From Heterodontus francisci (taxonomy: Eukaryota), in assembly GCF_036365525.1 (NCBI RefSeq), contig NC_090400.1, positions 33,010,613 through 33,074,612 of the forward strand: a DNA stretch of 64,000 bases, given 5' to 3'. The number at the start of each line of letters is the position of its first letter. Position 1 is the first letter of the stretch. Position numbers and translations under genes: made by a program. A model generated the notes under the pieces. The model saw nothing but the letters and a program-made list of their open reading frames with translations. It ran no database searches and had not been told where the DNA came from. Positions 1 through 64,000 of this stretch are shown here, one piece after another.

Positions 1-571
1 CTTCCAATTGATAGCTGGATATTTCAATGTGATGGCGTCAAAATTTCTTGCTTCACAAGAATTCTTTTTGGCAGGGCTAGCCCGATTCTGCCAGAAACTG
101 AATTTCTGGTCGACTACCGCTCTAATAAAAATTTCCCTTTAGTTTACTCACTCTCTCGGAGTACTGATTGTCGAGTGAGATTTTTGAATCTGGTCCTAAA
201 TCTCACTATTGCGACTTCTTCCAGCTGTTTTCATCGTTGTCCCAGGCTTTTATGGCTTTTCCCATTGTCCACGATGTTGCGCTTGTGATAGCCGTCACTG
301 TATCGAATAGTGCTGCTAACACGTTGTGCAAATCTGCATCGCTGCCACCATAGTGTGTACCCTGCCACTAGGATGTTGATGGTGGGGGATTCGGTGACAG
401 TAATTGACCCAATATTAAGCCTAAATTTTCTAATTTTCCCTTATTAACTGTGGCTAGTATGTTCTACTGACAGAGATCGCTCCTATGTTTGTTGCTGCTC
501 TTAATATGTTGTGTCTATTCAGTCAATAAAGCCAACAGCAAGAGATTCAACCAACAAGTGTAAAACACATA

Positions 572-2030
572 GGCCTGGATTTTGTGGTCAGCGGTGAATT
601 AATGACACTGGCTGTTTATTACATTTACACTTGCCCATAGACTTTCTGTGGATTTTTGCACCGGAACTTACAGTTATTGGAAATCCAAAACAGCACAGTG
701 CTATCTACAAGTGATCTGGAACCTGTGAAACCAGGGTAAGCATCTGTGTATCTCCTTAATCAATCACATTGATGAATCTTTACTGAGACATGGGGCAGAA
801 TTTTACCGGCTCATGGGTGGCAGGAATGGAGGCAGATTGCAGGGAGCCGTATTGGGATGGTTCCACGATGCTGTCCCACCACTGGGAAATTTTCCCAGTG
901 GCAAGCAGGAAGTGGACTGGCTGGCTGCTCCATGGAGGCAGACAGCCAATTTGCATAATTAAGCACCATTAAATGGGGCCACTGGCATTTTGCCAGTGGT
1001 GGGGCAGCCCCCCACCATGTGGGGAAGCTGCCAGCTTCATGGAAGCAGCCTCGCCGTGGCAGCCCAGGGGGACATCAGAGCCAGAAGCTCCATGGCCCAA
1101 AGTGAGTGCCGCAGGTAGCCCCTGCAGCCCCAACAATATCCCCCCCTCCCTCCCCTGCACCGAAGAGTTTCCCCTTCAACCCTTGGCCCCTGAATTTTTT
1201 ATTTTTTATTTACTTACCTGGCAATGTGCCCCGAGGTCTCCTGCTTTCCTCAGCAGTGCCCTCCTCTCCCATTGTCGCTGCAGTGACTTCAGAGCTGCCG
1301 GCCCTCTGATTAGACCAGCGGAGCCCAGCCACAATCCTTAATTGTATGGGGGGCCCAGAGGCAGCCAATTAGGAGACCACCTCCAGTAAAATCGCCAAGC
1401 CTGTCCCACTGCCGACAAACATAGGCTCGGGATCCCCATTTGGTCCTGAATTCAGGGTTATGAAGCCCACGGGAAAATTCAGCCCATGCAGTCTGAACCA
1501 GAATGTGGCAATTGGAAGAGATCATTCAATGCCAAATCATGTACAGAAAGTGAAACAAAGAGAGCAAAAGAAAAATGGGATTAAGATAAAAGAGACAGAA
1601 AGAAAAAGTTTTAAAACTAATAAAATGCTTTACTTTTTTAAAATTTCCAACATTAATTACAATCTGAAGGAATGAGATTCTATGTTTATAAAAGTCAAAA
1701 TTCAGTGCCAGAAAGGTTATTTGGCAGTAATGAAGATTTAACACGTTGTTAAAAGTTCACTTACACTTCAAGGGACAAGTCTTAACTTTTTCTGGTGTGT
1801 TTAGTGGGATCCAGTGGGTAAGTACTGCAGCTTCACATCCTTCCCTGCATTTGAATATCAAGTTTCTCGGCAAGATACTGATAGCACGACGCTTGTGGAG
1901 GAGCAGGGCAATTCAGACAGCATCCTAATTTTCGCATCTGACTGTGCATATATGGATGCCAGATGCTCCTGTCTTTAATAACAATGAGCACCGATAGCAT
2001 CACTGTTATTCCTACTGCAAAATCCAAGCC
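572..2030. mobile_element. Old non-autonomous DNA transposon (Harbinger-like) hosting a nested MITE
   Basis: ggcctggattttg (572-584) and caaaatccaagcc (2018-2030) form a 13-bp inverted pair with 1 mismatch; no clean TSD. Confidence 0.45.
793..1485 (+). mobile_element. PIF/Harbinger-like MITE
   Basis: TIRs gggcagaatttt / aaaattcagccc; 3-bp TSD atg; GC-rich body similar to the reverse complement of 52952-53645. Confidence 0.75.
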
Positions 2031-4429
2031 AAGGTAACTGATTCCAAACTTTGCACAGGTCGGCCAACACTCTACCTTGTGGAGTAATAGTTACTGCAGC
2101 ATTAAGCTAACATTACCACAGTGCTGTTGATCATGATGATTAAACTCCAGAGACTGTTGTTAGCAACTGCCTCAGAAAGTCTGACAGCACTGATCTGAGG
2201 CCTCTGTCTTTTTCCATTCTTAATGGCTGTTGTATGACAACTGAAATGAATATCCATTGTAACTGGGTTGCTAGGTGCTGAGCAGAACAGACAAGCTCAT
2301 TTGAAAGATCAAAAAGAAAATTCTTTCATCAGTTTTCAGGCCATTTTAAGCCTGTGCCTCACTATTATTTTAATGAGTCTTTTGGCCAATTGTTTAACTT
2401 TCTTTTTGTCTACAGTAACACTACTTCCATTAGTGGTTTCCCCAATATCTGAGGTGCTCAGGAGAAAAGGAAGACTACCAAAGGATTGTTAAGCTGGTTA
2501 GGATCTCCAAGAGGTGTTTGTGTCCACCTACCAGTACCCTGCACACCACACCTGTAGACGACCCTCACTTTGGTGGATAATTAATACAGGTAGAAGCTTC
2601 AACACTGAAAGTAGATAGTCACAGCAGGCCCAATAGTACAGATGCATGTGAAACATTGACTATAATGCTGGGCAATTCTTCAGCAGGTTCCAAGAATAGT
2701 ATATCATGCTCGATTTATTACTGCATGAAAGAATTCAAACCAAGGTAATCATCAACCGGCAAAGCATGCTTGGTCACACCTGCCAAGATGCACATCTTTA
2801 AATTATTTGCTCTGCTGCTCGAATACACCTTTCAGCTGCTCTGATCTGCACTCAAATCAGTGAATGATAATGCTAATGAGAACACTCAGGAACTTTGAGG
2901 GCGTCTCCTGGCTGCACAGGATGGGTTTTTCAACATTTGTTTGAAATTACCTCGTCAGCAGCAGTGAGGATTGCTGAAGAATCTTGAGCCAGGCAGGTCC
3001 AATGCCTGCCCCACTCATCACCCACTAATTTCACAATGGGGGCCTTCAACTGCCCATCATTTACATATTTCAGGAGCTGTATTTGGGGTGGGATACCCAC
3101 AACACCTAAAAGCTGGCTCCACAAACTTAGCAGTGGGAACAACGCCTGTGCAAAATCATCCCACTGTTAAATTGGTAAGCTTTCACCCATTCTATATCCA
3201 AAAACTTGATGTGATGTGTACGCAGTTTTACCCCACTGGCCTTCAAACTCAGTCTGGCTTACATTTTAAAAGAAGTTATAAAGTGGCATCACAACCAAGT
3301 GAGAGAATCATGTTTTAGGGAGCCTTAGTTTTGTGAAAGGATTTCTAAAAAGGAAGCAGGGTTTAATTGATGTTATAAAAATGCTTGCAGCAATTGTGCA
3401 TTGCAATTTCTGAGTAATAATAGCCCGAAAGGTCAATGCAGCATTTAAATGCAACAGATTCAGAGAGTTGTTGTTAATGCCCAAGTTGTTGCTAATGCTG
3501 AGCAGGACAAAGGTAACACTCAATAAAGATTGTACCAGTAAGCTGCCCACCCAAAAAATAACTATCTGCCGAATGTTCTAGTACATGTGGTGCCCTGTTG
3601 TCTTTTGGGCCCTTATCTTGTTAATGCATGGAGGAGGTTGTTTCCCTTGTGACAGTCAAATCATAAATAATGTTATTTAGAATGCAATTTCCATTGCTGT
3701 CATGTTTGAAATATTCTTTTATTGTCATCATATAATGTCATCTCAGAAAGCACTTTGTACAGATCATTCATTGCAAAATATGTATTTTTAAAATTTGGTT
3801 GCACATAAACTATGGGTGGTAGGCTCCTGTACATTTGAGTTCCAGAGCAGATTTACATGTAATGTAAAGGTGAAAGATACGTCAAAGTATTATAGTGCGA
3901 CTCCAGAAGGCTTTTCAAAATAACTCCAAATTAGACCTATTCACCAATAGGGGGGATTTTAACTGAGAATAAGTGGGAAATTACTTTGGTAAGTTAATTT
4001 CCTACCCACCAGTGGCAACAGAGGACCTTCAGCAAATATAACCATCAACCTCACTTAAATGCCACCAGACCACTTCCCACCCGACTAACTGCTGCCAAAG
4101 ATTGGGTAGCCTTTTTCTGCTTACCAGCTACCAGACAAGTTTCTTCAACTGGGTTTCAAGAGAGTCTCACAGGAAGGAAGCAGGACAATGTCTGGGGCAG
4201 ATGAAGCCACAAATTTCCTTGTGGGGCCTGGGGGAGCACTGATAAGCCTCCTGGTCTCACAAAGGAAGGTTTCCGACATGTTTTGGGCCTCATTGCCCTT
4301 CCCAGCAGCTGCCAATCTGCCTTCAGCTGGTGGAAACTATCCAATCTTCCTTGCTCTCACTGAGGTTAAAATGCAATCGGATCCTATTGGGAGGCAACAA
4401 GACATTCAAGGACTTTGGAGAGGTTGGAG

Positions 4430-7020
4430 ATGGGGCAATAGTTGACAAGGACAGAAGGGTCAAGGGTGGAGTTTTTAAGTGGGAAGGGTAATGATGGCAG
4501 ATTTAAAAGAAAGGGGACAATACCAGAGGAGAATGAGCTATTTACAAAATCAGCTAGCATGGAAGTTGGGTTATCAGTAATTTAATGGGAATAGGGTCAA
4601 GGGAGCAGGAAGTTAGTCTCATGCACAGACACGATGGGCCAAGTGGCTTCTTTCTGTGCCATAAACGTTCTATGATTCTATGAAGCTCAGAGAGACCATG
4701 AGGGGAAATAGGTAAGAAACTAGAGAAAGATGTGAGTGTAGATCTAGAGGGTATGTTTGGCTTGGTTGTCGAGAGGAAGGGAGGGATGTGAGAGACTCAG
4801 CTGAACAGATAGTTTCAACCTTAGTGATAAAGAAGTGCTTAAGCTCCTCACACTTGTTAGGGGTGACAATAGAAGGGGGAGGGGGATGGGTTTTAGAAGG
4901 TACTTGGTGGTGAAGAAGAGAAGCCAGGGTTTATCATTGCATTCCAGGACGAGCCTGGAGTAGTGAATATTTTTCAAAGCGAACAGCAAGGCTCGACAGT
5001 ATAGTATGTGGCCCAGCCAGAATTGGTGATAAATGATTAAACCAGTTGCCCATCATAAAGGTTCAAGTCTGCATCCTTTGGACGTGAGGGAGCAGAGATG
5101 AAAGCCATAGCAGGAGGAACCCAGAGCGGAAGGGAGGTAGGGTTTTACTGGGGACAAGGGCATCAAAGGTGGAGGTGATGGTGTAATTGAGCAGAGCAGT
5201 AGCTGCAGAAGTAACATAGCAAGTGATGGGTGAAAGGCTAGACAGTTGGGAATTTGAAAGTGAGACTGGAATTGACTTGATGAAGTGTTTTTTCCAGACA
5301 TGGATGCAAAAGAAAGTGCAATTGAAAGGGGAAAAGAGGATGTGAGTGCAGAGTTGCTTATTAGGAATTGATCAGAGGTGGCCTCATCTATGATTGAGAT
5401 GGTGGAAGCAGAGAGCCACCTGAGATGGTCAAAATGGCAAGGCCAAGAGGGTGACTGTGAATATGGTTAGTACAGTTTGCATATCTCTTTCTTTGGCCTC
5501 CTTATCTCGAGAGACAATGGATAAGCGCCTGGAGGTGGTCAGTGGTTTGTGAAGCAGCGCCTGGAGTGGCTATAAAGGCCAATTCTAGAGTGACAGGCTC
5601 TTCCACAGGTGCTGCAGAGAAATTTGTTTGTCGGGGCTGTTACACAGTTGGCATTGTACAGTTTGCATAAAGGGAGAGGTTAAGGGAGAACAGGAGGGCA
5701 GTGAACTCAACGGTCAAGGTGAGTTGAGTTGGAGCACTGAGAATGAAAACTCACTCGGTGTAGAGACTGAGGGAGGAAAGCAGTGACGATGACTTGATGA
5801 GAAACTTGGCATGGTAGTTGGGTGGCTAGTAGGTAATAGTGATTTTAAAGGAGATGTAAGACGGCTGGAGCAAGGTGAAATGCTCAAAGGATGTGAAGGT
5901 ACCAGAGGAGCAAGGAAACAGACCAAGGTGAGATTTGGTGATGAAGGCCACACTGCCACCACAGTGTTTTAGTGGGGCAGATGTTGAAAGGTATAACCAG
6001 GTGGGGAGGCTTCGGTAAAGGGGAAGGTATCATTACCCATGAGTGAAGTCTCCGTCAAGGCCATGATGTGGATACAATCAGCCACAATAAGTTCATTGAT
6101 GGCATCCTGGAGGGAGATGCAGAGAGGAATGGTAATAATTGATCCATTGGCCGAGTTCACAAGGTCAGCAATGGAAGGGTTAAATGGATGAGCAGAATGT
6201 TGATGGGATTAGCCCCAAGCTGATATTCTTGGCAAAAAGGTCAGTAAGTAGGATGGTGCAATTCGGGCTGTTGCTTTTAAGGATGCAGCAACAAATGCCT
6301 TGACAGGCCCTTCAGAGGATGTCGAGAGGCAAAGCGGGGGAGCTGTGGACTTATACAACAGGGAATCAAGCCTTGGACAGCAGCAGGAGAGTAGGAAGAT
6401 GGAGGAGTAGTGAAGCTTTGGGATAGGGATTGAAGTGGGGGCAGAGTATCTGAGAAGGAAGAAATGAAAAGAGCCATAAGAAGTGCCTAAGAGGAGTAAA
6501 GTGAAGAGAAAAAATAGAAGTAATGGGCTTGGGTCTGGAGTGGCAGCCAAAATGCATAGGTGAATGGAAACAGGGAACCTCAGATTCCCCCTTTCAAATG
6601 TGCTTTCTTTTGCATCCATGTCTGGAAAAAACACCATCAAATCAATTCCAATCTCACTTTCAAATTCCCAACTGTCTAGCCTTTCACCCATCACTTGCTA
6701 TATGGCAAAGATTAGGATAGTTATGTCCTGGTAGTAAATGGTGAATAGAGAAGCAACTATAGGAGAGAGTCATAAGTTAAATCAGAGCAACAGGGTGAGA
6801 TGAGGTTGTTGTAGATAGGGTGGAGTCAGCTTGGAGCATTGACAAACTGATGTCCAGGTTTAGAGGGTAGCAAATAGTTGACAGGAAAAAGGAGGATCAA
6901 GGAGAGAAAGGCCCAAGAAGAACCAGGAGATGAAGTATGGTGAAAGAATTAATAGGTTTGGGTCCAGAGTAGCAGCCAAAATACACATGCAAAATGGATA
7001 GCAAGGGAATTCAGATTATA
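4430..7020 (-). mobile_element. Degenerate L2-type LINE (APE endonuclease region), locally rearranged
   Basis: ORF 5969..6160 IMALTETSL...EASPPGYTFQHLP resembles an APE N-terminus; many stops; limits approximate. Confidence 0.65.
5484..5655 (-). mobile_element. 5'-truncated RTE-clade LINE 3' end
   Basis: 14-bp TSD gtacagtttgcata (5470-5483, 5656-5669); minus strand encodes FLCSTCGRACHSRIGLYSHSRRC, an RTE-type C-terminal Cys/His motif, then a short 3' UTR. Confidence 0.85.
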
Positions 7021-7508
7021 TATTCCTGGCAAAGATTTAATGACATTTGTCCTGGTTGTAAACAAAAGAAAAATTATAGTCGGTAAGTTCAGTACCTTAA
7101 TGTCACAGTAAAATGTCACAATATCCAATAAAACAACTGTTAGTCCAGGGATGCAAAACTTCACTCAATCACCAATTTCATCCAACAATAAAGCATTCCA
7201 TAAAGCAAGGCTCACAAAATCAACAGCAGTTGTCCTTTCTTTTAAAGCGAGTCTCTCTCTCTCAGGGTTTAATGGGTAAAGGCTCCAATCTCTGGTCTGT
7301 GCTGATTCCCTGATGTGTTCCTGGGGACTGTTTGATGAATTTGGTAAAATGACACCTTTAAACCCTGAGCAGGTGACTTCCAAGCTGCAGTTTGATGGGA
7401 ACATTGAAATCCTTCTGCTGTCTGATTCAATGTGGTTTGTAGTAATCACGCCAAAAATATCATCTACCTCCAAAAGTAAGACACCATTGTGAACACTGTT
7501 GCACCATT

Positions 7509-8249
7509 GTGCTTTGTTTTAGAGAAGTGGTTACACCCAAGGTGCAGGCAGATAGATGGGTGACTGCTAGAAGGGGCAGGCAGTCAGTGCAGGAATCCCC
7601 TGTGGCTATCCCCCTCTCTAACAAGTATACCATTTTGGATACTGTTGGGGAGGATGGCCTATCAGGGGAAAACAGCAGCAGCCAGAGCAGTGGCACCACG
7701 GCTGGCACTGTTGTTCAGCAGGGAGGGACAAAGCGCAGAAGAGCAATAGTAAAAGGGGACTCTATAGTCAGGGGCACAGATAGGTGCTTCTGTGGACATG
7801 AAGGAGACTCCAGGATGGTATGTTGTCTCCCTGGTGCCAGGGTCAAGGATGTCTCTGAACGGACAGGGGGCATTGTGAAGGGGGAGGGTGAACAGCCAGA
7901 GGTTGTGGTACACATCGGTACCAACGACATAGGCAGGAAGAGTGATGAGGTCCTGCAGGGGGAGTTTAGGGAGTTAGGTAGAAAGTTAAAAGACAGGACC
8001 TCAAGGGTTGTAATCTCGGGATTACTCCCTGTGCCACATGCCAGTGAGGCTAGAAATAGGAAGATAGTGCAGCTAAACATGTGGCTGAACAGCTGGTGTG
8101 GAAGGGAGGGTTTCAGATATCTGGATCATTGGGATCTCTTCAGGGACAGATGGGACCTGTACAAGAAGGACGGGTTGCATCTAAACTGCAGGGGCACAAA
8201 TATACTGGCTGCGAGGTTTGCTAGTGTCACACAGGAGGGTTTAAACTAG
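7509..8249 (+). pseudogene. CR1 ORF1 SGNH/GDSL esterase-like domain
   Basis: GDS, PGA, HIGTND and DGLH blocks in a 246-aa ORF. Confidence 0.9.
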
Positions 8250-11149
8250 TGTGGCAGGGGGTTGGGAACCAGAGCAATAGGACAGCAGGTGAAATAAATG
8301 AGGGGGAACTAGTACATAAGGCCAGTAAAACTAAGAGGAAGAGCAGGCAGGGAGATGTTGCTGAGCACAGCGGGACTGGTGGTCTGAAGTGCATTTGTTT
8401 CAATGTGAGAAGTATAACAGGTAAGGCAGATGAGCTTAGAGCTTGGACTAGTACTTGGAACTATGATGTTGTTGCTATTACAGAGACTTGGTTGATGGAA
8501 GGACAGGATTGGCAGCTAAATGTTCTGGGATTTAGGAGCTTCAGGCGGGATAGAGGGGGATGTAAAAGGGGTGGGGGCATTGCATTACTGGTTAAGGAGA
8601 ATATCACAGCTGTACGGCGGGAGGACACCTCAGAGGGGTCATGCAGCGAGGCAATATGGGTGCAGCTCAGGAATAGGAAGGGTGCAGTCACGATGTTGGG
8701 GGTTTACTACAAGCCTCCCAACAGCCAGCGGGAGGTAGAGGAGCAGATATGTAGACAGATTTTGGAAAGATGTAAAGGTAATAGGGTTGTAGTGGTGGGT
8801 GATTTTAACTTCCCCTATATTGACTGAGACTTACTTAGTGCTAGGGGCTTGGATGGGGCAGAATTTGTAAGGAGCATCCAGGAGGGTTTCTTGAAACAAT
8901 ATGTTGATAGTCCAACTAGGGATGGGGCCGTACTGGACCTGGGGAATGAGCACGGCCTGGTGGTCGAAGTTTCAGAAGGGGAGCATTTCGGGAACAGTGA
9001 CCATAATTCCATAAGTTTTAAGGTACTTGTGGATAAGGATAAGATAGTCCTCGGGTGAAGGTGCTAAATTGGGGGAAGGCTAATTATAACAATATTAGGC
9101 AGGAACTGAAGCATTTAGATTGGGGGCGGCTGTTTGAGGGGAAATCAACATCTGACATGTGGGAGTCTTTCAAACGTCAATTGATTAGTATCCAGGACCA
9201 GCATGTTCCTGTGAGGAAGAAGGATAAGTTTGGCAAGTTTCGGGAACCTTGGATAACGCGGGATATTGTGAGCCTAGTCAAAAAGAAAAAGGAAGTATTC
9301 GTAAGGGCTGGAAGGCTGGGAACAGACGAAGCCCTTGAGGAATATAAATACAGTAGGAAGGAACTTAAACAAGGAGTCAGGAGGGCTAAAAGGGGTCATG
9401 AAAAGTCATTGGCAAACAGGATTAAGGAAAATCCCAAGGCTTTTTATACGTATATAAAGAGCAAGAGGGTAACCAGGGAAAGGGTTGGCCCACAGAGGAG
9501 GGAATCTATGTGTGGAGCCAGAGGAAATGGGCGAGGTACTAAATGAGTACTTTGCATCAGTATTCACCAAAGAGAAGGACTTGGTGGATGATGAGTCTAG
9601 GGAAGGAAGTGTAGATAGTGTTGGTCATGTCGTTATCAAAAAGGAGGAGGTGTTGGGCATCTTGCAAAGCATTAAGGTAGATAAGTCCCCAGGGCCTGAT
9701 GGGATCTACCCCAGAATACTGAGGGAGGCAAGGGAAGAAATTGCTGGGGCCTTGACAGAAATCTTTGTATCCTCATTGGCTACAGGTGAGGTCCCAGAGG
9801 ACTGGAGAATAGTCAATGTTGTTCCTTTGTTTAAGAAGGGTAGCAAGGATAATCCAGGAAATTATAGGCCGGTGAGCCTTACGTCAGTGGTAGGGAAATT
9901 ATTAGAGAGGATTCTTCGGGACAGGATTTACTCCCATTTCGAAACAAACAAACTTATTAGCGAGAGGCAGCATGGTTTTGTGAAGGGGAGGTCGTGTCTC
10001 ACTAACTTGATTGAGTTTTTTGAGGAAGTGATGAAGATGATTGATGAAGGAAGAGAAGTAGATGTTATCTATATGGACTTCAGTAAAGCCTTTGACAAGG
10101 TCCCTCATGGCAGACTGGTACAAAAGGTGAAGTCACACGGGATCAGAGGTGAGCTGGCAAGATGGATACAGAACTGGCTCGGTCATAGAAGACAGAGGGT
10201 AGCAGTGGAAGGGTGCTTTTCTGAATGGAGGGCTGTGACTAGTGGTGTTCCGCAGGGATCAGTGCTGGGACCTTTGCTGTTTGTAGTATATATAAATGAT
10301 TTGGAGGAAAATGTAGCTGGTCTGATTTGAAAGTTTGCGGACGACACAAAGGTTGGTGGAGATGCGGATAGTGATGAGGATTGTCAAGGATACAGCAGGA
10401 TATAGATTGGTTGGAGACTTGGGCGGAGAAATGGCAGATGGAGTTTAATCCGGACAAATGTGAGGTGATGCATTTTGGAAGGTCTAATGCAGGTGGGAAG
10501 TATACAATAAATGGCAGAACCCTTAGGAGTATTGATAGGCAGAGAGATCTGGGCGTACAGGTCCACAAGTCACTGAATGTGGCAACGCAGGTGGATAAGG
10601 TAGTCAAGAAGGCATACGGCATGCTTGCCTTCAAATTGGCGAGTCATGCTGCAGCTGTACAGAACTTTAGTTAGGCCACACTTAGAATAATGCGTGCAAT
10701 TCTGGTCGCCACACCACCAGAAGGACGTGGAGGCTTTGGAGAGGGTACAGAAGAGGTTTACCAGGATGGTGCCTGGTCTGGAGGGCATTTGCTATGAGGA
10801 GAGGTTGGATAAACTCGGATTGTTTTCACTGGAACGACGGAGGTGGAGGGGCAACATGATAGAGGTTTACAAAGTTATGAGTGGCATGGACAGAATGGAT
10901 AGTCAGAAGCTTTTTCCCAGGGTGGAAGGGTCAGTTACTAGGGGGCATAGGTTTAAGGTGCGAGGTGCAAAGATTAGAGGGGATGTGCGAGGCAAGTTCT
11001 TTACACAGAGGGTGGTGAGTGCCTGGAATGTGCTGCCGGGGGAGGTGGTGGAAGCAGGTACCATAGAGACGTTTAAGAGGCATCTTGACAAATATATGAA
11101 TAGGATGGGAATAGAGGGATACGGTCCCCGGAAGTGCAGAAGGTTTTAG
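8249..11149 (+). pseudogene. CR1 ORF2 (APE endonuclease plus reverse transcriptase), disrupted
   Basis: Six collinear ORF fragments; in-frame stops, e.g. at 8825 and 10328. Confidence 0.92.
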
Positions 11150-13404
11150 TTTAGGCAGGCATCAAGATCGGCGCAGGCTTGGAGGGCTGAATGGCCTGTT
11201 CCTGTGCTGTACTGTTCTTTGTTCTTTGAATGATAATTTTCTTTAATCCACATTTTTAAAAGACAAGCTGCCAGCAAAGTCATCCTTTCAGCTTAAGATG
11301 ATCACCTAGTTTGATACACTGTATCCTACATTTCAAAGAACTGTGAGGAGGGATATGAACTGTGCATTTCCCAGCAAGAAGCAAAATCCAGGAAGTTTAA
11401 AGGAACTACCTATTCTTTCAGAAAGCAGAGAAATACTGCTAACTACTATGTTTGAATGACTGAGTGACTGTCTTGTGACAAGACCCTCCCCATCTGTGGT
11501 TTTTAAGCTAGTGTTTTCTCTACAGCAGAGGAGAAGCAACTGGACTCTGACATAAGCAGGCCCTAAGTGGGGTTCCTTCTCTCTCTCTCTCCATTCCAGC
11601 TTAAAAGCTTTCAAATCCTGCCTGTTGACTGACCACCTTTACATACTCCGGCTGTAATCAGAAACCTTGTTGAAGTAAATCATCTGCATCGCTTTCTCCA
11701 AGAGAACCACCAAACCAGTCATCTAACTTTTCAAACTAAAAGCCTCAGGACCACCGAATTCAGCTAGAAGCCAGCCAAATCACCCAACGCCATCGACCTT
11801 TTTTCCATAACTCAACCAATCTACATTTCCCCACTCTATGTATGATCCAATGGCATTATTTCAAAGAAGGACAGGGTAGTTCTCACACTGTCTTGGCCAA
11901 CATTTAATCCTTAACCAACAAAAGGTGCTGGCCCAGCATTGGCAGAGAAATGGGGCAGGAGAGGGCATTCCTGGTCATCCTGTCTCAATTTCCTCCATGT
12001 TCATCCTTTGGGGACTAAAAGCAGGAGCGCGCACAGAGCCACCCCAAAAGAAAGCTGGTGGGACTTGCATTGGTCTCCTCCTCATATCTGATGCTCTGAA
12101 GAGGGCCAAGTTGGAGTGGCACAATGGGTAAGTGAGATTTTGTCATCCCCATATAAGTTGTTTAGGTGTCCAGCAGCTTTCAGAAAGCCCCAAAGCCATT
12201 AGATCTTGATACAGGGGACGGTGGGGCCGTGCCTGAGCTGGAGTGTAGCTATGCCATGTTACTGGCCTGGGACAATGAAGTTGACAATAACAAGGTCTTG
12301 GCAGGCATTGTATGCAGAGTGTTGCTTCTGTCTAACAGCCAGCACAGAGGAGTAGAGGAAAATCTCTTGCTCCCATTAACAATTGTGTAACTTCATTGAA
12401 CTTCTATAAAAAGTACTAAAGTGCTATGGCAGATTTAATGAGGCCTCTGTCTTTTATTACTATGGGCTGTAATCAGATGTTGTTCATTAAACTATGCATT
12501 ATCATAAGTGAATATGGTTAATTTCTATTTAGTTGTAATGACTTTGTTGCTTATGACCATGCAATGAGTGTGACTATGTTTACAGCAGTCACCTTGATGG
12601 AATTTCAGTATATCTCTTAAAACAATTACATTGCAAGGCAAGGATGCAGGTGGGCAATGTTCTGGAGCTGGATGTAGGGAGACTTTGTAATGGCTAGTAA
12701 TTGGGATTGGAAGCTCAGCTTGAGATTGAGCAGAACGTCAAGATTGCACACAGTCTGGTTCAGCCTGAGACAATGGTTGGGAGGAGAATGGAATCAATAG
12801 TAACAGCACGGAGTTCATGGTGAGGGCCAATTCTTGAATCTAGACAGTTTTGACAAATGGCAAATGCATCTGCAATTTACTCACTTTGTTTTAACACACT
12901 GGGTTGGAAACCATTGGTCCTGGAGAATTGTCTCACTTAAGTTAATTATTTTCTTCAATATTATTCTTTCACTGATGTTAAATGCAATAAGTTCCTCCCT
13001 TTATTTTTAGGTTCTCTTGCATCGCTGGTATTTTGTCCTCTACCTCCATTGTGAAAATGGATATGCATTATTCATTTACCAAGTCTGTCATTACCTTATT
13101 ATCCATTATAGTCTCATCTGCACCTTTCTTTAATAGGCCTACATCCCCCTTATCACTCTCTTTCTCTTAATATATTTATAAGAATTTTTATTGTTAGCTT
13201 TGCAAGTTTTTTTCTTATTTTTTGCACTTCTCATTACTGTTCATCACTTTGTCATTCTTTATAAATCTCCCAGTCTGTTGCAGTTTTACTTTTCCTGTCA
13301 ATTAAGTAGCATTTTGGGTTGATACTGTCTCTTACTTCATTGTTGAACGTGGTTACTTAACTACACAAGTGGAGCTTTTGCCTTTTAGAGCTATCTACTG
13401 GTTT

Positions 13405-14830
13405 TAGAACATAGAAAATAGGAGCAGGAGTAAGCAATTCAGCCCATCGAACCTGCTCCACCATTCAAACAGATCATGGCTGATCATCTACCTCTACACC
13501 ATTTTTCCCCACTATCCCCCTATCCATTGATGTCATTGGTATCCAATCTATCAATTTCATTCTTGAACATGCTCATCGATTGAGCTTCACAGGCCTCTGG
13601 GGTAGAGGAGAATTCCACAGATTCACCACCCTCTAAGTAAAGAAATTCCTCCTCACCTCAGTCTTAAATGGGCTGCCCCTTATTTTGAGACTGTGTCCCC
13701 TGGTTCTAGACTCACCAGCCTGAGGAAACATCCTATCCACATCTACCCTGTCATGCCCTGTAAGAATTTTGCAATTTTCAGTGGGATTACCTCTCATTCT
13801 TTGAAACTCTAGGGAATACAGGCCCGGTTTCCTCAATCTCTCCTCAGAGGACAATCCCGACAACCCAGGAATTAATCTGGTGAACCTCCATTGCACTCCC
13901 GCTATGGCAAGTATATCCTTCCTTAGATAAGGAGACCAAAACTGTACAAAGCTCCCGCACTGGGCTTCGTGGTGGGGGGGCTGATAGATTGTTCCGACAG
14001 TGGCCCACCACGGAACCTGATGCCAGGAGGGCTGGGCCCGATCTTCCCGGTGGTGCCGAGGCTCCGTGGCTGGTTCCCCCACCCCCCGCTGGGCGACGGG
14101 ACCTGGATCAAAATATTCAAATTAGCAGAATGCATATGTTTAAATAAAATTGACTCCAATCTTACCACTGGGCCGCGATCTTCTGAGCGGCGGTCGGCAC
14201 TCACGCGTCTTCACTTTCCCGTCTGAGAAAAGCAGGCGCCACAGTGGTGGAGAAGGGGGGGATCTTAAGATTTTTAGTGTAGGCATTGGGTGGGGGGATT
14301 CAAATTTACATCATTAGTGTAGGGGATGGTGAGAAGGGGTGACCTGTACACTTTGTTCAATTTGGGGGAGGTCAAGTGGGGAAGGTAAGTGCGTTGGTGG
14401 GGGAGAGGGCAAATAATGAATGTTATTGTTATTGGGGGGTGGGAAAGGGGCAGCAGATTTTTAATCAGTACAGTGGGGGTATAACTTTAAATATTAAAAT
14501 TAGCCAACTGGGCTTTAAAAATGGCAGAAACGCATGCGCACAGGCGTCTGATGCCATTGCCGGCATCGAAGAGCCCGCCGCCTCCACATGATTGATGGGG
14601 TGGGGCAGCCCGACTATCTTATTATCGTGGGTTGCTGCGAGGAAGATCGCGACAGCATGGCGACGTGCAGCCCGCACGTGCAGGTTGCCTTTTTTTTGTC
14701 CACCGCCACTCACGGCGGCGGGTGCATAAAATCCAGTCCCAAGTGTGGTCTCACCAAGGCTCTATACAATTGCATCATGCCAGTTACTTACTTGAATACT
14801 TCCCATTCTTTGGCTGAAGGCTTACACATT
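13405..14830 (-). mobile_element. CR1 3' fragment interrupted by a GC-rich MITE-like insert (13949-14740)
   Basis: VQFWSPYLRKD...RRNFFT in ORF 13633..14082; CR1 sequence resumes at aagtgtggtctcacc (14741); insert ends in a TIR-like aaaatccagtccc. Confidence 0.75.
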
Positions 14831-14834
14831 AATT

Positions 14835-15900
14835 AGTCAGCCCAGTTTACTATAGCCAATTCAATTCTCATCCATTTGAAGTTTGCCTTACTTATAGTAA
14901 AAACCTTGGTTTAGGACTCCCTTCTCCCTCTCAAACCTAATAGCAAATTCAAACATATTATGATCACTATTTGCAAAATGGACCTTTACCATAACTGTTA
15001 ACTAATCCTGGTCCATTACTCATTATTAAATCCAGTATGACCTGTTCCTTTATCAGTTCTAAAACATATTGTTCCAGGAAACTATCCCGAATGTGACTGT
15101 TGGTAATTCACTGCCTTACTACTTGAACTGTTCTGCTTCTCCCAGTCTGAGAAAACTAAATTCTCCCATTATAATCACATTGTTTCTGCTCCATGCTTTC
15201 CTGACCTCCCTACTTACGGATCACTACAATCAGGAGATCTGTAGACAGCTCCAACAGAATCTTGCGTCTATTGCTGTTCCTTAACTCTACCCATAGTTTT
15301 TGCACTGTCTGATACTGAAATCCCTTCTTTCTACTGCAGCACTTGGGTCCTTTATTAATATCGCTACGCTCCCATCTTTCACAATTTCCGTGTCCTTCCT
15401 AAAGACCCTGTAAATATTTAGCTCCTTGTTAATTATGCTGTGATTGTAGTCTGGTCTCTGTAATGGTGATTAGCTGAATGTGTGCTTCTAGCTCAGTAGT
15501 TTTACTTCTTATACTATGTGCATTTGTGCACAGAACTTTTATCTGAGTAAATGTCTCCAACCAGCCCATAAGTCCCACAGTTCCTCTATCACTTTTTGAT
15601 TTGCAGTGTAGACTTTCCCCTCCCAAGTCCCTAACTAGTTTCAATCTTTCTTCACCGTCCTATTTATTCTTTCCACAAGGACACAGGTACCTCTCCGATT
15701 TAGGTGGCAGCCATTCCATCTGTGCCATGTCTCATTTCCCTACAAGTGGTCAGAGGGTCCCTGGAATCTGAAAAACTCCTTTTGACATCATCCTTCCAGC
15801 TACCCATTGACAATCCTAATCTTGCTCTCCCTTTCTGGTGTAGTGTGTGGAACTGGAAGTAATCCACAGATTACTACCCTGGAACTTCTGCTCCTTAATC
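14835..15900 (-). mobile_element. Old CR1 fragment (ORF1 end and APE region)
   Basis: RVVICGLLPVPH (ORF1-like) and CTNAHSIRSK...ITETRL (APE-like) remnants. Confidence 0.7.
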
Positions 15901-16191
15901 TAGAATTTGGTGTCCTTGTTAACATTTTTGTGTCAATAATATATTTTGAACAAATATCTTTTACAACTGTTACTTTTCTCCATCCTTTGCTGCTATTGTA
16001 TGGGAATATTGCACCTTCTCTTTGTGCTTTTAAATTATGCACTGTTTCCAGACTTGCAGCCAGGTCACCTGAATATTGAAGACAGCAACCTGTCATATAG
16101 TGCCATGTTTTCCTGTCTTCTTTACATGAAAGTGGGTTGTATGCCTCACCACTACAACAGTGCTTGCAACACTCCATTAAAAGAAAAAGTT

Positions 16192-17405
16192 CATTAGAGA
16201 TAGTCAGCACGGTTTTGTGAAGGGTAGGTCGTGCCTCACAAACCTATTGAGTTTTTTGAGAAGGTGACTATACAGGTGGATGAGGGTAAAGCCGTGGATG
16301 TGGTGTATATGGATTTCAGTAAGGCATTTGATAAGGTTCCCCACGGTAGGCTATTGCAGAAAATACGGAAGTATGGGATTGAAGGTGATTTAGTGCTTTG
16401 GATCAGAAATTGGCTAGCTGAAAGAAGACAGAGGGTGGTGGTTGATGGCAAATGTTCATCCTGGAGTTTAGTTACTAGTGGTGTACCGCAAGGATCTGTT
16501 TTGGGGCCACTGCTGTTTGTCATTTTTATAAATGACCTGGATGAGGGTGTAGAAGGGTGGGTTAGTAAATTTGCGGATGACACGAAGGTCGGTGGAGTTG
16601 TGGATAGTGCCAAAAGATGTTGCAGGTTACAGAGGGACATAGGCTGCAGAGCTGGGCTGAGAGATGGCAAATGGAGTTTAATGCGGAAAAGTGTGAGGTG
16701 ATTCACTTTGGAAGGAGTAACAGGAATGCAGAGTACTGGGCTAATGGGAAGATTCTTGGTAGTGTAGATGAGCAGAGAGATCTTGGTGTCCAGGTACATA
16801 AATCCCTGAAAGTTTCCACCCAGGTTAATAGGGCTGTTAAGAAGGCATATGGTGTGTTAGCTTTTATTAGTAGGGGGATCGAGTTTCGGAGCCACGAGGT
16901 CATGCTGCAGCTGTACAAAACTCTGGTGCGGCCGCACCTGGAGTATTGCGTGCAGTTCTGGTCACCGCATTATAGGAAGGATGTGGAAGCTTTGGAAAGG
17001 GTGCACAGGAGATTTACTAGGATGTTGCCTGGTATGGAGGGAAGGTCTTATGAGGAAAGGCTGAGGGACTTGAGGTTGTTTTCGTTAGAGAGAAGGAGGA
17101 GGAGAGGTGACTTAATAGAGACATATAAGATAATCAGAGGGTTAGATAGGGTGGATAGTGAGAGTCTTTTTCCTCGGATGGTGATGGCAAGCACGAGGGG
17201 ACATAGCTTTAAGTTGAGGGGTGATAGATATAGGACAGATGTCAGAGGTAGTTTCTTTACTCAGAGAGTAGTAGGGGCGTGGAACGCCCTGCCTGCAACA
17301 GTAGTAGACTCGCCAACTTTAAGGGCATTTAAGTGGTCATTGGATAGACATATGGATGAAAATGGAATAGTGTAGGTCAGATGGTTTCACAGGTCGGCGC
17401 AACAT
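16192..17405 (+). mobile_element. Young 5'-truncated CR1 (RT domain to 3' UTR)
   Basis: ORFs 16231..16701 and 16617..17375 with DFSKAFD, GVPQGS, FADD; one frameshift. Confidence 0.93.
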
Positions 17406-17549
17406 GTAAGGAGTTATTATGGTATTCTTAGTAGATTGTGAAGTCAAATAATTATCTTACAATTATAACAATTAGTAAAAACATTTAAACTGTTCCATTT
17501 TCCTTTATTAATTTTGGAACAGCTCTTATTCTGCTTTAGGTCTAAGTCA

Positions 17550-18540
17550 GAGTCATGAAGTCAGAGTTATATAGCACAGAAACAGGCCCTTCGGCCCATC
17601 GCGTCTGTGCCGGCCATCAAGCACCTATCCATTCTAATCCCATTTTCAAGCACTTGGCCCGTAGCCTTGTATGCTATGGCATTTCAAGTGCTCATCTAAA
17701 TACTTCTTAAATGTTGTGAGGGTTCCTGCCTCTACCACCCCTTCAGGCAGTATGTTCCAAATTCCAACCACCCTCTGGGTGAAAACATTTTTCTCCAAAT
17801 CTCCTCTAAACCTCCTGCCCCTTACCTTAAATCTTTGCCCCCTGGTTATTGATCCCTCTGCTAATGGAAAACGTTTCTTCCTGTCTATCCTATCGATGTT
17901 CCTCATAATTTAGTATACCTCAATCAGTTCCCCCCTCAGCCTTCTCTGCTCTAAGGAAAACAACGCTAGACTATCCAGTCTCTCTTCATAGCTGAAATGC
18001 TCCAGCCCAGGCAACATCCTGGTGAATCTCTCTGCACCCTCTCCAGTGCAATCACATCCTTCCTGTAGTGTGGTGACCAGAACTGTACACAGTACTCCAG
18101 CTGTGGCCTAACTATCATATTATACAGCTCCATCATAACCTCCCTGCTCCTATATTCTATGCCTCAGCTAATAAAGGCAAGTATCCCATATGCCTTCCTA
18201 ACCACCTTATCTACCTGTGCTGCTGCCTTCAGTGCTCTATGGGCAAATACACTAAGGTCCCTCTGACCCTCTGTACTTCCTAGGGTCCTACCATCCATTG
18301 TATATTCCCTTGCCTTGTTAGCCCTCCCAAAATGCATCACCTCACACTTCTCAGGATTAAATTCCACTTGCCACTGCTCTGCCCATCTTACCAGCCCATC
18401 TATATTCTGTAATCTAAGGCTTTCCTCCTCACTATTTACACCACCAATTTTCGTGTCATCTGCAAACTTACTGATCATACCTCCTATATTCACGTCTAAA
18501 TCATTAATGTACACTACAGACAGCAAGGGTTCCAGCACTG
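17550..18540 (-). mobile_element. 5'-truncated CR1
   Basis: ORFs 18164..18538 (SKFADDTK) and 17646..17906. Confidence 0.9.
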
Positions 18541-18545
18541 AGGCT

Positions 18546-18825
18546 ACACACCATTAACATACCGTTTGCCTTTGCTCCATAACCTTCTGGTCAGTTAATC
18601 TCTGTGACCCTGTCCTGTTAACACCTTCCCTTTTGTTATCTCTTGCCCTACCCCTGCTTTATTTGTTTAAAACCTGTTACATTTCTAACCTTTGCCAGTT
18701 AAGGGTCACTGACCTGAAACGTTAACTCTGCTTCTCTCTCCACAGATGCTGCCAGACCTGCTGAGTATTTCCAACATTAATTGTTTTTATTTCAGATTTC
18801 CAGCATCTGCGTTATTTTGCTTTTA
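18546..18825 (+). mobile_element. Neptune-like PLE 3' fragment with deleted hammerhead core
   Basis: Collinear with 32580-32859; reads gccagtt-aagggtc where other copies carry ctgatg or ccgaag. Confidence 0.8.
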
Positions 18826-19079
18826 TTTATGTAAGAATGAAGCCATTAGGTTCCCATTGTATTACGACTATTGGTCTCAAACCAATATCTGTAACGTCCC
18901 AATGTCGTCCCTGGTGTGCTGGTCAATATTTATTCCTCAACATCACTAAACAGATTATCTGATCATTACCTCATTGCTGTTCGTGGAACCTTGACTGCCA
19001 TGTTTCCTACACTACAACAGTGACTGCTCTTCAAAAGTTAATTATTAGCTGTAAAAGCACTTTGGAACATCTCAGGTTG

Positions 19080-19293
19080 CTTCCACCACCTCCTGGAACT
19101 TGCTGCCGGGGAGGTGGTGGAAGCCGGTACGATAGCGACGTTTAAGAGGCATCTTGACAAATACATGAATAGGATGGGAATAGAGGGATACGGTCCCCGG
19201 AAGCGCAGAAGGTTTTAGTTTAGGCAGGCATCAAGATCGGTGCAGGCTTAGAGGGCCGAATGGCCTGTTCCTGTGCTGTACTGTTCTTTGTTG
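19080..19293 (+). mobile_element. Short young CR1 3' end with a small 5' inversion, inside a SINE tail
   Basis: Near-identical to 11024-11228 and to the 3' end of 51706-52334; cttccaccacctcc is inverted relative to ggaggtggtggaag; gttg flanks both sides. Confidence 0.85.
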
Positions 19294-20929
19294 TGAAAGG
19301 CACTTTATAAATTTATAAAACATCGAGGGCCAAAGGGCCTGTACTGCGCTGTAATGTTCTATGTTCTATTAGAAAGTTTGCTGACACTTAAAGGACATCA
19401 TTTTTCTGTTGTAACATTCTTTCCAATCACTTTGCACTCCACAGCTGCATTAAACTTTTCAACAATCCAGAACATAGGAAAAACTACTGGTGAAGAAAAG
19501 GCCATTGAAACTTATCCCCTTACTGCTCTATCTCATCCTTACATCCCCTTACTGCTTTAAATCACTCAGCGTCGCATAAAACAGCCAGTGATGAGTTGCA
19601 TTCTCACACAACACATGGATAAAACATGCCATCCCCACACTTCCATTAGCAGCTGCCTATTTAGGAAAAGGCATAGAATGTTCTTAAACTTTTAATGAAA
19701 AGTAATATCAGAACCTGGGTTGCTCATCAATATACATTTCAAAATGCTGACAGTCCTATCATATAGTCCTTCCTCTGCCACTTAATGAAAGACAGACAGA
19801 ATTGGATGGATTGCACACTTCTTTATTGATTAAAAAAAGTCACAAGACAAACTGGAAAAATATCTAGTTTGAAAACTTTTACATTATACAAAATATTTTA
19901 AATTTACATATCGATAGCAATAATCCAGTTCTCACAGTACTGCCACGATACATTCATACTGTTAACAAAATTACAAATTTCAGTGAACTTTATTTACATG
20001 TTTTCATTAATTACAATTCAAAATGTACAGAAGTATTACAGGATTATTTTATTGCATAAAGACTAAACAGAATCTAACGGTTCGCATTTGCTATATCTCC
20101 TCATTCACATACAACATCAAATGATATCAGCAACAACATTTTCCTCTAACTGTACATTGCTAAATACACTCTATGGATTATAACAAAATAACTTGGTAAA
20201 ATGAAAGCAAACCAGAAAGGAGCAACACTGGTTCAAGGGAGCTTTTGTTCAATGGTCTCAACAAAGGGATAGCTCCTGTATTTGCTTTGTTGCTACTTCA
20301 CTTAAGGTAGATTACACAACTGTAAGAAACAACTGATCACAGCTAGGCTGTTCTTCACCAGTATCAAGTGTGCTAAAGCTCTGAATAGACTTATTTTGGA
20401 GGTTATGTCACTCTGTAATTTGTGTTGTTCTTATTGTTCTTCTCTTGAGACCACTTTAGTGCACACACTCGAATTCCAGCACTGTCTGGCCCAGGGAAAA
20501 AAATGTTTCCTTCTCCATCTACCATGCCATCATTTACGTTTATATAGGTGTAATGAATTACCACCTGCTCAATGCTATAGAGGTTTTGTAAATTAATTCT
20601 TTAATCCTATATTTCTCTATCTGTATGTGTATTTTATATATAAATACAGGGAAGACAGCTTCCTACCTGCACAAAATATATACACACTGACAGTTACACA
20701 TACCATCATAGCCACTATGGCACCCTGAGGCTTTTTGATATCTGATTTTGTTCAAAATTCTAAGTTGCTGAGTTTGTGTTACTCAGGACAGCATCGAATA
20801 ACTTCAATACATAGGTAACTAAGTTAGTAATCTCCTGACATTAGAACAGCATCCTTCGCCCTCCTATTTTACAAGTTATTTTCTACCATCTCTTGGGTCT
20901 CCTGATTCACCATTTCCTGCAGATCCCTA

Positions 20930-21660
20930 GGGCCGGAATTTTACGCCACCCTAGCGGATCGGATGGTGGTGTGGCGGCGGCGTAAAATTGAGCAGCAGGT
21001 TCCGGGAGGCATACCCGCCTCGATTCCGCCTCCAAACAAGTTTACGGAGGTCTGGCGGGCAGACGGGGTGGGTGAGAAACGGCCCACCTGCCCGAGGCCA
21101 ATCAAGACCCTTAAGTGGCCACTTAACGGCCACTTAAGGGCCCTCGCCTGCCTCCACGGGTATTTTACCCTTGGCAAGCGGGTGTGCCGGGGACGTGAAA
21201 GGCTGCCCAGCAATAGCTGTCGGCCTTTGGGGTGGGGGAACATGGCAGTCGGGCACAGGGTGCCCGATTGAGGGCTGCCCCCGCCTCCAAGGATCCAAGA
21301 CACTCCCCTCCCCCCAAACGACCACCCTAGCCTCACCAGGGCACGACCGATCCTCCTGGTGAGGCAACCCAAACTTACCCACTCTCTCGGGTCCATAGCG
21401 TCGGCTGAACTGTAGTCCCAGCAGTGGCCACCACTCCCGGTGGCGCTGCTGAGACTAAGAGCTGCCGGCTCGCTGATTGGCCAGCAGCTCACTGAGGCGG
21501 GTCCTCCTCCCTCAAGTGGGTGGAAATCCCGCCTCGGGCCAATTAAAGCCTGGGGATCCGTAAAATATGCGGCGGATCCCCAGGCTAGGCGGAAGTGGGT
21601 TCCTCACTGATATTTATGCCAGAGTCCGGCTCCTGTCTGCCCACTGTAAAATTCCGGCCC
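20930..21660. mobile_element. Young CpG-rich MITE (Harbinger-like termini)
   Basis: Perfect 15-bp TIR gggccggaattttac / gtaaaattccggccc; flanks cta and tag (TA or TAG duplication). Confidence 0.88.
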
Positions 21661-22689
21661 TAGTCTCAGACCTCTACCAATGTAACGCTGTATCTAACTG
21701 CTCTGAGGTATGTGTGAGTATCTCAGCTTGACCTGCTCAATAATTTTCATTCCTCCGGGGGATTGCAACAACCACAGCTTTCTTCAGTGCCTCTCCCTGA
21801 TGACCTGTCTGAAATTTCACATTCAGCCCAAAGAAATGCGAGTACAAAGGCCAGTACAGTACTAGCATTGCCTGGTTCAAACCATCGGAATATTAATGAG
21901 CTCTGCCTAGGACAGTGTAAGGAGTTTAATTTAAAAAATGGTCTAGGCTGAAACAAACAAATATAACTTAAGTAATAAAAATTAACCATCTGAACAAAGA
22001 AAAATGAACAGACATCAGTTAACAATGAGAAATTGCAGTGCATTTAATAATCTTGCAAAAGCTAATCTACACTGAATAATTGATTCAATTTGTGCTGCTT
22101 TGTGAAAGAGACAGATATTCGTCCTGTTTCAGATGTATTTATTCCCTAAACATTCCTTTTAGATATTTAATGATCAGTTAAAATAAGTGTTATTACTGAG
22201 GATTGAAATTGCACTTTATGTTAGTTATGAACACATTAATGCAGTTACATGAAATTCTGTTGTTATTTTAATGAAGGTGTTAACCCGTTTATTTTAGCCA
22301 CTTTGTTGCTAATACTGCAGTGTGATTTCAAGTACTTCAATGTGCTTATGGAAAAAAAAAATCAGGCTTTTCACTGGGCAATTTGTTCACACATCTGTGC
22401 CATTTTGGAGCTCTGCATAATTTATCAGCTGACAGCTAGGCAATGCTCCATAATGATGTTGCAAAGCAATTGTTAAAGGAATCTATTTAGAGATGATGCT
22501 GGCTAAAATTGTGCTGCATACACTTTTAAGTATTAATTGATTAGTTAATTATAATTATCAAACATTAATTTCAAGTGTATTATCAAGTGAAGAAAATGCA
22601 AGCAATCCCAATATGTTCAGTTCGGATCATTGGAGTCCAATGACATCAGTGGGCTCTAACTGTAATTTTAACTCTACCCTGAGTGGGGA

Positions 22690-25605
22690 AGCTGCTGTGG
22701 CATCCCACTTTCTAACCAGTATTCAGTTCTGAGTACCGATGGAAGAGAAAGTTCCTCTGGAGAGAGCAGCGAGAGTCATGACCAGAGCACTATGGGTGGC
22801 TCAGCTGTTCAGGGAGGGAGGAGAAAAGATAGGACAGCAATAGTGGTAGGGGATTCTATAGTCAGGGGAACAGACAGGCGTTTCTGTGGTCGCAGATGTG
22901 ATTCCAGGATGGTCTGTTGCCTCCCTGGTGCAAGGGTCATGGATATCACCAAGCGGCTATGGAGCATTCTGGAGAGCGAGGGTGCACAGCCAGAGGTCGT
23001 GGTCCACATTGGTACCAATGATACAGGTAGAAAAGGGGATGAGGTCCTACAGGCTGAGTTTAGGGAGTTAGGAAAGAGATTAGCAAGCAGAACCTCAAAG
23101 ATAATAATCTCCGGATTACTCCCAAGGCCATGTGCTATTGAATACAGAAATAGGAGAATACACCAGATGAATGCATGGCTGGAGAGACGGTGCAGGAGAG
23201 AGGGCTTCAGATTTCTGGGGAATTGGGACCGGTTCTGGTGAAGGTGGGACCTATACAAGCCAGACAGTTTACACCTGAACAGGACTGGGACGAATACCCT
23301 TGCAGGAAGGTTTGCCAGTGCTGTTGGGGATGATTTAAACTGGATTGGCAGGGGGATGGGAACCTGAGGGCAGTTTCAGATAGGACAAATTCAGGGCAGG
23401 GAACGGGAGGCATAAAATTAGTGAGTGACACTGAAAGGCAGAAAAAGCAAAGGTTAAAAAGTGTGCAGCACTGGAATTTGGCAGTGTTAAAGGGTATTTA
23501 TTTAAATGCAAGGAGTATAGCACAAAAAGGCAATGAGCTGAGGATGCAGATAGACACATGGCAGCATATCATTGCTATAATGGAAACTTGGCTTAAAGAG
23601 GGGCAAGAATGGCAGCTCAACATCCCTGGATATAGAGTTTTCAGGCAGGATAAAGAGGGGGATAAAAAAGGAGAGGGTGTAGCATTATTGTTTAAGGAAT
23701 CAGTAACAGCTGTGTGGAGGGATGATATGCTAAATGAATCATCAAATGAGGCCCATATGGGTTGAGCTCAGAAATAAAAAAGGGGCAACCACACTACTAG
23801 GAGTGTACTATAGAGCCCCAAATAGTGAGAGGGAGATAGAAGAACAAATATGTAGGCAAATTTCTGAGTGCAAAAACAATAGGGCAATAATAGTTGCGGA
23901 TTTCAAGTACCACAAAATCAACTGGGGTACATACAGTGTGAAGGGCACAGAGAGCACAAAATTCTTGAACTGCATTCAAGGGAACTTTTTAGCCAGCACA
24001 TAACAAGCCCAAAGAGAGGGGCACAATTCTAGATTTGGTCTTAGGAAATGAAGCTGGGCAAGTGGATGAAGTAGCAATGGGTGACCATTTTGGAGATAAT
24101 GACCATGATACAGTTTGATTTAGCATTATTATGGAAATGGTCAAAGATAGAACAGGAGTAAAAGTTCTAAATTGGAGGAAGGCAAATTTTACAAAGCTGA
24201 GAGGTGATCTGACAAAAGTGGAATGGATACAGCTACTTGAAGGAAAATCAGTGGCAAACCAGTGGAAGGCATTCAAAAGCGAGATTCTACGGGAACAGTG
24301 TAGACATGTCCCCACAAAGAAAAAGGGTGGTACTGCCAAATCTTGAGTCCCCTGGTTATCTAGAAGCATTCAGAGTAAGATAAAGCAGAAAAAGAAAGCT
24401 TATGACAGTCACAAAAAACTTAATACTTTAGAAAACCTAGTGCAGAGGTGAAGTAAAAAAGGAAATTAGGAAAGCTAAGAGAGGACATGAAAAAATATTG
24501 GCAGGTAAAATCAAGAAAAACCCAAAGATATTTTATCAGTACATTAAGAGCAAGAGGATAACTAAGAAAAGGGTAGGGCCTGTCAGAGATGGACAAGGTA
24601 ACTTAATCGTGGATGCTGAAGATGTGGGCAGGGTTCTTAATGAGTACTTTATCTCTGTCTTCATTAAGGAATGATGCAGACATAGTAGTTAAAAGGAGGA
24701 GTGTGAAATATTAAATATGATAAGCATAATGAGAGAGGAAGTACTAGAGGGTCTCACATCCTTGAAAGTGGATAAATCACCAGGGCTGGATGGATTGTAT
24801 CCCAGGTTGTAAAAGGAAGCCAGGGAGGAAATAGCGAATGCTCTGAGGATCATTTTCAAATTCTCACTAGATACAGGTGAAGTACCAGAGAATCGGAGGT
24901 CTGCAAATGTTATACCATTGTTTAAAAACAGTGCAAGGGATAGGCCAAATAATTATAGGCCAGACTGACCTTGGTGCTGGGCAAATTACTAGAATCAATT
25001 CTGAAAGCTTGGATAAACTGTCACTTAGAAAGGCACGGATTAATCAGGGATAGTCAGCATGGATTTGTTAAGGGAAGGTCATGTCTTACCAACTGGCTCA
25101 TAATTGCTCTGGAGAAAGTACAGAGGAGATTTACAAGAATGCTGCCAGGGCTTGAAAATTGCAACTATGAGGAAAGATTGGATTGGCTAGGGTTGTTAGG
25201 GTTAGAACAGAGGAGGCTGAGAGGTGAGTTAATTGAGGTGTACAAAATTATGAGGGGCCTAGATAGAGTAAACAGGAAGGACCTGTTTCCCCCAGCGGAA
25301 AGGTCAATTACCAGGGGGCACAGATTTAAAGTGGCTGGTAAAAGAATTACAGGGGATATGAGGAAAAACCTTTTCACCCAGAGGGTGGTAGGTGTCTGGA
25401 ATTCGCTGCCCAGATCGGTGGTGGAGGCAGAAACCCTCAACTTATTTAAAAGATACTGGACCTGCACCTGAAGTGCTGTAACCTTCAAGGCTACAGACCA
25501 GGTGCTGGAAGGTGGGATTAGAATGAGCGAAAGTTTTTCAGTCAGCGCAGACACGATGGGCTGAATGGCCTCTTTCTGTGCCGTAACTTTTCTATGGTTC
25601 TATGA
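22690..25605 (+). mobile_element. Degenerate CR1 (ORF1 esterase, APE, RT with internal deletion)
   Basis: GDS/HIGTND ORF 22792..23241; SCLTN is joined almost directly to ALEKVQRRF near 25092, so the RT core is missing. Confidence 0.9.
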
Positions 25606-26085
25606 ATAGAATCTTACAGTGCAGAAGGAGGCCATTCAGGTGATCATGCCTGTGCTGGCTTTTGAAAAAGCTATCCAATTAGTTGCACTACTCTATTTCC
25701 TCAGAGCCCTGCAAATTTTTCCTTTTCAAGAACATATCCAATTCCATTTTGAAAGTTACTATTGAATCACCTACCATCACCTTTCAGACAGTGCATTTGC
25801 AGAGCATAACAACGGGCTGCATAAAAAAATTCTCCTTATCGCCCCTCTGATTTCTTTGCCAATTAGTTTAAATCTGTGACTCCTGGTTACTGACCCATTC
25901 ATTCAGAAACAGTTTCTCCTTACTTAATATATCAAAATCCCATGTAATTTTTGACATCTTTATTAAATCTCCCCTTAACCTTCTCTGCTCTAAGGAGAAC
26001 AATCTCAGCTTCTCCATTGTCTCTGCATAACTGAGTCCCTGATCCCTGGTATCATTCTCACAAATCTCCTTTGCAGCCACTGCAA
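25606..26085 (-). mobile_element. CR1 3' fragment, tail-to-tail with the previous element
   Basis: [14 protein letters not shown] in ORF 25868..26080. Confidence 0.75.
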
Positions 26086-26714
26086 AGCCTTACTTATTGA
26101 AGTAATTTCCACAGGCCAATGTTAAAATCGTCATGCCCTCCTTCTCCCAAGGATGGGAGGAATCTATTTAAAACCTCCTGACACTTAAAATCCTCCACCA
26201 CATCCCCATTATCTTTGAATATTGGTAATGGAATGGTGCCAGTTAGATAAACCCACTGGACAAGGATACTTGAGATAAAGAGACCGCTATGATGTTGGTT
26301 TCAGAAACAGGACATGGTCACTGGTTCGTTTGTTTTAGTTTTGGCAGGGTATAGTGCAAGTTTAAGTGCTTTGTTTTCCGATAATTTATAACATTTTAAT
26401 CTATTATCATGGATTGAAGTGCTGTCCATTATTGTATGGCATGCGGAAAAAGGACTTCTATAATGAAGGACAATCTGCTATGAAGCACAACATGTTCCAA
26501 TGAGATTTCTCGATTAAACAGCATCGGCTGCACCCATACACATATATACTAAAAATAACAAGCTACTGCATGAGTATCACTTATCTGCTAATTGTTAGTT
26601 ATTGTTAATCAGTACAAAATGAGATATTTATAACACTGGAGTTTCCCTTTAAATCCATTGGACAGGAGAAGAAAATGTGCTCTGCTTGTGATAATGCTGT
26701 TAACTGCAGGTTGC

Positions 26715-26894
26715 TCAGTTGAATAATATAGAGGTCCAGACTGCAAGTAACGCTGACAGTACTGCAGCATTGAAAGGTATGACAGCTGAATCCGAAACAT
26801 AGACTGTACGACCATTTAGATTTTGAACAGGCCTGAAGTTTAAAACCATGGGTTTTGAATTACTGTAGAAGACAGTTTCAGAAAATGTTTTGAG
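26715..26894 (-). CDS. ca4: CA4-like last coding exon (NFRPVQNLNGRTV plus GPI signal)
   Basis: tgtttcag acceptor; NFRPxQ motif; hydrophobic tail AVLSALLAVWTSILFN; TGA at 26715-26717. Confidence 0.94.
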   Translation of the reverse strand, partial: LKTFSETVFYSNSKPMVLNFRPVQNLNGRTVYVSDSAVIPFNAAVLSALLAVWTSILFN

Positions 26895-29800
26895 CTGAAA
26901 CAATAAAGGTAAATCCCATGTTAAGTTTCCAGATGGCAATAATTTTTATCCGATATATCATTTCTGGAGATTTTTTCCATAAATATAAAGAACAAAGCAA
27001 AAGGTGTATACTCAAGTGGCTTAATCTAAAACTCACAGTGTAAAGACAATAAAACATGGATAAGAAATGGACATTATAACAGATTTAAGGTGATTGATAG
27101 AAGGATTAGAGGGAACATGAGGAAAAACTTTTTCACCCAGAGGGTGGTGGGTGTCTGGAATTCACTGCTAGGAATGGCGGTGGAGCCAGAAACCCTCAAT
27201 TCTTTTAAAAGGTACCTGGACATGCACCTGAAGTGCTGTAACCTGCAAGGCTATGGACCAGGTGCTGGAAGGTGGAATTAGATTGGGTAGCTAGTTTTCT
27301 CAGCTGGCACGGACATGATGGGCTGAATGGCCTCCTTCTGTGGCGTAATTTTTCTATGGTTCTATAACCTGCAAATAAGACCTGCGCCCGAACAAAAACT
27401 TTAGCTAAAAAATCCAATTTAGCAGCCTGTAGAAGCAGAGAGATTTGCTATCACTTGCGGTAATATAACTTTCAGCAATGGTGGAAAATGGACTAAATGA
27501 GATTGGATGGACCTAATACACTTCAATGGCTAAAAAAATTGGACAGAGTACATAATGGGCACCAATCTGATGTTGTCCCCTTCACATCCCCATTGAAGTT
27601 GTAAATTCAGACAAATGTTGAATTGAAATAAATCACATATAGTTTAATGATTTGTACTTTTATCCCAATTATTTGTTCTCATGACAATTCCCCTCAAATG
27701 GAACTGCTTTTTTTCTAAAATTTGAGAACTACTGGCTTCTCCATAACCAGCATCTGTAGCTTCCCCATGAGAATATAATAGGACATACACTGTGACACAA
27801 CAAGAGAGGTGGTTAACTTTCCTTCCTGCCTTGAGATGCAATGCACCATGATATGAATCACTCCACAAATAAAACATTCCAAATTTCAAATGTTGGGCAG
27901 TTATGGCTCCATGTCATGTTATAACATCACTCTATAAAATCAATTTACCTAAATAAATTGGCATTAAAAAATTGATGGAAACTGTATTATCAACTTTTAA
28001 CAATTTTTCATTATTGATACGTTACTAATTGTGGTTGAACAAAATGTTTTAGCACCACATGTCCTCATATCAATATACCAGCAGAGATGTTCAAACATTA
28101 GCTTGAGCAAGTCTACAGAGCTGCAAAATTGGCAGCACCTGTTCTTTACCAACATGAAATCTGTGCAGCATTCAAAGTTAAGGATGGCCTACTACCAAAG
28201 TTTTGCTGGCTTTCCATTGATCTTCTATATCATGAATTCAACAAATGAACTTGCTGTTGTGGGCAGAGAATATAAGCATATCTAGTGCATTACAGATTCC
28301 AAACACAACAAAATTAAGAACTGTCATCAATTGCAGGCTGGAGTAGCTTGCTGTAAAGCTTGCTTTTGGTCATTTTTATCTCCATGCCTTTGCAACCTCC
28401 AGATCCGACTATCCCAACACACACCTGGATGGCCTCCCAACTTCCATAAACTTGAGCTCATTCAAAGCTCTGTTGCCCGTATCCTAACTTGCAGCAAGTC
28501 CTGTTCACACGTCACCCCTGTACTCATTAACTTGCATTGGCTCCTGGTCCAGCAACGACTCAGTTTAAAGGTTGTCATCCTTGTGTTCAAATCCCTCCCT
28601 ATCTCTGTAAACTCCTCCAGCCCTGCAGCTCTCTGAGATCTCTGCATTCCTCCAATTCTGGTTTCTTGTGCATCCTGAATTTTCATTGTTGTGCTATTGG
28701 GAGCCATGCATTCATCTGGGTAGATCTTAAGCTCTGGAATTCCTTCTTTAAACCTCCTTGCTTCTCCACCTTTCTCGCTTCCTTTAAAACACTATCAAAA
28801 ACTACTGTTTTGACCAAGTTTTTGATCACCTGTTCTAACATCTCTTTGTGGCGCAGTGTAAAATTTTGTTCGATAATGTTCCAATGATGTGTCTTGGGAT
28901 GTTTTTACAACATTAAATGCAAGTTGTTGTTGTCATTAGATAACTCCACATTAGATAACTGACAAGGTTCATAAATGAGGGGCTTTGGCAAAGAGACATC
29001 CCCACTATGAGGCTGACTGCCCCGCCAGTATACTCACTGAGAGGTTGGTGGAGGCCACAGCTCGCCCTATTTTCTTTTTGCTACAAATCCACGGTTAGTC
29101 CTGGACATGGGCTAGAGCAAAACGTTCTCTTGCATGCTTTGGTATTTTGCACCATAAATGAGAACCATTTGGTGATGTTTTATAGTCCGCAAGCTTAATC
29201 TACATTGGAAATTTGCTGTCATTTAAGTATCCTTTTCCCTTTCTCACTGTGATCCCAAAAGATATTGTTAAGGCTAAAGCTGGCATTATGACCAACTTGA
29301 ATTAACAATTTGGTCAGGTGGCATTGGACTTCCAAACAATACCTTCAAGATCCTCCCTTGGCCTGGGTATAGCAATAATAACTCATTCATGGCACGCAGC
29401 ACACAATCCTGCTTGTTCACAAGATCCTACTTGTTAGCCCATTGTTCCATATAGTGAGTGCAGCTGACTAGATCTCCAGGTGATGCCACCAACAATCTCA
29501 TGTGCACCAACAGACTGGCTGGTACAGAGAGTTATCAGACATTTATTTTACCAATGAGTTTTGGGTTTGAATCATTCTCAGGCTGATGAGAAAAAAAGAT
29601 TTGTATTTATGTAGCACCTTTCACAAATTCACACCATTCCTAAGTGAATGATGGTCTTTTGATGTGCAGTCACTGTTGTAACATAGGAAACACAGAGCCA
29701 AATTGCACACAGCAAACTTCCATAAAAAGCAATGTGATAATGAGCAGATAATCTGATTTTAGATCAAAAACAAGAAATGCTGGAATCACTCAGCAGGTCT

Positions 29801-32800
29801 GGCAGCATCTGTGGAAAGAGAAGCAGAGTTAAAGTTTCGGGTCAGTGACCCTTCTTCGGAACTGACAAATATTAGAAAAGTCACAGATTATAAGCAAGTG
29901 AGGTGGGGGTGGGGCAAGAGATAACAAAGGAGAAGGTGCAGATTGGACCAGGCCACATAGCTGACCAAAAGGTCACGGAGCAAAGGCAAACAATATGTTA
30001 ATGGTGTGTTGAAAGACAAAGCATTAGTACAGATTAGGTGTGAATACACTGAATATTGAACAGCAGCAAGTGCAAACCTGAAAAAAAAACCTGAAAAAAA
30101 CAGTGGGTAAGCAAACTGAACAAACTAAGATGAAATGAAATCTTAGTTTGTTCAGTTTGCTTACCCACTGTTCTTTTCAGGTTTGCACTTGCTGCTGTTC
30201 AATATTCAGTGTATTCACACCTAATCTGTACTAATGCTTTGGCTTTCAACACACCATTAACATATTGTTTGCCTTTGCTCCGTGACCTTTTGGTCAGCTA
30301 TGTGGCCTGGTCCAATCTGCACTTTCTCCTTTGTTATCTCTTGCCCCACCCCCACCTCACTTGCTTATAATCTGTGACTTTTCTAATATTTGTCAGTTCC
30401 GAAGAAGGGTCACTGACCCGAAACGTTAACTCTGCTTCTCTTTCCACAGATGCTGCCAGACCTGCTGAGTGATTCCAGCATTTCTTGTTTTTGTTTCAGA
30501 TTTCCAGCATCCGCAGTATTTTGCTTTTATCTGATTTTAGATGTTAGGGATAAATATTAGCCAAGACAGTGGAGAGAACCCCCATGCTCTTCTTTAAAAT
30601 AATACTGTGGGATCTGTTGCACCTGCTTGAGATGGCAAATGGGGCTTCAGTTTAATCTGGCATCTGAAAGATGGCACCTCATACAGTGCAGCACTCCCAG
30701 AGTACTGCACTGAAATGTCAGCCTAGATTTTGTGCTCAATTCCCTGGAGTATTCTTTCTCTGCTTAAGAACATAAGTGTCACGAGTTTGGGCAGTTTCAG
30801 GCTGGTCACTGTCCCACAGTACAAAAACTGCCCCTTCCTTTTCCTTCAACTAGATAGAAAAAAAACAAGAAAAAGACCAGTGGAAATTTTCTAAAATAAG
30901 TCCCATCAGATAGTTTACCCAGATCTTCAGAACATAAACCTTACCTGACTCCTGCTGATAGGAATGGCTTCTGCAAATACTGTCCAGATTACTACCTCAT
31001 TACAGGTAGGAGTAGTTAATGAGCCACTATAACGGTAGTATTTACCAAGCTTTTCTTTGTCTAAAATCATTTCATTCAGTGGGAAAGGTGTCAGCAGTGT
31101 TTTGTTGCCTAAGTAAAAATTAGAAAAGTACAAAGAGCTTCAATATTATCTAAAGAAGGGAACTAATAATAAAATACAAGAAATGCTGGATTCACTCAGC
31201 AGGTCTGGCAGCATCTGTGGAAAGAGAAGCAGAGTTAACGTTTCGGGTCAGTGACCCTTCTTCGGAACTGACAAATATTAGAAAAGTCACAGATTATAAA
31301 CAAGTGAGGTGGGGGTTGGGCAAGAGATAACAAAGGAGAAGGTGCAGATTGGACCAGGCCACATAGCTGACCAAAAGGTCACGGAGCAAAGGCAAACAAG
31401 ATGTTAATGGTGTGTTGAAAGACAAAGCATTAGTACAGATTAGGTGTGAATATACTGAATATTGAACATCAGCAAGTGCAAACCTGAAGAAAAACAACCT
31501 GAAAAAAACAGTGGGTGAGCAAACTGAACAAACTAAGATGAACTGAAATAAATACAAAAAAAATTGTAAAAAATGTAAAAAGGAATGCCAAAAAAAAAAG
31601 GAAGAAAAAATAACTAAAAATGAAAGTAAAGTGGGGGGCTGTCATGCTCTGAAATTATTGAACTCAATGTTCAGACCGGCAGGCTGTAGTGTGCCTAATC
31701 GGTAGATGAGATGCTGTTCCTCGAGCTTGCGTTGATGTTCACTGGAACACTGCAGCAATCCCAGGACAGAGATGTGAGCATGAGAGCAGGGGGGAGTGTT
31801 GAAATGGCAAGCAACCGGAAGCTCAGGGTCCTGCTTGCGGACTGAGCGGAGATGTTCCGCAAAGCGGTCACCCAGTCTGCGCTTGGTCTCCCCAATGTAG
31901 AGGAGACCACACTGTGAGCAGCGAATACAGTATACTACATTGAAAGAAGTACAAGTAAATCGCTGCTTCACCTGAAAGGAGTGTTTGGGGCCTGGGATCC
32001 CAGGCCCCAAACACTCCTTTCAGGTGAAGCAGCGATTTACTTGTACTTCTTTCAATGTAGTATACTGTATTCGCTGCTCACAGTGTGGTCTCCTCTACAT
32101 TGGGGAGACCAAGCGCAGACTGGGTGACCGCTTTGCGGAACATCTCCGCTCAGTCCGCAAGCAGGACCCTGAGCTTCCGGTTGCTTGCCATTTCAACACT
32201 CCCCCCTGCTCTCATGCTCACATCTCTGTCCTGGGATTGCTGCAGTGTTCCAGTGAACATCAACGCAAGCTCGAGGAACAGCATCTCATCTACCGATTAG
32301 GCACACTACAGCCTGCCGGTCTGAACATTGAGTTCAATAATTTCAGAGCATGACAGCCCCCCACTTTACTTTCATTTTTAGTTATTTTTTCTTCCTTTTT
32401 TTTTGGCATTCCTTTTTACATTTTTTACAATTTTTTTTGTATTTATTTCAGTTCATCTTAGTTTGTTCAGTTTGCTCACCCACTGTTTTTTTCAGGTTGT
32501 TTTTCTTCAGGTTTGCACTTGCTGATGTTCAATATTCAGTATATTCACACCTAATCTGTACTAATGCTTTGTCTTTCAACACACCATTAACATCTTGTTT
32601 GCCTTTGCTCCGTGACCTTTTGGTCAGCTATGTGGCCTGGTCCAATCTGTACCTTCTCCTTTGTTATCTCTTGCCCAACCCCCACCTCACTTGTTTATAA
32701 TCTGTGACTTTTCTAATATTTGTCAGTTCCGAAGAAGGGTCACTGACCCGAAACGTTAACTCTGCTTCTCTTTCCACAGATGCTGCCAGACCTGCTGAGT

Positions 32801-35800
32801 GAATCCAGCATTTCTTGTTTTTGTTTCAGATTTCCAGCATCCGCAGTATTTTGCTTTTATAATAATAAAATACCTTTTGCTAACTACAGCCTTGAAATAA
32901 TACCGTACGAAGATCAATGCATGAATGCAAAATAGCTCATGTTAAACTCCTTTGTTCACTATTTTAAAAAAGCTACTAACCAACTTACTTTAATGAGCTA
33001 ATAATTCCTTTAAAAGGGAGGGGGGGGACAAAGAAATTTAATATCAATATTTTGAGTGTTGTCTCCATTTGGCAGAATTTCAATGTTGCGATTAATTGTT
33101 ATATAATGTAAACTCTGTGAGGGACACTGTAACCTCAAAAAAACGGATGGGTTTGAATCAGGTGGGATGTCAAAATTTTAAGAATCTCAAACCTGACTCT
33201 AACTTGCCTCCACTCAGCCCACTTTTAATGGAGGTGTGATGGAGGGTCAGGCAACCAACCTGCTCCCTGGAGGCGTGCTGCCCGTTTAAATATTGTAAGG
33301 TAGGGTGTCACATATTTAATCTATCTTCCAGGTTTAATCCTGGTCATCTGGGTTTCCTGAGCCTCGGAAATCCGGCAGCTAAAGGCTGGGGAGGACTGCT
33401 CATAGAAGAGGTAAGTGTCATTACTGTACAGCTTCTGGGTAAGGAGGAGCACAGCATCAGACCCCTAACCCCGCCCCTCCCACCCTCCCCCCAGAATTCA
33501 AAGTTCCCATTCCCCGGAAAACAAAGACAACCCCGCAATCGGACTACCCCCGGAATCGAGCATCAGACTCCCTGCCCAGGAGCAAAGATCAGACCCCTCC
33601 TCCCTTTCTGAACATTCCCCACCTGAAAGGGAGCCAAGCCTGTCAATCAGGCTGGCTTCCAGGTAGGGAACCTGCTTTGAAAAAAGGACTCACACTGTTC
33701 ATTAAAATTAGTCTGTGTTTCCTGGCCAAAACTCCTCCTCCACCACTCAAAAGGCCCACCCAAGTAAATAACGGGGCTTGTCCTTTGCAGCAAGTGACTG
33801 AAAGAGGGAGCAGTTATATTTACTGCATTATATACAATGCCTGTTACTACAGCAGCATTATAGTATTTCAGGTAACAGAGAATGCGCTTTTGAAAATAAT
33901 ATGTCTTCTCAGCAACTTAGCCCTCCTGATAATGCTACTTCATCATAAGAATGACACCATTTAACTTCAGCAGTGAGAACTGCAGCAGGTTTTAACACTT
34001 GGAATTTTTTGCTGCCTCACATTGCTTACCAACGGATCAAAACAAGAGCAAAGGGAAAAAGAGGGAAACACAAATTATTCTTTTTAATGAAACTATTCTT
34101 TTTTCTGTATTGTTCTTCCCTTTTCTCCTGAAGGTGCTGACTGTTGTATTTTATGAAATCAGCTGACTATCAGACTGTCTCAAAGGCAAAGGCGTTCACA
34201 TCTGGACTAATTGACAACATTTTTTGTTTGTTCAGATTGAATAACCTGGAAAAATGAAAGCAAAAAGGATTCGTAAAAAGGGAAAAAAAATAAGGAGAGC
34301 AATGGAAGAAAATAAATTAAATGCGGATAAATGAAAAGAGACAGAATGGAATATACTGAAATAAAAACAGGAAATGCTGGAAACACTTAGCAGGTCAGGC
34401 AGCGTGTGTGGAGAGAGAAACAGTTTCAGGTCAGTGACCTTTCATCAGGATACAAGTGATCAACCCAAAACGTTAACTGTTTCTCTCTCCACACATGCTA
34501 CCTGACCTATTGTATCATAGAATCATAGCAACTTGCAGCACAATAATAGCAATTAAAGGGATTATTAGAGTTGGCAATAGAAAATGAAAATCAGGGCCAG
34601 AAATAGCTGGGGAGGGGGGAGGGTGGAGGGAAGTTGGGGATACGGAGGGGGTGGGGAGTGGGGGGTGGCGGAGGCGGGGATCGTTGGAGAGAAGCAGAGA
34701 AGAAAGCAAGAGATAATTGGAAGGGATGGGAGATGTAATCAGGGAAGAGATAGTTGAATTTTTTATATTGTTATTAATACTTACCAGTTTGTTGAACTGT
34801 TTTCAGAACATCGATCAGCTTTTTCATGTTTGAATTGTCTTCAGGTGATTCCTATAAAGAGTTAAAGAGATAAATATAAGCCATGCTGTTGGGGAGGAGA
34901 AGTTGGCAGACCAGGGGTGAGCACTCCTGTTATTCCTGCCCCACAGCAGTGCTGTGAAGGCACATACCTTCTCCCCAAAGTTATCCTCACCTCACATCAG
35001 CTGCCAGGTTCCTGAGGCCTGGGAAACCCTGCCGTACGCTGTAAAACCTGCAAAGCAGGTTAAATCAGAGGCTGCCAGCCTCATTAAAATATCTGAATTG
35101 CCAACCCACCCCGTGGGAGCCGGTTGGCTTCCCGCCTTTTGTCTCGCCTCCATTAAACCCAAGTGGGCAGGTTGGGGGGGGGGGGGGGGGGGCGGGTTCC
35201 CAATATGCTCAAATTTTGCCTGATTTAACTCCTCATCCTGACCCAACCCCACACGCTCACTCATATTAATATTCCCTCCGGTGAGTAGAAAATCTAGTCC
35301 CTGATATCTAGGCACAGACATGAAGAATGACAACTTGGGGAAATATCTGTGGGAGGCTGTGCTCTTTGGAGCATCCCCCATTGTGCACCCCAACTTCAGA
35401 AGAGGAGCAGGTGCATACTATCAGCTTCATTATCAGTTAAGCTTTAAGCTAAGTCGTACAAAAGAATTTCACAAACATCTGCAGAGCACCATATTTGATA
35501 AATAATGAATGCAATACTATCTAACAGACATCTATTGTGATTTATTTCAATCTATTTTTCGAACATTAAATATAATTCCATAGGATTGCTTCTGTGAAAA
35601 TATTTGAGCTGTTTTCCTCTGTCACAACTTGCTGAGTGATTCCTCCCAGTCGTAGTGTAAATGCTGAGGAACATTACTCACTACAAAGAAGAATCCCAGC
35701 ACGGCCAGACCATCAGGATGTGTTAGGGCATCTTCCAAGGAATTGTATTTTTGATTCTGGTGGACTACATGCAACTGCAGAAAGCAAATTCATGATGGTT

Positions 35801-38800
35801 ACAAATCACACAGAATTCTACATAACAATTATAGTTTTAATAAGCTTACAGAAAGATGGGTCCTAAATCACTGTGTATATAAATTTATAGTGCATAAGAT
35901 AATGGGAGCGTTGTTGATGTAATCTTATGTTAATATTTGGGGATTTCTTGGACTGCAAAATTGATCCAGGAAGGATTTTGTGTGCACTAAGCAGTCAACA
36001 GAGAGGGCAATCCTCGTAGGTATGGGAGAGGAGGCCACTCCTTCTATCTGCATGAAGTAGGGAAGGATTTTGTACTTCCAAAGTAATAATTCACTCACTT
36101 GAATTAATTTGGCTTGGTAAATATGAAGTGAACATGAAATATAGAATCAGAACACAACAAAAAGAAGTGCTGGCTCAAGCATAACTTTGAAGTTACCATA
36201 TCAATGATTTTCCTACGTAATGACCTGAAAGCAAAGCAGATACGCAGGATAACAACAGAGTGACTTTTTTTGCATTCGTTTCTGAGCCAGCATTTATTGC
36301 TCATTCCTAATGGCCCTTGAGAAGGTGGTGGTGAGCTGCCTTCTTGAATCGCTGCAGTCCATGTGGGGTAGGTACACCAACAGTGCTGTTAGGAAGGGAG
36401 ACCGAGCGACAGTGAAGGAACGGCGATATGGTTCCAAGTCAGGATGGTGTGTGGCCTTGAGGTGAACTTGCAGGTGGTGGTGTTCCCATGCATCTGCTGC
36501 CCTTGTCCTTCTAGGTGGTAGAGGTCACGGGTTTGGAAGGTGCTGTCTAAGGAGCCTTGGCGCGTTGCTGCAGTGCATCTTGCAGATGGTACACATTGCT
36601 GCCACTGTGCGTCAGAGGTGGAGGGAGTGAATGTTGAAGGTCGTGCATGGAGTGCCAATCAACAGGGCTGCTTTGTTCTGGATGGTGTCGAGCTTCTTGA
36701 GTGTTGTTGAAGCTGCACTCATCCAGGCAAGTGCAGAGTATTCCATCACACTCCTGACTTGTGCCTTGTAGATGGTGGACAAGCTTTGGGGGAGTCAGAA
36801 GGTGAGTTACTTGCTGCAGGATTCCTAGCCTCTGACCTGCTCTTGTAGCCACGGTATTTATATGGCTACTCCAGGTCAGTTTCTGGTCAATGGTAACCCC
36901 CACGATGTTGATAATGGGGGATTCAGCGATCGTAATGCCATTGAATGTCAAGGGGAGATGGTTAGATTCTCTCTTGTTGGAGATAGTCATTGCCTGGCAC
37001 TTGTGTGGCGCGAATGATACTTGCCACTTATCAGCCCAAGCCTGGATATTGTCCAGGTCTTGCTGTATTTCTACACGGACTGCTTCAGTATCGCAGGAGT
37101 CGCGAATAGTGCTGAACATTGTGCAAACATCAGCGAACATCCCCACTTCTGACCTTATGATTGAAGGAAGGTCATTGATGAAGCAGCTGAAGATGGTTGG
37201 GCCTAGGACACTACCCTGAGGAACTCCTGCAGTGATGTCCTGGAGTGCAGATGATTGACCTCCAACAACCACAACCATCTTCCTTTGTGCTAGGTGTGAC
37301 TCCAACCAGTGGACAGTTTTCCCCCTGATTCCCAATGACTCCAGTTTTGCTAGGGCTCCTTGATGCCACACTCTGTCAAATGCCACCTTGATGTCGAGGG
37401 CAGTCATTTTCACTTCACCTCTTGAGTTCAGCTCTTTTGTCCATGTTTGAACCAAGGCTGTATTGAGGTCTGGAGCTGGGTGGCCCTGGCAGAACCCAAA
37501 TTGAGCATCACTGAGCAGGTTATTGCTAAGCAGGTGCTGCTTGATAGTACTGTCGATGATACCTTTGATCACTTTACTGATGATTGAGAGTAGACTGATG
37601 GGCCGGGTTAGACTTGTCCTGCTTTTTGTGTACAGGACATACCTGGGCAATTTTCCACATTGCAGGGTAAATGCCAGTGTTGTAGCTGTACTGGAACAGC
37701 TTGGCTAGGGGCAGCGCAGGTTCTGGAGCACAGGTCTTCAGTACTATTGGCGGAATGTTTTTAGGGCCCATAGCCTTTGCAGTATCTAGTACCTTCCGTC
37801 ATTTCTTGATATCATGTGGAGTGAATCAAATTAGCTGAATTTGAAGAAGTGCCACTGACCTGAAACGTTAACTCTGCTTCTCTCTCCACAGATGCTGCCA
37901 GACCTGCTGAGTATTTCTAGCATTTCTTGTTTTTATTTCAGATTTCCAGCATCTGCAGTATTTTGCTTTTAAATTAGCTGAAGACTGGCATCTGTGGTAC
38001 TGGGGACTTCAGGAGGAGGCCGAGATGGATAACCAACTCGGCACTTCTGGCTGAAGATTGTTGCAAATGCTTCAGTCTTATCTTTTGCACTGATGTGCTG
38101 GGCTCCCCCATCATTGAGGATGGGATATTTGTGGAGCCACCTCCTCCAGTTAGTTGTTTAATTGTTCACCACCATTCACGACTGGATGTGGCAGAACTGC
38201 AGAGCTTAGATCTGATACGTTGGTAATGGGATCGCTTGGCTCTGTCTAATGCATGCTGCTTACACTGTTTGGCACGCAAGTAGTCCTGGGTTGTAGCTTC
38301 ACTAGGTTGACACCTCATTTTGAGGTATGCCTGGTGCTGCTCTGGGCATGCCCTCCTGCACTCTTCATTGAACCAATGTTGATCCCCCGGCTTGATGGTA
38401 ATGCTAGAGTGGGGGATATGCCGGGCCATGAGGTTACAGATTGTGGTTGAGTACAATTCTGCTGCTGCTGATGGCCCACAGCACCTCTTGGATGCCCAGT
38501 TTTGCATTGCTAGATCTGTTCGAAATCTATCCCGTTTAGCATGGTGATAGTGCCACACAACATGATGGAGGGTATCCTCAATGTGAAGGCGGGACTTCGT
38601 CTCCACAAGGACTGTACTGTGGTCACTCCTACCAATACTGTCATGGACAGATGCACCTGCGGCAGGCAGAATGGTGAAGACACGGCCAAGTATAGTTTTC
38701 CCTCTTGTTGGTTCCCTCACCAGCTGCCGCAGACCCAGTGTAGCAGCTATGTCCTTTAGGAGTCGGCCAGCTTGGTCAGTAGTGGTGCTACTGAGACACT

Positions 38801-38818
38801 CTTGATGATGGACATTGA

Positions 38819-38849
<31 letters not shown>

Positions 38850-41800
38850 GCAGTGTACATTCTGTGCCCTTGCCACCTTCAGTGCTTCCTCCAAGTGCTG
38901 TTCAACATGGAGGAGTACTGATTCATCAGCTGAGGTGGTAACCAGCAGGAGGTTTCCTTGCCCATGTTTGACCTGATGCCATGAGACTTCATGGGGTCTG
39001 GAGTCGATGTTGAGGAGTCCAGGGAAAGTCCTCCCCACAGTATACCACTGTGCCGCCGTCTCTGATGAGTCCGTCCTGCTGGTGGACAGGACATACTCGG
39101 AGATGGTGATGGCGGTGCCTGGGACATTGTCTGTAAGGTATGATTTGGTGAGTATGACTATGTCAGGCTGTTGCTTGACTAGTCTGTGGGACAGCTCTCC
39201 CAACTTTGGCACAAGCCCCCAGATGTTAGTAAGGACTTTGAAGGGTCGACAGAGCTGGGTTTGCCATTGTCGTTTCTGATGCCTAGGTCGATGTCAGCTG
39301 GTCCATCCGGATTCATTCCTTATTGACTTTGTAGCGGTTAGATGCAACTGAGTGGCTTGCTAGGCCATTTCAGAGGGCATTTAAGAGTTAACTACATTGC
39401 TGTGGGTCTGGAGTCACATGTAGGCCAGACCAGGTAAGGACAGCAGATTTCTTTCCCTAAAGGGCATTAGGGAACATCAGTTGTCCACTACAGCTGCTCT
39501 CTGTGTAATATTCCAGATATTACTGGCAAAAACAAAGCCTATAATAATGATTCCAACTCCAGCAGTAAATCATATTAACCCCAGCATGTTCATCAATTTT
39601 CAAGAGAGCAAGGAAAAATAGAGGTGGAGTGTGCAGAAATTAATTTAAGAAATTAGGAAATCTTATATTCTAGCTCTTGTAAACTGGATTATAATCTGAT
39701 TTTATTTTCTGGACATTTTGATAAATTGAAGGTATACATGTCTTACCTCCATGGGGTACTGTTTCCCATCTATTGTATGCTCTGACCCAGGTTCAGACAC
39801 TGTTCCCCAATGATAATGGAGCTGAATTGCCTTGTATGTATTTGGAAGATCTCCACCTTTAATGGTGATTTGTCCATTTACTGTCACCTGGACTATAAAC
39901 AAGGAACAAATTATGTTGACCTTCTACAGAACATTGGTTAGACGACACTTGGAACACTGTGCACATTTCTGGTCCCCATATTATAAAAAGTATATCGAGT
40001 TATTGAAATAGGTGCAAAAAAGATGTACAAAGGTGATACCAGAACTGAGAGGCTATACCTATCAGGAAAGATTGAACAGACTGGGGCTCTTTTCTCGAGA
40101 AAAAAGAAGGCTAAGAGGTGACCGAATAGAGGTCTTTAAAATTATGTTCGGGTTTAATAGGGTAGACATAGAGAAAAGGTTTTCACTTTCGGAGGAGTTC
40201 AAAAACTAGGAGTCTTAAATATAAAATAGTTGCTATTAAATCAATAAAGGATTCAGGAGAAACCTCTTTACCCACAGAGTGGTAAGCATGTGGAACTTAC
40301 TACCATGTGGAGTAGTTTAGTTGAATAGCACAGATATATTCAAGGGGAGCTGGATAAACACATAAAGGAGAAAGGAATAGAAGGTTAAGATGATAGGGTT
40401 AGATGGAGAAGGTTGGGAGGAGGCTCACGTGGAGCATAAACACCAGCACAGACCTGTTGTGCCAAATAACCTGTTTCTGTGCTGTATGTTCTATGGAAAA
40501 AAAAATCAAATTTTCACACCAATGTTAACAGGGCAGGAATTGGACTGCCAAGTTTTTCAGCCTTTGCTTCTTCTGACCTTTTGTTCCTAATGTAAATTCT
40601 TCAAGACTCTGTGCCTCTGGCAAAGGCTTGGATGCAGACAGAGTTTGCAATCCCATATAGCTGCAAGCAAGGCCCCAGTGGGAGCATGGGGTCTTGCAAC
40701 ATTTATGTCTATAATTTTACTTGACAGAATTAACCTGAAGGGAGAACAGATTTTGCCAAAGTGCAGCAAAGCTCCGCTCCAACATCACTAAAGTGTATTC
40801 TACTGCACAAACTTTGACATTTTTGAGAGTTGGTCTCATACCAGTACCTGGAGACTGCGGTTATCTTGCCCAATGACAACAGTCAGTTCATGCACGGTTA
40901 CGTGTACACACAAAGCTCGCCCCACCAGCTTCTGAACGCTGGTTACATTCTAATGTTAAGGAGAGATACATTAAACATTTTTTTAGTTATCTTTAAAATT
41001 TTCCCTGCTAGATGAATGGGCTAACCACCAGTAATCTTGGCTATATCCTACAGATGGTATGACAGTTAACCAGTGCACAGCTGTCACTTGCTCGTGGTTT
41101 TGCTCTTCTTACTTTTACATATGGTTTGCACTCTGATCACTGACATAACTTGCCACTTATTTTACCAATTTTGTGCCAATGTATGAGGAGAGATTGCGTA
41201 GGATGTACCTATATTGTCTGGAGTTTAGAAGAAAAGGTGACTAAAACATATAAGATTCTGAGAGGGCTTGACAAGAGTAGATGATGAGAGGCTGTTTCTC
41301 CTGACTAGAGAGTCTAGAACAAGGGAGCATAGTCTCAGGATAAGGGATCAGCCTTTTAGGACTGGGATGAGAACAGATTTTTTTCACTCAGAGGGTTGTG
41401 AATCTTTGGAATTCTCTATCCCAGAGGGCTATAGATGCTCACTCATTCAGTGTATTCAAGGCTGGGATCAATAGATTTTTGGACTTGAAGGCAATCAAAT
41501 GATATGGGAATTAGAGGGGAAAGTGGAGTTGAGGTTAAAGATCAGCCATGTGTTCTGATTGAATGGCAAAGCAGGCTCAAGGGGCCATATAGCCTACTGC
41601 TGTTCATATCTCTTATGTTCTTGTGTAATGTGTTCTGAAACCACTTTGTGTTGATGCAACAGCAGTAGTATCAGTGGCCCATTAGATCAGATGGAAGAAT
41701 CGTAAATGAATCATAGAATTAAGAATGTTACAGCACAAAATGAAGCCATTTAACCCATTGTGCCTGTGCCATGTGCTTGAAAGTGCCATCCAATTTGTAC

Positions 41801-44800
41801 CACTCCGCTGATTTTTCTGCAACTCCACAAATTTTTATGCTCCTTTTAAAGTATTTATCCAATTCCCTATTGAAAGTTATTATTAATAATGTCAAACTTT
41901 GCAGATGACACCAAACCCGGAAATGTAGCAAACAGTGAAGAGGACAGTAACAGACTTCAGAAGGAGATCGACTGGTGAAATGGGCAGATGAAATTTAACT
42001 CAGAGAAATGTGGAACAATTCATTTTGGTAAGAAGAATGAGGAGAGGCAATATAAGCTAAATGGTACAATTTTAAAGTGGGTGCAGGAATAGAGAGACCT
42101 GGGGGTTAAATACACAAGTCTTTGATGGGCTCAGGACAGGTTGAGAAAGCTGTTAAAAAAGGAATATGGGAGCTTTGGCTTTATAAATAGCAGCATAGAG
42201 TGCAAAAAAAGGAAGTTATGCTAAACCTTTATAAAGCACTGGTTAGGCCCCAGCTGGTGTTATTATTATTGAACCTGCTTGCACCTCCCTTTCAGGCAGT
42301 GCATTCTAGTGTCGTTCTGTAAAGCAATCTTTGCTCATGTCGCCACTGGTTCTTTTGCCAGTTACCATACATCTGGGTCCTCTGGTTACAGATGCTTTTG
42401 CCACTGAAAGAGTTTCTTCTGATTTAATCCATCGAAACCCTTCAAAATTTTGATTACCTCTAACAACTCTCCTCTTAACCGTCTCTGTTCTGGAGTTTCT
42501 CTAGTCTTCCCACATGACTGAAGACCTTTATCTCTGGTAATGATTCTAGCAAATCTCCTCTGAACCCCTCTTAATGCCTTAATTGACATCCTTCCTAAAA
42601 TCTGATGCCCAGAATAGGGCACAATACACCACCTTTAACCTCAGTGCTTCATAAAGGTTTAGCATAACCTCCTTCTTTTGCACTCTATGCCGCTATTTAC
42701 AAAGCCTAGGCTCCCATATGTCTATTTTAACAGCTTTCTCAACCTGTCCTGAGACCGTCAAAGACTTGTGTATTTAACCCCCAGGTCTCTCTATTCCTGC
42801 ACCCACTTTAAAATTGTACCATTTTGTTTATATTGCCTCTCCTCATTCGTCTTACCAAAATAAATTGTTCCACATTTCTCTGAGTTAAAATTCATCTGCC
42901 CATTTCACCAGTCGATCTCCTTCTGAAGTCTATTACATCCTCTTCACTGTTTGCTACATTTCCGGGTTTGGTGTCATCTGCAACGTACAACATTATACCC
43001 TCTATACCCAATTCCAATCATTAATATAGATCAAAAAGAGCAGTGGTCCCAACACCCACCCGTAAGGACACCAGTGCACACTTCCCTCCAATCTGAAAAA
43101 TAACTGTTCATCACTACTGTCCACTGTCCAGTCTCTTCCCACCTACATCCATGACACTTCTGGCACCCTACGTCATTTCGACAGTTTCCTTGCCCTAACT
43201 ATCTCCTCTTCACAATGGGTGTCCACCACCACCCTCCTCCACCTGGCTGAACTTATTCTCACACTGAACAACCTCTCCTTCAACTCCATTCACTTCCTCC
43301 AAATAAAAGGTGTTGCTATGGGTACCCGCATGGGTCCTAGCTATACCTGTCTTTTTGTGGGATATGTCGAATATTCCTTGTTCCAGTTCTACTCAGGCCC
43401 CCTACCCCAACTCTTTTTCCGGTACATTGATGATTGTATTGGTGTCACTTCCTGCCCTTGTGCCGAACTGGAAAACTTCATCAATTTTGCTTCCAATTTC
43501 CACTCTTCTCTCACCTTCACATGATCCATCTCCGACACTTCCCTTCCCTTCCTCGACTTCTCTGTCTCCATCTCTGGGGATAGGCTGTCCACTAGTATTT
43601 TTTATAAGCCCACTGACTCCCTGGGCTACCTTGACTACACTTCCTCACACCCAGCCTCCTAAAAGGACTCCATTCCATTCTCCCAGTTTCTCCGTCTCCG
43701 ACGCATCTGTTCTGATGACGCTACCTTCCACGACAGCGCTTCTGACATGTCTTCCTTTTTCTTCAACCGAGGATTCCCCTGCACTGTAGTTGACAGGGCC
43801 CTCAACCGTATCCGACCCATTTCCCATACTTCTGCCCTCATCCCTTCCTCTCCTTTCCAGAACTGTGACAGGGTTCCCCTTGTCCTCACTTTCCACCCCA
43901 CCAGCCTCCACATCCAAAGGATCGTCCTCCGCCATTTCCGTCACATTCAGCATGATGCCACCATCAAACACATCTTCCCCTTCCCTCCCCTGTCAGCATT
44001 CCAAAGGGACCGTTCCCTCCGTGACACCCTGGTCCACTCCTCCATCACCCCGACACCTCTTCCCTTTACCACTGCATTTTCCCATGCAACCGCAGGAGGT
44101 GTAATACCTGCCCTTTTACCTCCTCTCTCCTCATCATCCAAGGCCCCAAACACTCCTTCCAGGTAAAGCAATGATTTACTTGTACTTCTTTCAATTTAGT
44201 ATACTGTATTCACTGCTCACAGTGTGGTCTCCTCTACATTAGGCGACCGCTTTGCAGAACACCTCCGCTGGGTCCGTAAGCATGATCCCGAACCTCCAGT
44301 TGCTTGCCGTTTTAATACTCCATTTTGTTCCCATGCCAACATTTCTGTCCCCAGCCTCTTGCAGTGTTCCAGTGAACATCAATGCAAGCTCGAGGAACAG
44401 CACCTCATTTTCAGATTAGGCACTCTACAGCCTTCTGGACTCAATATTGAGCTCAATAATTTCAGACCATGATCCCCATTATTTATTGTTTATTTATTAT
44501 TTTAATTTTTTTACATATATATATATTCCTCTTTTTTAATTATTTCTTTATTTATTTTTAAACATGTGCTAGTCTTAAACTTATTTTCATGTTTTTGCTT
44601 TCGTACTGATCTGTTCATTTTTCTGCCATTAGTACTCTGTTTGGACTCGTGATTTCTCTTTCCCTACAACTATTTAGCACTCCATTTGCATTCTGTTCCA
44701 AGACATCTGTCATTTAATCTCTCCCCTCTCTGTCCAATCACAGTCCTTCCTTCTAGTTCTCCTTCCCCTCCTCCCCCTTTCACTTGCTCAAAGACTGTTA

Positions 44801-47800
44801 CATTTCTAACTTTTGCCAGTTCTGATGAAGGGTCGCAGACCTGAAATGTTAACTCTGTTGCTCTCTCCACAGATGCTGCCAGACCTGCTCAGTATTTCCA
44901 GCACTTTCTGTTCTCATTTCAGAGTTCCAGCATCCACAGTATTTTGCTCTTATTTGTTGACCACCACCGTCTGCTTTCAGTCCCTTCAACTATTTTGTAT
45001 CCAAGCAGACACTGCCTCTTTACTCCCATGGGCTGCAATTTTGCTAACCAGTCTATTATGTTGAATATTATTTATCAAGTGGAATGAATTTTCAGAACTT
45101 ACTTGAGTGACCGTCGTTTTGTATAGCCCATTGATTATCTGTAACAACACGATCGTAACCCTCAAAGATAATGGCATCCAATCTGCTTTCATATTTAGCT
45201 TTCTCGGTTACAATGTTGATGGGTGACTGCTTCTGCATTCCACATATTTGATAGTGATTCTTCCAGGTGCTGGGTTCTAGAAAGGATGATACAAGTCAGT
45301 TAGCAGTGCACAAAGTGTATTTCTATGTAACAGTGTTAAATGTTAGCATGGCTCAGAGAAAGCACTATCCCCCCACATAAAGAGTTTGTAGGTTTCAAGA
45401 CCTACAACAAGATTTGCCCACCTAAGCTCGGCTGATACCTCAGCAGATTACAAAGGGACTGCTGCACAGTCAGAGGTGTTGTCTTTTGCTGAGATATTAA
45501 ACCAGGATTGTACAACATACGGCCTGCGGGCCAGGATCCGGCCTGCCAAAGGTTTCCATCCAGCCTGTGGATGCAAGCTGTACTTGGGGCTGTTCCTCAT
45601 CCTCCCAGGGCTTCATGACTGGAGATGGGAAATTTCCCATTGTCATCTTCTTGCAGAGAGGCCTTTTTAAAAACATCGCCCTGTCAGTTTCACAGCTGAC
45701 AGCTGCTGAAGCAGGAAGGCACTTCCCAACTTTGACAGATTCAGGGTTTTCCGACTTTTTTTTAAAAGCCCACCGGAAAACCCCAAATCTATCCGATGTT
45801 GGGAGGTGCATTCCTGCTTCGGCGGTTGTCAGCTGTGAAACTCAGCGCAACGTTTTTAAACAAACCGATCGAGCACAAAGCTGCTGTGCTGAGTGCTCCC
45901 ACTCAGAGTAACTCACAGAGAGAGGGGGAGAGAGGGGAGAGAAAGAGGGGAGAGGGGTGGTGAAAACAGAGAGGGGGGAAACAGAGAAGGGGGAATAGAG
46001 AGAGAGGGGTGAACAGAAAGAGTGGGGGACAGAGAGAGGGGGGACAGAGAGAGAGAATGAGGGGGGGAAACAGAGAGAGTGGGGTGAAAACAGAGAGGGG
46101 AAACAGAGAGAGGGGAACAGAAAGAGAGAGGGGGAAACAAAGAGAGAGCAGAACAGAGAGAGAGGGGGAACAAGGAGGGAGAGAGGGAAACAGAGAGAGA
46201 GGGCAAAACAGAGGAAAAAGGGGGCAACAGCGAGAGAGGGAGGGAAAACAGAGAGGGGGAACAGAGAGAGTGAAGGGGGACAGAGTAAGGGGGGACAGAG
46301 GGGGAGGACAGAGTGAGGGGGGGGACAAAGTGAGGAGGGACAGAGGGGGGAGGGACAGAGGGGGGAGAGTGAGAGGGGGGTATGGGGGGAGAACACAGAG
46401 AGTGAGGACGACAGTGAGGGGGGGGGAACAACACAGAAAGGGGGCAACACAGAGAGAGAGAGACAGAAACAGAGGGAGAGCTCAAGATCACTCCTGACAG
46501 ATGGATATCTATCCAGAATACTCTGCAACACTACATCAAGTGTGCAGCAGAGATTGACTACTTATGCAAGCAAAAACAATGCCAGGTATGTCACCAAATC
46601 AGTTTTCAATATAGTGACAAGAAAGTAAGTCAATAAATTAGTCTTCTTATTTAAAGCTTCTTCACAAAAATGCACATTTGTTGTTGTTTTTATTAGTAAG
46701 ATCAATTTTTAATGCCTTTATCTTTTGAAAATTGCTCGCCAGCCCCCTGGGATGAGCAAAAATCGTAGTACAACCCTATATTAAACCAAAGGTCCATCTG
46801 TCTGCTCAAGTGAATGTAAAAGATCCTATAGCAATATTTGAAAAAGGGCATGGAGTCTGGGTTAACATTTATCCCTCAACCGTTTATCTCATTGCTGTTT
46901 GGAAGACTTTGATGTGCACAAATTGGCAGCTGCATTCCCCTACAAAACAACAGTGGTTGCACTTCAAAAAAGTCATTTTGTCGCTGTGAAGTGATTTGGG
47001 ACACTTCATAGCTACTTACTCAAAACCCCAAAAAACACACTAAATTTAATAAAACAAAGTCAATTATAGGGTTTGAGAGTCAACAGTTTACAACATTGTA
47101 GAAAGAGTTAGGTAAATATCTGAAGAAAAATATTAAAGGATTTGAGAAAAGAACAGAAAAATGTAACTCATGTAAATGGCTGGAGTTAGCAAAGGAACTG
47201 GTAATTGTACAGATATGATGGGGCAAAATGTTCTCCTTCTCATTTACATTTCAATTGTTCAAATTGTTCAAATTGTTCAAATTGACTGGCCATCCCATTA
47301 GTTATAGCATTGGAGGATTTAATTCCCAATTAAGAGAAATACTTTAACTTTACCTAAATAGGTGAAAATATAGAAAATTATATTATAATGGCAGACAGTT
47401 GTATATCAGGAACTTTAACATGACAGTTTGCTGGAGGTGGAGTTCTATTTTTTGTTTTTCACTGCCAGCAGATCACAAGATCTTGAACTTTATCTGGAAC
47501 GATATTAAACTGGAAATAATTGTGATGTGCAATCCTTTAAAATATTGGCATCAAATTCCTCTATCAACTAGCTTAATGAAGGTGTTAACATGTTGACCTT
47601 AAATGGGTTAATGCTTCCATTTAACTGGCAGAATGAGGAATTTGATACAAACATATAAACTGCATATGCACTAGCGTTGCTCACAATAATTTCCAGGCTA
47701 TTCTTGCACACATCAAAACAGGAAAAATATTGAAAGGAAAAAGAGAGCAACAGCTGCAAGTTAAGCCAAACTGAGGGGGCTGTTAGAGTCTGAACTGAAT

Positions 47801-48738
47801 GCTGTTATTGTATATGATGCACGTTTTACATCAGAATGATAGCGGCTCATGGTGTTTGCCCAGTGACCCAATTTTTATCAGTACTACTCGAAAAAAAACT
47901 TTAAAATTAAAAAGGTATCTTTATATTTTCTTCTCAGTCTCTTTTTGGCATCCATGTGCACCATTCATGGTTAAGTGAATCACCTACTCCTCCATCTCTC
48001 AGTTCCAGTTGGTTCTTTGATTATGTTCCTGTGAAGCATCTCAGGATGTTTTCCTATATTAAAGGCTCTAGATTGTTGCCGTAAAAACAATAAGACAAAC
48101 AATTCACAGCCTGGAGCTGAAACAGAGTGCTGAGGTAACTTGATTGTAGTATTGTTAATAGAGTCTTGTGACAGAGCAAAACAAAATGGGCTGGTGAAGG
48201 CAAAATACACATGAGCCGGAGCTAAATCGAGTAATTTGGGAAGAGAATAAGTGAGTATTAAAATCTTGTGAGCTAGTCAAATAAAACTTTTTTTAAAGAC
48301 AGTCATCTATATGCATATAATCCATCACATAAGCCTCTTGATATTCTATGAATGGAATAAGGGTATATTTATTTTTCTTATTCATGAAATTTTAATAAGC
48401 TTAGATGATACTGAAAATAATTAGATCACTAAATAAACAATAGCAGCATGATGAGTGACTATTGTAATTTCAACCAGCATCATATACGGTTCCATTCAAA
48501 CCCTGTCTCTCTTGGACTTTTCTTGAAGTTGTTGTCCACAGTTTCCTTACAATACTTTTCCTTTTTTAAGTTGAATAACAATAATCTGGAAATTCCTGGC
48601 TGATGTGTTAGTGCATGAACGTTTAATATGTTTGTGATGGAAAATACATTGTACTACCACTGCACGCAGACCACCACCAAATACAGTGACTCAACTCCTT
48701 ACCACAGGTTTCGCTCTCGGCCTTGTAGCACCAGTTCA
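26715..48738 (-). CDS. ca4: Carbonic anhydrase 4-like (GPI-anchored alpha-CA); 7 coding exons joined, 5' signal-peptide exon not located
   Basis: Exons of 36+174+146+93+67+164+180 nt, all GT-AG with matching phases, give about 286 aa. Motifs: WCY, QSPINI, NDGHS (His64), QLHYHWG (His94/96), GSEH, LHVVH (His119), [16 protein letters not shown], hydrophobic C-terminal GPI signal. Four Cys match the CA IV two-disulfide pattern. CA4 versus a CA15-like paralogue not tested by phylogeny. Confidence 0.9.
27078..27366 (+). mobile_element. CR1 3' end
   Basis: RKNFFTQRVVGVWNSL; same subfamily as 25320-25605. Confidence 0.85.
28330..28932 (+). mobile_element. L2 LINE 3' fragment
   Basis: KLELIQSSVARILT...HVTPVLINLHWLLV motif; (gtt)n tail. 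Confidence 0.8.
29590..30790 (-). mobile_element. Deu-domain SINE (SacSINE1-like) split by the first PLE palindrome
   Basis: catctgaaagatggcacctc...cagtgcagcactccc is the Deu-domain core in reverse; SINE sequence is continuous across the TSD. Confidence 0.7.
29765..30528. mobile_element. Fold-back Neptune-like PLE 3'-end insertion (palindrome 1)
   Basis: Inverted arms 29765-30130 and 30141-30493, 10-nt spacer, 35-bp unpaired tail, 14-bp TSD atctgattttagat (29751-29764, 30529-30542). Confidence 0.93.
30945..31108 (-). CDS. ca4: CA4-like exon 7 ([22 protein letters not shown])
   Basis: Within ORF 30927..31133; acttag acceptor, gtaagg donor; Thr199 loop; 164 nt. Confidence 0.96.
31178..32859. 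mobile_element. Fold-back Neptune-like PLE insertion with mirrored GIY-YIG ORFs (palindrome 2)
   Basis: Arms 31176-31997 and 31998-32818, no spacer (cctggga|tcccagg); identical 122-aa ORFs on both strands (NVVYCIRC..C..LYIGETKRRL..RFAEH...GLN); 41-bp tail; 14-bp TSD taataataaaatac (31164-31177, 32860-32873). Confidence 0.95.
32725..32761 (+). ncRNA. Minimal type I hammerhead ribozyme motif (variant core CCGAAGA)
   Basis: AGUU-CCGAAGA-A-GGGUC(ACU)GACCC-GAAAC-GUU-AACU; identical motif at 30395-30431 (+) and 31233-31269 (-); mutated copy at 29827-29863 (-). Confidence 0.7.
34356..34512. mobile_element. Old miniature fold-back PLE 3' end
   Basis: Minus arm 34356-34449 carries ctgatgaaaggtcactgacctgaaac; a plus arm follows at about 34455-34512. 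Confidence 0.7.
34785..34851 (-). CDS. ca4: CA4-like exon 6 (ESPEDNSNMKKLIDVLKTVQQT)
   Basis: ctttatag acceptor, gtaagt donor; 67 nt, phase 0/1 bridges exons 5 and 7 in frame. Confidence 0.88.
35682..35774 (-). CDS. ca4: CA4-like exon 5 (LHVVHQNQKYNSLEDALTHPDGLAVLGFFFV)
   Basis: ttctgcag acceptor, gtgagt donor; third Zn ligand and DGLAVLG motif; 93 nt. Confidence 0.95.
36262..39476 (-). mobile_element. CR1/L2-group LINE of a different family, APE plus RT, degenerate
   Basis: ORF 38166..39212 (PDIVILT, GDFNVHH, SDH) and ORF 36547..37650 ([25 protein letters not shown] mutated to FADV). Confidence 0.9.
37840..37970 (+). mobile_element. 131-bp PLE terminal fragment inserted in a LINE
   Basis: 12-bp TSD aaattagctgaa (37828-37839, 37971-37982); begins at the hammerhead core and ends in the gtattttgctttt tail. 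Confidence 0.88.
39747..39892 (-). CDS. ca4: CA4-like exon 4 (Zn ligands, QLHYHWG...GSEHTIDGKQYPME)
   Basis: Within ORF 39702..39902; tatag acceptor, gtaaga donor; 146 nt. Confidence 0.95.
39910..40495 (+). mobile_element. CR1 3' fragment
   Basis: YQERLNRLGLFSREKRRLRGD; tatgttctatg tail. Confidence 0.8.
41178..41625 (+). mobile_element. CR1 3' fragment
   Basis: ESRTREHSLRI motif; ttatgttctt tail. Confidence 0.75.
43122..44954 (+). mobile_element. 5'-truncated Neptune-clade Penelope-like element (RT, Cys linker, GIY-YIG, 3' end)
   Basis: QIKGVAMGTRMGPSY and FRYIDD RT motifs; PCNRRRCNTC linker; RFAEH...GLN endonuclease; decayed 17-bp TSD (43105-43121, 44955-44971, 4 mismatches). Confidence 0.92.
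44818..44854 (+). ncRNA. Minimal hammerhead ribozyme motif, canonical core
   Basis: AGUU-CUGAUGA-AGGGUC(GCA)GACCU-GAAA-UGUU-AACU at the PLE 3' end. Confidence 0.7.
45103..45276 (-). CDS. ca4: CA4-like exon 3 (EPSTWKNHYQICGMQKQSPINI...QNDGHS)
   Basis: tttctag acceptor, gtaagt donor; QSPINI and NDGHS motifs; not in the ORF track. Confidence 0.95.
45503..46778. mobile_element. Non-autonomous hAT transposon
   Basis: 8-bp TSD tattaaac (45495-45502, 46779-46786); imperfect TIR caggattgtacaac / gtagtacaacccta; subterminal cggcctgcgggcc. Confidence 0.85.
45916..46480 (+). repeat. Purine-rich low-complexity minisatellite (acagagagagggg-like units)
   Basis: About 560 bp that is mostly A/G, inside the hAT element. 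Confidence 0.9.
48703..48738 (-). CDS. ca4: CA4-like exon 2 (NWCYKAESETC)
   Basis: tttgtccag acceptor, gtaag donor, phase 1/1; WCY motif with two Cys; joins the next exon in frame. Confidence 0.85.
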
Positions 48739-50164
48739 CTGGACAAAAAGAAAACACAAAGTTAGTTTATTTCTTAAATTGCCTCCCATAGTTCTGAAAG
48801 ATTCCACGGTTATTAGTCTGATTTTTTTGCATTTCATTTAAAATTATCCTGACCCCAGATATGCACTGGAAATCTCAGAAAATTTACAACAGTCTTCAAA
48901 TAAAGTCTAATTTCAGAAATGCAGTGGGGCTTGATATTAACTTCACCTGCCTGGGCTCACTATATTGAACTTTAGTGGTTAACAGCATCTTCTACATACT
49001 GAATTGTTCTTGTTGGCTTATTCTGCCATACTTTAAGAATGATACTATCATGGTTATTGATCCATTTTGTTAAATCTGTATTTTATATCGTCTAATCCAC
49101 CAAAAGATCAATAAAACAAAGCTGTTTTATCCTCAATCCCTATAAGTATTGCCTCTGTATAAAATACAAACAAAACAGAGCTAAATGCTGCATTTGCAAT
49201 AAACTAGTATTGATGCAAGGCAGTTTCATTTTAGACTGATGGTAAGAGTGTAATATAAATCCAGAGTCCAGGCTAAGTTAACTCTTGGGTGATGCAGCAC
49301 AAGACTCCCTCCATAGTTTCACTTCAAAGCAATCAAGAATCAGTTCAAGCTTTGGATTTGCATTACACCTTTATCATTTTTATAAAGTGAAACCACTTCC
49401 CAGCAACATTACAGTTCCATTGCGAGTGCATCCAAAAAATAACTAAACACAAAAAATACATTAAATATGGTAAACTATGTACCGAGATATCATATTGCAG
49501 GCTTCCCACTTCATTATCATTGCAAATCTTTCTTCAAATATTGTGAGCTGCTATATAAAACAGACAAGCACGTAATGATTTAAAGTCCCCTGACCAAGCA
49601 GCAATTGACCTCTGAATGACCCTGTGGCCCTGGTTACATAGAAATTTAGATTCTGTTGCTTAAAAAGACATTGCTGCATATTTAGTGGAATAATACATCG
49701 TGCATTATGCTGTAACACTCCTGTTCTTATAAAAGGCAACACCATGTGACTTACCGGGAGCAACATCATTGGAGATCCATTAGTAATATATTAAAACCAG
49801 TGTGTCAACAGGTACTGGTGTCATTTCATTACAAGCAAAGAAAACAACCTCAAAATGCTACATGCTTTTGAGCTGCATGTTAAATTGACAAGCACATTCC
49901 AAACTGTGAGGTTCTCCATCCAAAGAACAATATGACTCAGCAGAACCTAAGGCTGTGTTTACATATGTCCAAATAGACTTTCTAGCCTTGAAAGAAAAGG
50001 TCATTTAAAGACAGAAGCTCCTTAGCTTTATGGTATGATACTTCTCTCTATATAGACATCTTATTTAAATGATGTAATTTCTAACAGAACAAAAAAGTTT
50101 TCAAAAATAGTCCTGGCCAGGACATGTGTTCCATTGCATCTGCGGTCAGCTGATGTTATGCGGT

Positions 50165-50490
50165 TTCTCAAGGGAAGGGAGAATCTAGAACTAGCGGTCA
50201 CTGTTTAAAAATAAGGGGTCACTTAAGATAGAGATGAGGAGAATTTTTTCTCTCGGAGGGTTGTGAATCTTTGGAACTCTCTTCCTCAAAGGGCGGTGGA
50301 AGCAGAGTCTTTGAATATATTTAAGGCAGAGGTAGATAGATTCTTGATAAGCAAGGGGGTGGAAGGTTCTCAAGGGTAGGCGGGAATGTGAAATTGAAGT
50401 TACAATCAGATCAGCCATGATCTTGTTGCATGACGGAGCAGGCCCGAGGGGCCGAGTGGCCTACTCCTGCCCCTAACTCGTATGTTCATA
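50165..50490 (+). mobile_element. CR1 3' end
   Basis: gaatctagaactag...gggccgagtggcctactcctgc...tatgttc pattern shared with other CR1 tails. Confidence 0.75.
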
Positions 50491-50854
50491 AGGTCTCCAG
50501 AGGATTGTCCTGGTCTCTTAGGAGCCATCCATGCAGTGTCCTTGTACATTCAAATAATCGTGTTATGGTGGACTGTCTGAAGATAAAAGTGCCATGATTG
50601 TTCCCTGGATATCAGGCCGTGAATGAATGAAGAGTTTCCTATGGTCTGACATCACCTGAACATTGATAGAATGGAAGCATTAAGGTTCGTTTAGGCCATG
50701 AAGCTGGCATGAAAGGTGCTGGCTAACCACACAGGTGTCATTTTAAGGTGCCACTCTCTTGGAACCCTGCCAGCTGTGATATTTTCTCAGTCTTGTTAAG
50801 CTGACACCTCTTTCAGTTAGGGAGAAGCAAAACTAATCATTTACCTACAGTTTA

Positions 50855-52610
50855 CATAGAATTACATAAAATTTAGAGCACATAAACAGGCCATTCAGCC
50901 CAACTGGTATGTGGCAGTATTTATTGCTTCACATGAGCCTCCTCCCACGCTACCTCATTTAATTCTATCAGCATAACCTTCTATTCCTTTCTCACTCATA
51001 AACTTACCTAGCTTCCCTTAACGGCATCGATGCTATTCATCTCATCTAGTCCTTTTGGCAACAAGCCTAACATTCTAAGCACTCTCTGAGTAAAGAGGTT
51101 TCTTCTGAATTCTTTACTGGATTTATTAATGAATATCTTATATTTATTGCATCTCGGCAATAAGTAGGAACATGTTTTCTACATCTGCCCTATCAAACCC
51201 TTTCATAATTTTAAAGATCTCTATTAGGTCACACCTCAGCTTTTTCTTTTCCAGAGGAAAGAGACACAGCCTATTTAGTCTATTTAATGATAGTCATAAC
51301 ATCTTAGTTCTGGTATCAATCATGTTTTCATAGAATCATAGAAACTTACAGTCCTGAAGAAGGCCATTCAGCCCATCTTGCCTGTGCTGGCTTTGAAAGA
51401 GCAATCGTGTTAGTCCCACACACCCCTCTGTCAGCTACTCATCCTAAAGTAACTGTCCAACTCCTTTTTAAAGTTGTCTATGGAGTTGGTTTCCACCAGC
51501 TTCTTACGTAGAACTTTACAGATCCCAACAACTCTCTGAGTGAAAATAATTCACCTCATCTCCCCTCTAGATCTTTTTTCAATTAATTTGAATTCAGGAC
51601 CTCTAGTTATTGACCCACTCACCAGAGGGATTTTTTCCCCCTATTTACACAATCAAAATCTCTCACCATCTTGAAAACCTTTATTCAGTCCTGTCTTGAC
51701 CTTTTCTTGCCTTCATCGGTCGGGGCATAGAGTATAAAAATTGGCAAGTCATGCTGCAGCTGTACAGAACTTTAGTTAGGCCATACTTAGAATACTGTGT
51801 GCAATTCTGGTCGCCACACTACCAGAAGGACGTGGAGGCTTTGGAGAGGGTACAGAAGAGGTTTACCAGGATGTTGCCTGGTCTGGAGGGCATTAGCTAT
51901 GAGGAGAGGTTGGATAGACTCGGATTGTTTTCACTGGAACGACGGAGGTGGAGGGGCGACATGATAGAAGTTTACAAAGTTATAAGTGGCATGGACAGGG
52001 TGGATAGTCAGAAGCTTTTTCCCAGGGTGGAAGAGTCAATTACTAGGGGACATAGGTTTAAGGTGAGAGGGGCAAAGATTAGAGGGGATGTGCGAGGCAA
52101 GTTCTTTACACAGAGGGTGGTGAGTGCCTGGAACTTGTTGCCGGGGGAGGTGGTGGAAGCAGGTACCATAGAGACGTTTAAGAAGCATCTTGACAAATAC
52201 ATGAATAGGATGGGAATAGAGGGATACGGACCCCGGAAGTGCAGAAGGTTTTAGTTTAGGCAGGCGTCAAGATTGGCGCAGGTTTGGAGGGCCGAATGGC
52301 CTGTTCCTGTGCTGTACTGTTCTTTGTTCTTTGTTTGTTCTGTTCTAAGGGAAAACAGTTCAAATTTTTCCAACCTCTTCTCATAACTGAAGTCCCTCAT
52401 CCCTGGTTGCATCCTGATAAATCTTCTCTGTGCCCTTTCTAATTCTTTTACATCTTTTCCAGTGCTTCCAAAGCCTTTTTGTAATATGAAGACCAGAATT
52501 GTACACTGTATTCTAACCAAGGTGCTATAAAAGTTTAACATACCTTCCCTGCTTTTCAATTCTATTGCTCTACAATTGATCTCTAGTGCTTTGTATGTTT
52601 TTTTTATGGA
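50855..52610 (-). mobile_element. Two old minus-strand CR1 3' fragments, the second split by a young CR1
   Basis: ORF 52251..52559 ELERAQRRFIRM...FSL; tails near 50855 and 51330. Confidence 0.65.
51706..52334 (+). mobile_element. Young 5'-truncated CR1
   Basis: Uninterrupted 167-aa ORF2 C-terminus, near-identical to 10646-11228. Confidence 0.92.
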
Positions 52611-52951
52611 AAGCAGTTACAAGTCCCTCTGATTGGTCTCAACAATTACTAAAATTACCTATTTGACCTGCTTAGAGAAGTGGCCTTAAAGGCCCAAGTC
52701 AGATTGGCAGCTAAACATCACAACCATGCTCCAGTCCTGAGATTGCCTAGGAGTAATGCCACAAGATTATTGCTAAAAAAAAGTGTTTTATTGTTTTTGT
52801 AGACTTTCCCTGACCTTACACCATTCCTATCTGAAAGAGTAAGTGGTTGTCCTGCTGTCTGCCTCTGGAATTTGCTAGTAGGAGAAGCATTACAGTAGCC
52901 CATGGATGATTTTTTTTCCCCCTGAATTTCCTTCCCTCCTTATGAAACAAT

Positions 52952-53645
52952 GGGCAGAATTTTCCCACAGGCTTCAGGACCCCAATGTCAGAACCAAATG
53001 AGTGCCCCGAGCCTGCACTTGTCAGGCCCAGACTGTGGGGGGGGGGGGGGGGGGGGGTCTTTTCTTGAAGCCGATCTTCCATTTGCCCACCTCGGAGCTC
53101 GCCGTCCAATTAAGGGCAGCAGGCAGGCTTCCAATGATTGGGCCAGCAGCTCTAGAGCCTCCGCAGCCCCACTGAGAGAGGTGGGCACTGTTGAGGCAGC
53201 TAGTGGAACATGAGGGCACCGCAAAATGGAGGCGCCCTCGGAGGGGTGAAAACTATTACATTTTTTAGAGGGGCCAAGCAGGCAGACTCCTCCAGTCAGA
53301 AGAGAAACCCCTCTGGTGGCAGTATTTGGGTCTTTGCTGGTGGTGAGCCCTCTTTGGGGGATGGCACCTCCAGCTCCCCATACTGCTGAGGGAGGCTACC
53401 TCCATTAAGCTGGCAGCCATCCTACACAGTAGGGGACCGCTCTGCTGCAAGCAAAATGCCACTGAGTGCTTTAAATGGTCCCGAACTTGGCAGTGGGCAG
53501 CGAATCTGCATCCGGCCCACCTCCAGGAAAATCCCCTTGCGTGGGAATGCATCAGGGAGCCATTCTGCCACAGATCCCTGCTATTTTCCCGGCCACCCAC
53601 ACCCCACCTCCACTCCTGCCACTCAGGTCCGGGAAAATTCTGCCC
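52952..53645 (-). mobile_element. PIF/Harbinger-like MITE
   Basis: Perfect 15-bp TIR gggcagaattttccc / gggaaaattctgccc; 3-bp TSD aat. Confidence 0.88.
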
Positions 53646-54368
53646 AATCGGAACAAATCCATACAAGCTCACCTTTGCTGTCAGCTGCACACTGAAACGT
53701 GCAGCTTGTCAAATTTCAAATTGTTTCTTTGTTACTTACCTGTTAGAAAAGACCAAACCTCGAGGGGTTGAATGGCCTACTCCTGTTCCTATGTTACTGA
53801 ACTTGATTTTATGTACCATTTATATCAATGACAAGCAACAGAATTGCCAAGTTGTGTTATTGCAAGATTTAGTAGTAATTGTTCAAAGCTTCCCAATTTT
53901 AAATGAGGAAATGGTAAATAATAGGATCTGCTAGGCTTATTTCAATCCGAGCCAAAATACAGATGACCCAGCTCTGATTAGCCAGCACACCTCTAAAGCT
54001 GTTATGGTCAGATAATTGTGGGTGTGTTACACATTACATCACCTAGAACTAGATTCTGTCAAGAATTGAGGATCAAAAGTTTACAATACTTGTAAATTAC
54101 AATTTAAATTTTGTGGCTTGTTCTTTCTTTTTGCTTATTGTTTCTTAGTTCTACCATTCCCTTCTCTTTTACTTATTTTCATTTTCCATTTTGTCTGGCC
54201 CATGCTCCGTCCATATGGCCATTAAATAAATTGTATTAAAGGCAGTCTTTTCCTGATGTCTGCAATGGAGATTTGAACCAAATTTCTTGATAAAAAGACA
54301 AAACAGATACAATGGTATGGAAGAAGACCAGACCAGCTATTATCATACAGGAATAAGCAGCACCAAGG

Positions 54369-55679
54369 TGTCAGGCAAGCCCCCCAGCTGCCAACACTGA
54401 GGCACACATTATTTTGACACATGAACATTAAAACTTAGAATTGCAAGTCCCTGACTGGAAAGACATTTGCATAGTAACCAACAGTGTTGGAACAATGGGG
54501 ACCCAGTCGTCGCCTCCCCAATACACAGAAGACGTGCTCAGACCAGTTTTAGTCAAATGACTGACTGACTGTTAGAGGTTTTGAATTTCAACTTCCAACA
54601 GAGGATTTGAATTCAGAAAGCCATGTGCTCCCGGTTGGAACAGAACCTCCTTTCCAGTCCTGCCTGCTTCCATCTATTTCTCACAAAACTGAATCTTGTG
54701 AAAACACGTCAACCTCAAAAAGAGCAAAGTCTCCTAAGTGAACAAGGTTTAAAAAGAATACTGAGCCCCAACAAACAGCAAGACTACCTACAATCAAGTG
54801 AGCTCGAAGCACAGTAAACAAGAAACTCTTCTGATATTGTCTCAAACACCTCTCTACTATATTTTCCTCTCCTCTTTTCTGTCCCTATTTGCATGTGTGT
54901 ATCGCATGTGCATGCTAGCCTGGCTGCGTCGTAAATCCGTAGGCGTTAACTGTATTAGAGTTTAAGTTTAAGTTATAATAAAATTTCACCTTTCTTCTTT
55001 AAACCTCGCAAAACCTGTGTGAATTGGTTTCTTTGTCTTATAATTGGAAAGCTGTGAACAAGGAATCACAAAGGGTGAGCTCAAAACACAGTGTGTTTAA
55101 AATTAAATCTTGTTACACTGAGACCAGGTAAAGACAGCAAAAGACCCCTAGATACATTTCACACCTGGTTGTAACAGAAATTTGGGTGCTAGCATCCGGA
55201 ATTTTACCCACAGACAAATGAGTGAAATTGGAAGTGGGAAGCCAAATTGTTCCCAATCAAAAAGAGCAAAATTTCAATACAGGTTTTCTTGTGGTTGTGT
55301 GTGATTGAATACTAACATGTCTGCAACTGAAGCTAGTAGCTCTCCAAGCCAGATGAAGTAACTTAGGATAAGTTAAAAGCACTGTCTATGGAGGAGCTGA
55401 GAAAAATAGCTCAGCAGTGTTGGGATCACTGTACGTGGCAAAGCTAGGAAGTCTGAATTCCTAAGACTAGTGGCCAACCATTTTCCCTTGAATCTGAAGA
55501 TGCAGAAGCAGTGTTAGAAGCAGACCCAGACAGAGTACTACTGGCAAAGTTACAACTGGAACAAAGGAAACTTGAATTAGAGGAAAAAGAGAAAGAGAGA
55601 CAGGAAAAAGAGAGAGACAGGAGAGAGAAAAAGAGAGAGCCTTCCAGAAGGAACGTGAAGAAACAGAAAGTCAGTAGAA

Positions 55680-55716
<37 letters not shown>

Positions 55717-58700
55717 ATATCCCAGAAAGAATGCGAAGAAAGACAGTTAAAGCAGCTTGAGTAACCCCAGTGAAAGCATAGCCAATATGGAGGAGCATAA
55801 TTCAGGGCTGGTTACAAAAATGCTAAAACTCACTCAATTAATTCCAAAATTTAATGAGGAAGATAGTCAGCGGAGTCCTTGTCTCTCTTATTGCACAGCA
55901 AACTAACTGGAAAAGACCATGAGATTTATTCCTTGTTGCCAGATGAGAGTTCATCAAAGTATGAACTGACCAAAAATGCTATCCTCGGAGCATATCAATT
56001 AGTACCCAATGCCTATCGCCAAAAGTTTAGAACCCTCAAAAATCAAGCCAATCAAAATTATTTGGAGCTTGAAAGAAGCAAGCAGCTGACTTTTGACCAG
56101 TGGCTGAAGGCTTTTAAAATACAACTCAGCTATGAGACTCTCAGAGAAGTAATCCTGTTAGAGGAATGTAAAAACTCTCTCCCATTGTCAATAAAGACCC
56201 ATGTAGAGGAGCAGAGGGTTCAGGGAGCCCGGCAAGCGGCCTTTTGGGCTGATGAGTTTTCTTTAATTTACAAGTCGGTTTCCCAGGGAAGAACCTTTCC
56301 TAATTACCCCCACAAATCCAAAAGGACAAAAGAAGGTGATAGAAGCCCACGCAGTCCTAGAAGAGAAAGGAAAGCAGGAGACACAGGTGGCCCTCCTCCA
56401 ACCAAAAAGGAAGGTGCTGTGGGCAAGAGTGAGACCCAGAGGCCTGTGTGTTTCCATTGTAATAAGGCAGGGCATTTAAAAGCTGACTGCTGGAGAATAA
56501 AGGAGATACCGGGTTAATCAGGGCACACCTGCTCAGTGAAGACGAGGCCCTGATGGAAAACGCAGAACAAGCTGTGGCTTTAACTGCAGTAAGAGTGCAA
56601 CCCAGGGAGCTTACTATGGCCAGTGCAGGAAAAGTTAATAGAATTCCTGAAGGTTATCAGGGTTTTTTATTTGAAGGGAAAGTAACCCCATATCCCTTGA
56701 GTAGGGCAAGCAAGCCCATAGTGATTCTCAGGGGCACAGGGGCCACCAGATCCTTTTACTGGGAAAAAGCCTGACCTTTCCCCAGAGAGTGCAGTGAACA
56801 CCAGAATGGTGGTGAAATGTATTGGAGGGCAGTATGTGCCTGTACCTGTACACTGGGTGCACCTGGAGTGCGACCTAGTTTCAGGGCCAGTGACTGTAGG
56901 GATTGTCCCTAGTTGCCTGTGGACAGGGTTGACCTGCTCCAAGGTAATGATCTGGCAGGGGTGAAGGTGGTAGCCCCCCAGTAGAGAAAGAAAGACTTCA
57001 GGAGGTCAGAGAGACAGGGCAGTGGCAGGAGACAGTCTACTGCAGTTTCCCTGAATATGTAGTGGATCAGGCCATGATCAAACCAGCATCCCCAGAGGAT
57101 ACTGAATTGGCACTGCAGGCAAATGATCATGAGGTCTGTCTGTCCGGGACTTTCTTTGGAAAGTTATGAGACCCAGGGAATGAATTAAATAGATTTTCCC
57201 TAGCTGAGGCTCAGTGAGCCAACCCAGTATTGCAAGAGTTAGCACAGGCTGCCCAGTCTGAAAGTAATGTAGAGGGAGTCCCTGAGTGCTACTATTTAAA
57301 GAATGGGGTATTGATGAGGAAATGGAGTTCTCCTCACAGACCTGAGGGCAAAGAGTGGACAGTAGTCCACCAGTTAGTGGTGCCACAGAGGTACCGGGGA
57401 GAAATATTAAGAAGGGCCCATGAGACTACAGTGGCTGTACATACCGGTATACAAAAGACCAAAGTCTGCATAAGACAGCAGTTTGACTGACCAAGACTCC
57501 ACAAAGATGTGATGGAGTACTGCAGGAGTTGCCACATGTGCCAGGTTGAGGGGAAACCCCAACCTGCAGTGAAACCTGCACCCCTAAGTCTTGTACCGGT
57601 GTTAGGAGGACTCTCCAGCAAGGGGCTGGTGAACTGTAAGGGACCCCCACCGAGAACAAAAGGGGACAGGCATGCACAGGGCTGAAAAAAGTTTAGAAGG
57701 AGAAGGGGAAAAAGTGGCCAAGAGGGCAGGTTAAAGGAAGTCCAGGAAGAATCCCGATGAAAACCCCTACCATCCGTTCACCCAACTCCTCAAATTGTGA
57801 AAAATTAGATCCCACATCCTCCTACGTAAATGCACCCACCAGAGTTGCTAACAGCATTTACAGGAACCTGCAGAGACAAAGAGAGACCTCATGGGGCACA
57901 GAAACCAATTAGGGTGATGCTTCATCTAGTTGAATTGCCACAGGAGAGTGCCACCAAGTCTGCACAAATACCTACAAGTAGGAGTGTCCCAGAGAACAAG
58001 GGGAAGAGTAACAAAGACACCTCCCCCACAAGTCAGAAAAAAGGGAACCACCCATCCCCCGAAGTCAAAAGTCTTTGTAAAACAGCACTGGCGCCCAGAA
58101 CAGACTTTTTTAAATGAATGAATGGAAATGAATGAGAGAAATGCATGGTTTTTCTTTCTGTATCTTATATTTCTCTCAAACTCTGTAATGAAATGCGCCA
58201 TTTTTCTTCAAATCACATTTCATTCCCCTGGGTGTGGAGGTGTCAGGCAAGCCCCCCACCTACCAACAGGTACGTATTATTGCGCCACATGAACATTCAA
58301 ACTTAAAATTGCAAGTCCCTGACCGGAAAGACATTTGCATAGTAACCGACAGTGTTGGAACAATGGGGACCCAGTCGTTGCTTCCCCAATACACAGAAGA
58401 AGTGATCAGACCAGTTTTGGTCACATGACTGACTGTTGGAGGTTTTGAATTTGAACTTCCAACAGAGGATTTGAACTCAGAAAGCCGTGTGCTCCGGTTG
58501 GAACAGAACCTCCACTCCAGTCCTGCCTGCCTCCATCACTTTCCAACGGAACTGAATCTTGTGAAAACACGTCAATCTCAAAGAGAGAATAGTCTCCTAC
58601 GTGAACAAGGTTTAAGAAGAACACTGGGCCCTGATGAACTGCAAGACTACCTACAATCAAGTGAGCTCAAAGCACAGTAATAAAGAGACTCTTCTGATGT

Positions 58701-59039
58701 TATCTCAAACACCTCTCTACTTTATTTTCCTCTCCTCTTTTCTGTCCCTATTTGCATGTGTGTATCACATGTGCATGCTAGCGTGGGCGCGTCGTCTATC
58801 CGTAGGCATTAACCGTTTTAGAGTTTAAGTTTAAGTTATAATAAAATTTCACCTTTCTTCTTTAAACCTCAGAAAACCTGTGTGAATTGGTTTCTTTGTC
58901 TTATAGTTGGAAAGCTGAGAACAAGGATTCACAAAGTGGGAGCTCAAAACACAGTGTGTTTAAAATTAAACCCTGTTAGAATAAGACCAAGTAAAGACAG
59001 CAAAAGATCCCTAAACACATTTTGCACCTGGGTGTAACA
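54369..59039 (+). mobile_element. Non-autonomous Gmr1-like Ty3/Gypsy LTR retrotransposon
   Basis: LTRs 54369-55176 and 58241-59039 (TG...CA); 4-bp TSD aagg; degenerate tRNA-Pro-like PBS (about 55183-55201); purine-rich tract before the 3' LTR; gag with SCAN-like region and CFHCNKAGHLKADC; protease remnant LRGTGA; integrase HHCC remnant; no RT or RNase H seen. Confidence 0.92.
55879..56517 (+). pseudogene. gag fragment (SCAN-like capsid plus CCHC zinc knuckle)
   Basis: AYRQKFR...LREVILLEECKNSLP...HVEEQ; Cx2Cx4Hx4C. Confidence 0.85.
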
Positions 59040-60290
59040 AAGGATAAAGCCATAACAGGAAATTAAAAAGAGAGCTATAATAAAAAATACCGGTTGGCTG
59101 AGCTTGGCTGAGGTCCCTTTTAAACTGGGTCAAGTGTGGTTCCAGTACATGAATAGAAACATAGCACTTATTTATAATTTAAAAGTTCACTTGCTTGAAA
59201 GTTAGCGAGTGGCTAAATAATACAAATTAGAAAGAAAATCTCACTTCCCAGTCTGAGACTACATTCCTCTGAGGTCTCAAACAACAGTGCCTTTCAGCTG
59301 TCATGGAGTAATTGAATTCCACAGCACACTTCAAGAAATCCTCCATTATCCACATAACAAAAAAATTCTGTTTTCCATTTGAAAGGTATCATTAAAGTAT
59401 GTGAGATTCTTCAGCAAATAATTGAACAACCGCATTAACATCCCAATCGATAGCATTCCAAGAGAAAATACTTGTTTAAAGTTACACAATATTTAGTCTG
59501 GCTATGGTACTGCTGACAGCTGCAACAAAGAATTGAAAACTATTCTAAATCAAAACTACTCAAGTAGCTTAAAACTTTTTCCTCCTTGCTCTAAAACACA
59601 GAGCAGACTTACATAGGAACAGTATTATTTATATATGAACCATTTACATCCAAGGACTGGCACAGACTGTGAAAGGTAGTCTGTCAAAGAGCAACAATTA
59701 TTTAGGCTTTCACATGTTCTATGTTGTAGTTTACTTTCAAGTTGTGTCTGGATCCTATGAAGCTTCTGTACATTATGTTGCCTAATTGTTGCAATATTGT
59801 TCTATCTCATGCTTGACTATCACTGACTGAACAAAGCAAAGGTAGACAAAACAGAATTAGTGCAGGATGGACATGTAGCATCTGGATTACAATCAAAACT
59901 ATTTAGGATAACCAAAGTACACTGTCTCTAATTTACAGTCTCTGCCAAAGAGAAAATTATTGACATTGAAAGGTCACTGAAATGTAGCAATGATAAAGGT
60001 TCATAGAGAGATTTCTCTAGTAGACAGTTGTGAGGGTAATCGGAATGATGCTATAATCACTTAGATTTTAATTATAGTTCAATGTTGTCACTAATCCATT
60101 CACAATGTGGTTTCTTTCTCAGTTTTCTACCAATTTTCGTCTCTCCTTTCCTGTCGACAAATACTTCCACAGAGAAAGATAGTTCTTTGGTAGCTCATCC
60201 AAGTGATTATTCTTTCTGTCTGAACTTAGAGATCATAGCCACAAACACTCAGGAGACTGAGAACACATCCACCATATGTTTTTGCTGTAT

Positions 60291-61189
60291 TGTTACGACC
60301 AAGTGAGAAAGGGGTCTAGCGGTGCCTCTCAGAATTCACCATAACAGGGTTTAATTTTAAACACACCGTTTTGTTAGCTCCCCTTAGTGAATCCTTGTTC
60401 ACTAATTTCCAATTATAAGGCAAAGTAACTAGCCAAACAGGTTTTCTTAGGTTTAAAGGAAAAAGGTTGAACTTTATTAAACTTAAACTCTAATTCTATT
60501 AACGCCTACAGATACATGACGCACCCATGCTAGTCTGCATACGCGATACACACATGTAGGCAAAGATAGAAAAGAGCAGAAGAAATAAAGTGGAGAGGTT
60601 TGAGACAATATCTGAAGATTGTTTTGGTTACTGTTCTTCAAGCTCAGTGTAAAGTCTTTGATTGTAGGTAGGTCTTGCTTTTCGTTGGGGCCCAGTATTC
60701 TTCTTAAACTTTGTTTGCTGTAGGAGACTTTTCTCTCTTGAAGTTCATCTGTCCTCAGTGGGTTCAGAGGCTTGTGAGAAAGAGATGGGAGCAGATAGAA
60801 AAGGTCTTCTCACTCCAGGAGCAAACAGTCTTTCTGGGTTCAAAAACTCTGTGGCTAGTTCAAAAAACTCTGGACCAGCCAGTAAGACATGTGACCAGCT
60901 GGTTTAACCAGTCCTGGCTTTTGTGGATTGTATCATCTTAGCAGTCTCTGGAATGCTCTTCCTTACACCTTTAATGTCTGGTGATCAAAATCCATTGAGG
61001 GTTGAATGTGTCAGGGAATGGTCCTTTTGTCTCCACAAGCACTGTATGTTAGTATGTAAATGTTTTTCAGCTAAGTGTCTGGCAGCCCTTGTAACAGGTC
61101 TTCTCTTCTTCCCAGCAACAGTTTAAAATCAATGTTCATATGACAAACTTAATATGTCTCATTCTTGGCAGATGGGGGCCTGCATGACA
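60291..61189 (-). mobile_element. Solo LTR related to the Gmr1-like LTRs
   Basis: TG...CA ends; 5-bp TSD tgtat (60286-60290, 61190-61194); reverse complement shares ttaaaattaaaccctgtta and agagtttaagttt blocks with 58241-59039. Confidence 0.85.
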
Positions 61190-61364
61190 TGTATCTTATG
61201 TCCCCCTTCTCCCATCTCCAAATCACAAAATTAGCACTGATACCTTTTGCATCTCTTTATAATATCTTTGTATCTCTATTCGATAGTGACTATCTATTGG
61301 CTTTTCAACTATGCAAGCTATTACAGGCTAGCCCGTTTCAGCATGCAGCCATATCTGCAGACAA

Positions 61365-61950
61365 CAACTATAACTTGTACTTATATAGTTCCATTAGCAT
61401 AATAAAATGTCCCCAGGCACTTCAACGGACCATTACAAAACAAAGTATGACACCGAACCATATAAGGAGTTATTATGTCAGAATACCAAAAGCTTGGTCA
61501 AAGAGGTATGTTTTAAGGAGTGTCTTAAAGGAGGAAAGCAAGGCAGAGAGGTGTAGGGAGGGAATTCCAGAGCTTAAGGCTTAGGCAATTGAAGACACAG
61601 CCACCAATTGTGCAGTAATTAAAAATGGGGATGCTCAAGAGGCCAGAATTGGGTGAACACAGATATCTTGCAGGGTTGTGGGGCTACAGAAGATTAAAGA
61701 GATAGGGAGGGGCAAAGCCATGGGGGGAAATTTGAAAACAAGGATGTGAATTTTTAAATCAAGGCTTTGCTTGATCAAGACCCAACGTAGGTCAGCGAGC
61801 ACAAGGCTGATGGGTGAACAAGACTTGGTGTGAGTAAGGACACAGGCAGCAGAGTTTTGGATGACCTCGAGTTTACAGAGGGTAGAATGTGGGACACCAG
61901 TCATCAGTGTGTTGGAATAGTCGTCTAGATGTAACAAAGACATTAATGAG
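61365..61950 (-). mobile_element. L2 LINE 3' fragment
   Basis: KLEVIQNSAACVLT...ISLVLADLRW motif in ORF 61635..62000. Confidence 0.8.
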
Positions 61951-63771
61951 GCAGGGGCAAAGTCAGTTCCCTCATGTTCCTCCTTTGAATCACTTATCAA
62001 TTTCTTTACCTTCCCCGCTTCATTTTATAGTTCAGTTTATCATGTTCCTTCCCTGTACATTGAGGATTTTATACATTCTTTCTTTCCCCTTAATGCAACC
62101 ATGACTTAGCTTTTTGTCCAGTTTGGTTTTTCTCTCCTGTTGGCTCCTCAATTTGTTTCTAGAGTAAACTGTGTGCAATATAAAAATCATCTCCTTAAAA
62201 TTCTTAATTTTCTTTCTGCCATCTGTCCCTTAAAAGGATCTACCCGTTATATTCCTTTCATACAGTATCTCATCCACTAAAAGTCTATTTTCTCAAAACA
62301 CATTTCTAAATAGTTTTCATCTGTTCTGTCTTCATTTCAACCTAAAAATTAACAGCTCCATGAGATGTTCACTTACTTCAACTTGGCTTATTACTGCCTA
62401 TTCATCAGTTAGGAGCAAAACCAATATTGCTCCCCCAACCCCCCAACTTTCCTTTGTTTGTTTCCTCACGGGCTGTTTTAATTAAAGATTTTTGAACTAT
62501 TTCAAAAAACTGCCTCATTCATACAAATTGTTCCCACTGTAAATCATAGTCAATGCCAGGGTGGTTAAAATCCCATAATATTACAACTGTGCTCTTAGCA
62601 CTTATCTTTTTAATGAGCTCCCACATCCATCCACCTCCATTTTATTTAGTGGTGGTGTGTAACATGTTCCTACTGATAATATTTCTGCTTTCTATCTTCC
62701 AGATGAATCCAAAGACACTCTGTCAATTCCCAGTTCCTCTCGGCAACATATTAACCTTTTCTGATACATGGTATCCTTCCCTTCCTTTTCTATCCTTCCT
62801 AAAGCAAAGAAAGCCTGAAGATGTGTTCCCCACTCCCCACTTTCCTTTAATCAGATTTATAACTAATAGTGATATCTAGTAGCTCCCAATTTACCACTAC
62901 TTATCCATTTTATTTCTAACTTTTTGGCATTCATGACATCCTAAATGTCCATGCTGTTCTCCTGTCCTCTGTGTTGCAGTCAGATGGCTCCTTCTTGACA
63001 ATTAGTCCACAGGTTAATCTGATACATTTCAAGCAACTGCCCAGGCAGGTCAGCAGCCACCTTAGATTAGCTATGAACAAGCAGCATGAAGGTACTTGTG
63101 CTGGCAAGGCTCCTGGTGTTTGTTATTTGTCACATTTAATGGGCCATAGGAAATCATGTTGTTAAGACAGTAATGCAGAGTGCCCTGCTGTAATATCTGT
63201 GTGCCTTTGCATTTGGAAAGTATATGATAGTTCCCAGAGTGCCATATATATCATATTCTACCAAGCCAGCAGCGACGTCTTGACAAAACTAACTGCAGCC
63301 TAAATAATAATGACCGAAGCATTTGAATTGTTGTGTTACCCTGCAAGAAGCTACCACCTCAGGTGATAGTTGCTGCCTTTGACTTCCACCAGCATACATT
63401 TGCTGACAACTTAAGCAGTTGTGTTGATGATTGATTGTGCAATAAATGGGATATTGATATTTGGCCTTCTGCGGAACTGACACCCAACGCCTATGCTGAT
63501 GGTAACAGGAGATTGACCTTGAAGAACTTTGTATATGTACCCTGACCACGAACTTCTAGTTGCATGCTTTATCTTAATGCTTATTTCACAGAATCCATTA
63601 GTCCTGTGCCCAATGCACTGCTAAAATTTCCCAACATAGCCCATTTATTATATTACAGAGCTTTTTTGTGGCTTATACTGTTTATTCTGCTCAAGCGTCA
63701 GGAAATGTTTGACAATCCTAAAATAACTGTGCATTAAGAGTGCCTTGAAAGTCACATTCATTCTAATATGA

Positions 63772-64000
63772 AGTGTCAGCATTGGCTCAGTGACAGCACT
63801 TTTGGCTCGGAGTCAAAGGGTTGTGGGTTCAAGTCCCAAGTCTAGGCTGGTACTCCAGTGTAGTACTGAAGGGGATGCCTATTTCAGATGAGACGTTAAA
63901 CTGAGGCCACGTCTGCCCTGCAAAGCTAATGTAAAAGATTCCATGATGCTATTTTATGTAGAATTTGAAGAATGGGGCCTGGCCAATATTTAACTCTCAA
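63772..64000 (+). mobile_element. tRNA-headed Deu-domain SINE, running off the window
   Basis: A box tggctcagtg, B box ggttcaagtcc, Deu core ttcagatgagacgttaaactgaggcc. Confidence 0.75.

What the first reader, a model, noticed from the sequence alone, without database searches (positions are those of the whole stretch)
29751..30542. Second independent fold-back insertion of the same family, 650 bp away
Seen: same architecture (inverted arm, forward arm, 35-bp tail, its own 14-bp TSD) but a different turn-around point and a 10-nt spacer. Both inverted arms stop within about 5 nt of the same position (ccagcatttcttgt[ttttg]), and the old mini-copy at 34356 stops close by. The arms here differ by several substitutions and a roughly 13-bp indel. 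Inference: a fixed end-point with a variable fold-back point suggests a reproducible copy-back mechanism. The arm differences imply an older event or a switch to a second template.
Basis: partly seen in the sequence, partly recalled or inferred. Interest (0 to 1): 0.7.

Follow-up and report, generated by a model that had tools for sequence, protein, structure and literature searches.

The report
Head-to-head Penelope-like retrotransposon insertion
This hairpin-shaped stretch is a truncated copy of a very common Penelope-type jumping gene, inserted in the 'inverted copy plus tail' pattern already described for that class, so it is mostly ordinary, though its junction hints at how the pattern forms.

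Summary
The structure is real: 14-bp TSD, inverted arm, forward arm, 35-nt tail; arms differ by 4 substitutions in 349 nt and a 13-nt indel. It is the 3' end of a Penelope-like element (PLE): the longer neighbour encodes a GIY-YIG C-terminus, an older copy adds RT motifs and a Neptune/Nematis-type Cys linker. Inverted pLTR + 30-40-bp tail + TSD is the published PLE insertion pattern, and the tail ends match two RT start sites in vitro. The second end-point is family-wide: 1,454 raw reads leave the element 38 nt before the main end (orientation unseen). Correction: the 'spacer' is element sequence. The inverted arm reaches 10 nt further 5' than the forward arm starts, and only the forward arm has the tail, so neither arm is a plain copy-back of the other. 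Best reading: both target nicks prime cDNA, at two start sites; the cDNAs join at a 2-nt AT overlap. The fixed point is a start, not a stop. Age versus second template is unresolved. This scan found such elements before in two other genomes.

The parts
29751..29764 (+). Left copy of the 14-nt target-site duplication
   Evidence: identical to 30529-30542
29765..30141 (-). Inverted, tail-less arm: 3' UTR and pLTR of the PLE, equal to element positions 32823 down to 32445 of copy A
   Evidence: 96.6% to copy A over 379 columns
30130..30141 (.). Turn-around: AT, 8-nt loop (30132-30139) that is element sequence belonging to the inverted arm, then a 2-nt AT shared by both arms (30140-30141)
   Evidence: loop letter at element 32451 is the majority letter in 1,246 of 1,356 reads
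30140..30528 (+). Forward arm (element 32455 to 32858), with one unit of a short tandem repeat missing (13 nt relative to the inverted arm) and 3 private substitutions
30394..30434 (+). Minimal hammerhead-like motif in the pLTR (core, 5-bp stem II, GAAA, palindromic helix-III segment); mirrored on the inverted arm around 29824-29864; core position 4 is C rather than U in copies A and B
   Evidence: motif scan; no Rfam hammerhead hit; monomer MFE is another hairpin; activity untested
30494..30528 (+). 35-nt 'tail', present on the forward arm only
   Evidence: family-wide ends at both borders
30529..30542 (+). Right copy of the 14-nt TSD
31164..32873 (.). Neighbouring copy A: 14-nt TSD, near-perfect palindrome centred on the AT at 31997-31998, 41-nt tail; arms differ by 1 substitution and 1 nt in a T run
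32000..32350 (+). C-terminal 117 aa of the PLE ORF in copy A: GIY-YIG nuclease with two Cys between the motifs and two downstream His
   Evidence: (PF01541, E 1.1e-4, 22.8 bits vs cut-off 22.6)
34356..34508 (.). Old copy D: inverted arm 34356 to about 34450 ending at element 32829; decayed forward remnant; no tail or TSD found
37828..37982 (+). Copy E: solo short unit (hammerhead motif to tail end) with a 12-nt TSD, no inverted arm
18546..18826 (+). Copy C: older forward-only 3' fragment ending at the tail end, 81% to copy A
43126..44953 (+). Copy F: older, broken, longer relative with RT motifs, Cys-rich linker, GIY-YIG, 3' UTR, pLTR and tail; 72% to copy A
   Evidence: tblastn of P0001 E 1e-131, of P0026 E 8e-74

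Best explanation
Identity (about 0.97): a 5'-truncated, dead-on-arrival insertion of a high-copy endonuclease-positive Penelope-like retrotransposon with a Neptune/Nematis-type linker, in a cartilaginous-fish-like genome. Mechanism (the confidence given): the GIY-YIG nuclease cuts the two target strands 14 nt apart; the bottom-strand 3' end primes reverse transcription at the outer start site (tail end) and the top-strand 3' end primes at the inner start site in the U-rich tract 31-44 nt upstream; both cDNAs run toward the 5' end of the same broken or prematurely released RNA and so stop close together; their 3' ends are joined through a self-complementary AT dinucleotide (annealing, or an RT jump from RNA to the other cDNA) and repair fills in the second strands and the TSD. 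The fixed end-point is therefore an RT start site and the variable turn is the 5' truncation point. Shown: anatomy, family, two family-wide ends, each arm holding sequence the other lacks. From the literature: both-strand cleavage and extension and two start sites bounding the tail, in another PLE clade in vitro. Inferred: that the two starts are used by opposite strands in one event, and the joining step.
For: Each arm of B has element sequence the other lacks: tail only forward, 10 nt at the turn only inverted. Both A and B turn at an AT shared by the two arms (for A inferred from copy F and from the Ile codon in homologues). Arms stop 0 and 10 nt apart, unlikely for unlinked truncations (about 0.001 and 0.025 if uniform over 850 nt). 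Both A arms carry letters rare in the family (32594: at most 53 of 4,438 reads; 32320: at most 184 of 4,662), so one template lineage gave both. Two piles of 3' ends in raw reads: 32822 (1,454 reads) and 32859-32861 (6,044), both with low flank agreement, 0.39-0.41. A's TSD 3' end can pair with the U tract at its inner start (5 of the first 6 nt), and both forward ends share 1-2 nt with the TSD start. PMC11167929: a PLE protein cuts and extends both strands, is predicted to be a dimer, and starts RT at two sites that bound the tail.
Against: Only one clean asymmetric junction (B); D is too decayed and A is symmetric. A later central deletion in a once-perfect palindrome could give B's asymmetry whatever the original mechanism (recalled idea; my two searches, and the passages of PMC7999016 gave no direct statement). 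Short reads do not show whether the 32822 ends sit on inverted arms; one contig joint 32822 to 32583 of unstated kind (table 5c) may be a direct tandem. The 32822 pile is not among the rows shown for the contig runs X1/X3 or for X16 (only 6 rows per run shown, 2,443 hidden), and its exact position may be pulled by the common G32823A allele. PMC11167929 saw no difference in start site between top and bottom strands, which does not by itself predict that the tail is always on the forward arm. B's TSD pairs poorly with the RNA at its inner start (2 of the first 4 nt). A 2-nt overlap is weak evidence on its own.
Confidence: 0.58

Rival explanations
1. Top-strand-first fold-back: the cDNA primed at the inner start is made first, its 3' AT folds back across an 8-nt loop, the RT copies this cDNA into plus strand, and the tail comes from a short cDNA primed on the other strand at the outer start.
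For: B's geometry is exactly a hairpin on the top strand (AT, 8-nt loop, AT). In D the tail-less arm also seems to reach further 5'. It explains the close stops of the two arms and rare letters shared by both A arms.
Against: A has no loop, which a 2-nt fold-back cannot form sterically. It still needs priming on both strands at two starts, so it differs from the best explanation only in the template of the forward arm. D is too decayed to count.
Confidence: 0.2
2. One reading: one cDNA primed at the tail end folds back and is copied until a fixed stop 35-41 nt short of the end, giving a perfect palindrome; B's asymmetry arose later by a central deletion at the AT.
For: A is a perfect palindrome; B's arms are more diverged than A's (4 of 349 vs 1 of 821, Fisher p 0.03), so B may have had time to lose its centre; palindromes are unstable (PMC7999016 passages). 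PMC8557442 ascribes the tail to nuclease resolution of an intermediate.
Against: Needs a second event to fit B. Tail-less ends are explained as RT starts by in vitro mapping. No reason is seen for a copy-back to stop at a fixed point.
Confidence: 0.12
3. Self-priming on an antisense transcript, as proposed for head-to-head Penelope copies in a rotifer.
For: Proposed in PMC3846280 (Discussion) for the same head-to-head arrangement with palindromic junctions.
Against: It predates the in vitro result on sense RNA and does not explain why the tail-less end coincides with a family-wide end. No RNA data were examined here.
Confidence: 0.07
4. Assembly or library artefact, or a DNA-level inverted duplication unrelated to retrotransposition.
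For: Hairpins can produce chimeric reads; no read or contig spanning B's turn was examined.
Against: A TSD flanks the whole unit, only one arm has the tail, the arms differ at 5 places, three such units occur with different turns, and four contig sets hold 0.89-0.90 of the sampled words of 27500-33500 (these may be the source sample).
Confidence: 0.03

Closest known systems
Complex insertions of endonuclease-positive Penelope-like elements: pLTR, adjacent inverted 5'-truncated copy, 30-40-bp tail on one end, TSD (PMC3846280; PMC8557442)
   Same: Head-to-head inverted copy, tail on one end only (35 nt here; 31 nt in rotifer Pen2a), TSD around the whole unit (14 nt here; 8-10 nt in the rotifer), palindromic junction, strong 5' truncation.
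   Different: A different family and host; TSDs somewhat longer (12-14 nt in 3 copies); B is only 3' UTR and pLTR, with no ORF.
PAc (Poseidon of Anolis carolinensis), internal RT initiation (PMC11167929)
   Same: Two preferred 3' ends bounding a tail downstream of a hammerhead motif; AT-rich targets.
   Different: PAc is Penelope/Poseidon clade (no Cys linker); starts lie in an AC-rich stem-loop, here the inner end lies in a U-rich tract; that paper's main text does not address how inverted copies form.
Neptune / Nematis clades of PLEs
   Same: C-terminal GIY-YIG with CCHH residues and a CX5CxxC linker in the older copy F and in homologues.
   Different: No RT tree was built, so Neptune versus Nematis is not tested; the linker is outside the young copies A and B.
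L1 twin priming (recalled, no call supports the description)
   Same: Both target strands prime cDNA on one RNA, giving an inversion inside a TSD joined by microhomology.
   Different: In L1 the two arms are different, adjacent parts of the RNA; here they are two copies of the same 3' part because the second start lies only about 35-40 nt upstream of the first.

Membership tests
EN+ Penelope-like element | C-terminal GIY-YIG endonuclease with CCHH motif | tested here: met
   Copy A (97% to B) 117 aa: PF01541 just above cut-off; C26, C29, H48, H64 invariant in 13 aligned sequences. B itself is truncated downstream of the ORF.
EN+ Penelope-like element | RT upstream of the nuclease in one ORF | tested here: met
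   Homologue P0026 has RVT_1 (above cut-off) then GIY-YIG; it and P0001 align along old copy F 43126-44466. F's own 132-aa RT piece gave no Pfam hit at E 0.01; F is 72% identical to A, so this is at the level of a related family.
EN+ Penelope-like element | pLTR in direct or inverted arrangement, optional 30-40-bp tail, TSD | tested here: met
   definition from PMC3846280 and PMC8557442. A full pLTR-ORF-pLTR copy was not seen; depth doubling over 32736-32817 and piles of 5' ends at 32725-32726 fit a roughly 135-nt pLTR.
EN+ Penelope-like element | Minimal hammerhead ribozyme motif in the pLTR | tested here: inconclusive
   Motif scan finds it in A, B, D and F (6 of 7 hits in the window are in these copies); no Rfam hammerhead match; A and B have C at core position 4; cleavage not testable.
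EN+ Penelope-like element | RT phylogeny as sister to telomerase RT | not tested
   No RT tree built.
Neptune/Nematis clades | CX2-5CxxC linker between RT and nuclease | tested here: met
   Copy F frame 3 and homologues P0001, P0026 show C-x5-C-x2-C just upstream of the part held by A; definition PMC8557442.
Neptune/Nematis clades | Placement in an RT tree with reference clades | not tested
   No reference set at hand.
MITE / fold-back DNA transposon | Terminal inverted repeats reaching both ends, fixed short TSD, DDE transposase partner | tested here: not met
   The inverted repeat stops 35 nt before the right TSD; TSDs are 12-14 nt; the related ORF is RT plus GIY-YIG.

The most novel reading that the evidence does not exclude
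The inverted PLE copy is not a fold-back of the first cDNA but a second cDNA primed by the other target strand at the inner RT start site, with a strict rule (inner start on the inverted arm, outer start on the forward arm) and joining at self-complementary dinucleotides. This would be the in vivo counterpart of both-strand extension seen in vitro and would explain the long-unexplained head-to-head structure; a family with roughly 10^4 young copies makes it testable by counting which arm reaches further 5'. My searches listed no paper that tests this; subscription papers and the supplements of PMC11167929 were not seen.
Probability: 0.45. Interest if true: 0.5.

Novelty: new member of a known kind. 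Interest (0 to 1): 0.27.

Why it matters
As a single locus it is an ordinary dead PLE copy. Its value is as a worked example: how PLEs form tandem and inverted insertions is called undefined in PMC8557442, and the junction of this copy excludes the simplest copy-back model unless a later deletion is added. A young, very abundant family in this genome would allow that question to be settled by counting. Such insertions also seed long, unstable palindromes and hairpin RNAs throughout the host genome (inference).

Tried and rejected
No whole genome is held, so the assembly-wide test of inverted-arm ends could not be run; reads were used instead, which show ends but not orientation. A 26-nt pLTR motif found 0 matches in metagenome and viral contigs. 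Rfam gave 31 matches, all below gathering score and mostly microRNA models fitting any long hairpin; rejected. The arm tree (6 rows, 246 columns) joins the A arms at 90/85 and leaves the B arms in an open fork; site patterns are more telling: 7 columns split A from B, 5 are private. All 7 B-shared letters are common in the family (38-99% of X15 reads), so they do not prove one template for B. B's four private letters are not among the 40 variant rows shown (301 hidden), so I cannot say whether other copies carry them. The one-unit form of the short repeat occurs in other copies (5 contigs in X1, 8 in X3), which fits either recurrent slippage or a second template. Two opposite-strand joints in X15 (32565/32595, 39 reads; 32755, 26 reads) were not used as support: they may be library chimeras, and no exact microhomology was pinned for the first. 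Two other inverted pairs in the window (5216/6701, 41886/42996) show no PLE features in the flanks printed. The look-up of earlier findings by place gave nothing.
Full report
Observation. The unit at 29751-30542 (copy B) is as described. The same 14 nt stand at 29751-29764 and 30529-30542, the only shared run of 8 nt or more in the ranges searched; chance expectation is about 1e-5. Inside lie an inverted arm from 29765, a forward arm from 30140 and 35 nt (30494-30528) that only the forward arm has. The arms differ by 4 substitutions in 349 aligned positions and 13 gap columns in a short tandem repeat. Copy A (31164-32873) has its own 14-nt TSD, a palindrome centred on 31997-31998, a 41-nt tail, and arms differing by 1 substitution and 1 nt of a T run. 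In copy-A coordinates the inverted arms end at 32818 (A; the last 2 nt are shared with the TSD), 32823 (B) and 32829 (old copy D). Five forward copies with intact ends (A, B, C at 18546, E at 37843, F at 44137) all run to the tail end; E has a 12-nt TSD, and none was found for C, D or F.

One correction matters. The 10-nt 'spacer' is element sequence on the inverted arm: 29765-30141 aligns to element 32823-32445, while the forward arm begins at element 32455. The single mismatch to A in that stretch, at 32451, is the family majority (1,246 of 1,356 reads in run X15). The two arms share the AT at 30140-30141. In A the arms also meet on an AT; that it is element sequence is inferred from copy F and from the Ile codon in homologues.

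What it is. Copy A's arm encodes 117 aa with a GIY-YIG match (E 1.1e-4, 22.8 bits against a cut-off of 22.6). A search of longer proteins returned 33 hits at E 1e-10 or better among 103 candidates; those with organism names are from sharks, skates and rays. Of 3 proteins scanned, P0026 has RVT_1 then GIY-YIG above cut-off, P0001 has GIY-YIG above and RVT_1 below cut-off, and the 132-aa RT piece of copy F had no hit. P0001 and P0026 align along the broken older copy F at 43126-44466, which shows RT motifs and a C-x5-C-x2-C linker, the mark of the Neptune and Nematis clades (PMC8557442 passages). A minimal hammerhead-like motif lies about 100 nt before the tail start in A, B, D and F; Rfam does not match it and the monomer folds otherwise, in line with minimal PLE hammerheads thought to act as dimers (PMC4209133, first of 4 parts read). 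B is thus the 3' UTR and pLTR of an endonuclease-positive Penelope-like element.

The family beyond the window. No genome was held. I laid 4 of the 18 listed runs on A's forward arm plus flank. In raw reads of X15 the element is covered about 1,250-14,600 deep against 0-0.8 on the unique flank; that suggests thousands to tens of thousands of copies, a rough figure from a capture library. The six loose-end rows shown for X15 are: 5' ends before 32725 and 32726 (695, 788 reads; start of the hammerhead motif) and 3' ends behind 32822 (1,454), 32859 (842), 32860 (4,459) and 32861 (743). Flank agreement at 32822 is 0.40, as low as at the true end, so these are many different insertion sites. This confirms a second family-wide end about 38 nt before the main one.

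Comparison with what is known. PMC3846280 (passages and Discussion read) describes pLTRs with an adjacent inverted pLTR, a 31-bp tail on one of them, 8-10-bp TSDs and palindromic junctions, and proposes self-priming on antisense RNA. PMC8557442 (passages) calls the inverted 5'-truncated copy and a 30-40-bp tail typical and the mechanism undefined. PMC11167929 (parts 1-2 of 4 read, covering the main text; supplements not read) shows that a PLE protein cuts and extends both target strands, prefers AT-rich DNA, and starts reverse transcription at two sites that bound the tail. The architecture flagged here is therefore known. Earlier agents of this scan reported the same kind of element in two other genomes; my identification was made and noted before that look-up. 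The bioRxiv preprint 10.64898/2026.07.22.740005 (passages) added only that Neptune and Poseidon are widespread in vertebrates.

How it most likely works. Read along the bottom strand, B is cDNA from the tail end to element 32455, then plus strand from 32445. A cDNA that ended at 32455 cannot template 32445-32454, so a plain copy-back of the tail-primed cDNA does not give B. Read along the top strand, B is cDNA from 32823 to 32445, then plus strand through a tail this cDNA does not contain. Neither arm is a full copy of the other. The simplest single-event model is priming from both nicks: bottom strand at the outer start, top strand at the inner start, both cDNAs stopping near the same RNA 5' end and joining at an AT. 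The stops are coupled (0 and 10 nt apart; about 0.001 and 0.025 if independent and uniform over 850 nt), and both A arms carry letters rare in the family (32594, at most 53 of 4,438 reads; 32320, at most 184 of 4,662), which points to one RNA or one source locus. The case rests on one clean asymmetric junction, and the later-deletion alternative (recalled; not documented) cannot be excluded from one locus. Against my reading, PMC11167929 saw no strand difference in start sites, and B's TSD pairs poorly with the RNA at its inner start.

Arm differences. B's arms are more diverged than A's (4 of 349 against 1 of 821, Fisher p 0.03); the 3:1 split of private changes is unremarkable (p 0.63). Seven columns separate both B arms from both A arms, but all seven B letters are common in the family (38-99% of reads), so two RNAs of one subfamily are not excluded; the tree leaves the B arms unresolved. 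The one-unit form of the short repeat occurs in other copies (5 and 8 contigs). An intact TSD is expected under either reading. I lean about 65:35 to post-insertion ageing because the close stops of the arms suit a single template.

Verdict. Observation confirmed with one correction; interpretation partly supported; a new member of a known kind; interest 0.27. The more novel reading, a rule-bound dual priming that explains head-to-head PLE copies, has probability about 0.45 and would merit about 0.5; searches listed no paper testing it, within a library that lacks most subscription journals.

Noticed in passing
window 32725-32860 (equivalent 30395-30530; copy E 37828-37982): Raw reads show a pile of 5' ends at 32725-32726, the start of the hammerhead motif, and depth doubles from there to the tail: a roughly 135-nt hammerhead-plus-tail unit occurs often on its own or as the 5' pLTR; copy E is a solo example with a 12-nt TSD.
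   Followed up: partly
window 32565/32595 and 32755 (run X15): Two recurrent opposite-strand joints (39 reads from 33 starts; 26 reads from 23 starts), far above single-locus depth; the second sits on the 6-nt palindrome of the hammerhead helix III. Either fold hot spots shared by many copies, amplified palindromic sub-elements, or library chimeras.
   Followed up: partly
window 29750-29764: B's target site is itself a short inverted repeat (4-nt arms, 6-nt gap), and its left part is complementary to 7 nt near the start of the tail; may be chance or target-RNA pairing.
   Followed up: no
window 30400 and 32730: The young copies A and B have C instead of U at hammerhead core position 4, whereas older copies D and F have the canonical U.
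   Followed up: no
window 31177-32818: Copy A is an 820-bp-arm palindrome with no spacer and only two differences between arms; such structures are expected to be unstable, so it is probably very young.
   Followed up: partly
window 41886-42241 / 42642-42996 and 5216-5334 / 6585-6701: Two other inverted pairs at 93% identity with 400-nt and 1,250-nt gaps; not this family; the first looks like LINE-type coding sequence by eye (untested).
   Followed up: no
window 7592-11228, 16193-18541, 22687-25430, 51706-52333: Several long dispersed repeats at 65-95% identity; tblastn with RT-containing P0009 hits 10100-10509, 16336-16736, 18296-18541 and 36958-37365, so other RT-encoding retroelements are present.
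   Followed up: no
protein hits P0005, P0008, P0016, P0033: Several annotated host gene models in rays and sharks (named as a kinase-domain protein, mucin-2, receptor-transporting protein, HHAT) contain this PLE nuclease segment: exonisation or annotation error.
   Followed up: no

Follow-up and report, generated by a model that had tools for sequence, protein, structure and literature searches.

How can a single retroelement insertion leave behind two copies of the same sequence, joined head to head with nothing between them? The question is raised by a 1.64-kb palindrome in Heterodontus francisci, located in the window analysed here (64,000 nucleotides of contig NC_090400.1, positions 33,010,613 to 33,074,612; coordinates below are those of the window). 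The left arm (31177..31997, minus strand) and the right arm (31998..32817, plus strand) are 821 and 820 bp long. Aligned over 821 columns they differ at two sites, a run of T10 versus T9 near 32395 and C versus T at 32650, with both differences (the T9 and the T) private to the right arm. The arms meet at 31997/31998 in the sequence cctggga|tcccagg with a spacer of 0, the axis itself (31997..31998) being a self-complementary AT native to both arms, and a 30-mer laid over the axis has a single occurrence in the 6.0-Gb genome. One 14-bp target-site duplication (TSD), TAATAATAAAATAC, encloses the whole and is found within the window only at 31164 (31164..31177) and 32860 (32860..32873), both on the plus strand. 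Only the right arm carries a tail of 41-42 nt (32818..32859, plus strand), one base being common to tail and TSD at each end. The first-pass annotation, made from the sequence of the window, had described arms of about 821 bp with no spacer and about two differences, a single 14-bp TSD and a tail confined to the right arm, and the arm alignment and the position of the TSD bear out this description.

In three runs of one sample, short-read contigs cross the left junction (30723-31201) as well as the right one (from 32838). A 43-44-nt contig, likewise from three runs of one sample, passes the axis by 15 nt (31970-32012), and a contig end 15 nt past the axis is the shape expected of a 31-mer graph at a zero-spacer palindrome. 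The sample checked in this way may be the assembled one, and hence does not represent an independent individual. In a capture library from another sample (run X11) 14 reads lie at the axis, of which none is seen to extend across, and coverage of the flanks is nil; no empty-site allele appeared among the joints listed, a list crowded with family copies. As far as can be tested with the contigs of one sample, the palindrome is not an assembly artefact. Raw reads with a single arm, as from a fold-back read or misassembly, or arms with separate TSDs had been named at the outset as results that would refute the first-pass reading; what was found was one TSD, and contigs covering the two outer junctions and also the axis.

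The arms belong to a family whose full copies are arranged as tandem units of 3,295 bp, their intact ORF of 916 aa combining reverse transcriptase (RT) and GIY-YIG endonuclease, and whose 63-nt tail region has 7,604 exact copies in the genome. Against Pfam, the full protein gave RVT_1 with an E of 1.2e-5 and GIY-YIG with an E of 0.0018, both falling short of the curated cut-off. Its motifs comprise DKG at 320, YIDD, a CX4CxxC linker (CNRRRCNTC at 782) and a CCHH GIY-YIG domain with two cysteines between GIY and YIG (VVYC-IRC...LLYIG, AEH, CHF). In the accessible part of PMC8557442, a CX2-5CxxC linker between RT and endonuclease is the mark of the Neptune and Nematis clades, whose elements likewise have RT followed by a C-terminal GIY-YIG domain with CCHH, the linker and DKG. 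Because the linker is present, Penelope and Poseidon are excluded by that definition and, judged by these motifs, the family is a Neptune/Nematis-type Penelope-like element (PLE). The layout of EN+ PLEs was also found, with partial tandems (pLTR), an inverted 5'-truncated copy, a tail and a TSD. Unlike Neptune/Nematis PLEs, the family showed no microsatellite targeting that stood out in an informal look at sampled flanks.

Of the 3,295-bp unit, the palindrome locus retains just the final ~865 nt. Its left arm is the reverse complement of unit ~2431-3252/3257, the right arm covers the same interval, and the tail ends at unit 3294/3295. The left arm is identical over 821 nt to four other copies (L003-L006), two of which belong to a locus whose ORF is intact, and the right arm has just two private changes; the insertion is very young. 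One insertion, very recent and truncated at its 5' end, of an active Neptune/Nematis-type PLE accounts for the palindrome, a by-product without coding capacity of its own, and the initial reading of one recent Penelope-like insertion is supported by the one TSD and by the one template behind both arms. A C-terminal GIY-YIG fragment of the element ORF, without RT and without a start, runs from 31997 to 32353 (plus strand; mirror 31642-31998, minus strand) and scores 22.8 bits against Pfam PF01541 (cut-off 22.6), so the GIY-YIG frame first noted in each arm stands. The hammerhead noted alongside it is retained as a candidate minimal hammerhead-like motif, read by eye at 32725..32761 (plus strand; mirror 31233-31269, minus strand); an Rfam scan reported no hammerhead, and its miRNA hits were below gathering scores and reflect only hairpins. 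The canonical hammerhead core has U4, where the candidate has C, and the minimum-energy fold did not give the motif. The motif's architecture, including an unpaired base 5' of stem II, is as in the accessible part of PMC4209133, where hammerhead pairs on opposite strands are reported 100-700 bp apart. Hammerhead cleavage was considered as the source of 5' ends and rejected: 22/44 plain 5' ends lie at unit 3158-3163, and the predicted cut is near 3192.

To see how common head-to-head arms are, we took a census of 90 loci with one tail per locus, which together account for 92 tail matches among the first 100 in the contig C1 listing (8 matches were left out). An inverted arm lies directly at the 5' end in 46/90 sampled tail ends, and the suggestion that this family routinely makes inverted-arm insertions thus proved correct. 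Three of the other 44 loci are internal tandem tails, two of these being ambiguous. The 46 inverted copies have an exact TSD of 13-16 nt in 33 cases and a 10-nt match in one, while the exact TSD search returned none in 12. Both arms exceed 500 nt in 8/46 and the axis has zero loop in 4/46, with 48 zero-loop junctions genome-wide at one self-complementary 6-mer. In L109 the axis is loop-free but symmetric over only 76 nt, and the junction is complex, with a 76-nt fold-back piece. None of the 46 strictly matches the window palindrome in being long, exactly symmetric and spacerless. The head-to-head shape is routine for the family, and the window palindrome is its uncommon extreme.

From end points read in sequence, we consider it probable that the two arms began as separate cDNAs, primed on the two target strands after nicking and linked head to head thereafter. 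In such twin priming on one RNA, the GIY-YIG endonuclease would nick both strands ~14 nt apart, the distance displayed by the TSD, and each 3'-OH would prime RT on the same RNA, at unit ~3295 and ~35 nt upstream (~3253-3271). Because the two start sites would lie ~35 nt apart, exactly one arm would receive a tail. The RTs would halt at neighbouring positions (in the window palindrome, at one and the same base), the cDNA 3' ends would be joined via the AT, and fill-in would yield, in order, TSD, tailless arm, tailed arm and TSD.

Several features of the end points are consistent with this scheme. Arm pairs come from one template: across 18 pairs, subfamily-diagnostic sites disagree just once, where ~42 discordances would be expected of unrelated copies. 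In 40/46 inverted copies the end of the tailless arm falls at unit 3253-3271, and plain (non-inverted) copies (L029, L030, L177, L179 and L180) end at unit 3260-3265; since plain copies use this end as well, it behaves as a priming site rather than as the run-out point of a copy-back. The five bases beyond both nicks have one common profile, GTT(T/G)G-like across 32 census loci. Moreover, a matrix trained on one nick side gave the opposite side a higher score than any of 10,000 flank draws, and this was repeated on 22 independent loci. Both arm ends therefore lie at sites used by plain insertions and both nicks are alike, as twin priming predicts, though the common motif demonstrates two cuts and not two priming events. 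All five zero-loop axes (4/46 and the window palindrome) fall on a native self-complementary 2- or 6-mer, for which we estimate a chance of roughly 1 in 1,000 (taking 1/4 each). As pairing of two identical ends requires a self-complementary site, these axes fit joined cDNA ends; in favour of the scheme, too, 18 of the 46 junctions lack any overlap. In long copies the 5' ends of the two arms lie within 50 nt of each other in 8/20 (1.6 expected; 7/14 without six complex loci), an outcome equally natural for a cDNA that snaps back and for two RTs stopping together. Where the arms are offset by 6-45 nt, the tailless arm leads in 14 and trails in 4 (p 0.03; p 0.03-0.06 overall, on small numbers), which faintly hints at two enzymes in file.

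The first-pass annotation had instead proposed that a single tailed cDNA was copied back on itself. This fits the window locus in outline, the tailless arm being no longer than the tailed one and the arms identical apart from the two private changes; moreover, self-priming was proposed in the accessible part of PMC3846280, so the idea is not new for head-to-head Penelope palindromes. Across the family it is contradicted. The tailless arm is longer in 21 of the 46 inverted copies, the tailed arm in 9, and 16 are within 4 nt (17, 7 and 16, respectively, without the six complex loci); since a copy cannot exceed its template in length, folding back one tailed cDNA fails. It should also leave a loop of at least 3 nt, and the loop is 0 here and in 4/46; a zero-loop axis is not a priming hairpin. 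The commonest counted single junction is the palindrome of stem II of the putative ribozyme, with 386 copies, and the first 30 listed of these, picked blind to the tail, have exactly one tail in 30/30. The tails are split 15:15 between the would-be folded arm and the other, which again argues against fold-back of a tailed cDNA, as does the fixed second end common to plain insertions. Copy-back from the tailless arm is opposed by the inability of a tailless template to supply the tail. Fold-back, whether by copying a tailed cDNA almost to its start or by self-priming on an antisense template, survives only with a free hairpin and a tail cut from either arm at integration, and we regard it as improbable.

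Twin priming may also have been combined with snap-back, such that a long cDNA is copied after folding back and the new strand pairs with a short second cDNA, which gives the other end. This route accounts for the one template, the near-equal 5' ends, the fact that either arm can be the longer and the one tail, and it fits the overlap of at least 2 nt at 23 of the 46 junctions as well as the 386 junctions at a native hairpin. The latter site is the putative ribozyme's own hairpin, a natural place for snap-back, and counts against twin priming without it; so do the fold-back piece at the L109 junction and the fact that twin priming is read from end products rather than from intermediates. However, snap-back has no direct route to zero-loop axes (4/46, the window palindrome and the 48 at one site), although with non-templated addition of C it could produce the window axis, and no route to the junctions of L072 and L114, in which the two arms extend to a common 5' hot spot and 1-2 bases are added. 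We judge the combination possible but doubtful. Host replication or repair might have made or perfected the palindrome after insertion by template switching or arm-to-arm conversion, the latter of which would likewise yield arms of one template. In this case, however, the flanking DNA is not inverted and one TSD is intact, the left arm matches other young copies exactly and the end points are fixed family-wide, making such an origin very improbable. Hardly credible is an assembly or fold-back-read artefact, or a pair of separate insertions: in its favour, a single sample was checked, possibly the assembled one, and against it stand the contigs from three runs at both outer junctions and the axis, the one TSD, arms that differ at two sites and by the tail, and a form that is routine in the family.

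Twin priming on one RNA, the reading we prefer, has a precedent in LINE-1, where both nicks prime on one RNA and an inverted 5' part lies inside one TSD. In LINE-1 the second primer starts far upstream, so that the inverted part is not a second copy of the first; in the Penelope-like family, with ~35 nt between the starts, each arm repeats the other. According to the accessible part of PMC11167929, a Poseidon-clade protein (PAc) cuts and extends both target strands in vitro and its RT starts at two internal sites bounding the tail; the protein is a predicted dimer, and hammerhead cleavage is not needed. The two internal starts and the cutting and extension of both strands would be shared with the family studied here, but PAc is of another clade and that part of the paper does not tie the two start sites to inverted insertions. 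In the available text of PMC3846280, inverted pLTRs lie inside one TSD with a one-sided tail and head-to-head junction palindromes are read as self-priming, while that of PMC8557442 gives the head-to-head layout with a one-sided tail as typical, ascribes the tail to endonuclease resolution and calls undefined how PLEs form inverted repeats and tails. With the EN+ PLE units of these two sources our family shares the inverted copy in one TSD, the one-sided 30-40-nt tail, the junction palindromes and the partial tandems. Compared with the text of PMC3846280, inverted copies are here counted (46/90), arm geometry argues against self-priming, and the window arms are unusually long and exactly symmetric. 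A literature search, with most subscription papers (e.g. the 2005-2006 PLE reviews) and supplements outside its scope, found no paper proposing twin priming for Penelope inverted arms.

Because its structure is textbook for PLEs, the window locus is no surprise. It serves as a clean example from a young family with thousands of copies. The end points of that family speak to how inverted repeats and tails arise, and the novel case rests on these family-wide statistics rather than on the window locus. If true, twin priming on one RNA would link the two in vitro start sites to genomic shapes, and it is testable by an existing assay. We further propose, tentatively and as a generalisation with somewhat less than even prospects, that the default integration of PLEs uses a two-enzyme complex at a symmetric nicked site, with two RTs moving in file on one RNA from starts fixed at a distance of ~35 nt. 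Three features would be footprints of this step, namely the inverted pseudo-LTR, the tail on one side only and the TSD of 14-16 nt, and the element would keep supplying an animal genome with perfect palindromes by the thousand, of which some are long and have no spacer. The family also provides a natural series for palindrome stability.

A second head-to-head insertion of the same family, slightly older, lies 0.6 kb from the palindrome at 29751..30542, with a 14-bp TSD at 29751 and 30529, arms starting from unit 2880 and 2890, an 8-nt loop and the tail on the right. A host exon of a carbonic anhydrase gene occupies 30945..31108 (minus strand). The TSD of the palindrome begins 55 nt upstream of the splice acceptor of this exon, placing the palindrome in an intron. 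We note that the carbonic anhydrase pre-mRNA contains an 820-bp perfect hairpin just upstream of a splice acceptor.

The window holds a second head-to-head insertion of the same Penelope-like family as the large palindrome, located at window 29751-30542 and flanked by a separate 14-bp TSD. The two arms are separated at the axis by a loop of 8 nt, and the tailless arm exceeds the tailed arm by 10 nt. Both palindromes lie within a carbonic anhydrase gene on the minus strand (window 26840-45229; exon motifs near 45229, 39824, 31108-30945 and 26840), whose nearest solved relatives are CA4/CA12/CA14 and PTPRG domains. The large palindrome is found upstream of one splice acceptor, with its TSD 55 nt away, while the second sits in the next intron. 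Because the two occupy neighbouring introns, the carbonic anhydrase pre-mRNA would be expected to form two long hairpins.

The family is likely active, since the tandem copies L031, L032 and L033 are 99-100% alike and retain an intact 916-aa ORF. Older copies within the window (18546-18826, 34356-34446, 37843-37971 and 43126-44953; 79-92% alike) have no adjoining inverted arm. Among plain copies, sampled tail ends without an inverted arm directly at the 5' end, 22 of 44 start at unit 3158-3163 (window ~32723-32728), on the 5' border of the hammerhead-like motif. Roughly 29 nt upstream of this point there is a TATA-like box, and the sequence at the start resembles an initiator or, alternatively, a 3' splice site. 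This position is likely the RNA 5' end of the element.

Elsewhere in the genome, locus L038 (G000:C4:34926446-34932544) is a head-to-head insertion of the family with arms of ~2.9 kb that are 99% alike; with an asymmetric centre of ~225 nt, the whole constitutes a 6-kb near-palindrome. Additional element pieces in either orientation occur at complex junctions of L076, L080, L109, L113, L167 and L168, suggesting repeated template jumps. One inverted insertion is present three times, spaced 16-44 kb apart, at G000:C1:14822400-14886500 (L164, L165), which is a host segmental duplication. The window also contains an inverted pair of a non-family repeat (41886-42981; ~340 nt each, 93-94% alike, 400 nt apart), whose translation resembles the 3' end of a CR1/L2-type LINE.
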